36,274 bases of DNA from Bacilli bacterium (GTDB lineage: Bacteria; Bacillota_I; Bacilli_A; RF39; UBA660), in assembly GCA_028684255.1 (NCBI GenBank), contig JAQUGJ010000002.1, forward strand, positions 1 through 36,274, given 5' to 3'. Positions within the stretch are counted from its first letter, which is position 1, and every line of letters begins with the position of its first letter. Positions 1 to 36,274 of this stretch are shown here, in pieces. The notes below the pieces were generated by a model. That model had not been told where the DNA came from and did no database searches. It saw only the letters and a list, made by a program, of their open reading frames with translations. The position numbers were made by a program, and so were the translations under genes.

Positions 1-22
1 CTACACGACGCTCTTCCGATCT
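1..22. other. Illumina TruSeq adapter / read-1 primer tail (CTACACGACGCTCTTCCGATCT); non-biological contig-end artefact
   Basis: Exact match to the 3' 22 nt of the TruSeq universal adapter ACACTCTTTCCCTACACGACGCTCTTCCGATCT. It is far more GC-rich than the rest of the window. Confidence 0.95.
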
Positions 23-261
23 CAGATAGATCTAAATTTTCAATTATTGAAGATGTAAAAAAATATGCTAAAGAAAAAGGTTATAAATCTATTGATATCG
101 ATGGTATTCGTGTTGAATGGGAAGATTCTTGGGCTTTAGTAAGAGCTTCTAATACTGGACCGCATATTACAATGAGGTTTGAAGCGACAACTATAGAAAG
201 ATTAGAAGAAGTTAAAGAAGAATTCACTTTGCTTTTAGATAAATTAAAGGTAAGTTATTAA
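23..261 (+). CDS. Phosphomannomutase/phosphoglucomutase (alpha-D-phosphohexomutase) C-terminal fragment; 5' end off-window
   Basis: Frame-1 translation reads ...IDGIRVEWEDSWALVRASNTGPHITMRFEATTIERLEEVKEEF...KVSY*. This is the typical domain-4 motif (RxSNTxP, then xRFEA) of AlgC/ManB-type PMM/PGM. Stop TAA at 259-261. Confidence 0.8.
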
Positions 262-288
262 AAAGGAACAAATAGTTCTTTTTTTTTG
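262..288 (+). terminator. Weak rho-independent terminator after the PMM/PGM gene
   Basis: AAAGGAAC (262-269) pairs with GTTCTTTT (275-282), including one G-U pair, around a 5-nt loop. A T-run follows. Confidence 0.45.
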
Positions 289-319
289 TTTTATTAATAG
301 TTTTAAATAGGTGATATAG

Positions 320-463
320 TTGGACAAAGAAAAATTAGAAATCCAATTAATTTTGAATAGAGATTTATATAAAAAAAACATTATAGATATTAATATGTAC
401 AATTTTATATCAAATAAGTTATTACTGATGATAAAGGATAATCATGAATCTTTATCAAATTAG
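320..463 (+). CDS. Small ORF (47 aa, TTG start), hypothetical; candidate recombination directionality factor
   Basis: AGGTGA RBS sits 5 nt before TTG at 320. Translation is MDKEKLEIQLILNRDLYKKNIIDINMYNFISNKLLLMIKDNHESLSN*. It overlaps the recombinase start by 20 nt and is below the ORF-track length cut-off. No recognisable domain. Confidence 0.35.
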   Translation: MDKEKLEIQLILNRDLYKKNIIDINMYNFISNKLLLMIKDNHESLSN

Positions 464-2036
464 AAATAAGATGTTATCGGGTACTTCTATTCAAGATATG
501 AAGTTAAAAGTAACTTTCTATGCCAGGGTTTCTACTGATAAAGATGAACAAATACATTCTTTAGAGTCTCAAGTAAGTTATTTTGAGGATTATATTAAAA
601 AAAATTCTAATTGGTCTTTTATTTCTGGATATATAGATGAAGGAATAAGTGGTACTTCAATAAAAAAACGAGAAAATTTTATTCAAATGATTAAAGATGC
701 TAAAGATAATAAATTTGATTTAATATTAACTAAAGAAATATCCAGATTTTCAAGAAATACAATCGATAGTATTAAATATACCCAAGATTTATTACAATAT
801 GGTGTTGGGGTTTATTTTTTAAATGACAATATTAATACTATTCTTCCTGATAGTGAATTAAGGTTAACTATAATGGCTAGTGTTGCCCAAGATGAAGTTA
901 GAAAGTTATCGGAAAGGGTTTCTTTTGGAATGAAGAGATCGATTGAAAATGGTGTTGTTTTAGGATGTTCTAATATCTATGGTTATACTAAATCAAAAGG
1001 TAAGTTAATAATTGATGAAAATCAAGCTGAAATGATTAGATTTATCTATGATAATTATGCGAATACTTCAATTTCTTTATCATCTTTATCAAAGCTATTG
1101 TTTAAAAAAAATTACTTAAATACTAAAGGAAATAAAATTGATATAATGGTGATTCAAAGGATAATTGCAAATCCTAAATACAAAGGTTACTACTGTGGAC
1201 ATAAGACTAAAATAGTTGATTATAGAACTAAATTAAAACAAAAATTAAATCAATCAGATTGGAAAGTATATAAAGATTTTGAAAATGTGCCACCTTTAGT
1301 AAGTGAGGAATTATGGGAGCGTGCTAATGAAAAGTTAAAAAAAATTAAAGCTTCTTTTAGAAACCGCAATCAAGATACTAAGGTATTTCAGAATAGATAT
1401 ACTTACAGTGGTAAAATATTTTGCAAGACCCATGATTCCTCTTACCATCGTAGTAGTTCAGGTGCTAGATTAAAAAATCCGGCTTGGGAATGTTCAATTT
1501 ACCGTAAAAAAGGTATTAAAGGATGTTCTAATTCAAAGTTGTTTGAGTATCAATTAGATAAATTTTTTAACGATTTAATTAATATTGATAATGAAATAAT
1601 CTCTAATTTATTAGATTATTATAAACTATATTTAGATAAAAATGATTTAAATATTTCTAAAAAAATAAGTAATTTAGATATGAAAAAAAATAAGTTATTA
1701 GATCTATATATTGAATCTAAAATATCAAAAAAAGATTTTTTAATAAAAAAAGAAGAGTTAGAACTTGAAGTTAAAGAAAATATTAATAAAGAAAAATCAA
1801 TTAATAAATTAGATATAATTAAAAGTGAATTAATTAAAAGTAGTCATTCATGCTTTAATGAAATATTTAATTCTTTAATAGATAAAATAATAGTTGAGCG
1901 TGAAGATTCTAAAGCTAAATTAGAGATTAAATTTAAATCAAATAAAGTTATATATGCTATAAGTGATAAAAAGGGTCATAACTTTCATTTAACTGATTAC
2001 TATACAACAAATAACAGCAGTAAGTGCAGCAATTAA
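444..2036 (+). CDS. Large serine recombinase (resolvase catalytic domain, recombinase domain, zinc ribbon and coiled coil)
   Basis: N-terminal FYARVSTDKDEQ..SLESQ (catalytic Ser) and DLILTKEISRFSRN, MASVAQDEVRKLSERV. The middle part is a recombinase domain (GYTKSKGKLIIDENQAEMIRFIY). A Cys/His ribbon follows (FCKTHDSSYH...WECSIYRKKGIKGC), then a Lys/Glu-rich coiled coil. AAGGA RBS lies 5 nt upstream of the ATG. Confidence 0.9.
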   Translation: MNLYQIRNKMLSGTSIQDMKLKVTFYARVSTDKDEQIHSLESQVSYFEDYIKKNSNWSFISGYIDEGISGTSIKKRENFIQMIKDAKDNKFDLILTKEISRFSRNTIDSIKYTQDLLQYGVGVYFLNDNINTILPDSELRLTIMASVAQDEVRKLSERVSFGMKRSIENGVVLGCSNIYGYTKSKGKLIIDENQAEMIRFIYDNYANTSISLSSLSKLLFKKNYLNTKGNKIDIMVIQRIIANPKYKGYYCGHKTKIVDYRTKLKQKLNQSDWKVYKDFENVPPLVSEELWERANEKLKKIKASFRNRNQDTKVFQNRYTYSGKIFCKTHDSSYHRSSSGARLKNPAWECSIYRKKGIKGCSNSKLFEYQLDKFFNDLINIDNEIISNLLDYYKLYLDKNDLNISKKISNLDMKKNKLLDLYIESKISKKDFLIKKEELELEVKENINKEKSINKLDIIKSELIKSSHSCFNEIFNSLIDKIIVEREDSKAKLEIKFKSNKVIYAISDKKGHNFHLTDYYTTNNSSKCSN

Positions 2037-2667
2037 TGGTGGTGTCTTATATCAACCATATATAGTTAAAAGTTTAAATGAACCAGAAACTAATAGTGTG
2101 ATTTTAGAAAATAGTCCTAAAGTAGTTAGAAAGGTTATTAGTGAAGATACTAGTTTAAAAGTAAGAGATGCCTTAGAAAAAGTTGTTTCATATGGGACTG
2201 GAAGAAATGCGTTTATCGATGGATATAGAGTAGGCGGTAAGACAGGTACTGCTCAAAAGGTTTTAAATGGTAGATATATGGTAGGAAACTATATTACTTC
2301 TTTTATTGGTTTCTTACCAGCAGATAATCCTGAAGTTGTTGTTTATATCGCTATTGATAATGCTAAAGGTGTTACACAATATGGAGGAACAATAGCAGCG
2401 CCTATTGCCCGTCAAATATTACTAGATAGTATAAATGCTTTAGAAATAGAAAGAAGAAAAGATGGTCTTGAAAAAAAATATAATTATTTTGACCGTAAAT
2501 ATGCTGTTATTCCTAATGTTGTTGGATTAAAACCTAAAGAGGCAGTAAAAGAATTAAAAAAATTTAAAGTTGAGTTTTCTGGTAAGGGTGAGAAAGTAAT
2601 CCATCAATCACCAACACCTGGTTTAAATATCTATGAAGGTGAAATTGTCAGATTAATGCTCAACTAA
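1993..2667 (+). pseudogene. 3' segment of a split class-B penicillin-binding protein gene (SpoVD/PBP2B/FtsI-like; KTG box and one PASTA domain only)
   Basis: Frame-1 translation from 1993 reads LITIQQITAVSAAINGGVLYQPYIVK...GTGRNAFIDGYRVGGKTGTAQK...FIGFLPADNPEVVVYIAIDN...GGTIAAPIA, followed by a PASTA-like C-terminus (VIPNVVGLKPKEAVKELKK...). An in-frame TAA at 1990-1992 closes the frame upstream. There is no RBS or credible start. The TM anchor, SxxK motif and SxN motif are all missing. Confidence 0.85.
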
Positions 2668-2675
2668 TTGTAAAT

Positions 2676-2706
2676 AAGCAAGACTTAATTTGTCTTGCTT
2701 TTGTTT
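2676..2706 (+). terminator. Rho-independent terminator after the PBP fragment
   Basis: Perfect 9-bp stem AAGCAAGAC (2676-2684) / GTCTTGCTT (2692-2700) with a 7-nt loop, followed by TTGTTT. Confidence 0.8.
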
Positions 2707-2751
2707 ACAAATGGTAATATATTAGATATAATTAAGAAGGTAGGTGAAGAT

Positions 2752-3912
2752 ATGTTTAGGAAAACATACATAGAGATCGATTTAGATGTTATTAAAGACA
2801 ATGTTTCTAATATCATTAACAAATACAATGATTATGATTATTATTTTGGTGTTGTTAAAGGTAATGCTTATGGACATGGTATAGAAGTAATAGGACCTAT
2901 GATTGAATCTGGTATTAATTATTTAGCAGTTTCTAATTTAGATGAGGCAATCGAAGTTAGAAATAGTTATCAAAATATCCCGATTCTTTGTTTAGAACCA
3001 ATTGATTTAGAGTATATAGATGAATGTATTTTAAATAACATTGCAATAACTATTAGTAGTTATCAATATTTTAAAGAATTAAAAAAATTAGATAAAAAAG
3101 GATTAAAGGTTCATTTAAAGATAGATACTGGTATGAATCGTATAGGAATTGATGACTCTAAAAAAATTGAAGAGATTTATTATAATTTAATTGATAATAA
3201 AAAAATTGAGTTAGAAGGAATTTTCTCTCATTTTGCGACCCCAGGACTATATGACGTTAGATGGAATGAACAAGTTGATAAATTTAGAAAATTAACTCAA
3301 AACATCGATTTAAATAAGGTTCCAATTGTTCATATGGGTAGTAGTAATTCGATTGTAATACATCCTAAAATAGACTTTTGTAATGGTGTTAGATTGGGAA
3401 TTTTAATGTATGGAGTTTCACCTCGTAAGTTAAATTTTAAAGGTTTTAAAGGATATCTTAGAAAATTAAAATATACTCATTTATGGAAGAAAAATAACAT
3501 TCAAATTGCACCTGATTTTGATATAGATGTCAAAGATGCATTTTCTTATATAACTGAGGTTATGGAAATAAAAAATATTAAAAAAGGGAGTTTTATTGGA
3601 TATGGTAATAACTATCAAGCAGAAGAAGATATGTTAATAGCGGTTTTACCAGTTGGTTATGCTGATGGTATAAATCTTAATAATACTTTGAGAATGGTGG
3701 TTATAAACGATAAAAAATATCAAATTGTCGGTGATGTTAGTATGGGTATGATAACGGTTAAAATCGACGAAGATGTACATTTAAAGGACAAGGTATATTT
3801 AATAGGCAATGGTATTAGAATAAGGGATGTCGCTAGTTATATAAAGTGTACTCCACATTATGTTGTTACTAGTATTCCATCATCAGTACCAAGGATATAT
3901 AGAAAGAGGTAA
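2752..3912 (+). CDS. alr: PLP-dependent alanine-racemase-family amino-acid racemase
   Basis: VVKGNAYGHG (PLP-binding Lys), HLKIDTGMNRIG, FSHFA, PVGYADG and the GYGNNY region. The start is moved to ATG 2752 (RBS AAGGTAGGTGA) because the ORF-track extension from 2695 overlaps the upstream terminator. A basic insertion of about 25 aa (KLNFKGFKGYLRKLKYTHLWKKNN...) follows the YGVSP motif, compared with canonical Alr. Confidence 0.8.
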   Translation: MFRKTYIEIDLDVIKDNVSNIINKYNDYDYYFGVVKGNAYGHGIEVIGPMIESGINYLAVSNLDEAIEVRNSYQNIPILCLEPIDLEYIDECILNNIAITISSYQYFKELKKLDKKGLKVHLKIDTGMNRIGIDDSKKIEEIYYNLIDNKKIELEGIFSHFATPGLYDVRWNEQVDKFRKLTQNIDLNKVPIVHMGSSNSIVIHPKIDFCNGVRLGILMYGVSPRKLNFKGFKGYLRKLKYTHLWKKNNIQIAPDFDIDVKDAFSYITEVMEIKNIKKGSFIGYGNNYQAEEDMLIAVLPVGYADGINLNNTLRMVVINDKKYQIVGDVSMGMITVKIDEDVHLKDKVYLIGNGIRIRDVASYIKCTPHYVVTSIPSSVPRIYRKR

Positions 3913-3914
3913 GT

Positions 3915-5132
3915 ATGGATTTTGAAATAGTTTTAATAGGAACGGATATTAATAGTTATTATATGGCTAGAAATACACATGAAGCTTATAATAAAAAAGC
4001 TTATGTAATTGGTAAGGAACCGATGAAGTTTACTAGTTATAGTAAGATAATTAATCTACAAATAGAACCAAGATTACATGAAAAAGAAGTGTTTATTCGT
4101 GTGTTAGAAGATTTTGCACTAAAACATCAAGATAAAAAATTAATTTTGATTCCTACTAATGATAATTATGTTAGATTAATAATTGAAAATAAAGAATTTT
4201 TCAAAAAATATTATTTATTTAATGATATAAGTGAAGAGTTAATGAATAGTTTATTAGTTAAAGATAAATTTTATGAAGTGTATGAAGACTCTTCAATTGA
4301 TTTACCAGAAACTTATATATACAATATCAATGATGAGTTAGATTTAAAACGTGTTTCAAAGTTAGGACTTCCAATTATAGTGAAACCTGGTGATGGAGTT
4401 AGTTATCATCATCATGAGTTTGAAAATCAAGCTAAGGTTTATAAATTAAAAAGTGTCGAAGAATTGATATCAGTTGTTAAACAAATAAAAGATTCTAAAT
4501 ATAACGGTACTTTGATTTTACAAAAATTTATATCTGGGGATGATAGTTATTTATGTGATGTTATATTTTATTGTGACCATACAAGAAAATGTAAGTTGAT
4601 GACTTTTGCCCAAATAGGATTACAAGAGCGCACTATAACAGGTGTAGGTAATTGTACTGTTTTAGTTAATGGCTATTGTAATTTAGGTCCTTATGGTAAA
4701 ACAGTAGAACAGTTAAGAGAATTTATAGATACACTAGATTATCAAGGTTTTGCAGAGATTGACTTAAAATATGATGAAGACGATCAAAAGTTTAAGGTTT
4801 TAGAAATTAATCCACGCCAAGCTAGATCAAGTTATTATTTGACACCTTGTGGTTATAATATTGTAAAGTATATTGTAAATGATTTGTTGTATAAAAAAGA
4901 GTTAGAATTTGAATTTATTGATCAAGAGGTATGTTTATCTTTTGTACCTAAGAAAGTAATCGATGATTATGTTTTAAATCGTGGCCTTAAAGATAAAATA
5001 AATGAGTTAATAAAACAAAAAAGATTTTATGATCCACTTGATTATTCAAAAGATAATTTGTTAAAAAGGAAGCTTTGGCTTTCTTTAAGAAAGTTAAATT
5101 ATATTAAAAAGTATAAAGAAAATAATTGGTAG
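3915..5132 (+). CDS. ATP-grasp carboxylate-amine ligase, D-aspartate-ligase (Asl)-like
   Basis: The N-terminus IVLIGTDINSYYMARNTHEAYNKKAYVIG matches the signature I recall for the Asl/carboxylate-amine ligase family. There is a central ATP-grasp core (IIVKPGDGVS, LILQKFISG, EINPR). The start is 2 nt after the racemase stop. Confidence 0.6.
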   Translation: MDFEIVLIGTDINSYYMARNTHEAYNKKAYVIGKEPMKFTSYSKIINLQIEPRLHEKEVFIRVLEDFALKHQDKKLILIPTNDNYVRLIIENKEFFKKYYLFNDISEELMNSLLVKDKFYEVYEDSSIDLPETYIYNINDELDLKRVSKLGLPIIVKPGDGVSYHHHEFENQAKVYKLKSVEELISVVKQIKDSKYNGTLILQKFISGDDSYLCDVIFYCDHTRKCKLMTFAQIGLQERTITGVGNCTVLVNGYCNLGPYGKTVEQLREFIDTLDYQGFAEIDLKYDEDDQKFKVLEINPRQARSSYYLTPCGYNIVKYIVNDLLYKKELEFEFIDQEVCLSFVPKKVIDDYVLNRGLKDKINELIKQKRFYDPLDYSKDNLLKRKLWLSLRKLNYIKKYKENNW

Positions 5133-5141
5133 AGGTGAATT

Positions 5142-6545
5142 ATGAATCAAAAAAAAGAACTTCTAAAGAATACCTTTATGATTGCTTTTGGAAAAAGTAG
5201 TACTCAAGTAATCAGTTTTCTTTTATTACCATTATATACATCGATTTTATCGACATCGGAATATGGAGATTATGATTTACTTAATACTTTATCAATTTTC
5301 ATTATCCCTTTTATAACTTTATTGATTGAAGAAGCAATGTTTAGATTTTTAATCGATGCTAAAAATGATGAAGAAAAAAGTGAAGTTATTAGTCACGCGG
5401 TGATTGTGACTTTAACTAATATGGTTATAGGTGCAGGGGTTATATATCTATGTGGTACTATTTTTAATTATCCATATACCGTTTATTTAATTTTTTTTGT
5501 TTTAGCGAGTATATTAAGTACTTTAGCAGGGTCTTGTTCAAGAGGACAGGGAGATTATAAACTGTATTCAATATTTGCGTCTTTATCTAGTTTATTTACA
5601 GTAATATTGAATGTTGTTTTTATTGCAATTTTAAAATGGGGAGTAGTTAGTTTATTTTTAGCATATATAATAGCGAATGCATCTGTATCTATTTGGCTTT
5701 TATTAAAGATGAATGTTCATAAATTGCTTTCTTTTAAAAAGATAAATAAGAGCAAATTAAAAGAGATGTTAAAGTACTCAATTCCATTAGTACCCAATAG
5801 TGTCTCTTGGATTATTATTAATTTATCAGATAGGTTAATTATTGTAACTTTTATTAATACAGCTGCTAATGGTATATATGCGATTTCTAATAAGTTTTCT
5901 ACTATTATAAATACTTTTTATTCGTTTTTTTATATGGCTTGGAAGGAATCTGCTTCTAAGGTTTTTGATAAGGAAGATAAGGATAAATTTTATAATAATA
6001 TTTATATTAATTTAAAACATTTGTTGATGGCTGTAAGTATCGGTATGTTAGCATATTTACCTTTTGTGTTTCCTGTTTTAGTTAATAAGGAATACTACGA
6101 TGCTTATCAATATATTCCAATCTTAATTTTAGCAGTTTATTTTAATAATATTTCTAGTTATTGTGGTGGCATTTTTGCAGCCTATAAGGATACTAATACG
6201 ATGGGATTAAGTACTCTTATAGCAGCTATTATCAATATATTAGTCAATATTTCATTAGTTAAACATATTGGTTTATATGCAGCGGTTATTTCTACTTTAT
6301 TGGCTACTTATGCTGTATATCTTTACCGCATTAAAAAGATGAAAAAATTTTTAATTTTAGATAAAGATAAGTATGGTTTAATAAGTGGTTTAATATTTGG
6401 ATTTTTACTACTTACTTATTACTCTGATAATTTAATAATGTATATAGTTGGGGTACTAGTTGGAACTATATATCCATTTTATTTAAACCTCAATATTGTT
6501 AAAGCAATATTAAATAAGGTGTTTAAAAAAAGGGTTAGTCAATAA
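5142..6545 (+). CDS. MOP-superfamily flippase (Wzx/MurJ/SpoVB-like polysaccharide or lipid-linked precursor transporter)
   Basis: 467 aa and multi-TM throughout, with a typical N-terminus (KNTFMIAFGKSSTQVISFLLLPLYT) and the LVPNSVSW motif region. GAGGTGA RBS. Confidence 0.75.
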   Translation: MNQKKELLKNTFMIAFGKSSTQVISFLLLPLYTSILSTSEYGDYDLLNTLSIFIIPFITLLIEEAMFRFLIDAKNDEEKSEVISHAVIVTLTNMVIGAGVIYLCGTIFNYPYTVYLIFFVLASILSTLAGSCSRGQGDYKLYSIFASLSSLFTVILNVVFIAILKWGVVSLFLAYIIANASVSIWLLLKMNVHKLLSFKKINKSKLKEMLKYSIPLVPNSVSWIIINLSDRLIIVTFINTAANGIYAISNKFSTIINTFYSFFYMAWKESASKVFDKEDKDKFYNNIYINLKHLLMAVSIGMLAYLPFVFPVLVNKEYYDAYQYIPILILAVYFNNISSYCGGIFAAYKDTNTMGLSTLIAAIINILVNISLVKHIGLYAAVISTLLATYAVYLYRIKKMKKFLILDKDKYGLISGLIFGFLLLTYYSDNLIMYIVGVLVGTIYPFYLNLNIVKAILNKVFKKRVSQ

Positions 6546-6593
6546 TTAATTAAATATTTAATTATGTTAAAATTATAAAATAGGAGTGATAGT

Positions 6594-8066
6594 TTGAAAA
6601 GACGAGGATTTACTTTAATGGAATTACTAGCAGTTATTGTTATTTTAGCAATTATTGCTTTAATAGCAGTACCGATTGTTCTTGATTATATTAATGAAGC
6701 TAAGATAAAGACTTATGTTAGTAATGAAAACTCTGTTAAAGAAGCCGCTAAATTATATTTAACGAGAAATTTAGATGAACTTCCAAAAAATATAGGCGAT
6801 ATTTATGAACTAAGTATTAAAGACTTATATGAAGGTAATTATTTGGAACAAATAAACGATCCTGAAAGAAGTTCAATTAAATGTAATGGTTATGTTATAG
6901 TAACTAAGTTAGGATCTAATTCATTTGATTATAGCCCACATTTAAAATGTGGCGATATGAATTATGTTAACAATTCTTTAGAAGATGGGATAGTTGCCCA
7001 TTATAAATTTGATGATTTTCAAGAACCAACTGTTAATTTAGTTGTAAGTCCTGAATTTTCTAATGGTTCTTTAGGACTAAAATGGGGTAGTTGGGAAAAT
7101 TCTGTTTTAACGTTTGAAAGATTAAGTTTATTAGGACAAGAAACTAATGTCACTAATATGACAAAAAGAACAGCTGGTACTACTAATGCTATTCATCAAG
7201 CGATTCCTAATTTAACGATTGATTCACCTTATACATTATCTTTTTATGCAAGAATAAATCCTAATTCATTAAGTGATTCTGGAAAAATAAAGGCCTACAT
7301 TAATGGTTATGTCGATTATTCAATTACTAAAGAGTGGACAAGGATAAGTTTGACTCAAATTGCTAAAGCTACTTCACAAACTATTCATATTACTCAGTTT
7401 AGTCCTGAATATGATGTTCAAATTGCCTATGTTAGTTTAGAAAATAAAGAGTATTCAACTGACTTTGTAAATGGTACTAGAACAGCAAAAATTAAGGATT
7501 ATTCTGGCCATGGATACGATAGTGGTTTAGATCCTTTAACATCTCCTAAGTGGGTTAATAATGGTAATAAGAATACAGGTGCTTATAAGTTTAGCAAAAA
7601 TAATGAGGTTATTACTGCTTATGATGTTTTAACTAATGTATTTAATAATCAATCTTATTCATGGGGTGCTTGGATAAATATCGATAATAGTTTTAGTAGC
7701 AATGGTCGAATTTTAATGAGTCAAAGTAATGCTTTAGAACTATCTATTAATTCATATCGAAAAATTTATATTAGTTATAAGGATCTAAATAAATGGAATA
7801 GTTTAACTGCGAGTCCAATACTTTCTAAGGATAATTGGTATCATATTTTTGTGACTTTTGAAGATAATACGATGAAGTTATATATTAATGGTAAATTAGA
7901 AGGTGAATTAATAAGTGATGATTTTATAAATCCAAGTGATAATATATATATCGGTAATTGGTCTTCTAATCAAGTTTTTAAAGGTATGATCGATGATGTT
8001 CGCATATATAATCGTGCTCTTGATAAATTAGAAGTTGAAAGAATATATTACACAACAAAATCGTAA
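6594..8066 (+). CDS. Type IV pilin/pseudopilin-like protein with C-terminal beta-sandwich and LamG (concanavalin-A-like) domains
   Basis: TTG start after an AGGAG RBS. The class III signal MKRRG|FTLMELLAVIVILAIIALIAVP has Glu at +5. A pilin head-like region with 2 Cys follows. The C-terminus carries the LamG_3-type signature (WYHIFVTFEDNTMKLYINGKLE...IYIGNW...FKGMIDDVRIYNRALDKLEVERIY). Confidence 0.8.
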   Translation: MKRRGFTLMELLAVIVILAIIALIAVPIVLDYINEAKIKTYVSNENSVKEAAKLYLTRNLDELPKNIGDIYELSIKDLYEGNYLEQINDPERSSIKCNGYVIVTKLGSNSFDYSPHLKCGDMNYVNNSLEDGIVAHYKFDDFQEPTVNLVVSPEFSNGSLGLKWGSWENSVLTFERLSLLGQETNVTNMTKRTAGTTNAIHQAIPNLTIDSPYTLSFYARINPNSLSDSGKIKAYINGYVDYSITKEWTRISLTQIAKATSQTIHITQFSPEYDVQIAYVSLENKEYSTDFVNGTRTAKIKDYSGHGYDSGLDPLTSPKWVNNGNKNTGAYKFSKNNEVITAYDVLTNVFNNQSYSWGAWINIDNSFSSNGRILMSQSNALELSINSYRKIYISYKDLNKWNSLTASPILSKDNWYHIFVTFEDNTMKLYINGKLEGELISDDFINPSDNIYIGNWSSNQVFKGMIDDVRIYNRALDKLEVERIYYTTKS

Positions 8067-8068
8067 TT

Positions 8069-8095
8069 AAGATCTCTTAAGGAGATTTTTTTTAT
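8069..8095 (+). terminator. Rho-independent terminator after the pseudopilin-LamG gene
   Basis: AAGATCTC (8069-8076) pairs with GAGATTTT (8082-8089), including one G-U pair, around loop TTAAG. A T-run follows. Confidence 0.5.
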
Positions 8096-8145
8096 TGTGT
8101 TCTTTTTTTAGGTGATTTTTCATATTTTTTTATGAGGATGATAAT

Positions 8146-9135
8146 ATGTTAATTATGACTAAATCTGTATTAGCGACTATGATCGGTTTTGTTTTAGCAG
8201 TAATGGTTGGACTTGTTTTAATACCTATTTTTAAGAAGAAAAATGCTCGTCAAAGGTTAAGTATTTATTTAGAAGAACAACATAAAACTAAAAACAATAC
8301 ACCAACAATGGGTGGATTAATTTTTATCATACCGACTTTATTTACGACCGTAATTTTATTTTTATTAAATAAAATAGATTTTAGTTACAGTTTATTAATA
8401 GTTATTTTTGTATTTGTTAGTTATTCTATAATCGGATTTATTGATGATTATTTAATTTTAAAAAGAAAGAACAATAAAGGTTTAAGTGAAAATTCTAAGT
8501 TGTTATTACAATTTATAATAGCGCTTGTCTTTTTTGCATTATTTATGCTTGAAAATGAGCCATTATTGTGGGTTCATTCTTTAAATATAAAGTATGATAT
8601 TGGTTGGTTATATGGAATTTTTATATTGTTGGTATTAGTTGCAAGTTCTAATGCGGTTAATATTACTGATGGGCTAGATGGATTAGCAGGGGGACTTTCG
8701 GTGATTGCTTTTTTTACTTTTGGTTTAATATCATGGAATAGTGGTTGGTTAGCAGGATACCAGGATATTGCTTTATTTTGTTTTATTTTAGTAGGTTCTT
8801 TATTAGGATTTTTAGTTTTTAATGTCTATCCGGCTAAGATATTTATGGGGGATACTGGATCTTTAAGCTTAGGGGCTTTATTAGGTACTGTTGCTATATT
8901 AACAAGGCATGAATTATTGCTAATATTAATAGGTATTGTTTTTGTTATTGAAACTTTGTCTTGTATTTTACAAAGGTACTATTATAAATTAACTAAGAGA
9001 AGACTTTTTCCAATGGCACCATTACATCATAGTTTTGAAAAAAAAGGTTTTAAGGAATCTGATATTGTTAAAATATTTTGGATAGTTGGTTTATTAGCGT
9101 CTATGATTGCTATTACTTTTGGAGTTTGGATATGA
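8146..9135 (+). CDS. mraY: Phospho-N-acetylmuramoyl-pentapeptide transferase
   Basis: KxxTPTMGG, GFIDDY, NAVNITDGLDGLA, GDTGSLSLG and PLHHSFE motifs. GAGGA RBS. Confidence 0.95.
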   Translation: MLIMTKSVLATMIGFVLAVMVGLVLIPIFKKKNARQRLSIYLEEQHKTKNNTPTMGGLIFIIPTLFTTVILFLLNKIDFSYSLLIVIFVFVSYSIIGFIDDYLILKRKNNKGLSENSKLLLQFIIALVFFALFMLENEPLLWVHSLNIKYDIGWLYGIFILLVLVASSNAVNITDGLDGLAGGLSVIAFFTFGLISWNSGWLAGYQDIALFCFILVGSLLGFLVFNVYPAKIFMGDTGSLSLGALLGTVAILTRHELLLILIGIVFVIETLSCILQRYYYKLTKRRLFPMAPLHHSFEKKGFKESDIVKIFWIVGLLASMIAITFGVWI

Positions 9136-10202
9136 AAAAAAATAGTGTTGAATTATTATTAGTAATATCGGTTGTTGCTTTAACTATCATTGGTCTTATA
9201 ATGATCTATTCATCTTCTAATGTATGGGCTTTATATAAGTTCAATGATTCTTTTAAGTATTTAAAAAATCAAGGTTTATTTTTTATTTTGAGTCTTTTTT
9301 TAATGTACTTAGTAAGTAAGATAGATTATTATAATTATTTAAAAAATTCAAATAAAATATTTTTTGTTATTTTAATATTACTTATATTAGTAATAATACC
9401 TGGTATTGGAACTATGAGAAATGGGAGTCGCAGCTGGTTTGGAATTGGTTCATTTGGAATTCAACCTAGTGAATTTGCAAAATTAGGGCTCATAATATTT
9501 TCATCTAAATATTTATCAAAAAACAGGAAAAGTTTTATTCCTGTTTTAGTAATAGCAATTATTTTTTTTGGACTTATTATGTTACAACCTGATTTTGGAA
9601 CTGGTATTGTTTTAATGATGATTATTGTGGCTTTATTATTTGTATCAGGTGTTGATGTTAATTTTTTTGTAAGAATCGGTTTCTTAGGATTAATAGGTAT
9701 AACGGGTCTTATTTTAGTAGCACCTTATAGATTACAAAGGATTTCTTCTTTTATTAATCCTTGGAATGATCCTTTAGGAAGTGGATTTCAAATAATTCAA
9801 TCTTTATATGCGATAGGTCCTGGAGGATTGTTTGGTTTTGGATTAGGAAATTCAAGACAAAAGCACTTTTATTTACCAGAACCTCAAACGGATTTTATAT
9901 TTTCAATTATATGTGAAGAATTAGGGTTTTTTGGTGTCTTATTAGTGGTTTTTCTTTTTATTCTCATAATTTCCACTGGTTTTAAGATAGCCTCTAAATG
10001 TGAGGATTTATTTGGCAAATTTTTAGCCTTTGGAATTACTTTTTGGATAGCGTTTCAAACTGTTCTTAATTTAATGGTGGTAGTTGGATTGATACCAGTA
10101 ACAGGAGTTACATTGCCTTTTCTTTCTTATGGAGGATCTTCTTTACTTATTTTATATATTGCAATTGGTATTGTTTTAAATATAAGTAGATATCAAAGGT
10201 AG
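9132..10202 (+). CDS. ftsW: SEDS-family peptidoglycan glycosyltransferase FtsW/SpoVE/RodA
   Basis: QPSEFAK, GPGGLFGFGLGNSRQK..YLPEPQTDFIF, and PxTGVTLPFLSYGGSS. The start is set at ATG 9132, which overlaps the mraY TGA (ATGA). The ORF-track extension from 9078 lies inside mraY. Confidence 0.9.
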   Translation: MKKNSVELLLVISVVALTIIGLIMIYSSSNVWALYKFNDSFKYLKNQGLFFILSLFLMYLVSKIDYYNYLKNSNKIFFVILILLILVIIPGIGTMRNGSRSWFGIGSFGIQPSEFAKLGLIIFSSKYLSKNRKSFIPVLVIAIIFFGLIMLQPDFGTGIVLMMIIVALLFVSGVDVNFFVRIGFLGLIGITGLILVAPYRLQRISSFINPWNDPLGSGFQIIQSLYAIGPGGLFGFGLGNSRQKHFYLPEPQTDFIFSIICEELGFFGVLLVVFLFILIISTGFKIASKCEDLFGKFLAFGITFWIAFQTVLNLMVVVGLIPVTGVTLPFLSYGGSSLLILYIAIGIVLNISRYQR

Positions 10203-10229
10203 ATTATTGTTAGTTTAATATGTTATAAT
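10201..10229 (+). promoter_or_regulatory. Candidate extended -10 promoter ahead of the ARH-Nudix-UDG genes
   Basis: TGtTATAAT at 10221-10229. The -35 region is poor. Confidence 0.3.
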
Positions 10230-10250
10230 TTAATAAAAATAGGTGATTGT

Positions 10251-11189
10251 ATGAGAGTAAAAGATGGTATCATTGGTTTTGCAGTTGGAGATGCTATGGG
10301 TGTTCCGACTGAGTTTCATAAAAGAGAAGACCTTTTAAAAAAACCTGTTACAAAAATGATAGAAAATAGGTTTGAAGGATTACCTAAAGGATCTTGGTCT
10401 GATGATACTTCTATGGTTGTAGCAACAATATATGCTTTAATGGAAAATGGCTTAAATTATAATAAGATTGCTGATAATTTTATAAAGTGGGTTAATGGTG
10501 ATGATTTTTGTTCTTATAACAAATGTTTTGGTATTGGAAGAACTACTTTAAAGGCTTTGGCAATGTATAATAGAGGGATGTTTAAAGCAGAAGAATGTGG
10601 TGGAAAAGCATTTGAGGATAATGGTAATGGTTCTTTAATGCGTATTCTTCCAATTGGTTATTATTGCCATTATAATAGAATTAATGAATCTGAAACAATT
10701 GATATTGTATCTAAGGTATCTTCTATTACACATGGTAATGAAATTAGTATTTTGGGCTGTTATTTGTATGTTAAATATTTGTCTTACATATTAGATAAGG
10801 ACTCTAAAGAAGAAGCATATAAAAAATTAAAATTATTAGATTTATCTTATTTTAGTGATGATTCTATTATAAGATATAAAAGAATATTAAAAGAAGATAT
10901 AAGTGATTTATATTTGGATGATATTAAATCATCTGGGTATGTAGTCGATACTTTAGAGGCTAGTCTTTGGTGCTTTTTAAAGTCTGATAATTTTAGAGAT
11001 TGTATAGTGGCTGCTATAAATCTTGGTGAAGATACTGATACCATAGCAGGTATAGCGGGTGGTCTTGCCGGCATTTACTATGGATATGAAACAATCCCTT
11101 TGAATTGGTTAAGGGATTTAGTAAAACTAGATTATTTAGTTTTAACTTCTAATAAATTTGAGGATTTTTTGAAAGTAGAGGATGTTTAA
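10251..11189 (+). CDS. ADP-ribosylglycohydrolase family protein
   Basis: GFAVGDAMGVPTEF, WSDDTSM, GNGSLMRILPIG and GEDTDTIAGIAGGLAGIYYG (di-metal ligand motifs). Confidence 0.85.
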   Translation: MRVKDGIIGFAVGDAMGVPTEFHKREDLLKKPVTKMIENRFEGLPKGSWSDDTSMVVATIYALMENGLNYNKIADNFIKWVNGDDFCSYNKCFGIGRTTLKALAMYNRGMFKAEECGGKAFEDNGNGSLMRILPIGYYCHYNRINESETIDIVSKVSSITHGNEISILGCYLYVKYLSYILDKDSKEEAYKKLKLLDLSYFSDDSIIRYKRILKEDISDLYLDDIKSSGYVVDTLEASLWCFLKSDNFRDCIVAAINLGEDTDTIAGIAGGLAGIYYGYETIPLNWLRDLVKLDYLVLTSNKFEDFLKVEDV

Positions 11190-11190
11190 T

Positions 11191-11685
11191 ATGGAAAAAA
11201 GAGATTTGTATAATTTTAATAAAGAGTTAATAGGAAAAACAATTTATAAAAAAGAGGATGTACCTGAAGGTTGTTATATTTTAGTGGTTTTATCATTTAT
11301 TCAAAATAGTAGAAAAGAGTTCTTAATTCAAAAGACAAGTATATCAAAAGGTTTGGAATGGGCTTTTACAGGAGGGCATCCAAAAGAGGGAGAGTCTTCT
11401 TTAATGGGAATATATACTGAAATAGAAGAAGAGTTAGGAATTAAGGTAAAAAATGCTATATGGTTTAAAGAGGTTAAAGGAAAGGACCGAATCTGTGATT
11501 TATATTATGTAAATGAAGATATTAGTTTAGATGATATTGTTATGCAAGAAGAGGAAGTTTCAGATGTTTGTTATGCCACAATTGAAGAGATTCATGATTT
11601 ATATAATTCTGGTTTATTTAAAAAAGGACATTATATGTTATTTAAAGATTGTTTAGAGTATTTAAATAATCAAGGTGATCTATGA
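11191..11685 (+). CDS. Nudix hydrolase
   Basis: Nudix box GGHPKEGESSLMGIYTEIEEELGI, in which the canonical Arg of the RE pair is replaced by Thr. The start is placed at ATG 11191, 9 nt after GAGGA. Confidence 0.8.
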   Translation: MEKRDLYNFNKELIGKTIYKKEDVPEGCYILVVLSFIQNSRKEFLIQKTSISKGLEWAFTGGHPKEGESSLMGIYTEIEEELGIKVKNAIWFKEVKGKDRICDLYYVNEDISLDDIVMQEEEVSDVCYATIEEIHDLYNSGLFKKGHYMLFKDCLEYLNNQGDL

Positions 11686-12254
11686 ATCAAGATAATTTAA
11701 AGAAAATCGAACAAAAAATTCAACTTTGTAATGAATGTAAGGATTTATTAAAATTAAGTTGTGATACTATATCTTTTGGACAAAATACAGATATTTTATT
11801 TGTAGGTGAATCACCTGCAAAAAACGGTTGGATATTAACTGGTAGAGCTTTTTATGACTCGAATGGTAAGTTATTACCTACTGGTAGGGTATTAAATAAA
11901 TTATTAGAGATAATTGATTTATCAATTGACGATATTACTTTTACAGAGGCCTGTAAATGTCATATACCTGATAGAAAAGATTTAAAAAAGTCTTCTTTAA
12001 ATTGTTTAAAGTATTTAGAAGAACAGATTAAAGAATTAAATTGTAAGGTTGTTATTCCGTTAGGAGCGTATCCTACTAAAATATTAATTGATAAAAAATT
12101 CAAAAATTTTAAAGAAGTTGCTGGGGATGTTTTTAGTAAAGAAATAGGTGATAAAGAGGTGTTAATTATCCCGATTTATCATCCTTCACCGATAAATCCA
12201 AATGGTTATAAATTAAATGTGCCAATATTTGAAAAAATTAAGAAATTGAATTAA
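11682..12254 (+). CDS. Uracil-DNA glycosylase superfamily protein (family 4/5-like, Fe-S type)
   Basis: Motif A-like GESPAKNGW and motif B-like YHPSP. The Cys pattern (CxxC at the N-terminus, CKC, and a later C) fits the 4Fe-4S UDG families. The ATGA start overlaps the Nudix stop. Confidence 0.7.
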   Translation: MNQDNLKKIEQKIQLCNECKDLLKLSCDTISFGQNTDILFVGESPAKNGWILTGRAFYDSNGKLLPTGRVLNKLLEIIDLSIDDITFTEACKCHIPDRKDLKKSSLNCLKYLEEQIKELNCKVVIPLGAYPTKILIDKKFKNFKEVAGDVFSKEIGDKEVLIIPIYHPSPINPNGYKLNVPIFEKIKKLN

Positions 12255-12278
12255 AATATATCTAATTGTAAAAATAAT

Positions 12279-12323
12279 AGATTGTATTTTTTATTTATAT
12301 TTGCTATTATTGATATAACGTAG
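12279..12323 (+). promoter_or_regulatory. Promoter cassette copy 1 (TTGTAT-17-TATTAT), 42/45 identical to 16344-16388
   Basis: -35 TTGTAT at 12282-12287, 17-nt spacer, -10 TATTAT at 12305-12310. The start codon lies 27 nt after the -10 element. Confidence 0.55.
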
Positions 12324-12336
12324 AAAGGATTATAAC

Positions 12337-13446
12337 ATGAAAAAAATAGGTATTATTACATTTCACTGTGCAGATAATTTAGGAGCAGTACTTCAAGTTT
12401 ACGCTCTTCAAAAAAAAATAAATAAACTTGGTTTAGAATCAGAGGTAATCGATTTTAAACCACTTGAATTACTTTATCCTTATGGATTAAAGAATTTGAA
12501 AGATGTTAAAAAGAGAGGTTTTATAAAAACTATTAAAAGTATAGTTGTATTAATAATTAGAAGAAAAGTTAAAAATAAAAGGGATGTATTTAAAAAATTT
12601 AGAGAAAAGTATTTAGTTATTTCTAAACAAACATATTATGAATCTGAGGATTTGAATGCTAATCCTCCTCAATATGATTACTATATAACTGGAAGTGACC
12701 AAGTGTGGAATCCAGATTTTTTCGAGAAAATTGGAAAATCTTATTTTTTAGATTTTGCATCTCCTTCTTCAACAAAAATATCATATGCTGCTAGTATTAC
12801 TAAGAAAATGGATGATAGTTTTAATGATGTGTTTAAAAAAAATATAGACAGATTTGATTTTATTTCCATAAGAGAAAGTGAACATGTTAGGTTTTTAAAA
12901 AATTTAACTGAAAAACCAATAACTGTTGCACTAGACCCAACTCTATTATTGGACAAAGAAGATTATAATGTATTGTTAAGCAAATCAAAGATAAAGGAAA
13001 AATATATTTTGGTATATGATTTGGAATATAATGAAGAGTTAGTAAAATTAGCTAATAAGATATCAGAAGAAAAAGGTTATAAGATTGTTAGTTATTCTGA
13101 TCATAAAAACTATGAAAATAGAATTAAAACATTTAGATACGAAGGTCCAAGTGAATTCATTAGTTATTTAGAAAATGCAGAGTTTGTTTTAACAACTTCA
13201 TTTCATGGAGTAGCCTTTTCTGTCATTTTTAAAAAGCCTTTTTATACAATCCCTCATAAAACTAGAGGAACAAGAATGATTGATCTTTTAAATTCAATTG
13301 GTTTAGAGGATAGAATCGTATATAACTTTGATGATTTAGAAAGTATTAATTATGAACTTGATTATAGTAAACCTTTTGAATTACTTAATAAAAGAAGAGA
13401 AGAATCTTCTAACTTTTTAATTACTGCTTTGGATGAAAAAAAGTAA
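12337..13446 (+). CDS. Polysaccharide pyruvyl transferase family protein (copy 1)
   Basis: ITFHCADNLGAVLQVYAL, GSDQVWNP and TSFHGVAFSVIFKKPF are typical PS_pyruv_trans motifs. Confidence 0.8.
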   Translation: MKKIGIITFHCADNLGAVLQVYALQKKINKLGLESEVIDFKPLELLYPYGLKNLKDVKKRGFIKTIKSIVVLIIRRKVKNKRDVFKKFREKYLVISKQTYYESEDLNANPPQYDYYITGSDQVWNPDFFEKIGKSYFLDFASPSSTKISYAASITKKMDDSFNDVFKKNIDRFDFISIRESEHVRFLKNLTEKPITVALDPTLLLDKEDYNVLLSKSKIKEKYILVYDLEYNEELVKLANKISEEKGYKIVSYSDHKNYENRIKTFRYEGPSEFISYLENAEFVLTTSFHGVAFSVIFKKPFYTIPHKTRGTRMIDLLNSIGLEDRIVYNFDDLESINYELDYSKPFELLNKRREESSNFLITALDEKK

Positions 13447-13474
13447 TAAAAAAATATTAGAAAGTGTGTTATAA

Positions 13475-14986
13475 GTGGATAGAACAAAAAAATTCTTTTA
13501 CAATTCAATATCGGCAATATTCTATCAAATAATTTTAATGATTGTTGGAATTATTATTCCAAGGATTATGCTAAAATATTATGGCTCTGAAATTAACGGT
13601 TTGGTGTCATCTATTACTCAATTTGTATCATATTTTTATTTGGTTGAAGCAGGATTATCAGCAGCAGCAGTTTATGCATTATATAAACCTTTGGCTGATA
13701 AAGATAACAATTCTATTAATGCTGTTGTTTCTGCTGCAAGAAAATTTTATATTCAAACAGGTTATGTTTTTACCTTATTGGTTTTAGTATTTGCAATTTT
13801 TTACTCTTTTTATATAAAAACACCTTTTTTATCTCCAATAAATATTGGATTTTTAGTAATAATTTTAGGTGCTAATGGTGTAATAGATTTTTTTGCATTA
13901 TCTAAATATCGTGTTTTATTAACAGCTGATCAAAAAAATTATATTATTTCCTTATCTTCAGTGGTGTATTTGCTTTTAAATACGTTTATTATAATTATTT
14001 TAGGAACAGAACAAGTAAATATTGTGCTTCTAAAACTAGTAGCGATTTTACCTATATTTTTAAAGTCATTTATGATAATGATATATGCAAAGCATAATTA
14101 TAAATATTTAGATCATAAAGTAGCGCCTAATACAAAAGCATTAGATAAAAGATGGGATGCTCTATATTTACAAATTTTAGGTGTAATACAATCGGGTGCA
14201 CCAATTATAATTTTAACTTTTGTCACTAAAGATTTAAAATTAATTAGTTTGTATTCTATTTATAATATTGTTCTTGCAGGAGTTAATGGAATTTTAAATA
14301 TATTTCAAAGCGGATTACCGGCTTCATTTGGAGAAATAATCGCGAAGGGTGAAAAGAAAACTCTTCAAAGATCATATAATGAGTTTGAATTTTTCTACTA
14401 TTCATTAATAACGGTTATTTATTCAATAACGTTTGTTATGATTATGCCGTTTATTAAGATATATACAAGTGGTATAACTGATTTTAATTATAATATGCCA
14501 ATTGTAGGTTTCTTATTTGTATTGAATGGGTTATTATATAATTTAAAAACACCACAAGGTATGTTAGTAATATCTGCTGGTATGTATAAAGAAACTCGGG
14601 TTCAATCGACAATGCAAGGAATACTTATTGTACTTTTTGGATTAATTTTAACACCTTTTATTGGTATATATGGTGTATTAATAGGCGCTATTATTTCTAA
14701 TCTTTATAGAGATATTGATTTATTATTCTTTGTGCCTAAAAAAATAACAGGATTGACTATTATTAATACTTTAAAAAGAATGTTGAGGGTTTTTATTACT
14801 AGTCTTATTATTTGTTTACCTTTTCTATATATTAATATTGATCCATCAGGATATATTGAATGGATTTTATATGCCTCAGTAATTGGTGTTTATTCTGTTA
14901 TTGTTATGTTAATCATTAGTTTCATTTTTGATAGAAAAGCTTTAATGGATATTATTAAAAGGATTATAAGGATGGTGAAGAGATGA
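13475..14986 (+). CDS. wzx: MOP-family oligosaccharide flippase (Wzx-like)
   Basis: 503 aa and multi-TM, with N-terminus KKFFYNSISAIFYQIILMIVGIIIPRIMLKYYGSEINGL. GTG start. No ATG alternative preserves the first TM segment. Confidence 0.75.
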   Translation: MDRTKKFFYNSISAIFYQIILMIVGIIIPRIMLKYYGSEINGLVSSITQFVSYFYLVEAGLSAAAVYALYKPLADKDNNSINAVVSAARKFYIQTGYVFTLLVLVFAIFYSFYIKTPFLSPINIGFLVIILGANGVIDFFALSKYRVLLTADQKNYIISLSSVVYLLLNTFIIIILGTEQVNIVLLKLVAILPIFLKSFMIMIYAKHNYKYLDHKVAPNTKALDKRWDALYLQILGVIQSGAPIIILTFVTKDLKLISLYSIYNIVLAGVNGILNIFQSGLPASFGEIIAKGEKKTLQRSYNEFEFFYYSLITVIYSITFVMIMPFIKIYTSGITDFNYNMPIVGFLFVLNGLLYNLKTPQGMLVISAGMYKETRVQSTMQGILIVLFGLILTPFIGIYGVLIGAIISNLYRDIDLLFFVPKKITGLTIINTLKRMLRVFITSLIICLPFLYINIDPSGYIEWILYASVIGVYSVIVMLIISFIFDRKALMDIIKRIIRMVKR

Positions 14987-16179
14987 TTTCTGTATTTGAT
15001 AGAAAAGAAGAATGTTGTGGATGTACTGCTTGTATGAATATTTGTCCGACTAAGGCAATAAAGATGGTTGAGGATGAAGAGGGTTTTTTATATCCAAAAA
15101 TTGATCAAGCGTTATGTATTAATTGTGGTAAATGTAGAAAGGTTTGTCCTTTTCAAAATGAAATAAATATAAGTAATAAACTTTCTAAGCCAACAGTTTA
15201 TGCAGTTAAACACAATAAAGAAAGTGTTAGAATGAAAAGTTCTTCCGGAGGTGTTTTTACTGCAATTTCAGATTATGTTTTAAATAATGGTGGCGTTGTT
15301 TATGGAGCAGCATTTGATGAAAATTTTAATGTTATTCATAAAAAAGCTGAAACTTCTGAAGAATGTAATAAGTTTAGAGGGTCAAAATATGTTCAAAGTG
15401 ATTTGTCAAATGTATATAAGCAAATAAAAGACTTATTAAAAAGCGACCGTCAAGTACTTTTTTCTGGAACCCCATGTCAAACTGCTGGGTTAAAAAGTTT
15501 TTTAACAAATAGTCGTACTAATACTGATAATTTAATAATAAACGATATTGTTTGCCATGGAACACCAAGTCCTAAAATATGGTTAGATTATATTGATTTT
15601 ATTGAAAAAGGTAATAAACTTAAATCCTATAGTTTTAGATTTAAAGAAAGAGGATGGCATGGATATAATATAATGGCCGAATATAAAAACGGAAAAAGAA
15701 AAATTAATACTAAAGAATTAAAAATTTTTACGAATTTATTTAGTTCTGATTTATTATTAAGACCTTCATGTCATAATTGTAAATTTGCTAATATAGATAG
15801 GAAATCTGATATTACTATTGGTGATTTTTGGGGAATAGAAAAAACTATGCCGGGAATTGATGATAACAAAGGAATTTCGCTTGCTTTAGTTAATACAGTA
15901 AAAGGTGAGCAAGTTTTCGAAAAAATTAAAGAAAATATTGATTTTTGGGAAAATAAGATAGAAGATTCTTTGCAACCTAATTTAATATCGCCAACTAAAA
16001 AGCCCTTAAAAAGAGAAGTTTTTTGGGAATACTATTATAAAAATGGATTTTTATTTATAGCAAAAAAATATGGTGGATATAATTTTAAATCTTATATGAA
16101 AAGCAAGATAAGATATGTGTTACAAAAAACCGGTACTTTCAATTTGATAAAATCTATTTTAGGGAAAAAAAAGGTTTAA
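14983..16179 (+). CDS. FrhB/FdhB-like (coenzyme F420 hydrogenase beta-subunit family) 2x[4Fe-4S] protein (copy 1)
   Basis: Two CxxCxxCxxxCP motifs (CCGCTACMNICP, CINCGKCRKVCP). The FrhB_FdhB-like body includes SSSGGVFTA, GTPCQ and the DIVCHGTPS and GDFWG regions. The ATGA start overlaps the wzx stop. Confidence 0.75.
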   Translation: MISVFDRKEECCGCTACMNICPTKAIKMVEDEEGFLYPKIDQALCINCGKCRKVCPFQNEINISNKLSKPTVYAVKHNKESVRMKSSSGGVFTAISDYVLNNGGVVYGAAFDENFNVIHKKAETSEECNKFRGSKYVQSDLSNVYKQIKDLLKSDRQVLFSGTPCQTAGLKSFLTNSRTNTDNLIINDIVCHGTPSPKIWLDYIDFIEKGNKLKSYSFRFKERGWHGYNIMAEYKNGKRKINTKELKIFTNLFSSDLLLRPSCHNCKFANIDRKSDITIGDFWGIEKTMPGIDDNKGISLALVNTVKGEQVFEKIKENIDFWENKIEDSLQPNLISPTKKPLKREVFWEYYYKNGFLFIAKKYGGYNFKSYMKSKIRYVLQKTGTFNLIKSILGKKKV

Positions 16180-16280
16180 TTATCTAGATTTATTGTTTAA
16201 TTAAATGGTTACAAATCAAACTTTTTAATGTTTGAAAATTTGATCAACATATATTTAATTTTAATGAATATATTATTTCA

Positions 16281-16330
16281 GGAAGTGTTTATTTAAAAGC
16301 TTTTGTCTTTAATAAAAACTTCTTTTTATT
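16281..16330 (+). terminator. Long hairpin terminator after the first capsule operon
   Basis: GGAAGTGTTTATT (16281-16293) pairs with AATAAAAACTTCT (16311-16323). There are 12 pairs, including one G-U, and one mismatch. TTTTTATTTT follows. Confidence 0.55.
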
Positions 16331-16343
16331 TTAAAAACAAAAA

Positions 16344-16388
16344 AGATTGTATTTTTTATTTAAATTTGCTATTATTGTTATAACATAG
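16344..16388 (+). promoter_or_regulatory. Promoter cassette copy 2 (TTGTAT-17-TATTAT), 42/45 identical to 12279-12323
   Basis: -35 at 16347-16352 and -10 at 16370-16375. The start codon is again exactly 27 nt after the -10 element. This copy contains the perfect palindrome TGTTATAACA (16376-16385). Confidence 0.55.
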
Positions 16389-16401
16389 GAGGTGATTTAA
16401 G

Positions 16402-17733
16402 TTGAAAAAATGGAAACAATTAATTCTTGTTGGTTTATTAATGATTCAAACATTTAGTTTTATTCCCTTATCAACTTCTGCATTATCAAAAAGTGAGTTG
16501 CTTGAAGATTATGTAGAGATACGTGATAAAGCAGATCTTACAATGGATAACATTTTAAATTTCTTAACGACTTATGATGATGAATTAAGTGACGTTATTA
16601 CGATAGAGTTAGCAGGTCATTTAATTGATGATTTTGTTGCTAGAGATGTAGCGGCATTTATTGATCACGTTATATCTGTTTTTGAAGTAGACTCACAATT
16701 GGCAATTGATTTAAATGCTTTAAAACCAGAAGCGGTTGTTTTAAAAGACGATATTATACAATATAAAGAGGATGCTTTGGAGTTTATTAACAGTGATGAA
16801 AATATAACTGCTAGTGATTTAACTAGTACTGTAGAAGACTCTATTGACAGTGGTTTAAAAGCACTTCAAATTATTGATAAGTTAGTAGAAATATTCAATA
16901 ATAGTACTTTGGGTGATGTTGATATTGAAGCAATTATTAATTCAGAGTTTGAGGAAGTAATAACAAAGATTCGCAATAATATGAATACAATTATTGCTGA
17001 ACAAGAGATCTCACTTATCAATCATTTAGATTCTATTAGAGATGATCTTATTTTAAATGATGAACAAAAATTTGATAGGATAATAGATATTATTGTATTG
17101 TTAGAAGAAGTTGAAGCAAGGATGCATAATACTTTTATTAGAATGGATGCAGTTGTATCTACAGACCTTGTAACAAATTATTTAACTAAGATAAGTGCAT
17201 TTTCTTCTAGAGAAATGAATAATATTATTATACTAGTTAAGAAATATTTAATTGATGAAATGACGGTTTCAATGCTTGATGAAAATTATGGTTCATCTGA
17301 GTATGTTAATAATATTATAGTTCCAGTTTATGGTGTTGTAGTTGATCCTAATCCAGTTATAAGGTTACAACCTTCACACCTTTATTTAATTGGCCAAAGA
17401 CCTATCAGTGATTTAAATGATGTAGAAGATAATCTATATACTAATAGTGGTAGTATGAGATATTCTGATTTGATATCAGGTAGGGTTGGAACTGGTTCTA
17501 TGATGCATGTTAATAATGGAAATGAAGATGTTTTATCTTATACGTTTATTATTAAAGGTGACTTATTAGGCCGTGCATTATCAGATATAACAGATATTTT
17601 CAGATTGATTGATGGTGTATTAGGAACTAATAATTTAACGGGAATTTATCAAACAGCTGGAGATATGAACGATGATTTAAATAATGATATATCCGATGTA
17701 TTCCAATTAATTGATCAAGTATTAGGAAGATAG
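16402..17733 (+). CDS. Secreted acidic helical protein with a C-terminal dockerin-like module
   Basis: TTG start 7 nt after GGAGGTG. Signal peptide MKKWKQLILVGLLMIQTFSFIPLSTSA. The C-terminus (nt 17548-17730) has two dockerin-type repeats: GDLLGRALSDITDIFRLIDGVLG (degenerate loop) and GDMNDDLNNDISDVFQLIDQVLG (canonical DxNxDxxxxxxD). Confidence 0.65.
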   Translation: MKKWKQLILVGLLMIQTFSFIPLSTSALSKSELLEDYVEIRDKADLTMDNILNFLTTYDDELSDVITIELAGHLIDDFVARDVAAFIDHVISVFEVDSQLAIDLNALKPEAVVLKDDIIQYKEDALEFINSDENITASDLTSTVEDSIDSGLKALQIIDKLVEIFNNSTLGDVDIEAIINSEFEEVITKIRNNMNTIIAEQEISLINHLDSIRDDLILNDEQKFDRIIDIIVLLEEVEARMHNTFIRMDAVVSTDLVTNYLTKISAFSSREMNNIIILVKKYLIDEMTVSMLDENYGSSEYVNNIIVPVYGVVVDPNPVIRLQPSHLYLIGQRPISDLNDVEDNLYTNSGSMRYSDLISGRVGTGSMMHVNNGNEDVLSYTFIIKGDLLGRALSDITDIFRLIDGVLGTNNLTGIYQTAGDMNDDLNNDISDVFQLIDQVLGR

Positions 17734-17744
17734 GAGGTAGAAAA

Positions 17745-18881
17745 GTGAAAAATATTTTAAAATCTGTAGTCATTATGGGGGCTTTTTTTATAGGGATGTG
17801 GCAAGTTAATGCTGCTAGTGCTGGTTTAACTACTAGTAAAACCAGTGTTTTAACTTCACAAACTACTAAAGTAAGCTTAATTATAAATGCTGATGCTAGG
17901 GTACGTGGTGGTCAGTTTAATTTAGGATTAAATAACAGTAATTTTGAAATTGTTAGTGTAGTAGGTGCTAGTGGTTTAAATATTAGTAAAAATGGTAATT
18001 TATATTTATCTTTACTTATGGAAGCAGATTATTCTATTCCATCTGGAAGTGCTATAGCAGTTGTTACATTAAGAGCTAAGTCTTCTACGGTAGGAGCTAC
18101 TTCTGTATTAACAGCAAGTAATATAGGGGTTACTTTAGCAGGTAGTTATGAAACTGTGCCAGTACCTTCTAAGTCTTTAACGCTTAGAATAGCAACACCA
18201 CCAAAAGCAGATCCTGTTGTTCCAAAGTCAACTGATAATAGTTTAAAGGAATTAACGACTAGTATTGCAGGTTTAGAGTTTAATCCAAATACACTTGTTT
18301 ATAACGCAACTGTAGATAGTAGTGTTAAAAGTGTTAATATAACGGCTTTGGCAAACGATTCTAAAGCTACTGTAGAAATAACAGGTAATAATGATTTAAA
18401 GTTAGGAAAGAATGTTATTTTGGTAAAAGTAACAGCTGAAGATGAAAGTGTTAAAACTTATACGATAAATGTTACTAAATCAGGATCTAATAATAATTTC
18501 TTGTTAAGTTTAAAAGTAGAAGGTTATGATATAAATCCTGTATTTAATAAAGATACAAAAAGATATGATGTAAAAATAGATTCAGTAGAAATAGATAAAT
18601 TAGATATTGAAGCTATAGCAGAGGATTTAAAATCAACTGTTAAGATTATAGGTAATGAAGGTTTAATAGAAGGTAGAAACATTATTAAGATAATTGTTAC
18701 TTCTGAGACTGGAGAAGAAAATACTTATAATTTAGTTGTTAATTTAGGATCTGAGTTAGAAAATGCTAAAGATACTAATAATAATTTACTAATTATCAGT
18801 AATTTAATAATAATTGCCATTGCAGGAATTGTAATTACAGTAATATTAGTAAAGAAAAAGAAAAATGAGAAAGACTTGTAA
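17745..18881 (+). CDS. Membrane-anchored scaffold protein: cohesin-like domain, two cadherin-like beta-sandwich repeats and a C-terminal TM anchor
   Basis: GTG start after AGGAGG, with a signal peptide. The cohesin-like region (about nt 17817-18200) includes KVSLIINADARVRGGQFNLGLNNSNFEIVSVVG...AVVTLRAKS. Two repeats of about 83 aa (18234-18479 and 18492-18746) follow the pattern L.eL..s...l.P.F......Y...V......v.i.A.a.d..atv.i.G...L..G.N.i.v.Vta..........Y.i.V. The C-terminus is LLIISNLIIIAIAGIVITVILVKKKK. Confidence 0.65.
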   Translation: MKNILKSVVIMGAFFIGMWQVNAASAGLTTSKTSVLTSQTTKVSLIINADARVRGGQFNLGLNNSNFEIVSVVGASGLNISKNGNLYLSLLMEADYSIPSGSAIAVVTLRAKSSTVGATSVLTASNIGVTLAGSYETVPVPSKSLTLRIATPPKADPVVPKSTDNSLKELTTSIAGLEFNPNTLVYNATVDSSVKSVNITALANDSKATVEITGNNDLKLGKNVILVKVTAEDESVKTYTINVTKSGSNNNFLLSLKVEGYDINPVFNKDTKRYDVKIDSVEIDKLDIEAIAEDLKSTVKIIGNEGLIEGRNIIKIIVTSETGEENTYNLVVNLGSELENAKDTNNNLLIISNLIIIAIAGIVITVILVKKKKNEKDL

Positions 18882-18897
18882 AACAAGTCTTTTTTTA
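18871..18897 (+). terminator. Rho-independent terminator after the cohesin gene
   Basis: AAGACTTG (18871-18878) pairs with CAAGTCTT (18884-18891). The loop TAAAA contains the stop codon. A T-run follows. Confidence 0.7.
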
Positions 18898-18938
18898 TTG
18901 TAATTTAATACTTATTTTAAAGTAATGTAACCAAATTG

Positions 18939-18967
18939 TTGCATTAAATATCAATAAATTGTATAAT
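18939..18967 (+). promoter_or_regulatory. Sigma-A-type promoter for the main glycosyltransferase operon
   Basis: TTGCAT (18939-18944), 17-nt spacer, TATAAT (18962-18967). Confidence 0.6.
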
Positions 18968-19053
18968 ATAAATGGTAAAAAATGGTAATGGGTAGATTTA
19001 TATTAAAAAAGTTGTTATAATTATTATTAGAAAATTGTAGAAGTATTTAACAA

Positions 19054-19082
19054 TTGACTAAAACTTAAAAATGATTAATAAT
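19054..19082 (+). promoter_or_regulatory. Second, tandem promoter candidate ahead of the priming transferase
   Basis: TTGACT (19054-19059), 17-nt spacer, AATAAT (19077-19082). Confidence 0.4.
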
Positions 19083-19109
19083 AACTTGTTAATTAATGAG
19101 GAGATAAGT

Positions 19110-19793
19110 ATGGACGATTGTACTAAATATTATGTTGATGAAAATAAGAATGTAAAAAGAAGGAGTTTCATAGAAGAAATTAATATGAAACTTTTCGCGG
19201 GTTTTAAAATTTTGTTTAATCTATTTTTTAGTTGGTTTTTTCTTATTGTATTGTTTCCATTATTTTTAATTATTGGATTAGCAATAAAGATAGAGAGTAA
19301 AGGACCTGTGTTTTTTAAACAGACTAGAATTGGTAAACATGGTAAACCTTTTACCTTATATAAGTTTAGAACTATGGTAGCAGATAATGATGTTTATGAT
19401 TTAAGTAAAAAAGATCAATTTACAAAAATAGGAAAAATATTAAGAAGGACTTCTTTAGATGAATTAGGACAATTATTAAATATAGCGATTTTAGAAATGG
19501 CTTTTATAGGACCTAGACCTTGGTTACCAGATTACTATGAAAGTATGAATGAAATACAAAAGCATAGATGTGATGTTAGACCTGGTATAACAGGGCTTGC
19601 ACAATGTATGGGTAGAAACAATATCAGTATTTTTGAAAAAATTAATTATGATTTAAAATATGTTAAAAATTACTCATTATTCCAAGATATAAAAATAGTA
19701 TTTTTAACTATTAGTTGTATGTTTACAGGTCATGGTGCAGATGCTGGTAAAGAAACAATTAATGAAGAGCTAAAGGCGTTGAGAGAGCAATAA
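19110..19793 (+). CDS. Undecaprenyl-phosphate sugar phosphotransferase (small bacterial sugar transferase, CpsE/WbaP C-terminal/PglC type)
   Basis: One TM segment, then GPVFFKQTRIGKHGKPFTLYKFRTM, DELGQLLN, GPRPW and PGITGLAQ. The start is set at ATG 19110, 6 nt after GAGGAG. The ORF track begins at 19071. Confidence 0.85.
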   Translation: MDDCTKYYVDENKNVKRRSFIEEINMKLFAGFKILFNLFFSWFFLIVLFPLFLIIGLAIKIESKGPVFFKQTRIGKHGKPFTLYKFRTMVADNDVYDLSKKDQFTKIGKILRRTSLDELGQLLNIAILEMAFIGPRPWLPDYYESMNEIQKHRCDVRPGITGLAQCMGRNNISIFEKINYDLKYVKNYSLFQDIKIVFLTISCMFTGHGADAGKETINEELKALREQ

Positions 19794-19806
19794 AGAGGTA
19801 GATAAA

Positions 19807-20562
19807 ATGGATGAATTAATAAGCATAATTATTCCTGTATATAATGCTGAAAGATTTTTAAATGAAACAATTGAATCCATCCAAAATCAAACATATAAGA
19901 ATTTTGAAGTTATTTTTGTTGATGATTGTTCAACTGATAATAGTGTAAAAATTATTAAGAAAAATATGAAGGATGATAAAAGGATTAAATTGTTTAAAAA
20001 TCCTGTTAATAGCGGACCTGCAATATCTAGAAACTTTGGAGTTCAAAAAGCTAAAGGTGAATATTTATGTTTTCTTGATGCAGATGATTTGTGGGACAAC
20101 GATAAATTAGAAAAACAATTATTGTTTATGCAAAAGAATAATTGTGCCTTTTCTTATACATCCTATGAATTTGCAGATGAAAACGGTATTCCAAATGGAA
20201 AAAAAGTAATTGCTAAAGAAAAAATGACTTACAATCAAGCATTGAAAAAAACAATTATTTCGACTATTACTGTAATGTTTGATTTAAAAAAAATAGAAAA
20301 AGAATTGTTATTAATGCCAAATCTAATATATGTTGAAGATACTGCAACATGGTGGCAAATATTAAGAAATGGTTATGTTGCATATGGAATCCCAAATGTT
20401 TTTTCTTATTATAGAAGAATTAGTAATTCTCATTCCTCTAACAAAATTAGAACATTAAAAAAATTATGGCATTTATATCGCAGTGTTGAAAAGTTAAATA
20501 TATTTTATGCTGGATATTGTTTTAGTTTAAAAAACATTAATGCTATTAGGAGAAGAATATAA
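19807..20562 (+). CDS. Family-2 glycosyltransferase
   Basis: ISIIIPVYNAERFL, VIFVDDCSTDNS and FLDADDLW (DxD). Confidence 0.85.
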   Translation: MDELISIIIPVYNAERFLNETIESIQNQTYKNFEVIFVDDCSTDNSVKIIKKNMKDDKRIKLFKNPVNSGPAISRNFGVQKAKGEYLCFLDADDLWDNDKLEKQLLFMQKNNCAFSYTSYEFADENGIPNGKKVIAKEKMTYNQALKKTIISTITVMFDLKKIEKELLLMPNLIYVEDTATWWQILRNGYVAYGIPNVFSYYRRISNSHSSNKIRTLKKLWHLYRSVEKLNIFYAGYCFSLKNINAIRRRI

Positions 20563-21359
20563 TGTCTGTCGAATTGTTGATATCCACAATGAATTTGAAA
20601 AATATAAAAGAACATAAAAATCTCATAAAAAAAATGAATATTACTGGTAATTCTACCACGATTAATCAAGTTACAGACCATAGCATTCAATTATTTGATG
20701 ATTTAGGTAAAAATAGTGTTTTTTCTTTTTATGATAAAGGGTTAAGTAAAAGTAGAAATATAGCTATTGAAAAAAGTAAAAGTGATATTTGTATAATTGC
20801 CGATGATGATGTTGTTTATGTTGATGATTATGAAAAAATAGTTAAAAATTTTTTTAATTTGTATTCTGATGCTGACATTATTACATTTCAAGTAGAGGGC
20901 ATAGGAAAAAAATTTAAAAGTTATTATAATAAAATTAGAAAACATAATTATATAACTACGATGAAAGTTGCTTCTGTTGAAATTGCTATTAAAAGAAATA
21001 GTGTTATAAAAAATGATATAAAATTTAATGAGAATTTTGGTTCAGGGGCAAAATACAAAATGGGTGAAGAAAACATATTTCTTACCCAATGTTTAAAAAA
21101 AGGATTAAAAATTATTTATGTTCCGGTTAAAATTGCAAATTTGTACATGGGAGATTCAACTTGGTTTAATGGTTATGATAAAGATTTTTTTATAAGCAAA
21201 GGAGCAGCTTTCACTGAAATATCTAAAAAATATTCAACGTTACTTATTATACAATTTGCAATAAGAAAGTATAAATTGTTTAAAGAGTATATGAAGATAA
21301 GTCAAGCTATAAAATATATGAAAACAGGAAAACAACAATATTTAAAAATGGTTAAATAA
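20562..21359 (+). CDS. Putative GT-A-fold glycosyltransferase
   Basis: KGLSKSRNIAIEKSKSDICIIADDDVVYVDDY (DxD-like). It lacks the classic GT2 N-terminus. TAATG overlap with the upstream gene. Confidence 0.5.
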   Translation: MSVELLISTMNLKNIKEHKNLIKKMNITGNSTTINQVTDHSIQLFDDLGKNSVFSFYDKGLSKSRNIAIEKSKSDICIIADDDVVYVDDYEKIVKNFFNLYSDADIITFQVEGIGKKFKSYYNKIRKHNYITTMKVASVEIAIKRNSVIKNDIKFNENFGSGAKYKMGEENIFLTQCLKKGLKIIYVPVKIANLYMGDSTWFNGYDKDFFISKGAAFTEISKKYSTLLIIQFAIRKYKLFKEYMKISQAIKYMKTGKQQYLKMVK

Positions 21360-21377
21360 TTTGAGGAGGCAGTACTG

Positions 21378-22484
21378 ATGAAGGTTTCGATAATTACAAT
21401 ACATAGAGTATTAAACTATGGAACGGTATTACAATCTTTCGCTACACAAGAACTAATTAAAGAGTTGGGATGTGAGGTGGAAATAATAGATTATATTACC
21501 GAGGAAAGAAATTTTAAAAAAATATTTTTATGGTCTCCTAAATCGTTAAAAAATTTTAAATTACGAAAAGTAATATATGTTTTATCTAGATTTCCAGCTA
21601 ATTTATTAAAACATCTTTCTTTTTCTCAATTTATTAATAAATATTATTTATTAACAAAAAGAAAATACTATACAATTAATGATTTGAAAAAAAACCCACC
21701 TTCTTCAGATATTTACTTAGTCGGAAGCGATCAAGTCTGGAATAGTAAATATAACGGAGGTGTAGATAGAGGTTTTTTCTTAGATTTTGGAGATGAAAAT
21801 ACCAAAAAAATATCTTATGCATCAAGTTTTGGCTCGAATGAATTACAAAAAAATGATTTTATAGAAATAAATAAGTTATTATCTAAATTTAATTTTATAT
21901 CTGTTCGTGAAGATACAGGAGTAAAGATTCTAAATGATATGGGATATAGTGCAGAGTTGGTGCTTGACCCTACATTAATGTTAAATAAAGATAAATGGTT
22001 ATCGTACATAAAAAGCAAAAAAATCAATAGAAGATATGTTTTATTATTTATTTTATATAATGAAGATAATGGTGCAACTCAATATGCAAGAAAAATAGCT
22101 GACAAATTAGGTCTTGAAGTTATCCAATTATATTGGAAACCAATTAAGAGACAAGGGGTAGATAGAATTGCTATTTACAAAAGTCCTTTTGAATTTTTGC
22201 GATATATAAGGGATGCAGAATATATAGTAACAAATTCTTTTCACGGCACAGCATTTGCCATAAATTTTAACAAACAATTTATTACTGTTGCTAGAAGTGA
22301 ATTTAATACAAGATTAGAGAGTATTTTAAGACTATGTAAATTAGAAAATAGATATATAACTAAAAAAATTAATATTAAAGAAGTAATAAAAAAAATTAAC
22401 TATACACTAGTTAACGAAATACTAGAAAAAGAACGTAATAAATCCTTATCTTATCTTGAAAAAGCAATATATAAAAGAGAGTAG
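21378..22484 (+). CDS. Polysaccharide pyruvyl transferase family protein (copy 2)
   Basis: ITIHRVLNYGTVLQSFA, GSDQVWNS and NSFHGTAFAINFNKQF. It is a paralogue of the gene at 12337-13446. Confidence 0.8.
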   Translation: MKVSIITIHRVLNYGTVLQSFATQELIKELGCEVEIIDYITEERNFKKIFLWSPKSLKNFKLRKVIYVLSRFPANLLKHLSFSQFINKYYLLTKRKYYTINDLKKNPPSSDIYLVGSDQVWNSKYNGGVDRGFFLDFGDENTKKISYASSFGSNELQKNDFIEINKLLSKFNFISVREDTGVKILNDMGYSAELVLDPTLMLNKDKWLSYIKSKKINRRYVLLFILYNEDNGATQYARKIADKLGLEVIQLYWKPIKRQGVDRIAIYKSPFEFLRYIRDAEYIVTNSFHGTAFAINFNKQFITVARSEFNTRLESILRLCKLENRYITKKINIKEVIKKINYTLVNEILEKERNKSLSYLEKAIYKRE

Positions 22485-22491
22485 GAATAAA

Positions 22492-23502
22492 ATGAAAATA
22501 CTTTTCTTAGGAGATTATAAAGCTAATACGGGACCTTCAAATGTAAATAAAAATTTAAAAGAATACTTACCAAAAAATGTGATTTATATCAATAGTTCAA
22601 AAAAAATTTTTAGAATCATTGAAATATTCATAAAAGCATTTTTATCAAATGTAATAATAATATCTGGACATTCGAAAAGTAATCGAATTTGCATAAATAT
22701 ATCAAAAATATTTGGAAGAAAAAAGAAAATATTAAATATTCAGCATGGCTCAGCATCATATGAAAATGAAACAAATAATTTAAATAACAAAAAAATGGTA
22801 ATTGAAGAAAAATATCTTTTAGATAATGTAGATTTAATTTTATGTGTTTCAGAAAATTTTATGAAATGGTTTAAAAATTATAGTCCACAATATAGTCATA
22901 AAACTTCGTATTTAAACAATGGAGTTGATTGGGGAATACTTGATAAAGAAAAAAACAAAACAATAATTAATAAGGAACCAAATACTATAATAACTATGGG
23001 CGGCGGTAGACCACAAAAAAATAATGTAATGATATGTGAAGCAATAAAAATTTTAAATGAAGAAAAAAACAAAAAATATAAATTAATAGTATTAGGTAGA
23101 GACTATGAAGATACTGAAAAAATTAAATCATATAATTTTGTCGATTATGTTGGACAAGTTAAATACGAGGAAGCATGCTATTATTTAAAAAAATCTTCAA
23201 TTTTTATTCAAAACAGTTCTCTTGAATCGTTTGGGTTAGCAACGATTGAGGCGCTATTGAGTGGGTGTAACATATTAGTTTCAAAAAATGTTGGAGCTAT
23301 TAGTATTTTAACATTAATTGATGAAATTGACATTATCGGTGACTGTAATAACCCTAATGAAATTGCTAGTAAAATATTATATTTATCGAAAAATCCTAAT
23401 AATAAAAGGATAATAAGAGATCTTGATAAAAACAAGACATCTTATAAATATGCAGCAAATAGATTAATGGAAATAGTAAGAGAATTAGTGATAAAGGAGT
23501 AA
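22492..23502 (+). CDS. GT4 (group 1) glycosyltransferase
   Basis: C-terminal ESFGLATIEALLSGCNILVS (E-x7-E region). The start is set at ATG 22492, after the upstream stop at 22484. Confidence 0.75.
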   Translation: MKILFLGDYKANTGPSNVNKNLKEYLPKNVIYINSSKKIFRIIEIFIKAFLSNVIIISGHSKSNRICINISKIFGRKKKILNIQHGSASYENETNNLNNKKMVIEEKYLLDNVDLILCVSENFMKWFKNYSPQYSHKTSYLNNGVDWGILDKEKNKTIINKEPNTIITMGGGRPQKNNVMICEAIKILNEEKNKKYKLIVLGRDYEDTEKIKSYNFVDYVGQVKYEEACYYLKKSSIFIQNSSLESFGLATIEALLSGCNILVSKNVGAISILTLIDEIDIIGDCNNPNEIASKILYLSKNPNNKRIIRDLDKNKTSYKYAANRLMEIVRELVIKE

Positions 23503-23507
23503 ATTTA

Positions 23508-24692
23508 ATGAATAATGTAATTCAAAAGATTAAAATAGATAATTCAAGTTCACAGAAAAAACAAAAAAACATTACACCGCGAGGGAAAAAAAACAAATTT
23601 AATCAAATAATATATATTGTAATGTTAATATTGTTTTTTTTAAACTGGTCAACTCCATCAATTCATATCAAAATTAGGGAGATACTTCCAGTGTTTACTG
23701 CTTTATTATTATTATTTTTAGTATTAATAAATATTAATGAAATATATAAAGATAATAAACAACTTTTTATTTTTATATTTATTATAATTTTAACATTAAT
23801 AGGTATGGTGGTGAATAATTCTAATTTAGGTGTCTTTTTTGTAATATTTAATTTTTCATTAATGCTACTAGTTAGTAGTAAAGTTGAATTTACTGATAGG
23901 TTTATAATTATTTTATCGTGTTTGTTCCTGCTCTTTTTTTTCTATTGGATAACCTTGTGTCCTGAAGGATTTAATACAAATAGTATTGGTCTTGTAACTT
24001 TAGTAACATATATTTGTAGTTTATATTTTATTTTTTCAATCAAAGAAAGTTTTTTTAAAAAAATTTTAATTTTATTAATCACTTTTATTGCATATAAAAA
24101 CGTATTGGTTTCCGAATCACGCTCTTGTTTTATAGGTTTAATTTCATTTACATTTTTGTGTTATATAATACCTAAAAAAATGTGGTTAAATAATAAATCA
24201 TTAAAATTTATATATTTATTAATAACAATAGGCTCGATTTATTTTGTTATGTTATATATATTTATGTGGGAAAATAATATTACTTTTATTATAGAAGGAT
24301 TTTCAAAAAATTTTTTTTCAGGAAGAGAAGCAATTTGGTATGAGTTATGGAATTTATTTAAATTAAATCCAATTTTTGGATTAGGATCAAATATTGATTT
24401 GACATCAAATTCAAATTTGAATGTGCATAATTCTATGTATAATCTTTTGGTAATTTATGGTTTGCTAATTTTTATCTTGATTATTATTCAGATATGTAAA
24501 CATTTTTCAAATATATCTTTAGATAAAAATAAAAATAAATTTATTTTAATTTCATTTGCTGGATTTATTTCTATAGCGGTGCAAAGTTTTTTTGAAAATA
24601 CATTAATTTCAGTTAACTTTATTCCTATTATATTATTTTTACTTACTACAGCAAATTCAAATATATTAAAAAAGGAATTAAAAAAAAATTAA
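23508..24692 (+). CDS. wzy: O-antigen ligase/polymerase-family membrane protein (Wzy)
   Basis: About 10 or more TM segments. The Wzy_C-like block runs SESRSCFIGLI ... GREAIW ... GLGSN...NVHNSMYNLLVIYGLLIF. Confidence 0.75.
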   Translation: MNNVIQKIKIDNSSSQKKQKNITPRGKKNKFNQIIYIVMLILFFLNWSTPSIHIKIREILPVFTALLLLFLVLININEIYKDNKQLFIFIFIIILTLIGMVVNNSNLGVFFVIFNFSLMLLVSSKVEFTDRFIIILSCLFLLFFFYWITLCPEGFNTNSIGLVTLVTYICSLYFIFSIKESFFKKILILLITFIAYKNVLVSESRSCFIGLISFTFLCYIIPKKMWLNNKSLKFIYLLITIGSIYFVMLYIFMWENNITFIIEGFSKNFFSGREAIWYELWNLFKLNPIFGLGSNIDLTSNSNLNVHNSMYNLLVIYGLLIFILIIIQICKHFSNISLDKNKNKFILISFAGFISIAVQSFFENTLISVNFIPIILFLLTTANSNILKKELKKN

Positions 24693-24722
24693 AATTTTAG
24701 TGAAGTGAGAGTGATTTAATAG

Positions 24723-25880
24723 ATGATTTTACAATTTAAAGATAAAAAAAATTGTTGTGGATGTGCAGCATGTATAAATATATGTCCAACGAAAGCTATA
24801 TCAATGGAAACTGATAATTATGGATTTATATATCCCAAAATCAATCATGATATATGTATAGAATGTGGTAAATGTAAAAAAGTATGTGCTTACCAAAATG
24901 TGCCTATTTCAGGGAAAAAACCTCTTGCAACATATGTTGCTATTAACAAAGATAATGACATTCTTTTATCAAGTACTTCAGGAGGTATATTTGGTGCTTT
25001 ATCTAGTGTTGTTTTTGACAAAAAAGGTGTTGTTTTTGGATGTGCTTATAATGGAAATATGGAACCAGTTCATATATGCATTGATAACCCTTTAGATATG
25101 AAAAAACTTCAAGGTTCTAAATACGTCCAAAGCAATATTAATTTCAGCTTTAAAGAAACTGAAAAATATTTAAAAAAATCAAGATTTGTTTTGTTCACGG
25201 GCGCCCCCTGCCAAATAGCTGCTTTAAAATCTTATCTAGGTAAAGATTACGATAATCTAATAACTGCTGATATTATATGTCATGGTGTTCCTAGCATTGC
25301 CTTTTTTAACGATTATATTAAACATATAGAAAAAAAAACGGATGGTAAAGTAATTAACATTAATTTTAGAGATAAATCAAGAGGTTGGGGATTAAAAGGA
25401 ACAATTACTTATACTAAAAGAGGAAAAATAAAAACAAAGTACATATTACCATTTGAATCCTATTATTATAATTATTTTTTAAAAGGTTATACTTATCGTG
25501 AAAATTGTTATGAATGTAAATATGCATGTGAGAGCAGAGAAGGAGATTTTACAATGGGTGACTTCTGGGGAATAGAATCTATTCATCCGGAAATAGAAAC
25601 TAAAAGAGGAGTTTCTATATTATTAGTAAATAGTAAAAAAGGTGTTATATTAATTGAACAATTAAAAAAATATTTAAATTTAACTAAATCAACCTTTGAA
25701 GCAGCTAGAAGAGAAAACGGTCAACTAAATAGACCCACTATAAAAAGTAAGAAAAGAGAAGAAATACTTGACGCTTGGCAAACTTATGGCTATGAAACCG
25801 TTGCTAGGAATTATTATAAGGAAAATAAATTGTTTATAAATAAAATTAAATTTGTCATCTCTAAAACAATAAAAAAATAA
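24723..25880 (+). CDS. FrhB/FdhB-like 2x[4Fe-4S] protein (copy 2)
   Basis: CCGCAACINICP and CIECGKCKKVCA, followed by SSTSGGIFGA, GAPCQ, DIICHGVPS and GDFWG. It is a paralogue of the gene at 14983-16179. Confidence 0.75.
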   Translation: MILQFKDKKNCCGCAACINICPTKAISMETDNYGFIYPKINHDICIECGKCKKVCAYQNVPISGKKPLATYVAINKDNDILLSSTSGGIFGALSSVVFDKKGVVFGCAYNGNMEPVHICIDNPLDMKKLQGSKYVQSNINFSFKETEKYLKKSRFVLFTGAPCQIAALKSYLGKDYDNLITADIICHGVPSIAFFNDYIKHIEKKTDGKVININFRDKSRGWGLKGTITYTKRGKIKTKYILPFESYYYNYFLKGYTYRENCYECKYACESREGDFTMGDFWGIESIHPEIETKRGVSILLVNSKKGVILIEQLKKYLNLTKSTFEAARRENGQLNRPTIKSKKREEILDAWQTYGYETVARNYYKENKLFINKIKFVISKTIKK

Positions 25881-25973
25881 TAAAAATACATAGTAGTATA
25901 AGATTTAAATAATATAGAATAAAACAATATTTTTAAACACAAAAAGAACAAAAAATTGTAAGGAGTGTATTTA

Positions 25974-27059
25974 ATGCCCAAAGTAAGTATAATAGTTCCC
26001 ATATATAATAAGGAGAAATATTTAGAAAAATCTATAAGTAGTATATTGAATCAAACTTTAAAAAATATAGAAATAATTCTTGTAAATGATGGTTCTAAAG
26101 ATAATAGTATAAATATTTGTAGGAAGTTTGAGAAGTTAGATAATAGAGTAAAGGTAATTGATCAAAAAAATGCCGGAGTATCTGTTGCAAGAAACAATGG
26201 AATATTAGTTGCTAAAGGTGAATATATTGGATTTGTTGATCCAGACGATTGGATAGAGAAAGAAATGTATTCTAATATGTATAATAAATGCATTGAAACC
26301 AAATCAAATATATGTATTTGTAATTATTATCATAATTATAATAATAGAATAATGCCTATTAATTTAGGAGTTAAAGAAGCAGTTATAACTGATAAGAATA
26401 TTTATAATAAAATAGTTTTAGATATGATAGCTCCGGAATGCATATTAAATAATAGCCAAATTATAATGGGAAGTGTTTGGAGATTATTAATAAATAGAAA
26501 TTTTTTGTATAAACATAAAATTATTTTTCCTCCTGGCATTCCCTTTATGGAAGATTTAATTTTTTGTATTAAAATTTTTTCGATTGCAAAAACAATATGC
26601 ATTGATAAAGAAAATTATTATCATTATTGCATAGAAGATAATACTGCAGCTACAAAATATAGAGAAGATTCTTTAAAGTTAAGATTAGAAGTTGTTAATA
26701 TTATTGAAAAATATTTGATAAGTAAAAATCTTTATGACGAATCAAAAACTAGACTTATTTATCGTTATATTAATATAGGGATTGGTTCTATAAAGAACGA
26801 GGTTCATAAAGATAATAAAAAATCTTTGTACAATAAATTAAAAACCATTAAATCAATTTGTTCTCATCCTAAAATAGTAGAATCATTAAAAAGTTATTAT
26901 GAATTAAATACAAGAGATTTAAATAAGTCACTTGACTTATTTAAAGTTAAGGTATTTTATAAAAAAACATATATTAAATATATGTTTTCTAAAAATTCTA
27001 TAATGCTTTTTACTTTAACTAAATTATCTAATATGTATTCTAAATTAAAAAAATCCTAA
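25974..27059 (+). CDS. Family-2 glycosyltransferase
   Basis: VSIIVPIYNKEKYL, ILVNDGSKDNS and FVDPDDW. ATG 25974 follows AAGGAG. The ORF-track GTG at 25965 lies inside the RBS. Confidence 0.85.
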   Translation: MPKVSIIVPIYNKEKYLEKSISSILNQTLKNIEIILVNDGSKDNSINICRKFEKLDNRVKVIDQKNAGVSVARNNGILVAKGEYIGFVDPDDWIEKEMYSNMYNKCIETKSNICICNYYHNYNNRIMPINLGVKEAVITDKNIYNKIVLDMIAPECILNNSQIIMGSVWRLLINRNFLYKHKIIFPPGIPFMEDLIFCIKIFSIAKTICIDKENYYHYCIEDNTAATKYREDSLKLRLEVVNIIEKYLISKNLYDESKTRLIYRYINIGIGSIKNEVHKDNKKSLYNKLKTIKSICSHPKIVESLKSYYELNTRDLNKSLDLFKVKVFYKKTYIKYMFSKNSIMLFTLTKLSNMYSKLKKS

Positions 27060-27081
27060 AAGGTTAATTACCTTTTTTCTT
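27058..27081 (+). terminator. Rho-independent terminator after the GT2 gene
   Basis: AAAAGGT (27058-27064) pairs with ACCTTTT (27070-27076) around a 5-nt loop. A T-run follows. Confidence 0.55.
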
Positions 27082-27138
27082 TTAATTAAAGCATAAATAA
27101 TATATAATTATATATGAGTATTAAATATGGAGGGTATC

Positions 27139-27615
27139 ATGAATAAAAGTTTAAGTTTGTTATTAGTAGTAATATGGACTATTGTTATATTTGGATTTTC
27201 TAGTATGTCAGGAACAACTAGTAATGGTATGAGTAAAGATATATTAAGTAATACCATTGAAAAAACAAATATATTGCCAGAACATGAATTAACTATTGAA
27301 AAAAAATCAGATCCTTTAAGCTTATTTAATAAAATTCATTATTACTTTAGAAAAACAGCACACTTTTCAGAGTATTTAATATTATCTTTATTATTAATAA
27401 ATCATTTAAGGTTTTATAAGAAAAAAAGAATGTTTTTATTAACTATAGGTATTTGTTTTATAGTATCTGTTATAGATGAAGTAAATCAAATGTTTACTTT
27501 TGATAGAAGTTCTTTATTAACAGACTGTTTACTTGATACCTTTGGGGCTATAGTAGGGGTATTAATAATTATAATGATTAGTAAAAGGAAGAAGTTAAAT
27601 GAAAAAGTTATTTAG
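27139..27615 (+). CDS. VanZ-family membrane protein
   Basis: Four TM segments with the motifs FSSMSG, KTAHFSEYLILSLLL, DEVNQMF and the DxxLDTFGA pattern. ATG 27139 follows GGAGGG. Confidence 0.7.
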   Translation: MNKSLSLLLVVIWTIVIFGFSSMSGTTSNGMSKDILSNTIEKTNILPEHELTIEKKSDPLSLFNKIHYYFRKTAHFSEYLILSLLLINHLRFYKKKRMFLLTIGICFIVSVIDEVNQMFTFDRSSLLTDCLLDTFGAIVGVLIIIMISKRKKLNEKVI

Positions 27616-28360
27616 TATAATATTAATATTTTTAAGTTTATCAACTGTTAAAGCTATGGATATTGTATCTTTTAATGAGTGTATTGATGGAGATACTGCT
27701 AGTTTTATATTAGATTCAGAAATAATAAAAGTAAGATTTTTAGCTATTGATACACCTGAGACAGTTCACCCTAATAAAGAAGTAGATCCAGTAGGGGAAC
27801 TTGCAAGTGATTATACTTGTGATAGGATAAAAAATGCTTCAATTATTAAACTAGAATACGATGATAACAGTGAACTTTATGATAAATATAAAAGAGTCTT
27901 AGCATGGATCTGGGTTGATGATGTATTATTACAAGAAGAATTAATCAGTTTGGGCTATGCTAAAGTGGAGTATATATACGGTGACTATAAATATCTTAAT
28001 AATTTGTATAGTTTAGAAAAAAGCGCTAAAGAGTCTAATCTAGGACTTTGGAACACAATCTATAGCGTTGAATTTGAAATAGATAAAAAAATAATTACAA
28101 AAAAAGTATTAAAAAACACCTCTGTTAAATACTTTGAACCTATAAAAGAAGGTTACAAATTTATAAGATGGGAACATAATAATCAAGAATTTGATTTTAA
28201 TACTAAAATAAATGAAGACATAAAATTAAAGGCAGTCTTTGAAAAAGAATTTAATTATTATTACATTATAACAATCGTATTTTTAATAATATTATACTTT
28301 ACAAATAGAAAACTTTTTAAGAAAAAATTAAAGAAAATACTAAAGGCAAATTCCTTGTAA
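27599..28360 (+). CDS. Secreted, membrane-anchored staphylococcal-nuclease (SNase/thermonuclease) homologue with a Listeria-Bacteroides repeat
   Basis: Signal peptide, then IDGDTASF, VRFLAIDTPET and DKYKRVLAWIW (SNase Ca-binding and catalytic residues). Residues 155-215 (YSVEFEI...PIKEGYKFIRWEHNNQEFDFNTKINEDIKLKAVF) are Flg_new-type. A C-terminal TM segment is followed by a basic tail. Confidence 0.8.
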   Translation: MKKLFSIILIFLSLSTVKAMDIVSFNECIDGDTASFILDSEIIKVRFLAIDTPETVHPNKEVDPVGELASDYTCDRIKNASIIKLEYDDNSELYDKYKRVLAWIWVDDVLLQEELISLGYAKVEYIYGDYKYLNNLYSLEKSAKESNLGLWNTIYSVEFEIDKKIITKKVLKNTSVKYFEPIKEGYKFIRWEHNNQEFDFNTKINEDIKLKAVFEKEFNYYYIITIVFLIILYFTNRKLFKKKLKKILKANSL

Positions 28361-28383
28361 TTTACCTTAGTATCTTGTATAAT
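28355..28383 (+). promoter_or_regulatory. Internal promoter for the cpsC-cpsD-cpsB-sortase operon
   Basis: TTGTAA (28355-28360, overlapping the nuclease stop), 17-nt spacer, TATAAT (28378-28383). Confidence 0.5.
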
Positions 28384-28405
28384 TACTTATGAATGGAGAT
28401 GTATT

Positions 28406-29089
28406 ATGGAAGAAATAGATATAAAAGATTTATTTGAATATTTTATTTCAAAAATTTATTTAATTATTATTATTTTATTAATAGTTATTAGTATAGGAGC
28501 TTTTTTCTTAGCCTTTATTCAAAAACCTAAGTATCAAGCATATACTACATTAGTGCTTACTCGTATAACTGATAACACTCAAGAGAATAGTGCTATTACA
28601 CAAGGAGATTTAACAATCAATCGTAATTTAGTGTCTACTTATCGTGAAATTATAAAAAGTAGACCAGTATTAAAAGATACAATTGATACCTTAAAATTAG
28701 ATTATAATGAAAAAACTTTAACGGACATGATTGAAGTATCATCTGTTAAAGACACCGAATTAATTAAAATAACCGTTAAAAGCGAAGTAAAAGAAGAGAC
28801 TAGTTCAATTGCGAATGCTGTAGCAATTATATTCAGTGAAAGAGTAAAAGAAATATATAACATTGAAAATTTATCGATCATTGAAAAAGCTGAATTGCCA
28901 ATTGAAGCTTACAATGTTAATTTAACTAAACAAATGGCAATCGTTATTTTACTTGGATTTGTAATATCTTTAGGAACAGTTTTTATAATCTATTACTTTG
29001 ATAATAGCATTAAAGGTGAAGAAGACATTGAAAAAATAGTCGAACTACCAGTAATAGGTGTTATACCTACAATAGAAAGTGGGCGATAA
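28406..29089 (+). CDS. cpsC: Wzz/CpsC-type chain-length determinant (tyrosine-kinase transmembrane modulator)
   Basis: TM segments at both the N- and C-termini flank an extracellular domain (TLVLTRI..., NLVSTYREIIKSRPVL, ELIKITV). Confidence 0.8.
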   Translation: MEEIDIKDLFEYFISKIYLIIIILLIVISIGAFFLAFIQKPKYQAYTTLVLTRITDNTQENSAITQGDLTINRNLVSTYREIIKSRPVLKDTIDTLKLDYNEKTLTDMIEVSSVKDTELIKITVKSEVKEETSSIANAVAIIFSERVKEIYNIENLSIIEKAELPIEAYNVNLTKQMAIVILLGFVISLGTVFIIYYFDNSIKGEEDIEKIVELPVIGVIPTIESGR

Positions 29090-29090
29090 T

Positions 29091-29756
29091 ATGAAAGAAC
29101 TTATTACTTACGATAATCCTAAATCAATAATTTCAGAAAGCATCAAAGGAGTTCGTACTAACTTATTATTCTCATCTATAGATAAAAAACTAAAAACAAT
29201 CCTAGTTACTAGTTCAATTCAAGGAGAGGGAAAAAGTTTTATTTCTAGTAATTTAGCAATCGCATTTTCACAATCTGATTATAAAGTATTATTAGTAGAC
29301 TGTGATATGCGTAAAGGAAGATTAGATAAAATATTTGGTTTAACTAATGATAAAGGACTATCAGATATGCTAATAGAAGGTGAGAAGATAGAAATTAAAC
29401 CATTTGTTAAAAAAACTGCTATTCCTAATGTTAGTCTTATAACACTAGGAACAGTACCACCAAATCCACTTGAACTATTATCTTCTTCAAAATTCCAAGA
29501 ATTTATCGAAAAAGCTAAAAGTTCATATGACTTAGTAATATTAGATTCACCCCCTATAAATGTAGTATCTGATTCCGTTGTTTTAACTAAATTAGTAGAT
29601 GAGACAGTTATTGTAACCACTCATAGAAAAACAGAAATTAAAGAGCTTATAAACGCTAAAAAAGCCATCTTAAATGCTGGTGGTAATATTGCAGGGGTTG
29701 TTCTTAATAATAAAAAAACTTCTAAAAAAAGTTATTACGGAAAATATTACCAATAA
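29091..29756 (+). CDS. cpsD: BY-kinase CpsD/CapB-type protein-tyrosine kinase
   Basis: Walker A SSIQGEGKSFISSNLA, A' VLLVDCDMRKG and B LVILDSPP. The C-terminal Tyr cluster is KKSYYGKYYQ. ATG 29091 lies just after the cpsC stop. Confidence 0.85.
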   Translation: MKELITYDNPKSIISESIKGVRTNLLFSSIDKKLKTILVTSSIQGEGKSFISSNLAIAFSQSDYKVLLVDCDMRKGRLDKIFGLTNDKGLSDMLIEGEKIEIKPFVKKTAIPNVSLITLGTVPPNPLELLSSSKFQEFIEKAKSSYDLVILDSPPINVVSDSVVLTKLVDETVIVTTHRKTEIKELINAKKAILNAGGNIAGVVLNNKKTSKKSYYGKYYQ

Positions 29757-29768
29757 GGGGGTAATTAA

Positions 29769-30506
29769 ATGATCGATTTGCACTCGCATTTGCTCTATGA
29801 CACCGATGATGGTACTGTCGATATAAATCAAAGTGTTCAACTAATAGAGTCTGCATATAATAATGGTTATGACTCATTAGTACTAACACCACATTATATT
29901 GAGGGTAGTATCTATCAAAGTGATGTTCTTAGCAACACTAAAAAATTAGAGCTTATTAAATCAAAGTGTTTAAAAAAAGGAATCGATATAAACCTATATT
30001 TAGGTAATGAAGCCTATCTTTCTAAAAACTTATTAAAGTTATTAGAACAAAAAAAAATAACGACCATTAATGATTCTAAATATTTATTATTAGAATTACC
30101 AATGGTAAGTGAAAATAAAAACACTCTCGATATTATAAAAACTTTAGTCGAAAATGATATAATACCTATTATAGCCCATCCAGAAAGATACCATTATATT
30201 ATTGATAACATTAACAAAGCTTTTGATCTTGTACAAAGTGGGGCTTTATTACAAGTAAATATCGGTAGTCTTATCGGTGCTTTTGGTAAACAAACTAAAA
30301 AGACAGCACTTAAATTATTAAAGTTAAATCTTGTTCATTTTATTAGTAGTGATACTCATCATAACAATCTATATTCTAAAGTAGAAGAAACTAAAAAAAT
30401 AATCAATCGTATCAAACCATCTTTAATAGATGAATTAATGCACTATAACGCTAAACAAGTATTAGAAAATAAAGAGATAAAGAAGAGAGTGAAAGTTTAT
30501 GAATAA
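29769..30506 (+). CDS. cpsB: PHP-family protein-tyrosine phosphatase CpsB/YwqE
   Basis: MIDLHSHLLYDTDDG, TPHY, AHPERY and SSDTHH. Confidence 0.85.
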   Translation: MIDLHSHLLYDTDDGTVDINQSVQLIESAYNNGYDSLVLTPHYIEGSIYQSDVLSNTKKLELIKSKCLKKGIDINLYLGNEAYLSKNLLKLLEQKKITTINDSKYLLLELPMVSENKNTLDIIKTLVENDIIPIIAHPERYHYIIDNINKAFDLVQSGALLQVNIGSLIGAFGKQTKKTALKLLKLNLVHFISSDTHHNNLYSKVEETKKIINRIKPSLIDELMHYNAKQVLENKEIKKRVKVYE

Positions 30507-31689
30507 AGTAAAAGATAAAATTGTAAGATGTATATTCTTTAGTTTTATCTTTTTCTTTTTGATGTCTCCTATAAATGCTCTTACTAAAGACGATATTTTT
30601 GATTTAGTAAATAGCCAAAAGACATGTGATGGATCTTCATCTGTACTATTTCAAAGTTACAGTAAAACATATACTAGATTAGTAAAGGAAAAAGATCTAT
30701 CTGAATCTGAAATAAAGTCAATTTTAAACCATTTGAATACTGCTATTGATTTGTTAAACAAAAAAGAAGTATGTAAGTTAAGTGATACTTCAAAATTAAC
30801 CTCAGAAGAAAAAAGAACTGTTTTTAATTCATTAGTAGAAGGATCTAATATTATTACTGGTGCTAAAAATTTGAACGATGAAAAACAAGATAACAAAAAT
30901 TCTGGCATTTTTATTGATAAAGCTGATAAAAAAATTGCAATATATGATCAAGGACAATTAGTAAATGAACTTTCACTTGAGAAAACTAAACTTACTTATA
31001 CGGGTCCTAGTATTCAGATAAGTATTATATTTGTATTATTATTAATTGTTTTAATTCTAATAAAATTTATAAAACCTATAATTCTTAAAGATATGTTAAT
31101 ATCTTTAGGATATACCTTGTTTATAATTTTAATAGTATCTGTAATATTTTCTAAAGACATTAAAGAAATAAGTAACTATTTTAATTTATTTAAAAAAATT
31201 AGTTCTAATCAAGAATCAAAAGAAATTGTTACAAAAAATAAATCAATTATTAGATATCCTCGTTATGGAGATACTTATGGTAATCTCTATATTCCTAATT
31301 TAGGGATTAAATTAGAAGTAGCGTTTGGAGATAATAAAGAACTACTAAATAAATATATAGGTCATGATACAGCAACACTATTGCCAGGTGAAGGTGGTAC
31401 TATTGTTTATAGTGGTCATAATTCTAAAGATTTTTTAAACAATTTAAAAGATATTAAAATGGATACTTCAATTATTGTTGAAACTACCTATGGGACCTTT
31501 AATTATAAAGTTAATGATACTAAAATAATCGATGATATTGATTTTGATAGTGTCTATCTAAAAGGTAATAAAGAAGTATTAGTACTATATACTTGTTATC
31601 CTTTTAGTAATGTTATTTATGGTAGCAAGAGAATGGTTGTCTATGCTACTTTAGAAGAATCTGATTGGTTAGGTGATTCTAATGATTAA
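30499..31689 (+). CDS. Sortase-fold transpeptidase with a long N-terminal secreted/membrane extension
   Basis: The C-terminal domain (nt 31261-31656) has LYIPNLGIKLEV..G, LPGEGGTIVYSGHNS (His), LVLYTCYPF (Cys) and KRMVVYATL (Arg). The N-terminal 250 aa comprise a signal/TM segment, a soluble region of about 140 aa and 2 TM segments. The ATGA-type start overlaps the cpsB stop. Confidence 0.7.
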   Translation: MNKVKDKIVRCIFFSFIFFFLMSPINALTKDDIFDLVNSQKTCDGSSSVLFQSYSKTYTRLVKEKDLSESEIKSILNHLNTAIDLLNKKEVCKLSDTSKLTSEEKRTVFNSLVEGSNIITGAKNLNDEKQDNKNSGIFIDKADKKIAIYDQGQLVNELSLEKTKLTYTGPSIQISIIFVLLLIVLILIKFIKPIILKDMLISLGYTLFIILIVSVIFSKDIKEISNYFNLFKKISSNQESKEIVTKNKSIIRYPRYGDTYGNLYIPNLGIKLEVAFGDNKELLNKYIGHDTATLLPGEGGTIVYSGHNSKDFLNNLKDIKMDTSIIVETTYGTFNYKVNDTKIIDDIDFDSVYLKGNKEVLVLYTCYPFSNVIYGSKRMVVYATLEESDWLGDSND

Positions 31690-32419
31690 AAAGATAATTG
31701 GTTCACTATTAGGAATAATTCTTTTAGTAATATTAAGTTTAATATTAAGTTTTATAATTGTCTTTAATAAAAGAAGTATTGATAATGTGTTAATTAAGAG
31801 TAAGTATTACGATAAAACAGAACAAAACATATCTACTTTAATGCAATCTTATATTGATTCAGAGTTTTATAAAGAGGTAGTTACTAAAGAACAAATTAAA
31901 AGTGATATTAATCGTAGTTTAGAAAATTTTTATCAAGGAAAGAAAATCGATAAAAAAGTTATTAAAAATAGAATGCATGAATTCTTAAATCTAGAAATAA
32001 ACTATAAATTAGAAGATAAAGGTTTAGAAGTAAATAGAGAATCAATATCTGATATAAGTAATAACTTAAGTGAAATATATGTTTCAAATTTGTTCTTATT
32101 AGATGAAATGAATTTATTAGCGCCTTATATAAGTAATGTTAAAATATTGCCAATTGTCTTAATAATTGTATTGGTATTAATAAATCTAATTATATATTTA
32201 TTTAGAAAAGAAAATATCGTAATTGTTTTTAGTACTAGTTTTATGTTATTGCTAACCTTATTTTTAATGATAAATTTTTCGTCTTTTTATTATTTAAATA
32301 ATATAGTTTCCGACTTTATTCAAACACTTTGGCTTCATTATAAAACCTACAATATTGTCATTGGAGTTATTTATTTAATAATTTATTTTATAATGAAAAA
32401 AAGATTTAGTAATTCTTAA
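31682..32419 (+). CDS. Hypothetical membrane protein
   Basis: One N-terminal TM segment, a soluble region of about 120 aa, then 3-4 C-terminal TM segments. ATG 31682 follows AGGTGA and overlaps the 3' end of the sortase gene. No recognisable motif. Confidence 0.5.
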   Translation: MIKKIIGSLLGIILLVILSLILSFIIVFNKRSIDNVLIKSKYYDKTEQNISTLMQSYIDSEFYKEVVTKEQIKSDINRSLENFYQGKKIDKKVIKNRMHEFLNLEINYKLEDKGLEVNRESISDISNNLSEIYVSNLFLLDEMNLLAPYISNVKILPIVLIIVLVLINLIIYLFRKENIVIVFSTSFMLLLTLFLMINFSSFYYLNNIVSDFIQTLWLHYKTYNIVIGVIYLIIYFIMKKRFSNS

Positions 32420-32429
32420 TCTTTTTTTG
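32395..32429 (+). terminator. Possible AT-rich hairpin terminator
   Basis: AAAAAAAGATT (32396-32406) pairs with AATCTTTTTTT (32418-28). The stem is 11 bp but has only one G-C pair. The loop contains the stop codon. Confidence 0.3.
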
Positions 32430-32440
32430 TGCTAAAAAAC

Positions 32441-32469
32441 TTTTAATAACAATTCATTTTTGATATAAT
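32441..32469 (+). promoter_or_regulatory. Extended -10 promoter candidate for the last GT2 gene
   Basis: TGaTATAAT at 32461-32469. The -35 (TTTTAA) is weak. Confidence 0.35.
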
Positions 32470-32489
32470 TATAAATATAGAGGATGGTA

Positions 32490-33488
32490 ATGCTTGTGGG
32501 GAAAAAAGATGTTTTAGTTAGTATTATAGTACCTATTTATAATTGTGAAAATTATATTAAAAAATGTTTGGATTCTTTAATTAATCAAACATATAAAAAT
32601 ATTGAAATAATATGTATTAATGATGGATCTTTAGATAATAGTTATGAAGTTTTAAAAAAAATCGGTAAAACTGATAAAAGGATAAAACTAATTAACAAAA
32701 TAAATGAAGGTGTAAGTGTAGCTAGAAACACTGGTTTAAAAGTTGCAAGCGGAGAATACATTATGTTTGTCGATGCTGATGATTGGATAGGAGAGACCTC
32801 TGTTTTTGATTTAGTATCCTTAAAAGATACAAGCGATTTAATTTTATTTAATTTTAGCAAAGTCGAAAATAATATTGTCTATAGAAATACTTACAATTTT
32901 GTAGATAAAGACGTAACTACTTTTAACAAAAAACAAATCAAAGAAGAAATATTGCCAAAATTTTTAAGTGGCGAAGTAAACTGTTTTGTATGTTGTCTTT
33001 TTATTAAAAAGAGTTTAATTACCTTTGAATTTAAAAGTGACATTAAAATTATGGAAGACAAAATATTTTATATTGAGTTATTTTCCAAGGTAACAGATTT
33101 TACTTTATATACTAAGAATTTATATTATTATTTTCAAAACACTAATAGCGCTTGCAATAATTTAGATTTACTATATAAAAATGCTTTACAGTTTCTTAAC
33201 GTAAATGAATATTTATTAGATATTTTAAAGAAAAACAAATTAGGAAAAAAATATTTAATCATTGCGGTTTCTGCTAATTATAGTGTCATAATAAAAAATT
33301 TTTTTTTAATGTATTTTAATAATTTTAAATTAAAAGATATAAAAAAGAACTTTAAAGAGATAAGAAAAAATCATTATTTTAAAAAAAATTTACATTTAGT
33401 AAGTTCTAAGAATATGCAATTAAGATCATATATATCGTTTGTCTTGCTCAAACATAATTTATTTTATCTTTTCATGTTTAGCTTATAA
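32490..33488 (+). CDS. Family-2 glycosyltransferase
   Basis: VSIIVPIYNCENYI, ICINDGSLDNS and FVDADDW. The start is ambiguous: ATG 32484, ATG 32490 or GTG 32496. ATG 32490 has the best spacing from AGAGGA. Confidence 0.8.
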   Translation: MLVGKKDVLVSIIVPIYNCENYIKKCLDSLINQTYKNIEIICINDGSLDNSYEVLKKIGKTDKRIKLINKINEGVSVARNTGLKVASGEYIMFVDADDWIGETSVFDLVSLKDTSDLILFNFSKVENNIVYRNTYNFVDKDVTTFNKKQIKEEILPKFLSGEVNCFVCCLFIKKSLITFEFKSDIKIMEDKIFYIELFSKVTDFTLYTKNLYYYFQNTNSACNNLDLLYKNALQFLNVNEYLLDILKKNKLGKKYLIIAVSANYSVIIKNFFLMYFNNFKLKDIKKNFKEIRKNHYFKKNLHLVSSKNMQLRSYISFVLLKHNLFYLFMFSL

Positions 33489-33527
33489 AATTGCAAATTA
33501 GTAAATATTATAGTAAATAACAAACAT

Positions 33528-33550
33528 AAAGAACAGTAATGTTCTTTTTT
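33528..33550 (+). terminator. Rho-independent terminator closing the capsule region
   Basis: AAAGAACA (33528-33535) pairs with TGTTCTTT (33540-33547) around loop GTAA. TTT follows. Confidence 0.7.
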
Positions 33551-33730
33551 ATGTAGACATTTGATGTTTGCTCTTTAGTACAATCCATTCTTTAAAGATT
33601 TATATATACTTGATTTTGAAGACTTAATAAAGAAGTATAAATCAAAAATTTATTAAAAAAAAAAGTAATTAATAAACTTAAAAAGATGTTAAAAAAACTA
33701 ATTAAAGTCAATTTCAAGCGACTTTTTTTA

Positions 33731-33759
33731 TGGACTTATTGTTGTTTATAATGTATAAT
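33731..33759 (+). promoter_or_regulatory. Promoter candidate for trmH-rimM-trmD
   Basis: TGGACT (33731-33736), 17-nt spacer, TATAAT (33754-33759). Confidence 0.4.
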
Positions 33760-33778
33760 ATAAATTGGTGATTTGAAA

Positions 33779-34507
33779 ATGGTTTATACTTCAAACGAAA
33801 ATTCTTTAATAAAAGAAATTAAAAAACTTAATACCAAAAAGTATAGAGACTTATCGGACAATTTTTTGGTAGAAGGTAAGAATCTAGTTACTCTAGCGTA
33901 TCAAAATGGATACTTAAAAACCTTGATACTTTTAGAAGGAACCGAGTTTGAATTAGATATTGAAACAATAGTAGTTGACTCTAAAGTAATGAAGTATATA
34001 ACCGAACTAGATAGTCCAACTAAAATAGTTGGAGTATGTATGAAAAAAAGAGATATTGTCAAAGGTAATAAAATATTAGTTTTAGATAATATTCAAGATC
34101 CTGGTAATTTAGGAACTATAATAAGAAGTGCTGTAGCGTTTAATATCGATACAATTATCTTAAGTGAAGATACTGTTGATTTATATAATTCTAAAGTGTT
34201 AAGAAGTACTCAAGGATTACTTTTTAATATTAATATTGTAATAACGGATATTAAAAGTATGATTATGCATTTAAAAAACATTGGATATAAAATATATACG
34301 ACAAAAGTAGAAGATGGAAACGAATTAAAAAATATTGAGTTTAGTTCTAAATTCGTTATCGTTATGGGTAATGAAGGTCATGGTATAAGTGAAGATATAC
34401 AAAACTTAAGTGACGAATATATTTATATTAAAATGAGTGAAAAATGCGAAAGCTTAAATGTGGGTGTTGCAACAAGTATTATTTTATATGAGGTAGGTGA
34501 CTTATGA
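33779..34507 (+). CDS. SpoU/TrmH-family RNA 2'-O-methyltransferase
   Basis: LVLDNIQDPGNLGTIIRSA, VIVMGNEGHGIS and LNVGVATSIILYE (SPOUT knot motifs). ATG 33779 lies 7 nt after GGTGA. Confidence 0.85.
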   Translation: MVYTSNENSLIKEIKKLNTKKYRDLSDNFLVEGKNLVTLAYQNGYLKTLILLEGTEFELDIETIVVDSKVMKYITELDSPTKIVGVCMKKRDIVKGNKILVLDNIQDPGNLGTIIRSAVAFNIDTIILSEDTVDLYNSKVLRSTQGLLFNINIVITDIKSMIMHLKNIGYKIYTTKVEDGNELKNIEFSSKFVIVMGNEGHGISEDIQNLSDEYIYIKMSEKCESLNVGVATSIILYEVGDL

Positions 34508-34989
34508 GATTAGTGTATATTGGTGAATTAGTAAATACTCATGGGTTAAAAGGAGAAGTTAGAATTATATCTTCTTTTAAATATAAAGAAGATGTATTTA
34601 AAAAAGATAATAATTTATATATTTTAAATAATCCATTAAAAATTAAAACTTATAGGGTCCATAAAAATTATGATATGGTAACTTTTGAAGGTATAAATTG
34701 CATTGAAGATGTTTTAATGTACAAAGGTGAAGAAGTATATGTCGATCGTGATGAATTTGATTTCGGGGTTATTAATGACGATTTAATCGGATTAGATGTA
34801 TATGATGATGATAAATTAATAGGTAAGGTAGATTCTATAATGAGTGGCCCTAATCAAGAAATATTAGTGATAAAAAGTAATAATAAAAAACATTTAGTAC
34901 CAAATGTCTTAAATTTTATAAAAAAAGTAGACATAGACGAAAAAAAAATATATATTAATGTAATTGAGGGATTGTTAGATGAAAATTGA
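34504..34989 (+). CDS. rimM: 16S rRNA processing protein RimM
   Basis: IGELVNTHGLKGEVRI and a PRC-barrel C-terminus (DLIGLDVYDD..LGKV). Position before trmD. ATGA overlap with trmH. Confidence 0.9.
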   Translation: MRLVYIGELVNTHGLKGEVRIISSFKYKEDVFKKDNNLYILNNPLKIKTYRVHKNYDMVTFEGINCIEDVLMYKGEEVYVDRDEFDFGVINDDLIGLDVYDDDKLIGKVDSIMSGPNQEILVIKSNNKKHLVPNVLNFIKKVDIDEKKIYINVIEGLLDEN

Positions 34990-35644
34990 TGTTTTAACTT
35001 TATTCCCTAATATGTATACTAATTTTTTAACTGAATCAATTATTAAAAGAGCAATTCAAAATAAATTAGTAGAAATAAACATTTATAATATAAGAGATTA
35101 TTCAGTTGATCCTCATAAAAGAGTAGATGATTATGGCTATGGTGGAGGAGACGGAATGGTATTAATGCCAGATCCGATCTTCAGAGCTATCGATGATTTA
35201 AAAAAAGATGACTCATTTATTATATTAATGACACCACAAGGGAAAAAGTATGAGCAAAAAATAGCATATGATTTAAGTAAATTAAAGCATATAATAATTA
35301 TATGTGGACATTATGAAGGTTTTGATGAAAGAATAAGAACTTTAGTTAATTTAGAACTCAGTATTGGAGATTATATATTAACAGGTGGCGAAATACCAAG
35401 TATGGTAATTATGGATAGCGTTATAAGATTAATTGATGGTGTAATATCGTCAGAATCACATCAAAACGACTCATTTAACAATGATTTATTGGATTATCCA
35501 GTTTATACCCATCCATCAATATACCGTGGTATGGAAGTGCCTGATGTCTTATTATCTGGACATCATGAAAATATTCGCAAATGGAGATATGAACAACAAG
35601 TAGCTAAAACAAAAGAACGTAGACCAGATTTATTTAAGGAGTGA
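34979..35644 (+). CDS. trmD: tRNA (guanine37-N1)-methyltransferase TrmD
   Basis: IDVLTLFPNM, DDYGYGGGDGMVL, CGHYEGFDERI, SIGDYILTGGE and LLSGHHENIRKWR. Confidence 0.95.
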   Translation: MKIDVLTLFPNMYTNFLTESIIKRAIQNKLVEINIYNIRDYSVDPHKRVDDYGYGGGDGMVLMPDPIFRAIDDLKKDDSFIILMTPQGKKYEQKIAYDLSKLKHIIIICGHYEGFDERIRTLVNLELSIGDYILTGGEIPSMVIMDSVIRLIDGVISSESHQNDSFNNDLLDYPVYTHPSIYRGMEVPDVLLSGHHENIRKWRYEQQVAKTKERRPDLFKE

Positions 35645-35650
35645 TTTTTT

Positions 35651-36130
35651 ATGAACTCAAAAAATTATTTATTGATAAGAGATGTTAAAACTAAAGAAAT
35701 AACTTATGTAGATTACAATAAGGAAAAAGGTTATCTCTTCTCACCTAAAAAAGGTGTTAATTTTGATGGAGTTAGCATTAATAAAATGATTGTTATAAAA
35801 CCATCTTTTGTCGATAAAATTTTGAGAAGAAAAATTAAAAATAAACTGGAACTTTATTTAGAATACATAATTAAATTACTTGAGAATGATGATGATACAG
35901 ATATTACAGGACTTAGAAGTGCTCTAAATGACTTAACGCGATATCACGATATTGTTAAATTTCAATATGGTAAGTATTTAGATGAAAGATATTTAGAGCT
36001 ATTCTTAAAAAAAATTAAATTGTTAGAAAAAGAATTGCAAGCTCAAATAGTTAATTATCGAGACATTATGTTAGAATCAATTAAGAAAGAAGACACAAAA
36101 GAAGAAGAAATTAATAGAAGAAGTAGGTAA
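35651..36130 (+). CDS. Hypothetical protein (159 aa, helical/coiled-coil C-terminal half)
   Basis: Clean ORF that starts 7 nt after the trmD stop. No motif I recognise. It sits between trmD and rplS, which are usually adjacent. Confidence 0.5.
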   Translation: MNSKNYLLIRDVKTKEITYVDYNKEKGYLFSPKKGVNFDGVSINKMIVIKPSFVDKILRRKIKNKLELYLEYIIKLLENDDDTDITGLRSALNDLTRYHDIVKFQYGKYLDERYLELFLKKIKLLEKELQAQIVNYRDIMLESIKKEDTKEEEINRRSR

Positions 36131-36136
36131 AAAAAC

Positions 36137-36165
36137 TTGATATTGTGTTTAATCTATGATAGAAT
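36137..36165 (+). promoter_or_regulatory. Promoter for rplS
   Basis: TTGATA (36137-36142), 17-nt spacer containing TGa (extended -10), TAGAAT (36160-36165). Confidence 0.5.
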
Positions 36166-36226
36166 TAAAAAGTGATCCGCTATATGGAATATGATCATAT
36201 TAAATAAATAGGAAGAGAGTGATATT

Positions 36227-36274
36227 GTGAACATCGTTGAAAAAATTACAAAAGCACAAATTCGCCAAGATTTA
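36227..36274 (+). CDS. rplS: 50S ribosomal protein L19, N-terminal 16 codons (3' end off-window)
   Basis: GTG start 7 nt after GGAAGAGAG. VNIVEKITKAQIRQDL matches the L19 N-terminus (compare B. subtilis ...LIEDITKEQLRTDLP). The position after trmD is conserved synteny. Confidence 0.8.
   Translation, partial: MNIVEKITKAQIRQDL

Follow-up and report, generated by a model that had tools for sequence, protein, structure and literature searches.

The locus described here raises the question of how a class B PBP gene of dcw-cluster type comes to be present as its 3′ end only, directly behind the gene of a large serine recombinase (LSR), and whether the gene can be made whole again. The window, i.e. 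the whole stretch of DNA that was analysed, comprises 36,274 nucleotides, and its relevant features are listed in Table 1. The initial annotation held that the PBP gene has been split by an element carrying the recombinase, and comparison with relatives bears this out. The reading favoured here, with reasonable rather than high confidence, is that a non-phage element resides in a spoVD-family gene and is excised by its LSR with the help of a conserved 47-aa protein, so that spoVD is made whole again, likely in sporulation.

The reading frame of the PBP over positions 1990-2667 runs stop-LITIQQITAVSAAINGGVLYQPYIVK...GGKTGTAQK...LMLN-stop. An in-frame TAA occupies 1990-1992, and homology begins with the ATA codon at 2002-2004. 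Alignment with relatives at the junction places LITIQQITAVSAAINGG of the window where the relatives have GVSVTPIQQITAVSAAINGG, in keeping with the TAA and the replacement of VTP by LIT remarked on earlier. The homology had also been assigned to the last third of SpoVD with a start near 1999; the assignment stands, and the start moves to 2002. Both Pfam families anticipated for the fragment are found, namely PF00905 Transpeptidase (E 6.5e-33), matched at profile positions 165-298 of 299 only, and PF03793 PASTA (E 1.2e-09). Among NCBIfam models, TIGR02214 spoVD_pbp is matched with E 2.5e-74 and 250.7 bits (profile positions 411-633 of 636), against 88.5 bits for the next best family. The fragment thus corresponds to no more than the final third of the protein and is devoid of the SxxK and SxN motifs, and the 530-aa recombinase stands upstream in their place, as first annotated. 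No ATG, GTG or TTG codon occurs in the PBP frame from 1993 until the GTG at 2098, and inspection by eye reveals no Shine-Dalgarno sequence before the fragment, which agrees with its initial description as devoid of start and ribosome-binding site. Lacking a start codon, the 3′ third is expected to be silent while the element is integrated. Genes for MraY and an FtsW/SpoVE-like protein follow downstream of the fragment within the window, as identified by Pfam.

Table 1. Features at the element-gene junction (window coordinates; a dot denotes a feature without orientation)
Feature	Position	Strand	Remarks
Phosphoglucomutase/phosphomannomutase (PGM), 3′ end	23..261	+	PF00408 PGM_PMM_IV, E 9.7e-10; element side of junction
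Terminator-like hairpin, AAAAGGAAC-loop-GTTCTTTT and T run	261..289	+	Read from sequence; just 5′ of the small ORF
47-aa ORF, TTG start	320..463	+	AGGTGAT ribosome-binding site at 309-315; 20-nt overlap with recombinase start
Large serine recombinase (LSR), 530 aa	444..2036	+	PF00239, PF07508, PF13408 (borderline)
attR: element P arm, crossover and host B′ arm	1974..2027	.	54-nt block conserved with sister species L008
spoVD-family PBP, 3′ segment	2002..2667	+	Codons ~413-635; transpeptidase end with KTG motif, and PASTA; stop at 2665-2667
Intrinsic terminator closing the PBP gene	2676..2700	+	Terminator scan
Promoter-like site of the next gene	2704-2732		Sequence scan

Judged by its sequence, the recombinase belongs to the LSR class, combining the resolvase catalytic serine, C-terminal domains and short att sites. 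Its resolvase domain (PF00239) spans residues 25-171 (E 9.9e-31) and is accompanied by the Recombinase domain PF07508 (E 4.3e-13). The zinc ribbon PF13408 is borderline in the window (24.9 bits for a cut-off of 25.3); in the precomputed database annotation of relatives it is weak for L003-L006 and unmarked for L008. The catalytic Ser30 lies in an RVST motif, and R28-V29-S30-T31-D32 are invariant across five relatives. The protein is 73% identical to the recombinase of L008 and 59% to that of L006. Its ORF extends 32 nt into host-derived DNA, so that the host B′ arm supplies the final codons (from ~2005) and the stop codon. Because the crossover falls within the codons of the C-terminal tail, the integrated and the free element encode different tails, and this difference could feed into the control of directionality.

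The small ORF upstream belongs to a family of 47-72 aa whose members are conserved immediately 5′ of the recombinase gene in every class C element examined (45 loci). It has a dN/dS of 0.36 relative to L008 and matches no Pfam or NCBIfam model. The 47-aa protein is a candidate recombination directionality factor (RDF), by analogy with the 42-aa GirX (PMC5595907). A hairpin followed by a T run, comparable to that of the window, is also present ahead of this ORF in L008, in L012 and in some 30 gut elements; the window hairpin scores under the threshold of the terminator scan. A sigma-70 promoter scan of 259-443 returned nothing, and Rfam gave no match for the small-ORF leader or for window positions 1-2800.

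Such a junction might be suspected of being a dead remnant or an assembly chimera, that is, a decayed PBP pseudogene that lacks a matching 5′ half and stands beside an unrelated recombinase. The sequence retrieved for this genome covers only the 3′ half of the gene, and positions 1-22 of the window are Illumina adapter, which means that the assembly was incompletely cleaned. The identical junction is nevertheless found in the NCBI contig JAQVXV010000003.1 and, from two sources, in a sister species (L008, L009). It recurs in metagenomes: of 46 loci whose recombinase is full-length, shares 54% identity or more and has DNA downstream of it, 45 show PBP residues ~412-635 adjoining the recombinase. 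The recurrence in independent assemblies disposes of the chimera that the initial annotation had allowed for, and the substitution pattern does the same for the decayed pseudogene. Between window and L008, the PBP fragment shows a dN/dS of 0.096 at a dS of 0.96, compared with 0.078 for mraY and 0.077 for ftsW. The 32 PBP codons upstream of any start codon differ by six synonymous changes and one non-synonymous change. Such values indicate that the fragment is under purifying selection and is not decaying. With a conserved attR and with both gene halves present in 13 relatives, the remnant or chimera explanation is already contradicted, and its probability is regarded as very small.

These 13 relatives, whose recombinases are homologous to that of the window, have the two halves around inserts of 4.6-10.5 kb, located at exactly the codon interrupted in the window. 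In-silico excision yields uninterrupted frames with restored motifs at 10 of 10 loci, three of which carry two elements, and neither stops nor frameshifts appear in any rejoined gene, the doubly interrupted ones included. Where the whole gene lies on the contig (7/10), the product has a full length of 633-636 aa; the other three genes are open over the recovered part. The rejoined gene of L002 scores 727.9 bits against TIGR02214 and the intact protein P0171 724.7 bits, both above the SpoVD equivalog cut-off of 688 bits, which applies to full-length scores. Intact orthologues of ~635 aa do occur in relatives, 94 full-length proteins having been returned. This rules out a clade-wide split, which the lack of any intact PBP among the 120 best matches might suggest; that lack is an artefact of word-based candidate selection. 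Two proteins that seemed to start at the site of the window, P0106 and P0068, were likewise discarded: the DNA of P0106 is broken at the SxN site and the start is a choice of the gene caller. Intact and split alleles were also sought within one strain; no split protein has an intact counterpart closer than ~88% identity, which speaks neither for nor against such a polymorphism.

Intact and split relatives share the order mraZ-rsmH-ftsL/DivIC-like-PBP of 786/788 aa-x-PBP of 634/635 aa...mraY, in which the dcw cluster contains two class B PBP genes, a pbpB-like one and, downstream of it, the spoVD-like one. At the 16 loci that display both PBPs (L005-L007, L095-L099), only the spoVD-like gene is interrupted and never the adjoining pbpB-like one. 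Other LSR lineages interrupt the same gene at its SxxK and SxN codons. At least three recombinase lineages thus target a single gene, at three sites that each encode a motif, and two elements can be present in one genome.

The att sites show how the halves fit together. At the 13 loci with both gene halves, attL has the form B-CA-P′ and attR the form P-CA-B′, CA being the only dinucleotide constant at both junctions; the crossover dinucleotide of the window is by this comparison most plausibly the CA at 2005-2006. The P and P′ arms of relatives are inverted copies of each other over 16 bp, separated by a 16-nt spacer, and the P arm of the window attR has homologues at 45 metagenome loci. The 54 nt of attR are 100% identical in window and L008, in surroundings that are ~80% identical. 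The chance of full identity at that background is roughly 0.8^54 = 6e-6, which argues that the recombination site is still in use.

From these elements a mechanism can be proposed. Window positions 444-2667 would represent the right end of the element (attR side), inserted between the codons for ...VTP and IQQ.... The LSR would recognize an attB of ~50 bp that encodes a conserved PBP peptide, with strand exchange at the CA of the first Gln codon. Recombination of attL with attR by the LSR, with the 47-aa protein presumably acting as directionality factor, would release the element as a circle and rebuild a spoVD-like gene of ~635 aa. This genome would then keep a 5′ half ending in the segment ...GQGVSVTP-ATA-CA, followed by a P′ arm resembling ATCAGTTAAATGA. 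A predicted attL pattern, composed of the B arm, ATACA and an inverted copy of the P half-site of the window, gave no match in a collection of genome contigs in which the protein most similar to the GH94 enzyme of this locus is 43% identical; an exact 40-mer of contig JAQVXV010000003.1 likewise had no match among metagenome contigs. The likeliest setting for excision would be a terminally differentiating mother cell during sporulation, which is where skin, SPbeta, vfbin, vrin, gin and yin are excised. What is observed directly is the junction, the gene and recombinase families, the att architecture and the exact in-silico rejoining in relatives.

The content of the elements bears on their nature. 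The PGM gene at the window edge is the last gene of a GH94-PGI-PGM operon, present in full on contig JAQVXV010000003.1, and the order PGM-small ORF-recombinase is retained in the sister species. The GH94 protein of this operon measures 2552 aa. In the relative L093 the operon lies in an ordinary chromosomal setting, so the left part of the 'element' may be rearranged host DNA, and the PGM gene is either cargo or captured host DNA. Cargo in relatives is made up of genes for defence or for toxin-antitoxin systems. Phage genes for structure, lysis or replication were not detected in the 10 kb upstream (GH94, PGI, PGM) or in five annotated relatives, and a phage database returned a single weak match, to the recombinase. 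No relaxase, coupling protein or type IV secretion component is among the Pfam matches of the cargo ORFs examined, some of which are devoid of annotation. The visible cargo thus gives no support to the prophage or ICE that the initial annotation had offered as an alternative.

Among gut relatives, recombinases that are 95-100% identical adjoin PBP fragments only 50-65% identical, and the divergences of recombinase and PBP are uncorrelated across gut loci (Spearman rho 0.015). Sequence comparison thus portrays the elements as highly mobile in this group, and intact PBP fragments may there reflect recent insertion. Given the lack of correlation, the argument for vertical inheritance is confined to the pair formed by window and L008. 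These two share the PGM-small ORF-recombinase-PBP layout, and the recombinase dS of 1.0 (dN/dS 0.19), similar to that of the host genes, suggests co-divergence.

Mobility of this kind would also suit an ordinary integrative element for which conserved codons of the PBP serve as a broad-host-range attB and which knocks out a dispensable second class B PBP, with no programmed excision and in a host that is asporogenous or tolerant. This alternative is held to be rather unlikely, though it accounts for several observations. Identical recombinases occur in hosts with PBPs 50-60% identical, the defence and toxin-antitoxin cargo is typical of selfish islands, and a free attP form of the element family exists as a contig (L068). 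The motifs encoded at the three target sites are all highly conserved, which selection for conserved attB DNA would lead one to expect, and no sporulation promoter or gene was seen in the upstream regions of the elements or in 1.1 Mb of related loci. Against it, the insertion appears ancestral in window and L008, with the same flanks and a recombinase dS close to that of the host, and attR is perfectly conserved between them. The PBP fragment evolves like an essential gene, even in codons that are untranslatable while the element is integrated. Nor would a simple knock-out predict ten open frames after rejoining, or the restriction of interruptions to the spoVD-like paralogue.

The same purifying selection requires use of the gene only at some time, and could be satisfied by a reversible on/off switch of a vegetative PBP in growing, non-sporulating hosts, comparable to the active lysogeny of Listeria comK. 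An LSR with its RDF can in principle work both ways (PMC5595907), and sporulation has been lost in some related lineages, the present host being no more than a putative spore former. Such a switch is nonetheless judged improbable. A replication function was not seen in the elements, so that an excised circle would be lost at division unless quickly re-integrated; the gene occupies the spoVD position, and full-length versions in relatives exceed the SpoVD equivalog cut-off; and the characterized LSR elements in sporulation genes of Firmicutes all excise during sporulation. With the favoured reading, that of programmed excision, the tie to sporulation is probable, a sporulation role being ascribed to the gene through its assignment to the SpoVD family only.

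Other signs of sporulation are mixed. Related reduced-genome orders of Bacilli are predicted to include spore formers, and spoVD has been reported as reduced in RF39 (PMC10868615). Losses of sporulation are known among related lineages. No sporulation genes were found in the window, and tblastn with SpoIIID, SspA, Spo0A, SpoVT and SpoIVA as queries gave no match in 1.1 Mb of related loci, a result that is uninformative. A CATAnnnT motif is located at -23 to -26 from the start codon of the PBP gene in 8 of 9 split loci and in intact loci; the motif is compatible with a sigma-A -10 element as well. Neither the small ORF nor the recombinase is preceded by an evident CATA-type mother-cell promoter, which counts against the sporulation reading.

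Literature searches found no published element that interrupts spoVD, in line with the initial statement that no described element interrupts a PBP of the dcw cluster. The closest counterpart is gin in gerE of Bacillus cereus ATCC 10987, with the GirC recombinase and GirX as RDF (PMC5595907). Both are small gene-intervening elements without phage genes that combine an LSR with a tiny accessory protein lacking motifs. When gin is precisely excised, the ORF of a sporulation gene is rebuilt, whereas rejoining is here known in silico from relatives only. The target differs (gerE versus spoVD), the recombinases are related only at the level of the LSR family as far as shown, the cargo consists of a sugar operon in the window and of defence genes in relatives, and the present hosts are uncultured low-GC Bacilli.

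Serine-recombinase elements inside mother-cell sporulation genes also include skin (sigK, SpoIVCA), SPbeta (spsM, SprA/SprB), vfbin (spoVFB), vrin (spoVR) and yin (yabG), which likewise leave the gene halves intact and have att sites within the coding sequence. They are prophages or their relics of 14-134 kb, whereas no phage gene is seen here and the inserts of relatives are far shorter; what sets the present case further apart is that at least three recombinase lineages hit one gene, sometimes with two elements per genome. The heterocyst elements of Anabaena/Nostoc (fdxN with the serine recombinase XisF; nifD, hupL) provide a parallel in programmed excision in a terminally differentiated cell and in the ability of several elements to interrupt genes of one pathway. 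The window recombinase matches XisF weakly (96.6 bits), far under the cut-off of 375, and phylum, target gene and developmental programme are all different. Its best NCBIfam match is CcrB (108 bits), yet far under the cut-off of 900. CcrA/B/C move the staphylococcal SCC, non-phage cassettes with variable cargo that resemble the present elements; SCC inserts at the 3′ end of rlmH (attB) without inactivation, whereas here the gene is cut mid-way.

With spoVD, a peptidoglycan transpeptidase gene joins sigK, spoVFB, spoVR, spsM, gerE and yabG as genes interrupted by excisable elements. The phenomenon is extended to uncultured, Mycoplasma-related Bacilli of animal guts and digesters, the sporulation of which is debated. 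A broader proposal, advanced tentatively and with less confidence than the favoured reading, is that, in a large group of mostly uncultured low-GC, reduced-genome Bacilli, cassettes resembling defence islands and moved by several independent LSR lineages find a preferred safe harbour in spoVD, and that the gene is restored in the sporulating mother cell through a single programmed excision or two in succession. If this proposal is true, spoVD would be the first cell-wall synthesis gene with a developmental DNA rearrangement, and also the first bacterial sporulation gene to need two different recombinases for its reassembly. Because split genes are easily scored as 'absent' or 'partial' in surveys of gene content, predictions of sporulation and cell-wall phenotypes may be biased, e.g. 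in PMC10868615. The elements are also a vehicle of horizontal transfer in gut Bacilli, carrying variable defence cargo between hosts whose PBPs are only 50-60% identical. Sets of attB, attP, attL and attR are now at hand for several new LSRs, enzymes that are wanted in genome engineering.

The junction in this AT-rich window (G+C ~25%), almost all of whose ORFs lie on the + strand, is very probably the right end (attR) of an element with its own large serine recombinase (LSR), inserted in a spoVD-family gene for a penicillin-binding protein (PBP). The domain set of the upstream ORF identifies it as an LSR. Read in a frame other than that of the recombinase, the PBP stretch appears after the TAA as LIT-IQQITAVSAAINGG...GGKTGTAQK...LMLN* and matches only the end of the Pfam transpeptidase profile (positions 165-298 of 299, E 6.5e-33), together with a PASTA domain, while it covers positions 411-633 of 636 of the NCBIfam SpoVD equivalog TIGR02214 (E 2.5e-74). 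Since LITIQQITAVS in the window corresponds to GVSVTPIQQITAVS in close relatives, the first homologous codon is ATA. ORF, Pfam and TIGR02214 evidence thus confirms the initial annotation in its description of a PBP gene fragment abutting a 530-aa serine recombinase, with an in-frame TAA. Upstream of the recombinase lie a 47-aa ORF, a hairpin plus T run and the 3' end of a PGM/PMM gene; 3' of the fragment follow alanine-racemase-like, ATP-grasp, flippase, pseudopilin-like, mraY and ftsW/spoVE-like genes, then a long polysaccharide cluster.

The suspicion that the junction might be an assembly chimera is contradicted by its recurrence in three other sequences. The NCBI contig JAQVXV010000003.1 (GCA_028708945.1) is the same sequence minus the adapter and carries, upstream of the recombinase, genes for a 2552-aa GH94 protein, PGI and PGM. 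A sister species, found in GCA_030154545.1 (L008) and in a Logan assembly (L009), has the same order of PGM, small ORF, recombinase (73% identical to that of the window), PBP fragment, Alr, ATP-grasp, flippase, mraY and ftsW.

Intact forms of the gene are well represented. With the reconstructed N-terminal part of the PBP as query, 94 full-length proteins (611-664 aa) were recovered, among them one that NCBI calls stage V sporulation protein D, along with 19 proteins of 410-428 aa ending at or near ...GQGVSVTPI. Contigs from the human gut show the intact gene in the order mraZ, rsmH, a small ftsL-like ORF, a 786-aa PBP, two genes, a 634-aa PBP and, further on, mraY; the 634-aa PBP gene occupies the position of spoVD in Bacillus. 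Frequencies of split and intact genes cannot be read from the 120 best matches to the C-terminal fragment, as word-based candidate selection favours short proteins, and full-length PBPs are absent among these matches though many exist.

A scan of metagenome contigs with the window recombinase gave 80 loci. In 46 of these the recombinase is full-length and at least 54% identical and downstream DNA is present; PBP residues ~412-635 adjoin the recombinase in 45 of the 46. Both gene halves are present in 13 loci, 4,600-10,527 bp apart. Joining them in silico gave uninterrupted frames with conserved motifs in 10/10 loci, complete at 633-636 aa in seven; in the other three the contig or alignment stops short of the gene start and the recovered part is open. 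In L005/L006 the 5' half (418 aa) terminates in ...VTPIHLIV* and is followed by a 4.6-kb insert with genes of LysR type and for a sugar phosphatase, a 68-aa ORF, and an LSR that shares 59% identity with that of the window and adjoins the 3' half in exactly the same way. These relatives with both halves and a restorable frame support the main interpretation first proposed, that an LSR-bearing element interrupts a SpoVD-like PBP gene.

The junctions read ...GGTCAAGGnGTnAGyGTnACT CCTATA-CA-CCTTAyT GTCTAATAAATGATAC at attL and GGTAAAAAGTTTCATTTAwTAGACy CCTATA-CA-ACAAGTAAC... at attR. The arms on the element side make up an inverted repeat of 16 bp, and CA alone among dinucleotides is unchanged at both junctions, the layout characteristic of serine-integrase att sites. 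The target of the LSR family is the DNA encoding ...VTP|IQQ... of the spoVD-like gene; insertion occurs at CA, and excision there would restore the gene. The one exception in the locus census, L068 (ERZ1643249 NODE_931, 30.9 kb), has the P arm joined directly to the P' arm, the attP form, with a spacer of 15 nt vs 16 and a contig coverage of 157x vs 9-13x for other contigs of the sample; L068 represents a free (circular) form or else a tandem copy. Since the recombinase ORF crosses the crossover, the C-terminal tail of the enzyme changes with the integration state: the last ~10 codons and the stop are host DNA when the element is integrated (...YYTTNNSSKCSN*) and element DNA when it is free (...DDNTLGV* in L068).

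The spoVD-like gene is an insertion hotspot. Fragments of the same PBP start at the SxxK active-site motif (MVGTFKIIT...) in 18 and at the SxN motif (...NPGFV) in 41 of the 120 matches listed. At the SxxK site, L002 holds an 8.7-kb element with a 575-aa LSR 38% identical to that of the window, and both of its junctions contain TTTAAAAT; at the SxN site, L003 holds a 577-aa LSR. Two elements occupy one gene in L018 and L048 (SxxK and TP|IQQ) and in L032 (SxN and TP|IQQ), leaving it in three pieces with an LSR per insert and a restorable frame. Further breaks, in L097 and in proteins that include P0139, P0145, P0207 and P0228, point to additional element types: some 5' halves end in ...TPIQQRVL* (one followed by >10 kb with Fic, a two-component system and an ABC transporter), and some 410-aa forms end in ...AFGV[RS]VY*.

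Features of the window and of related loci
Feature	Sequence	Coordinates	Strand	Details
Illumina adapter tail	window	1-22		CTACACGACGCTCTTCCGATCT, at contig start; missing from otherwise identical JAQVXV010000003.1
Terminator-like hairpin	window	261-289		only hairpin of the leader present
47-aa ORF	window	320-463		upstream of recombinase
Large serine recombinase, 530 aa	window	444-2036	+	Resolvase, Recombinase, borderline Zn_ribbon_recom domains
Identical block	window	1974-2027		54 nt around junction
In-frame TAA	window	1990-1992
Recombinase ORF across crossover	window	2001-2036
Recombinase ORF across crossover	L006	15837-15892
Recombinase ORF across crossover	L068	11600-11640
PBP 3' segment	window	2002-2667		first homologous codon at 2002
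Constant CA	window	2005-2006
PBP fragment to mraY	window	2695-8066
Pyruvyl transferase and FrhB/FdhB-like pair	window	12337-16179
Pyruvyl transferase and FrhB/FdhB-like pair	window	21378-25880
attP form	L068	11606-11652
Doubly interrupted gene	L018	2271-12278		both elements removed in silico: open frame, 634 aa
Doubly interrupted gene	L032	1153-12284		both elements removed in silico: open frame, 633 aa
Doubly interrupted gene	L048	3-12293		contig starts inside gene; recovered 526 aa open
Further break type	L097	10001-21260
CATAnnnT motif	L002	385-395		~25 nt 5' of PBP start; also L006, L013, L018, L032, L051, L069, L095/L096
Conserved leader	L028	9617-9800		5' of small ORF
Other serine recombinase, 488 aa	L092	8437-9903		GCA_028685535.1

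A prophage or ICE had been considered as an alternative, and no phage or conjugation genes were seen in the cargo of the elements examined (including L006, L012, L013, L028, L034 and L068). The cargo comprises AbiEi/AbiEii, mTERF and HNH (L028), Fic (L013), radical SAM, dNK, PfkB and MazG (L034), LysR and a phosphatase (L006), a 2081-aa methylase-helicase (L012), or a type I R-M system, KAP NTPase, SMODS/DUF6602 and AbiE (L068). The invariant part is a small ORF directly 5' of the LSR, of 47 aa in the window and 56-72 aa in the aligned relatives, which forms an alignable family; gut relatives have a 144-aa ORF further upstream. In L028 and about 30 other loci, the small ORF is preceded by a conserved intergenic leader with a 19-bp hairpin and a terminator-like hairpin (RNA fold z-score -6.8; no Rfam match).

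The left end of the window's element lies at least 10 kb from the recombinase, and its element side is the GH94-PGI-PGM operon. This operon has an ordinary chromosomal context in the relative L093, and in L092 a GH94 homologue, with 51% identity to that beside the window's element, is immediately preceded by a different serine recombinase. The left part of the 'element' could thus be host DNA that was captured, and the operon may itself be associated with recombinases.

The main rival explanation is a purely selfish element whose insertion inactivates a PBP that the host can spare. Elements are clearly mobile in gut relatives, where recombinases 95-100% identical adjoin PBP fragments only 50-65% identical and the two divergences are uncorrelated (rho 0.015), so that the intactness of gene halves there says little. 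As the window and L008 share the whole arrangement, the insertion most likely took place before they diverged. For this pair, dN/dS is 0.096 for the PBP fragment (dS 0.96), 0.078 for mraY (0.90), 0.077 for ftsW (1.05) and 0.19 for the recombinase (1.0). The 32 codons from the junction to the first possible start codon, translatable only once joined to an upstream reading frame, show six synonymous changes and one conservative replacement. The 54-nt block is 100% identical against a background of about 80% (chance roughly 6e-6) and, judged by this conservation, would be the footprint of an att site still used. Together these comparisons argue against a decaying remnant, and the dN/dS of the fragment and the att block speak against the decayed pseudogene envisaged in the initial annotation. 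An attR is useful only with an attL, and selection and att conservation together predict the 5' half elsewhere in this genome. Excision would take place in this organism, and it is reasonably likely that the split gene is still reassembled in this way.

By analogy with skin, SPbeta, vfbin, vrin, gin and yin, excision might occur in the mother cell during sporulation, with the small ORF as a putative directionality factor resembling GirX (42 aa) of the gin element, a protein that is required with GirC for excision and blocks integration (PMC5595907). In favour of this link, the gene as reconstituted (L002) or intact in relatives exceeds the SpoVD equivalog cut-off, and in the loci read that show both PBPs the interruptions affect the spoVD-like paralogue alone and in no case the pbpB-like gene beside it. 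A CATAnnnT motif is found at -23 to -26 relative to the PBP start codon, right after the upstream terminator, in 8/9 split loci and in intact genes; at this fixed distance it is compatible with the CATA -10 element of sigma-E/K and also with TAnnnT of sigma-A. Related reduced-genome Bacilli orders are predicted to include spore formers (PMC10868615). Against it, no sporulation genes were seen in the sequences read, nor any mother-cell-type promoter 5' of the small ORF. Sporulation-specific excision is a tentative reading, with chances somewhat short of even; a reversible vegetative switch is a less likely alternative.

The window's element would belong to the broader family of intervening elements in sporulation genes. 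The closest known system is gin (B. cereus gerE), which likewise is not a phage and combines an LSR with a tiny directionality factor (here a candidate); heterocyst excision elements (XisF) and SCC cassettes (Ccr) are more distant analogues, whose NCBIfam models the window recombinase matches only far below cut-offs. Searches of full texts outside subscription-only papers showed interruptions of sigK, spoVFB, spoVR, spsM, gerE and yabG. They gave no case of spoVD or another PBP, in line with the earlier remark that no element had been described in a dcw-cluster PBP. Several features are unusual here: the target encodes a cell-wall enzyme, more than one recombinase lineage and site is involved in one gene, some genes are interrupted twice, the cargo is of defence type, and the hosts are uncultured and Mycoplasma-related.

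Between the PBP fragment and mraY, alanine-racemase-like, ATP-grasp, polysaccharide flippase and prepilin-type (N_methyl) LamG genes stand in place of the expected murE/murF; L008 shares them except the LamG protein. Within the large polysaccharide synthesis cluster, genes for a polysaccharide pyruvyl transferase and, 1-2 ORFs further downstream, an FrhB/FdhB-like iron-sulfur protein form a pair that is present twice.

Follow-up and report, generated by a model that had tools for sequence, protein, structure and literature searches.

The window analysed here, the whole 36,274-nucleotide stretch of contig JAQUGJ010000002.1 from a Bacilli bacterium, carries an Alr-family racemase gene and an Asl-like ATP-grasp ligase gene whose products probably make an uncharacterised peptidoglycan cross-bridge. 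The pair is read, tentatively, as a side-branch module of the AslA/RacD/AsnH kind, with D-Asp the most likely residue and with a ligase-linked Alr subfamily (here Alr*) replacing the cofactor-independent aspartate racemase. This reading draws on homology, conserved gene pairing, the peptidoglycan neighbourhood and features specific to the racemase subfamily. Many uncultured gut bacteria carry the pair, and a literature search found no paper describing the pairing of such a racemase with an Asl-like ligase. The features of the region are:

2005–2667, + strand: 3′ fragment of a spoVD-type PBP gene (end of the transpeptidase domain and PASTA; TIGR02214 positions 412–633 of 636 only)
2676–2700, + strand: terminator-like hairpin (9-bp stem with 4 GC pairs, then a T-rich tail)
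2704–2732, + strand: sigma-70-type promoter-like site, TTTACA-17-TATAAT (11/12 consensus matches, the best of the region)
2752–3912, + strand: Alr* racemase, PLP-dependent, fold-type III (Pfam and TIGR matches, conserved residues, AlphaFold2 pLDDT 90.7)
3427–3501, + strand: basic insertion of about 25 aa in Alr*, KLNFKGFKGYLRKLKYTHLWKKNN (residues ~226–250, predicted helix)
3915–5132, + strand: Asl-like ATP-grasp carboxylate-amine ligase of the Alr-linked clade, 405 aa (family-invariant residues, homology, AlphaFold2 pLDDT 93.5)
5142–6545, + strand: MOP-superfamily (Polysacc_synt) flippase, 467 aa (PF01943, 70.7 bits, cut-off 28.2)
8146–9135, + strand: mraY (TIGR00445, 307.8 bits, cut-off 192)
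9135–10202, + strand: ftsW/spoVE-type SEDS protein (TIGR02614, 394.7 bits, cut-off 337.5; TIGR02615, 429.8 bits, cut-off 448.8)

The ORF coordinates agree with the tightly packed operon described in the initial annotation: three co-directional genes occupy 2752–6545, with gaps of 2 nt between racemase and ligase and 9 nt between ligase and flippase, and the PF01943 match bears out a MOP flippase as the third gene. The racemase start is the ATG at 2752, an alternative upstream TTG at 2695 also being open. Because the hairpin and the promoter-like site precede the racemase, the trio looks like a transcription unit of its own. The hairpin, one of only two terminator-like hairpins in 1900–8300, sits 3′ of the PBP fragment and separates it from the racemase operon, while the promoter-like site ends 20 nt 5′ of the ATG; the latter is a consensus match only, in AT-rich DNA where 40 weaker matches were found and 49 expected. 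The trio is flanked by the PBP fragment on one side and mraY on the other, with a prepilin/LamG gene (6594–8066) between the flippase and mraY. The division PBP gene expected upstream is indeed of spoVD type, but only its 3′ third is present, abutting a large serine recombinase. A search of the whole window found no homologues of MurE, RacD, AsnB or FemAB.

The first gene is, as proposed, an Alr-family PLP racemase, with matches to Ala_racemase_N (170.9 bits), Ala_racemase_C (100.3 bits) and the alanine racemase model TIGR00492 (265 bits, cut-off 168), and among solved structures it is matched best by Firmicute Alr (E-values near 1e-45). It shares with Alr, VanT and Bsr/Lyr the two-domain fold-type III organization and the invariant catalytic Lys and Tyr, the catalytic and PLP-binding residues K40, Y44, R136, H165, R218, Y263′ and Y282′ (S. 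pneumoniae Alr numbering) all being kept. By its sequence, however, Alr* is a distinct subfamily, always linked to an ATP-grasp ligase gene, and the basic insertion is its hallmark. The insertion, noted earlier in the window protein, is shared by all 73 paired racemases and absent from all 77 canonical Alr examined; between equivalent anchor points the window racemase has 40 residues and canonical Alr 13. It is conserved, Lys/Arg-rich, placed between the barrel and the C-terminal domain, and modelled by AlphaFold2 as a helix over residues 231–248 (pLDDT 83–91). Several other positions are also altered (S. pneumoniae numbering, G. stearothermophilus equivalents in brackets): D170 (Asp171) is Gly in 73/73, D311′ (Asp313′) is Gly in 57/73 with Asn or Lys among the other replacements, I350 (Ile352) is Thr or Ser, and position 202 (Asn203) is Arg or Lys in 62/73. 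Tyr352, which restricts canonical Alr to small side chains, is kept in 63/73; it is His in the window racemase, whose subclade has K311 or H/Q352. Such loss of acidic and gain of basic residues near the active site would fit an anionic side chain. To our knowledge, broad-spectrum Alr-family racemases take no acidic substrates, and an aspartate racemase of Alr fold did not turn up in a literature search.

The ligase gave only weak ATP-grasp matches in Pfam searches, and in Foldseek its confident AlphaFold2 ATP-grasp model matched none but generic ATP-grasp enzymes. Its assignment to the Asl-type family nevertheless holds, and it is not a relative of biotin carboxylase or glutathione synthetase: it has full-length homology to D-aspartate-ligase-type proteins, sharing 28–37% identity (E-values 1e-44 to 1e-77) with those from Lys-D-Asp taxa and with others linked or fused to RacD. 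Full-length homologues occur in Vagococcus (P0185, 30%) and Lacticaseibacillus (P0181), representing Lys-D-Asp taxa, which carry aslA (PMC4155827). The ATP-grasp protein of an AsnB-ATPgrasp-RacD operon (L090) is 37% identical to the window ligase, other homologues are ATPgrasp-RacD fusions, and homologues 54–56% identical have been named 'D-aspartate ligase' by JGI. The N-terminal GTDINSYYMAR is an instance of a family-wide G-x-D-x-x-x-Y-x-x-A-R motif common to Vagococcus, Lacticaseibacillus and Bifidobacterium proteins and to Asp/Glu-racemase fusions, and family-invariant residues G9, D11, Y15, K116, K157, K174, D283, E297, N299, R301 and R304 are kept. In a neighbour-joining tree without support values, all RacD-, LAB- and Bifidobacterium-type proteins fall outside the clade of the Alr-linked ligases. 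Residues E281, D215 and Y16 are specific to this clade; the first two, replaced by Asn and by Val or Ser, respectively, in other family members, are close to the active site, and E281 occupies the alignment column of the catalytic Arg of Ddl. Given the separate clade and these two differences, a changed carboxylate substrate is plausible for the Alr-linked ligases.

Synteny confirmed that racemase and ligase work as a pair and are conserved together. The ligase clade was represented by 85 loci from MAGs of Bacilli, TANB77 and Lachnospiraceae type; in 73 of them the gene directly upstream of the ligase gene is Alr-like, across distant lineages and many flanking contexts. The pair often adjoins murE instead of replacing it, and the murE/murF slot does not define its setting. 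Genes within 5 kb included those for AsnB (29 loci), MurE-like proteins (28), MOP proteins (21), M23 peptidases (18) and FemAB (4). In the neighbouring MurE proteins the motif reads EDPR, EDAR or EDPG and never DNPR, the form associated with mDAP (PMC3829189). Because asparagine synthase, non-DNPR MurE, M23, FemAB and MOP are recurrent neighbours, the pair is regarded as a mobile peptidoglycan side-branch module, of which the dcw slot is only one location. An in-operon AsnB occurs in most of the window's nearest relatives, and in P0272 the order Alr-ATPgrasp-AsnB-MOP is consecutive. Classical AsnB-Asl-RacD operons and Alr-linked operons thus have an in-operon asparagine synthase in common, and the AsnB of the two types are 44–55% identical. 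A RacD gene, or any other Asp/Glu-family racemase gene, was found in none of the 85 loci. In the Lachnospiraceae loci, EctB (Dab synthesis) and MurE are added to the operon.

In the favoured scheme, Alr* would turn an L-amino acid, most likely L-Asp, into its D-form, and the ligase would activate the carboxylate of the latter as an acyl phosphate and couple it, in UDP-MurNAc-pentapeptide, to the omega-amino group of the diamino acid at position 3. MraY and MurG would then yield branched lipid II, with the neighbouring MOP protein as its candidate exporter, and in relatives the in-operon asparagine synthase could amidate the free alpha-carboxyl. What we infer in this scheme is which D-amino acid is used, which group accepts it and what the flippase carries. 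The linkage to AsnB and the altered charges of the racemase are the grounds for favouring D-Asp; ligase, racemase and asparagine synthase together are the known D-Asp/D-iAsn toolkit (PMC4155827). Like AslA/Aslfm, RacD and AsnH of Lactococcus lactis, Enterococcus faecium and Lacticaseibacillus, the system has a ligase about 400 aa long, alignable with the family over its whole length and sharing about 35 invariant residues with it, including the N-terminal motif and ExNxRxxR (compared through other proteins of the family); the ligase gene shares its operon with a racemase gene and, in relatives, with an asparagine synthase gene too, among peptidoglycan genes. It differs in the separate ligase clade with its specific E281 and D215 and putative substrate, and in a PLP-dependent Alr-fold racemase where RacD has the Asp/Glu-racemase fold. 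In VanC-type vanT-vanC, the D-amino acid made by an Alr-family racemase is used by a neighbouring ATP-grasp ligase to modify peptidoglycan precursors. The window pair follows the same logic, but its ligase is Asl-like and not Ddl-like (E-values to Ddl only 0.07), and its racemase matches VanT models weakly and has neither the membrane domain of VanT nor its Tyr-to-Asn change.

A serious, though less probable, rival is that the same branch on the position-3 amine is made with another D-amino acid, D-Ala or D-Ser or, less likely, basic D-Dab, D-Orn or D-Lys, its alpha-carboxylate being activated by the diverged ligase; this would be a cross-bridge type to which no enzyme has been linked so far. 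Alr* passes the alanine racemase equivalog model and mostly retains the Tyr that restricts side-chain size, which speaks for this rival and against D-Asp, as do the separate ligase clade with its acidic E281 and D215 and the window's lack of asnB, murE and femAB. The want of a linked Asp/Glu-family racemase and the Lachnospiraceae EctB-MurE operons also point to another residue. However, a branch of D-Ala or D-Ser would offer an in-operon AsnB no obvious substrate, the altered charges of the racemase speak against a basic one, and position 352 of Alr* is not the Asn that we take to mark VanT serine racemases. The earlier suggestion of a non-Asp substrate, drawn from the Alr type of the racemase, is not established: since AsnB occurs in both operon types and acidic active-site residues have been lost or reversed, D-Asp is no less likely than D-Ser, D-Ala, D-Lys or D-Orn.

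It is improbable that the ligase works with reversed polarity, activating a stem-peptide carboxyl (the D-Glu alpha-carboxyl or the free mDAP carboxyl) and attaching the amino group of the D-amino acid, whose carboxyl AsnB would then amidate to give a D-alanine-amide-type substituent or a type-B bridge. A D-aminoacyl-amide substituent would be in keeping with a set of racemase, carboxylate-amine ligase and amidotransferase, and the clade-specific active-site changes might accompany such a switch. The Schleifer and Kandler survey reportedly lists D-Ala-amide and Gly on D-Glu, and D-Orn or D-Lys type-B bridges in anaerobic Firmicutes; we know of no enzymes for these. The carboxylate-bearing substrate would, however, have to be swapped within a family that keeps about 35 invariant positions, and the non-DNPR MurE and FemAB neighbours better suit an amine acceptor at position 3.

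Less probable again is decoration of another lipid-linked envelope polymer, in which an amide bond would join the D-amino acid to a sugar acid or amino sugar, with export of the unit by the MOP protein. The MOP gene directly downstream, and those near the pair elsewhere, would fit, as would the DegT sugar aminotransferase fusions among distant ligase relatives and a large polysaccharide cluster at 12–33 kb of the window, 6 kb downstream. This cluster and the type of the flippase also tell against the favoured scheme. From its sequence, the window flippase is a short Wzx-like MOP protein, not of the SpoVB/MurJ type: like Wzx, MurJ and SpoVB it is a multi-pass membrane protein matching PF01943, but a TIGR profile search gave no SpoVB or MurJ match, whereas in most other loci the MOP protein is SpoVB-like and 530–570 aa long (TIGR02900, 161 bits, below cut-off). 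Its orthologues adjoin the pair in two other loci, L004 (81% identity) and L034 (45%). In metagenome loci L096 and L097, Alr* is paired with an unrelated, 'sugar-transfer associated' ATP-grasp family (PF14397) and a MOP protein, and so is not tied to Asl-type chemistry alone. Set against polymer decoration are the dominant MurE, AsnB, M23, FemAB and dcw neighbours, the Asl-type nature of the closest named or context-defined ligase relatives, and the absence of a glycosyltransferase gene in or beside the window operon. Least probable, and very unlikely, is a housekeeping alanine racemase lying by chance beside an unrelated ATP-grasp gene: the TIGR00492 match and NCBI's naming of homologues as alanine racemase would allow it, but the adjacency in 73/85 loci and the subfamily changes with their conserved insertion tell against it, and related gut metagenome contigs (L098–L100) carry an insertion-less, canonical-type Alr of 40% identity.

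The pairing of an Alr-like racemase with an Asl-like ATP-grasp ligase (Asl, D-aspartate ligase) is a genuine feature, widespread among uncultured Bacillota of the gut and open to biochemical testing. In the window, which has a G+C content of about 26%, the two genes are followed by one for a MOP flippase, and the trio is co-directional across 2752-6545 with intergenic gaps of 2 nt and 9 nt. The main features are as follows.

Features of the window
444-2036: large serine recombinase (Resolvase, Recombinase and Zn_ribbon_recom domains), 3' end abutting a PBP fragment
2676-2700: terminator-like hairpin, just upstream of the racemase ATG at 2752
2704-2732: promoter-like site TTTACA-17-TATAAT, the best match in the region, upstream of the same ATG
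2752-3912, + strand: racemase; Pfam Ala_racemase_N and Ala_racemase_C, TIGR00492 alr
3915-5132, + strand: ligase; ATP-grasp matches, all sub-threshold
5142-6545, + strand: flippase; PF01943 Polysacc_synt
6594-8066: prepilin-signal/LamG protein, between the flippase gene and mraY
12337-33488: Wzy-type polysaccharide cluster (Bac_transf, Wzy_C, Wzz, CpsD-like kinase, sortase)

Judging from the hairpin and the promoter-like site, which are consensus matches and not proof, the trio looks like a transcription unit of its own; a GGTAGGTGA ribosome-binding site precedes the racemase ATG. The initial annotation had placed the trio in the murE/murF slot of a dcw cluster. This is right in outline, but the PBP gene is a fragment and the cluster is degenerate: the order PBP - murE/murF - mraY - murD - ftsW - murG with intact genes was not matched in the window, where mraY and ftsW are present, murE, murF, murD and murG are absent, and the PBP gene is a 3' remnant beside the recombinase. 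Homologues of MurE, MurF, RacD (the Asp/Glu-family aspartate racemase), AsnB and FemAB were looked for across the window and none was found. Downstream of the trio come the 6594-8066 protein, mraY, an ftsW/spoVE-type gene, unrelated genes and the polysaccharide cluster.

The PBP fragment is of the spoVD type and comprises the last third of the gene (TIGR02214 positions 412-633 matched). The 3' end of the recombinase falls within its start in a different reading frame (444-2667), and the 3' end of a glmM-like gene lies upstream of the recombinase, in place of the PBP 5' half. Locus L004, from the closest relative (ligase 84% identical), has the same arrangement as the window, with recombinase and PBP fragment at 675-2952. 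The arrangement may represent a sporulation gene interrupted by a skin/gin-like element, or else a remnant; in the literature searched, spoVD was nowhere reported in connection with an element of this kind. The protein encoded at 6594-8066, which bears a prepilin-type methylation signal at its N-terminus and has LamG/CBM-like domains, has no counterpart in L004. Directly after ftsW/spoVE, the usual place of murG and other mur genes, three genes with overlapping or abutting ends occupy 10251-12254 and encode an ADP-ribosylglycohydrolase, a NUDIX hydrolase and a uracil-DNA-glycosylase-like protein, the last two identified by eye only. Positions 1-22, at the contig start, are an Illumina adapter-like CTACACGACGCTCTTCCGATCT, an assembly artefact.

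For the ligase (405 aa), a database clustered at 90% contains 1473 relatives; the top two have 98% and 84% identity, and no other exceeds 64%. Nearly all are metagenomic, and they are named 'carboxylate--amine ligase' (NCBI) or 'D-aspartate ligase' (JGI). Exhaustive HMMER searching of 50%-identity representatives gave 2095 relatives, 207 of them at E ≤1e-30. Asl-type enzymes were represented by proxy proteins from the same genera or families as Aslfm and AslA, and identity to proteins of D-Asp-type context or origin was 28-37% over the whole length (about 400 aa). Family members of established origin also include Lacticaseibacillus and Bifidobacterium proteins.

Proteins and loci of D-Asp-type context or origin, with identity to the window ligase
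P0185: Vagococcus, 30%
P0181: Lacticaseibacillus, 31%
P0128: from an AsnB-ligase-RacD operon, 37%
P0142 and P0147: this ATP-grasp fused to an Asp/Glu racemase domain (RacD), 32-34%
L090: Clostridia operon AsnB-ligase-RacD, racemase 213 bits on TIGR00035
L091: Vagococcus salmoninarum, AsnB divergent, ligase followed by FemAB

About 35 positions are conserved throughout the family, among them the N-terminal motif that had been read from the sequence as an Asl-like sign, and so are the nucleotide- and Mg-binding residues K116, K157, K174, D283, E297 and N299. The AlphaFold2 model (pLDDT 93.5) has ATP-grasp folds as all of its best Foldseek matches (TM 0.55-0.63). In the PDB these are CPS, PurK, biotin carboxylase and the L-amino-acid ligase 3VOT, at 10-15% identity; no close solved structure was found there, and matches so generic confirm the fold and give no family information. 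As to a grouping with biotin carboxylases, which the initial annotation had named as one way to refute its proposal, the fold level is indecisive, and sequence clustering favors the Asl-like family. Of the traits of Asl-type ligases, the window ligase has the ATP-grasp fold, the conserved residues and full-length homology to the proxies. Identity as a Ddl/Van ligase was rejected, a sequence search of solved structures having given only marginal Ddl matches (E 0.07-0.27).

In a neighbor-joining tree of 222 sequences, midpoint-rooted and without bootstrap support, the Alr-linked ligases without exception group together in a 91-leaf clade, and every RacD-linked, Vagococcus, Lacticaseibacillus, Bifidobacterium and fusion ligase lies outside it. 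Residues specific to the clade include two acidic ones: E281, where 110 of 131 outside sequences have Asn, and D215, where outside sequences have Val or Ser. E281 aligns, if weakly, with the catalytic Arg position of Ddl, and with D215 it leaves room for a changed carboxylate substrate. In distant family members (P0193, P0238, P0245, P0249, P0255, P0267 and P0150), the ligase is joined in one polypeptide to a DegT-type sugar aminotransferase, a FemAB domain or a response-regulator receiver domain.

Loci of relatives were collected from one-genome-per-species GTDB contigs (80) and metagenome assemblies (several), giving 85 non-redundant loci. The best ligase identity among the GTDB loci was 58%, so the window's organism has no close species representative. 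An Alr-like gene lies immediately upstream of the ligase on the same strand in 73 of the 85, and in 5 more the contig ends before that position. The flanks vary widely from locus to locus, so the pair travels as a module.

Neighbors within 5 kb, of 85 loci
Asparagine synthase (AsnB): 29, often the next gene in the operon
MurE-like ligase: 28
MOP flippase: 21
M23 peptidase: 18
MraY-like: 12
Diaminobutyrate transaminase (EctB): 8, Lachnospiraceae only
FemAB: 4

A RacD homologue occurs neither in the window nor in any of the 85 loci, the linked racemase being of Alr type instead. One relative has Alr, ligase, AsnB and MOP genes consecutively, and another has ligase-MurE. Identity between the AsnB proteins linked to Alr-type ligases and those linked to RacD-type ligases is 44-55%, no different from the range for the two classical ones, so AsnB was rejected as a discriminator: identity does not show which of these proteins are orthologues. 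The neighboring MurE proteins carry EDPR, EDAR or EDPG at the position of DNPR, the motif of mDAP-specific MurE (PMC3829189), which would fit a residue 3 of the Lys, Orn or Dab type, one that needs a branch. In five CAG-508-like loci (L059, L062, L067, L068 and L070) the ligase adjoins a MurE with EDPG, and an adjacent racemase is absent.

Carriers are MAGs labeled Bacilli, Erysipelotrichaceae, Mollicutes/Tenericutes, Clostridium sp. CAG:508-like and Lachnospiraceae. Cluster look-ups for cultured carriers returned almost exclusively MAGs, the sole cultured one seen being Lachnospiraceae bacterium YSD2013 (L080). Its long envelope operon (3229-13844) encodes FtsX, M23 and S41 peptidases, the racemase, the ligase, AsnB, a diaminobutyrate transaminase and MurE. 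The transaminase scores 591 bits on TIGR02407 and EDAR replaces DNPR in MurE, which hints at 2,4-diaminobutyrate in the peptidoglycan of YSD2013.

The window racemase scores 265.1 bits on TIGR00492 (cut-off 168), the match coming in two stretches split by an insertion. The 73 paired racemases, which with that of the window make up a ligase-linked, insertion-bearing subfamily, were aligned with 77 canonical Alr (2 solved, rebuilt from search output, and 75 metagenomic). In S. pneumoniae Alr numbering, K40, Y44, R136, H165, R218, Y263' and Y282' (catalytic Lys and Tyr, PLP binding) are invariant in the 73 and in the window. The racemase passes the alanine racemase model but fails the canonical active-site and entryway signature (Asp171, Asn203, Asp313', Ile352 and Tyr354 in G. 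stearothermophilus).

Signature positions in canonical Alr, the insertion-bearing subfamily and the window
D170 (Asp171 in G. stearothermophilus): D/E in 67/77; G in 73/73; window G
N202: N in 68/77; R/K in 62/73; window S
D311': D in 74/77; G in 57/73, never D; window G
I350: I in 66/77; T/S in 68/73; window T
Y352 (Tyr354 in G. stearothermophilus): Y in 68/77; Y in 63/73; window H

All members have the Lys/Arg-rich insertion, which lengthens the stretch between two equivalent anchor points to 40 residues from 13 in canonical Alr; it is modeled with good confidence as an 18-residue helix, and this conserved basic helix may be a substrate gate or docking element. The subclade to which the window racemase belongs lacks the basic residue at position 202; it has His or Gln in place of the pocket Tyr and Gly or Lys at position 311, and AsnB is part of the operon in most of these relatives. 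The best 120 database relatives of the racemase all have the length of the subfamily, and those with a name are called alanine racemase. Among the matches listed, the closest Alr that lack the insertion, from gut metagenomes and about 40% identical, retain the canonical residues, which suggests that the subfamily is a specialized offshoot. R307' and Q312' were rejected as further markers, as these same insertion-less Alr already differ there.

A reverse search of metagenomes from the racemase gave, among the matches listed, at least three insertion-bearing loci (one with an Asl-like ligase, two with a different ATP-grasp), at least three insertion-less Alr (about 40% identity) and one partial match; with so few loci listed, the association is weakly sampled in the racemase-to-ligase direction. 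In L096 (3516-5746) and L097 (3087-5272) the racemase is followed by a PF14397 'sugar-transfer associated ATP-grasp' protein of about 340 aa, with a MOP flippase of 546 aa next to it. The subfamily thus works with ligases of more than one family.

The flippase (467 aa) matches PF01943 at 70.7 bits (cut-off 28.2) and PF13440 at 29.9 bits. The lipid II flippase models PF03023 (MurJ) and TIGR02900 (SpoVB) gave no match, and the only NCBIfam matches were HfsF (44 bits) and MATE (28 bits); the protein is a Wzx-like MOP. Orthologues adjoin the pair in L004 and L034. In most other loci the MOP is of a longer, SpoVB-like kind. From its position it might export branched lipid II.

In Lactococcus and the L. 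casei group, L-Lys-D-Asp walls are made via AslA, RacD and AsnH (PMC4155827). Asl-type ligases join the D-Asp beta-carboxyl to the L-Lys epsilon-amine of UDP-MurNAc-pentapeptide, AslA modifying Lys in the nucleotide precursor by way of beta-aspartyl phosphate (PMC13631041, PMC4155827). By analogy, the system described here may work like AslA/RacD/AsnH, from which it differs in that its ligase lies outside the RacD-linked and lactic acid bacterial clade and its racemase is of Alr type. We consider it probable that the insertion-bearing racemases form a new class of their own, by function, among fold-type III PLP racemases and serve specifically to build peptidoglycan side branches. A D-Asp branch on the precursor is the likeliest single reading, though short of probable. 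The ligase belongs to the Asl-type family, and ligase, racemase and asparagine synthase are exactly the known D-Asp/D-iso-Asn toolkit, which occurs with either racemase type (PMC4155827). RacD is in none of the loci, and near its active site the racemase has consistently lost acidic residues and acquired basic ones. On this reading it could be the first aspartate racemase with an Alr fold, having taken the place of RacD without being orthologous to it. Several observations speak against D-Asp. The ligases form a clade of their own with two acquired acidic residues close to the catalytic center, most members of the racemase subfamily retain the Tyr by which canonical Alr is restricted to small substrates, and asnB is missing from the window operon. 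Literature searches found no description of an Alr and Asl-like ligase pairing, of type-B bridge enzymes or of an Alr-fold aspartate racemase, the last also weighing against D-Asp.

The separate clade and its acidic residues leave room for a different D-amino acid on the same acceptor, which we rate as less likely than D-Asp but as a serious rival; the racemase could then supply a D-amino acid new to cross-bridges, installed by the diverged Asl-like ligase. A reversed polarity, with substitution of a stem-peptide carboxyl, is improbable. Slightly more doubtful still is a non-peptidoglycan polymer as target: the racemase does pair with the unrelated PF14397 ATP-grasp and a MOP flippase in two metagenome loci, which also speaks against D-Asp, but MurE is among the commonest neighbors. 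That a housekeeping alr merely adjoins the ligase is very improbable for a pair that travels together.

Sensitivity to lysins, lysozyme, beta-lactams and cationic peptides is determined by cross-bridge chemistry, which also shapes the muropeptides sensed by the host and, for most uncultured gut Firmicutes, is a knowledge gap. Whether the racemase supplies D-Asp or another D-amino acid, either reading, if true, implies an undescribed cross-bridge route in many Bacillota that are abundant in the gut but uncultured (MAGs of the Bacilli, TANB77 and Lachnospiraceae types). In these lineages the portable, conserved pair, often accompanied by asparagine synthase, MurE, Fem transferase, M23 peptidase and flippase, marks branched peptidoglycan at the genetic level, and it points to an unstudied specificity inside the well-known alanine racemase fold. 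Current annotation calls the genes 'alanine racemase' and 'carboxylate--amine ligase', so that models of metabolism may count D-Ala sources wrongly and miss the synthesis of cross-bridges.

Within the polysaccharide cluster, a 503-aa multi-pass protein (13475-14986) had no match in a Pfam search. The cluster also encodes two pyruvyl transferases, each followed one or two genes later by an FrhB-like Fe-S protein.

Follow-up and report, generated by a model that had tools for sequence, protein, structure and literature searches.

Organization of the Locus

Two genes, here called A and B, follow each other on the forward strand of the window (the whole stretch of DNA analyzed, 36,274 nucleotides). 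Their open reading frames have exactly the coordinates given in the preliminary description, including the intergenic gap of 11 nt, and in the sequence each gene is preceded by a Shine-Dalgarno site. The genes and the signals around them are:

16280..16334, + strand: weak terminator-like hairpin (16280-16324) followed by a U-run, closing the upstream unit (RNA fold)
16347..16375, + strand: candidate promoter TTGTAT-17 nt-TATTAT, read from the sequence and sub-threshold in the scan
16387..16394, + strand: Shine-Dalgarno of gene A, AGGAGGTG, 7 nt before the TTG start (sequence)
16402..17733, + strand: gene A, 443 aa, TTG start; acidic helical secreted protein that ends in a dockerin-like module (ORF)
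17732..17737, + strand: Shine-Dalgarno AGGAGG of gene B, overlapping the stop codon of A (sequence)
17745..18881, + strand: gene B, 378 aa, GTG start; stalk protein with a single cohesin and a membrane anchor (ORF)
18867..18897, + strand: intrinsic terminator after B, hairpin 18867-18895 with a 13-bp stem, then a U-run (scan and fold)

The hairpin and U-run located 3' of B correspond to the terminator that had been proposed as common to the pair, and the hairpin is strong (dG -13.1 kcal/mol, z -4.3, with none of 200 shuffled sequences folding equally well). Because B is followed by its own terminator, the pair would lie outside the cps transcript. The hairpin at 16280-16324 (dG -10 kcal/mol, z -2.3, 6 of 200 shuffles equally good) was missed by the strict terminator scan and is kept in the close relatives L012 and L013; it lies upstream of the candidate promoter at 16347-16375. 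In the same two relatives the -10 box and the spacer of this promoter are identical, the -35 box reads TTGCAT, and the Shine-Dalgarno of A is unchanged. The consensus promoter scan is uninformative at 25% GC, as it returned 38 sites versus 40 expected by chance. Rfam searches of the whole window and of the upstream leader, together with a tRNA scan, gave no match, so no riboswitch is indicated upstream of A, and PHROGs and PADLOC made no phage or defence assignment.

Gene A: A Secreted Acidic Protein with a Dockerin-like C-Terminus

The product of gene A is divided as follows:

16402..16485, + strand: signal peptide, aa 1-28, MKKWKQ...STSALS (read from the sequence)
16486..17271, + strand: cargo, acidic all-helical domain, aa ~29-290, ~260 aa (AlphaFold2, composition)
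17467..17553, + strand: beta-hairpin 'GTG...YTFIIK', aa 356-384, before the dockerin (profile matches)
17554..17730, + strand: dockerin-like module, aa 385-443 (sub-threshold Pfam, profiles, PDB profile matches)

The description of A as a secreted, very acidic and helical protein is borne out by its N-terminus, its composition and, for the helices, a low-confidence AlphaFold2 model. The signal peptide has a Lys-rich N-region, a hydrophobic core and an Ala-x-Ser-type end with a putative cleavage site (GRAVY 0.94, net charge +3). Mature A has a pI of 4.09 and a net charge of -49 (77 D+E versus 28 K+R), and the stretch aa 29-300 a pI of 4.08 and a net charge of -39. The model, built from 5 sequences, places helices at aa ~30-290 with a pLDDT of 60-80; its mean pLDDT is 51 and its C-terminus is unusable (~30 over the dockerin).

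Full-length A matched nothing in Pfam or NCBIfam, which also gave no glycoside hydrolase (GH) or CBM domain in the cargo, and phmmer found no match to A among PDB sequences. Foldseek with the model of A returned generic helical matches only (E of at least 0.047), and the best match of the cargo profile in the PDB, the 'putative lipoprotein' 8s2f (E 0.006), was rejected as compositional bias without meaning. The absence of a recognizable motif in the cargo, already remarked upon, thus extends to Foldseek and PDB profile searches, where nothing was significant. A has the orthologues P0002-P0005, P0126 and P0128-P0132, and the cargo is its least conserved region (0.45). Because the cargo has no detectable relative, its role can only be inferred. 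The beta-hairpin that precedes the dockerin is conserved at 0.62 among the orthologues and, in many unrelated proteins that end in a dockerin, is matched along with it.

The C-terminal repeats of A read GDLLGRALSDITDIFRLIDGVLG and GDMNDDLNNDISDVFQLIDQVLG. They are tandem F-hand repeats of ~22 residues, each a loop plus a helix, at the end of a protein that bears a signal peptide; aa 386-408 and 420-442 are identical at 12 of 23 residues, and the helices DIFRLIDGVLG and DVFQLIDQVLG at 8 of 11. Loop 2 (D421-D432, DMNDDLNNDISD) carries the canonical ligands D1-N3-D5-D9-D12, and loop 1 (D387-D398, DLLGRALSDITD) is degenerate, with L389 at position 3 and R391 at position 5; the classical type I pattern D1-N/D3-D/N5-D/N9-D12 is present in one loop and not in both. 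A two-repeat module with the ligands of repeat 2 intact and the Asn and Asp of repeat 1 lost is what had been reported for A, and the replacements proved near-universal: position 3 of loop 1 is hydrophobic in 12/12 orthologues, and position 5 is Arg in 11/12, with Asn in P0128. Because the ligands of loop 1 are replaced by a hydrophobic residue and Arg, the module is, judged from its sequence, a divergent, probably single-calcium dockerin and not a classical type I one.

The Pfam profile Dockerin_1 (PF00404, gathering score 22.9 bits) did not match full-length A of the window, and on the isolated 62-aa segment it scored 15.5 bits (E 0.02, profile positions 11-57 of 57). The orthologue at L007 scored 20.9 bits against the same cut-off, and P0275, a distant 468-aa relative of paralogue type, reached 28.0 bits, above it. 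Further support was provided by the A-family profile, which retrieved 472 proteins, almost all matched via their extreme C-terminus; Dockerin_1 is present in 105 of the 124 that were tested, and the dockerins 2ccl_B, 6kg9 and 1ohz_B were the top PDB matches of a profile search. The dockerin is also the best conserved region of A (0.75-0.77). By these comparisons, the C-terminal module of A is a dockerin homologue.

Gene B: A Cohesin on a Membrane-Anchored Stalk

The product of gene B (family P0006-P0028) consists, in order, of a signal peptide, a cohesin fold, two Cadherin-like sandwiches, a TM helix and a Lys tail:

17817..18194, + strand: cohesin domain, aa ~25-150, basic, pI ~9.8 (Foldseek, orthologue Pfam)
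18195..18239, + strand: Pro-rich linker, aa 151-165, beginning TPPKADPVVPKS (sequence)
18240..18749, + strand: two Cadherin-like beta-sandwich domains, aa ~166-246 and ~250-335, the stalk (Pfam PF12733)
18786..18878, + strand: C-terminal TM helix L348-V369 and cytoplasmic tail KKKKNEKDL (sequence)

The AlphaFold2 model of B has a mean pLDDT of 84, with values of ~85-92 over aa 25-150 and above 90 in the Cadherin-like sandwiches. In this model the N-terminal domain has a cohesin fold, a nine-stranded flattened beta-sandwich that Foldseek superimposes on solved cohesins. The best matches are the non-cellulosomal cohesins of Clostridium perfringens, 2w1n (E 3.4e-10 in the PDB), 2jh2 (TM 0.79, rmsd 2.7 A, 22% identity) and 2vo8 (TM 0.80, rmsd 2.1 A), followed by cellulosomal cohesins; 5lxv, 4ums, 1g1k and 2o4e were further matches.

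Sequence searches with B itself were less productive, since phmmer with B and a profile of its cohesin domain both gave no match among PDB sequences, the full-length Pfam/NCBIfam scan found only Cadherin-like, and Pfam Cohesin (PF00963, gathering score 24.1 bits) did not match B of the window, not even when the domain was searched alone at E<=10. Six of nine orthologous domains (48-66% identical) nevertheless pass this cut-off, with 27.4, 27.0, 26.9, 25.3, 25.3 and 24.9 bits; the remaining three reach 22.8, 22.1 and 19.1 bits. The N-terminal cohesin-like sandwich of the preliminary description is thus upheld by the structural matches and by the orthologues. The Pfam check suggested there came out divided: PF12733 is above its cut-off, but the window copies fail both Dockerin_1 (15.5 versus 22.9 bits) and Cohesin (no match), and the case for them is therefore made by orthologues, profiles and structure, not by their own Pfam scores. 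The cohesin is the best conserved domain of B (0.73 versus 0.61-0.63 for the stalk), and strand-level conservation fails to single out the classical 8-3-6-5 face (entropy 0.83 versus 0.88 bits).

The two cadherin-like repeats and the C-terminal anchor are as first described: PF12733 scores 60.3 bits on B over 2 stretches (cut-off 24.2, E 2.6e-16), and the hydrophobic segment L348-V369, within a model helix at 344-376, is followed by KKKK. The Pro-rich linker varies in length among orthologues. Anchoring by LPXTG and sortase was considered and rejected, because Gram_pos_anchor reached only E 0.82, spanning just the hydrophobic segment and the tail, and an alignment of 20 orthologues has no conserved sorting motif before the TM helix. 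The sequence of B best fits a type I membrane protein anchored by a TM helix, despite the presence of a sortase gene in the window. That gene lies at 30499-31689. Proteins of 500-660 aa with Cadherin-like and SH3_3 domains, found together with B, were tried as cohesin carriers and rejected, as they have no cohesin.

The suggestion that A might be an adhesin displayed beyond the capsule fares less well. The modeled stalk amounts to two sandwiches of ~4 nm and a linker of 15 residues rooted in the membrane, and because it is so short, reach past wall and capsule is unlikely.

Conservation of the Pair

An A-type gene lies immediately upstream of B in the window and in 11 of the 11 B-family loci fetched (L001-L009, L012 and L013), and this adjacency holds down to 23-45% identity for A. 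A six-frame scan of the window and of eight pair-holding loci found exactly one dockerin and one cohesin per locus. Among 1.84 billion representatives the 'GDLLGR' dockerin subtype occurs on A-type proteins alone. The cohesin subtype of B was seen only in the B family. The interaction modules, dockerin and cohesin, are the best conserved parts of the two proteins, and every orthologous pair has complementary charge (cohesin pI 8.4-11.7, dockerin net -1 to -8). A remote pair at L010/L011 joins a 468-aa helical-dockerin protein to a 275-aa protein with a cohesin-like domain (hhalign probability 94.5%), a charged helix and a TM segment; it has a different stalk and the same 11-nt gap.

As had been stated, no glycoside hydrolase or cellulosome gene is found nearby, that is, within the 36-kb window. 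[quoted passage not shown]

The Polysaccharide Locus

Polysaccharide genes lie directly downstream of the pair in the window and at L001, L002, L007, L008, L009, L012 and L013, which corresponds to six of eight independent contexts; they are absent at L003/L004/L006, L005 and L010/L011. Five different upstream flanks occur, all with polysaccharide genes directly downstream, and close relatives retain A-B next to differing sets of cps genes. The pair is usually located at the edge of a polysaccharide locus, and the unit occupies the conserved flank that borders a variable Wzy-type polysaccharide locus on its 5' side. In the window, a Bac_transf gene lies at 19071, beyond the pair. A survey of genome contigs returned only two MAG loci. 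It had been called for to relate the pair to cps loci in related genomes; the loci examined bear out a strictly conserved pair with polysaccharide genes in six of the eight contexts, but not a universal link to the capsule (L003, L005, L010).

Relation to Known Cohesin-Dockerin Systems

The closest structural matches to the cohesin of B belong to the non-cellulosomal system of C. perfringens, in which the GH84 enzymes NagH/NagJ and a GH33 enzyme form toxin complexes (2jh2, 2vo8, 2w1n, 2o4e; PMC3821032 and its references). Both systems come from Firmicutes, are unrelated to cellulose, and join two secreted proteins by a cohesin-dockerin contact, which for A and B is predicted. In C. perfringens, however, large glycoside hydrolases serve as both partners, with the cohesin as an internal module of an enzyme, whereas here the cohesin sits atop a dedicated, membrane-anchored, non-catalytic stalk and the dockerin, with its first calcium loop degenerate, is carried by a non-enzymatic acidic helical domain.

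Like the anchoring scaffoldins of cellulosomes (SdbA/OlpB of C. thermocellum with SLH, ScaE of R. flavefaciens with a sortase signal), B offers a cell-bound cohesin to a dockerin-bearing secreted partner and has spacer modules between cohesin and anchor. It differs from them by a plain C-terminal TM helix in place of SLH or LPXTG, and the pair by its single cohesin, its single cargo and the lack of CBM and glycoside hydrolase. One cohesin for one dockerin outside the multi-cohesin scaffoldin scheme is also found in ClcC and a dockerin-GH5 of Cellulosilyticum lentocellum (PMC13487519), although A-B is associated with polysaccharide synthesis, not degradation. Cohesins and dockerins on mostly non-catalytic proteins, without cellulosomes, were surveyed by Peer et al. 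2009 (FEMS Microbiol Lett 291:1), as far as that survey is reported in PMC13487519 and PMC3821032, and the 'adhesin complexes' of ANME/SRB consortia likewise involve predominantly non-catalytic parent proteins in organisms without cellulosomes (PMC10553843).

A-B is a known type of docking system in non-cellulosomal form, recurrent beside capsule-type clusters in uncultured low-GC bacteria. The literature searched contains no description of a helical-dockerin protein paired with a protein that joins a cohesin to two Cadherin-like domains and a TM helix, or of the strict operonic pairing and cps-locus position of such a pair.

Proposed Role and Alternative Readings

The reading that we favor, with a probability of about 0.68, is that A and B constitute a bicistronic display module of the non-cellulosomal cohesin-dockerin kind, whose cargo acts on or with the polysaccharide layer. 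Both proteins would be exported by Sec, B staying membrane-bound by the C-terminal TM helix, its Lys tail inside, and presenting one basic cohesin ~15 nm out on the two Cadherin-like sandwiches and the Pro-rich linker. Cleavage of the signal peptide would free A from the membrane, and its acidic C-terminal dockerin would then be captured non-covalently by the cohesin of B, using one canonical Ca2+ loop, with the conserved Arg of the degenerate loop probably standing in for the ion. The predicted outcome is one fast-evolving acidic helical cargo per stalk, on the outer side of the membrane or within the inner zone of the wall. Because the unit lies at the 5' edge of a Wzy-type locus, the cargo would most likely act on the envelope polysaccharide layer or together with it, in its organization, retention or protection. 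A bolder and unlikely version is that A-B is an unrecognized extracellular accessory of Wzy-dependent capsule/EPS assembly in low-GC monoderms, in which the acidic helical protein, held beside the export and polymerization machinery, would organize, retain or set the length of the nascent polysaccharide.

The favored reading requires that the two modules be what they seem and bind each other. That there is no cohesin-dockerin system at all, the domain of B being a generic Ig-like sandwich and the C-terminus of A an EF-hand-like motif or a chance repeat, could be argued from the full-length window proteins, which lack Pfam Cohesin and Dockerin_1, from the empty PDB sequence searches and from the sub-threshold dockerin match. 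This is highly improbable and already disfavored, as cohesins in particular are what Foldseek matches best to the single domain (TM ~0.8), orthologous domains exceed the Pfam Cohesin cut-off, P0275 exceeds that of Dockerin_1, and 105/124 profile matches, made at the C-terminal end, are Dockerin_1 proteins. Cellulosomal cohesins are typically promiscuous within a type (cf. PMC5429695). It would accordingly be conceivable that a real cohesin and a real dockerin are not mutual partners, B taking other dockerin proteins or A another scaffold, with adjacency reflecting co-regulation; many dockerin proteins of unrelated architecture occur in related metagenomes, and the genome was inspected over 36 kb. 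We consider this quite improbable in view of the strict adjacency in all loci, even where identity of A falls to 23-45%, the equal logic of the remote 468/275-aa pair, the confinement of each subtype to A-type or B-type proteins, and the one cohesin and one dockerin per locus.

A doubtful but more serious alternative concerns the cargo, and takes the pair as a display unit unrelated to the polysaccharide locus, with a variable surface-coat protein, adhesin or phage decoy as cargo and synteny arising at a recombination-prone surface-antigen island. The unit is served by a terminator and probably a promoter of its own, the pair occurs without cps genes at L003-L006 and L010/L011, and a fast-evolving cargo on conserved anchor modules is expected of an exposed antigen. 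Moreover, non-cellulosomal cohesin/dockerin proteins are usually interpreted as adhesins (PMC10553843). What speaks against it is that the five different upstream flanks always have polysaccharide genes directly downstream, and that the short membrane-rooted stalk is, in the model, unlikely to reach past wall and capsule.

Non-cellulosomal cohesin-dockerin pairs are widespread, and almost none has been assigned a role. The present unit is compact and strictly paired, one stalk with one cargo, its interaction modules conserved and its cargo diverging, and in uncultured Firmicutes of gut or sediment it marks the conserved border of a variable capsule-type locus. As a test case it is tractable, since the two small proteins, their predicted interface and an obvious phenotype can each be assayed, and it could reveal what such systems do at the cell envelope. 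If the capsule-assembly reading were true, this would be the first cohesin-dockerin system that builds rather than degrades a glycan, and a new helical protein family would be defined; if the link to polysaccharide is one of synteny only, the pair is one more routine entry among the non-cellulosomal cohesins and dockerins. The dockerin itself, with its symmetric helices and one loop in which a conserved Arg takes the place of calcium ligands, is also relevant to protein engineering.

Gene Layout and Transcription Signals

The window has a GC content of about 25% over its whole length, and all its ORFs of at least 100 aa lie on the + strand, except one small overlapping ORF. Genes A and B, encoding the dockerin-bearing protein and the cohesin-bearing stalk protein, respectively, were found at the coordinates and with the 11-nt gap reported in the preliminary description, and the AGGAGG 5′ of B overlaps the TAG stop of A.

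Features of the A-B region
16280-16334, +, weaker hairpin with U-run upstream of A (fold -10 kcal/mol, z -2.3)
16347-16375, +, sub-threshold TTGTAT-17-TATTAT after the weak hairpin, upstream of A (from sequence)
16387-16394, +, AGGAGGTG preceding A (from sequence)
16402-17733, +, gene A, ORF with TTG start, 443 aa
17745-18881, +, gene B, ORF with GTG start, 378 aa
18867-18895, +, terminator after B, 13-bp hairpin and U-run (terminator scan; fold -13.1 kcal/mol, z -4.3)

The single terminator proposed for the two genes was recovered after B by both scan and fold, whereas a single candidate promoter common to A and B is plausible. The promoter-like site upstream of A is sub-threshold, and in DNA of this kind the promoter scan carries no information (38 sites found, 40 expected). 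The upstream region of A, with its hairpin and promoter-like site, is largely kept in two close relatives.

Protein B and Its Cohesin

The sole Pfam match of full-length B is Cadherin-like PF12733 (60.3 bits, two stretches). The AlphaFold2 model, computed from an alignment of 20 family members (mean pLDDT 84), consists of a signal-peptide helix, a beta-sandwich at residues 23-149, two further sandwiches at 167-245 and 253-334, and a C-terminal helix at 344-376; the hydrophobic segment spans L348-V369 and is followed by KKKKNEKDL, and B contains no LPXTG-type motif. In a Foldseek search of the PDB, cohesins ranked first for the N-terminal domain.

Foldseek matches to the N-terminal domain of B
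2w1n, cohesin-FN3 of C. perfringens GH84C, E 3.4e-10
2jh2, TM 0.79 (normalised to target), rmsd 2.7 Å, 22% identity
2vo8, TM 0.80, rmsd 2.1 Å
5lxv, 4ums, 1g1k and 2o4e, further down

Pfam Cohesin gave a divided answer: the window copy has no match, even as an isolated domain, whereas 11 of 14 orthologous domains match at E<=10 and 6/9 exceed the gathering score of 24.1 bits (24.9-27.4 bits). Because cohesins top the structural search and orthologues pass Pfam, we therefore treat the domain as a true, divergent cohesin, and the layout first described for B (cohesin-like sandwich, two Cadherin-like repeats, C-terminal TM helix) agrees with Pfam, model and Foldseek. Matches of whole B to protocadherins and S-layer proteins (TM <0.2) were rejected as mere strings of sandwiches.

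Protein A: Cargo and Dockerin

Protein A starts with a Sec-type signal peptide, and its mature form is strongly acidic (pI 4.09, net charge -49). Its structure model, built from 5 sequences only, is poor (mean pLDDT 51); it places nine long helices between residues 31 and 289 (pLDDT 60-80), the helical domain here called the cargo, then strands at 344-382 and short helices at 397-407, 414-419 and 431-440. No relatives of the cargo were found in Pfam, NCBIfam, PHROGs or PADLOC, nor in the PDB by sequence, profile or Foldseek. The C-terminal 60 residues hold two repeats, whose loops are as the preliminary description had them.

Loops of the C-terminal module of A
D387-D398, loop 1, DLLGRALSDITD, Leu at position 3 and Arg at position 5
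D421-D432, loop 2, DMNDDLNNDISD, complete D1-N3-D5-D9-D12 pattern

Pfam Dockerin_1 scores the isolated window segment below threshold (15.5 against 22.9 bits, E 0.02; isolated segment only) and the L007 orthologue at 20.9 bits, whereas P0275, a distant 468-aa A-type relative, passes at 28.0 bits. A family profile made from the first five homologues and searched against 1.84 billion representative proteins returned 472 matches (E<=1e-3), which, save some 20 full-length A-type proteins, cover positions ~365-450 only and nearly all lie at the extreme C-terminus of proteins of 60-2210 aa; Dockerin_1 is present in 105 of the 124 scanned. The best PDB matches to a module profile from ten orthologues are dockerins (2ccl_B at E 0.016, then 6kg9 and 1ohz_B, with 2y3n_B, 3ul4_B and 4uyp_B ranked lower). 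From these matches and the score of P0275, the module is predicted to be a divergent dockerin.

Given Leu3 and Arg5 in loop 1, we rejected a classical type I assignment, with its two calcium sites, for this module. Since position 3 of this loop is hydrophobic in 12/12 orthologues and position 5 is Arg in 11/12, its degeneracy is a conserved feature rather than decay, and the Arg guanidinium may stand in for the calcium ion. The asymmetry of the loops argues for one putative calcium site, while the near identity of the helices that follow them (DIFRLIDGVLG and DVFQLIDQVLG) makes a dual-binding mode possible.

A beta-hairpin, '..GTGm.v.i..g.....YtivVtGD', precedes the dockerin (A residues 320-384, window 17359-17553) and recurs at the same place in a large share of otherwise unrelated profile matches (P0140-P0273), so this class of dockerin seems to have a conserved extension on its N-terminal side.

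Pairing of A and B

A-type proteins are rare, with 5 clusters in a word-indexed search and 9 representatives at E<=1e-30 in an exhaustive one, and the B family falls into 23 clusters at 90% identity. An A-type gene (439-451 aa) lies directly upstream of B in the window and in each of the 11 fetched loci with a B-family gene (L001-L009, L012, L013), the copy in L005 being cut by the contig end. In L002 (8657-9992) a frameshift splits the A orthologue into ORFs of 346 and 108 aa, with the dockerin-bearing fragment intact; either the gene has become a pseudogene or the assembly is in error.

When the window and the loci fetched by then, eight of them with the pair, were scanned with HMMs in six frames, exactly one dockerin and one cohesin were found per locus. 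Among the 1.84 billion representatives, the 'GDLLGR' dockerin subtype is restricted to A-type proteins, and the cohesin subtype of B to B-type proteins. In both proteins the best conserved part is the putative interaction module: 0.75-0.77 for the dockerin repeats against 0.45 for the cargo in A, and 0.73 for the cohesin against 0.61-0.63 for the Cadherin-like domains and 0.47 for the TM segment in B. Each of the 14 cohesin domains has a basic pI (8.4-11.7), and every dockerin module is acidic.

A search with the cargo domain only matched a 468-aa family with precomputed Dockerin_1. In L010 and L011 its gene is followed, again after 11 nt, by that of a 275-aa protein with a signal peptide and a cohesin-homologous domain (hhalign probability 94.5%, E 7.6e-8 against the B cohesin), then a charged helical linker and finally a TM helix with a KKK tail.

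Remote pair: 468-aa helical Dockerin_1 protein and 275-aa cohesin-like/EK-rich linker/TM protein
L010, 366-2611
L011, 3272-5517

In this pair the two-gene logic persists although the stalk is replaced, which is the strongest available argument that the modules are cognate. This version is abundant in metagenomes, since the 90% cluster of P0137, a member of the 468-aa family, has 700 members. A sortase-pilus (SpaA/VWA) cluster lies about 4 kb downstream of the remote pair.

Genomic Setting

The pair is flanked on both sides by polysaccharide genes, in keeping with the capsule-locus setting first described. Upstream are a flippase, an MraY-like GT4, an FtsW-like protein, a pyruvyl transferase, a 503-aa unknown and an FrhB-like Fe-S protein; downstream, a Bac_transf priming transferase (at 19071) precedes three GT2, a second pyruvyl transferase, a GT1, Wzy, Wzz, a CpsD-like kinase and CpsB. 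Two close relatives (B 94% identical) keep the upstream flank and A-B and carry different downstream cps sets, an arrangement that fits a conserved flank next to a serotype-variable locus.

L001, L002 and L007-L009 have an upstream flank unlike that of the window (PolC, TopA, TrmA-like methyltransferase) and rml, CapD-like, epimerase, Bac_transf, GT or Wzy genes directly after B. The association thus holds in these loci, the window and its close relatives, and fails in L003-L006, L010 and L011: in L003, L004 and L006 a sortase, a 255-aa membrane protein and a pilin-like protein precede A-B and rpsD and ezrA follow, L005 has a GGDEF/HD-GYP gene downstream, and L010 and L011 contain no cps genes. 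The polysaccharide link is therefore not universal.

Proposed Mechanism and Relation to Known Systems

In the best-supported reading, both proteins would be exported, B would stay anchored through its C-terminal helix, holding out one cohesin on a short stalk, and the dockerin of A would capture A on B. The two sandwiches of about 4 nm, the 15-residue Pro-rich linker and the cohesin would give a reach of only roughly 15 nm, so the cargo probably lies on the surface of the membrane or within the inner zone of the wall, which speaks against the earlier suggestion that A is displayed beyond the capsule. Judging from synteny and composition only, the cargo may be either an envelope- or polysaccharide-associated structural element or a variable, exposed coat protein or adhesin.

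Outside cellulosomes, cohesin and dockerin modules make up a recognised and widespread class, found mostly on non-catalytic proteins (PMC13487519, citing Peer et al. 2009). The best-studied related case is that of toxin complexes in C. perfringens (PMC3821032 and references). Others are the cohesin/dockerin 'adhesin' complexes that ANME/SRB consortia express (PMC10553843) and a minimal system with one cohesin in Cellulosilyticum (PMC13487519). The A-B system falls outside the definition of a cellulosome, and such a pair is unsurprising in principle. The literature search found no description of a stalk made of a cohesin, two Cadherin-like domains and a TM helix, of the helical-dockerin cargo family, of obligate operonic A-B pairing, or of a cohesin-dockerin pair at a cps flank. 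The pair is a clean, testable way into the unexplained biology of non-cellulosomal cohesin-dockerin pairs.

Neighboring Genes

A sortase with an N-terminal extension of ~260 aa, followed by a ~250-aa multi-TM protein without family, occurs in the window (30499-32419) and in L003 (5076-6987), with identities of 42% for the sortase and 26% (E 4e-6) for the membrane protein; this gene pair thus accompanies A-B in two otherwise unlike loci, though B is without an LPXTG signal. Large proteins with a prepilin-type N-terminal methylation motif are encoded in the window (6594-8066; 490 aa, with CBM_4_9 and Laminin_G_3) and, directly upstream of A-B, in L003 (6984-8588) and L006 (583-2187; both 534 aa, with GLUG), the similarity being confined to the N-terminal ~58 residues.

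At 444-2667 the window encodes a large serine recombinase (Resolvase, Recombinase and Zn_ribbon_recom, 530 aa), directly followed by a 189-aa 3′ fragment of a penicillin-binding protein that spans Transpeptidase profile positions 194-298 of 299 and a PASTA domain. This arrangement resembles an integrated element that has split a PBP2B/SpoVD-type gene, the window beginning inside the element. A peptidoglycan-style set (2695-10202; alanine racemase, ATP-grasp ligase, Wzx-type flippase, MraY-like GT4, FtsW/RodA/SpoVE-family protein) adjoins the polysaccharide genes, which points to a secondary wall polymer that bears peptides or is lipid-linked instead of a plain capsule.

Two polysaccharide pyruvyl transferases, each with an FrhB/FdhB-like 4Fe-4S protein, lie one set on either side of A-B (12337-16179 and 21378-25880), and this duplication, also present in L012, suggests two pyruvylated glycans. 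Inside the polysaccharide region there is an ADP-ribosylglycohydrolase/NUDIX/UDG-superfamily trio (10251-12254), complete in L012 (679-2682) and represented by NUDIX and UDG in L013. Between the glycosyltransferases and Wzz/CpsD/CpsB, the cps cluster includes genes for a VanZ-like protein and a secreted staphylococcal-nuclease homologue with a Listeria-Bacteroides (Flg_new) repeat (27127-28360).
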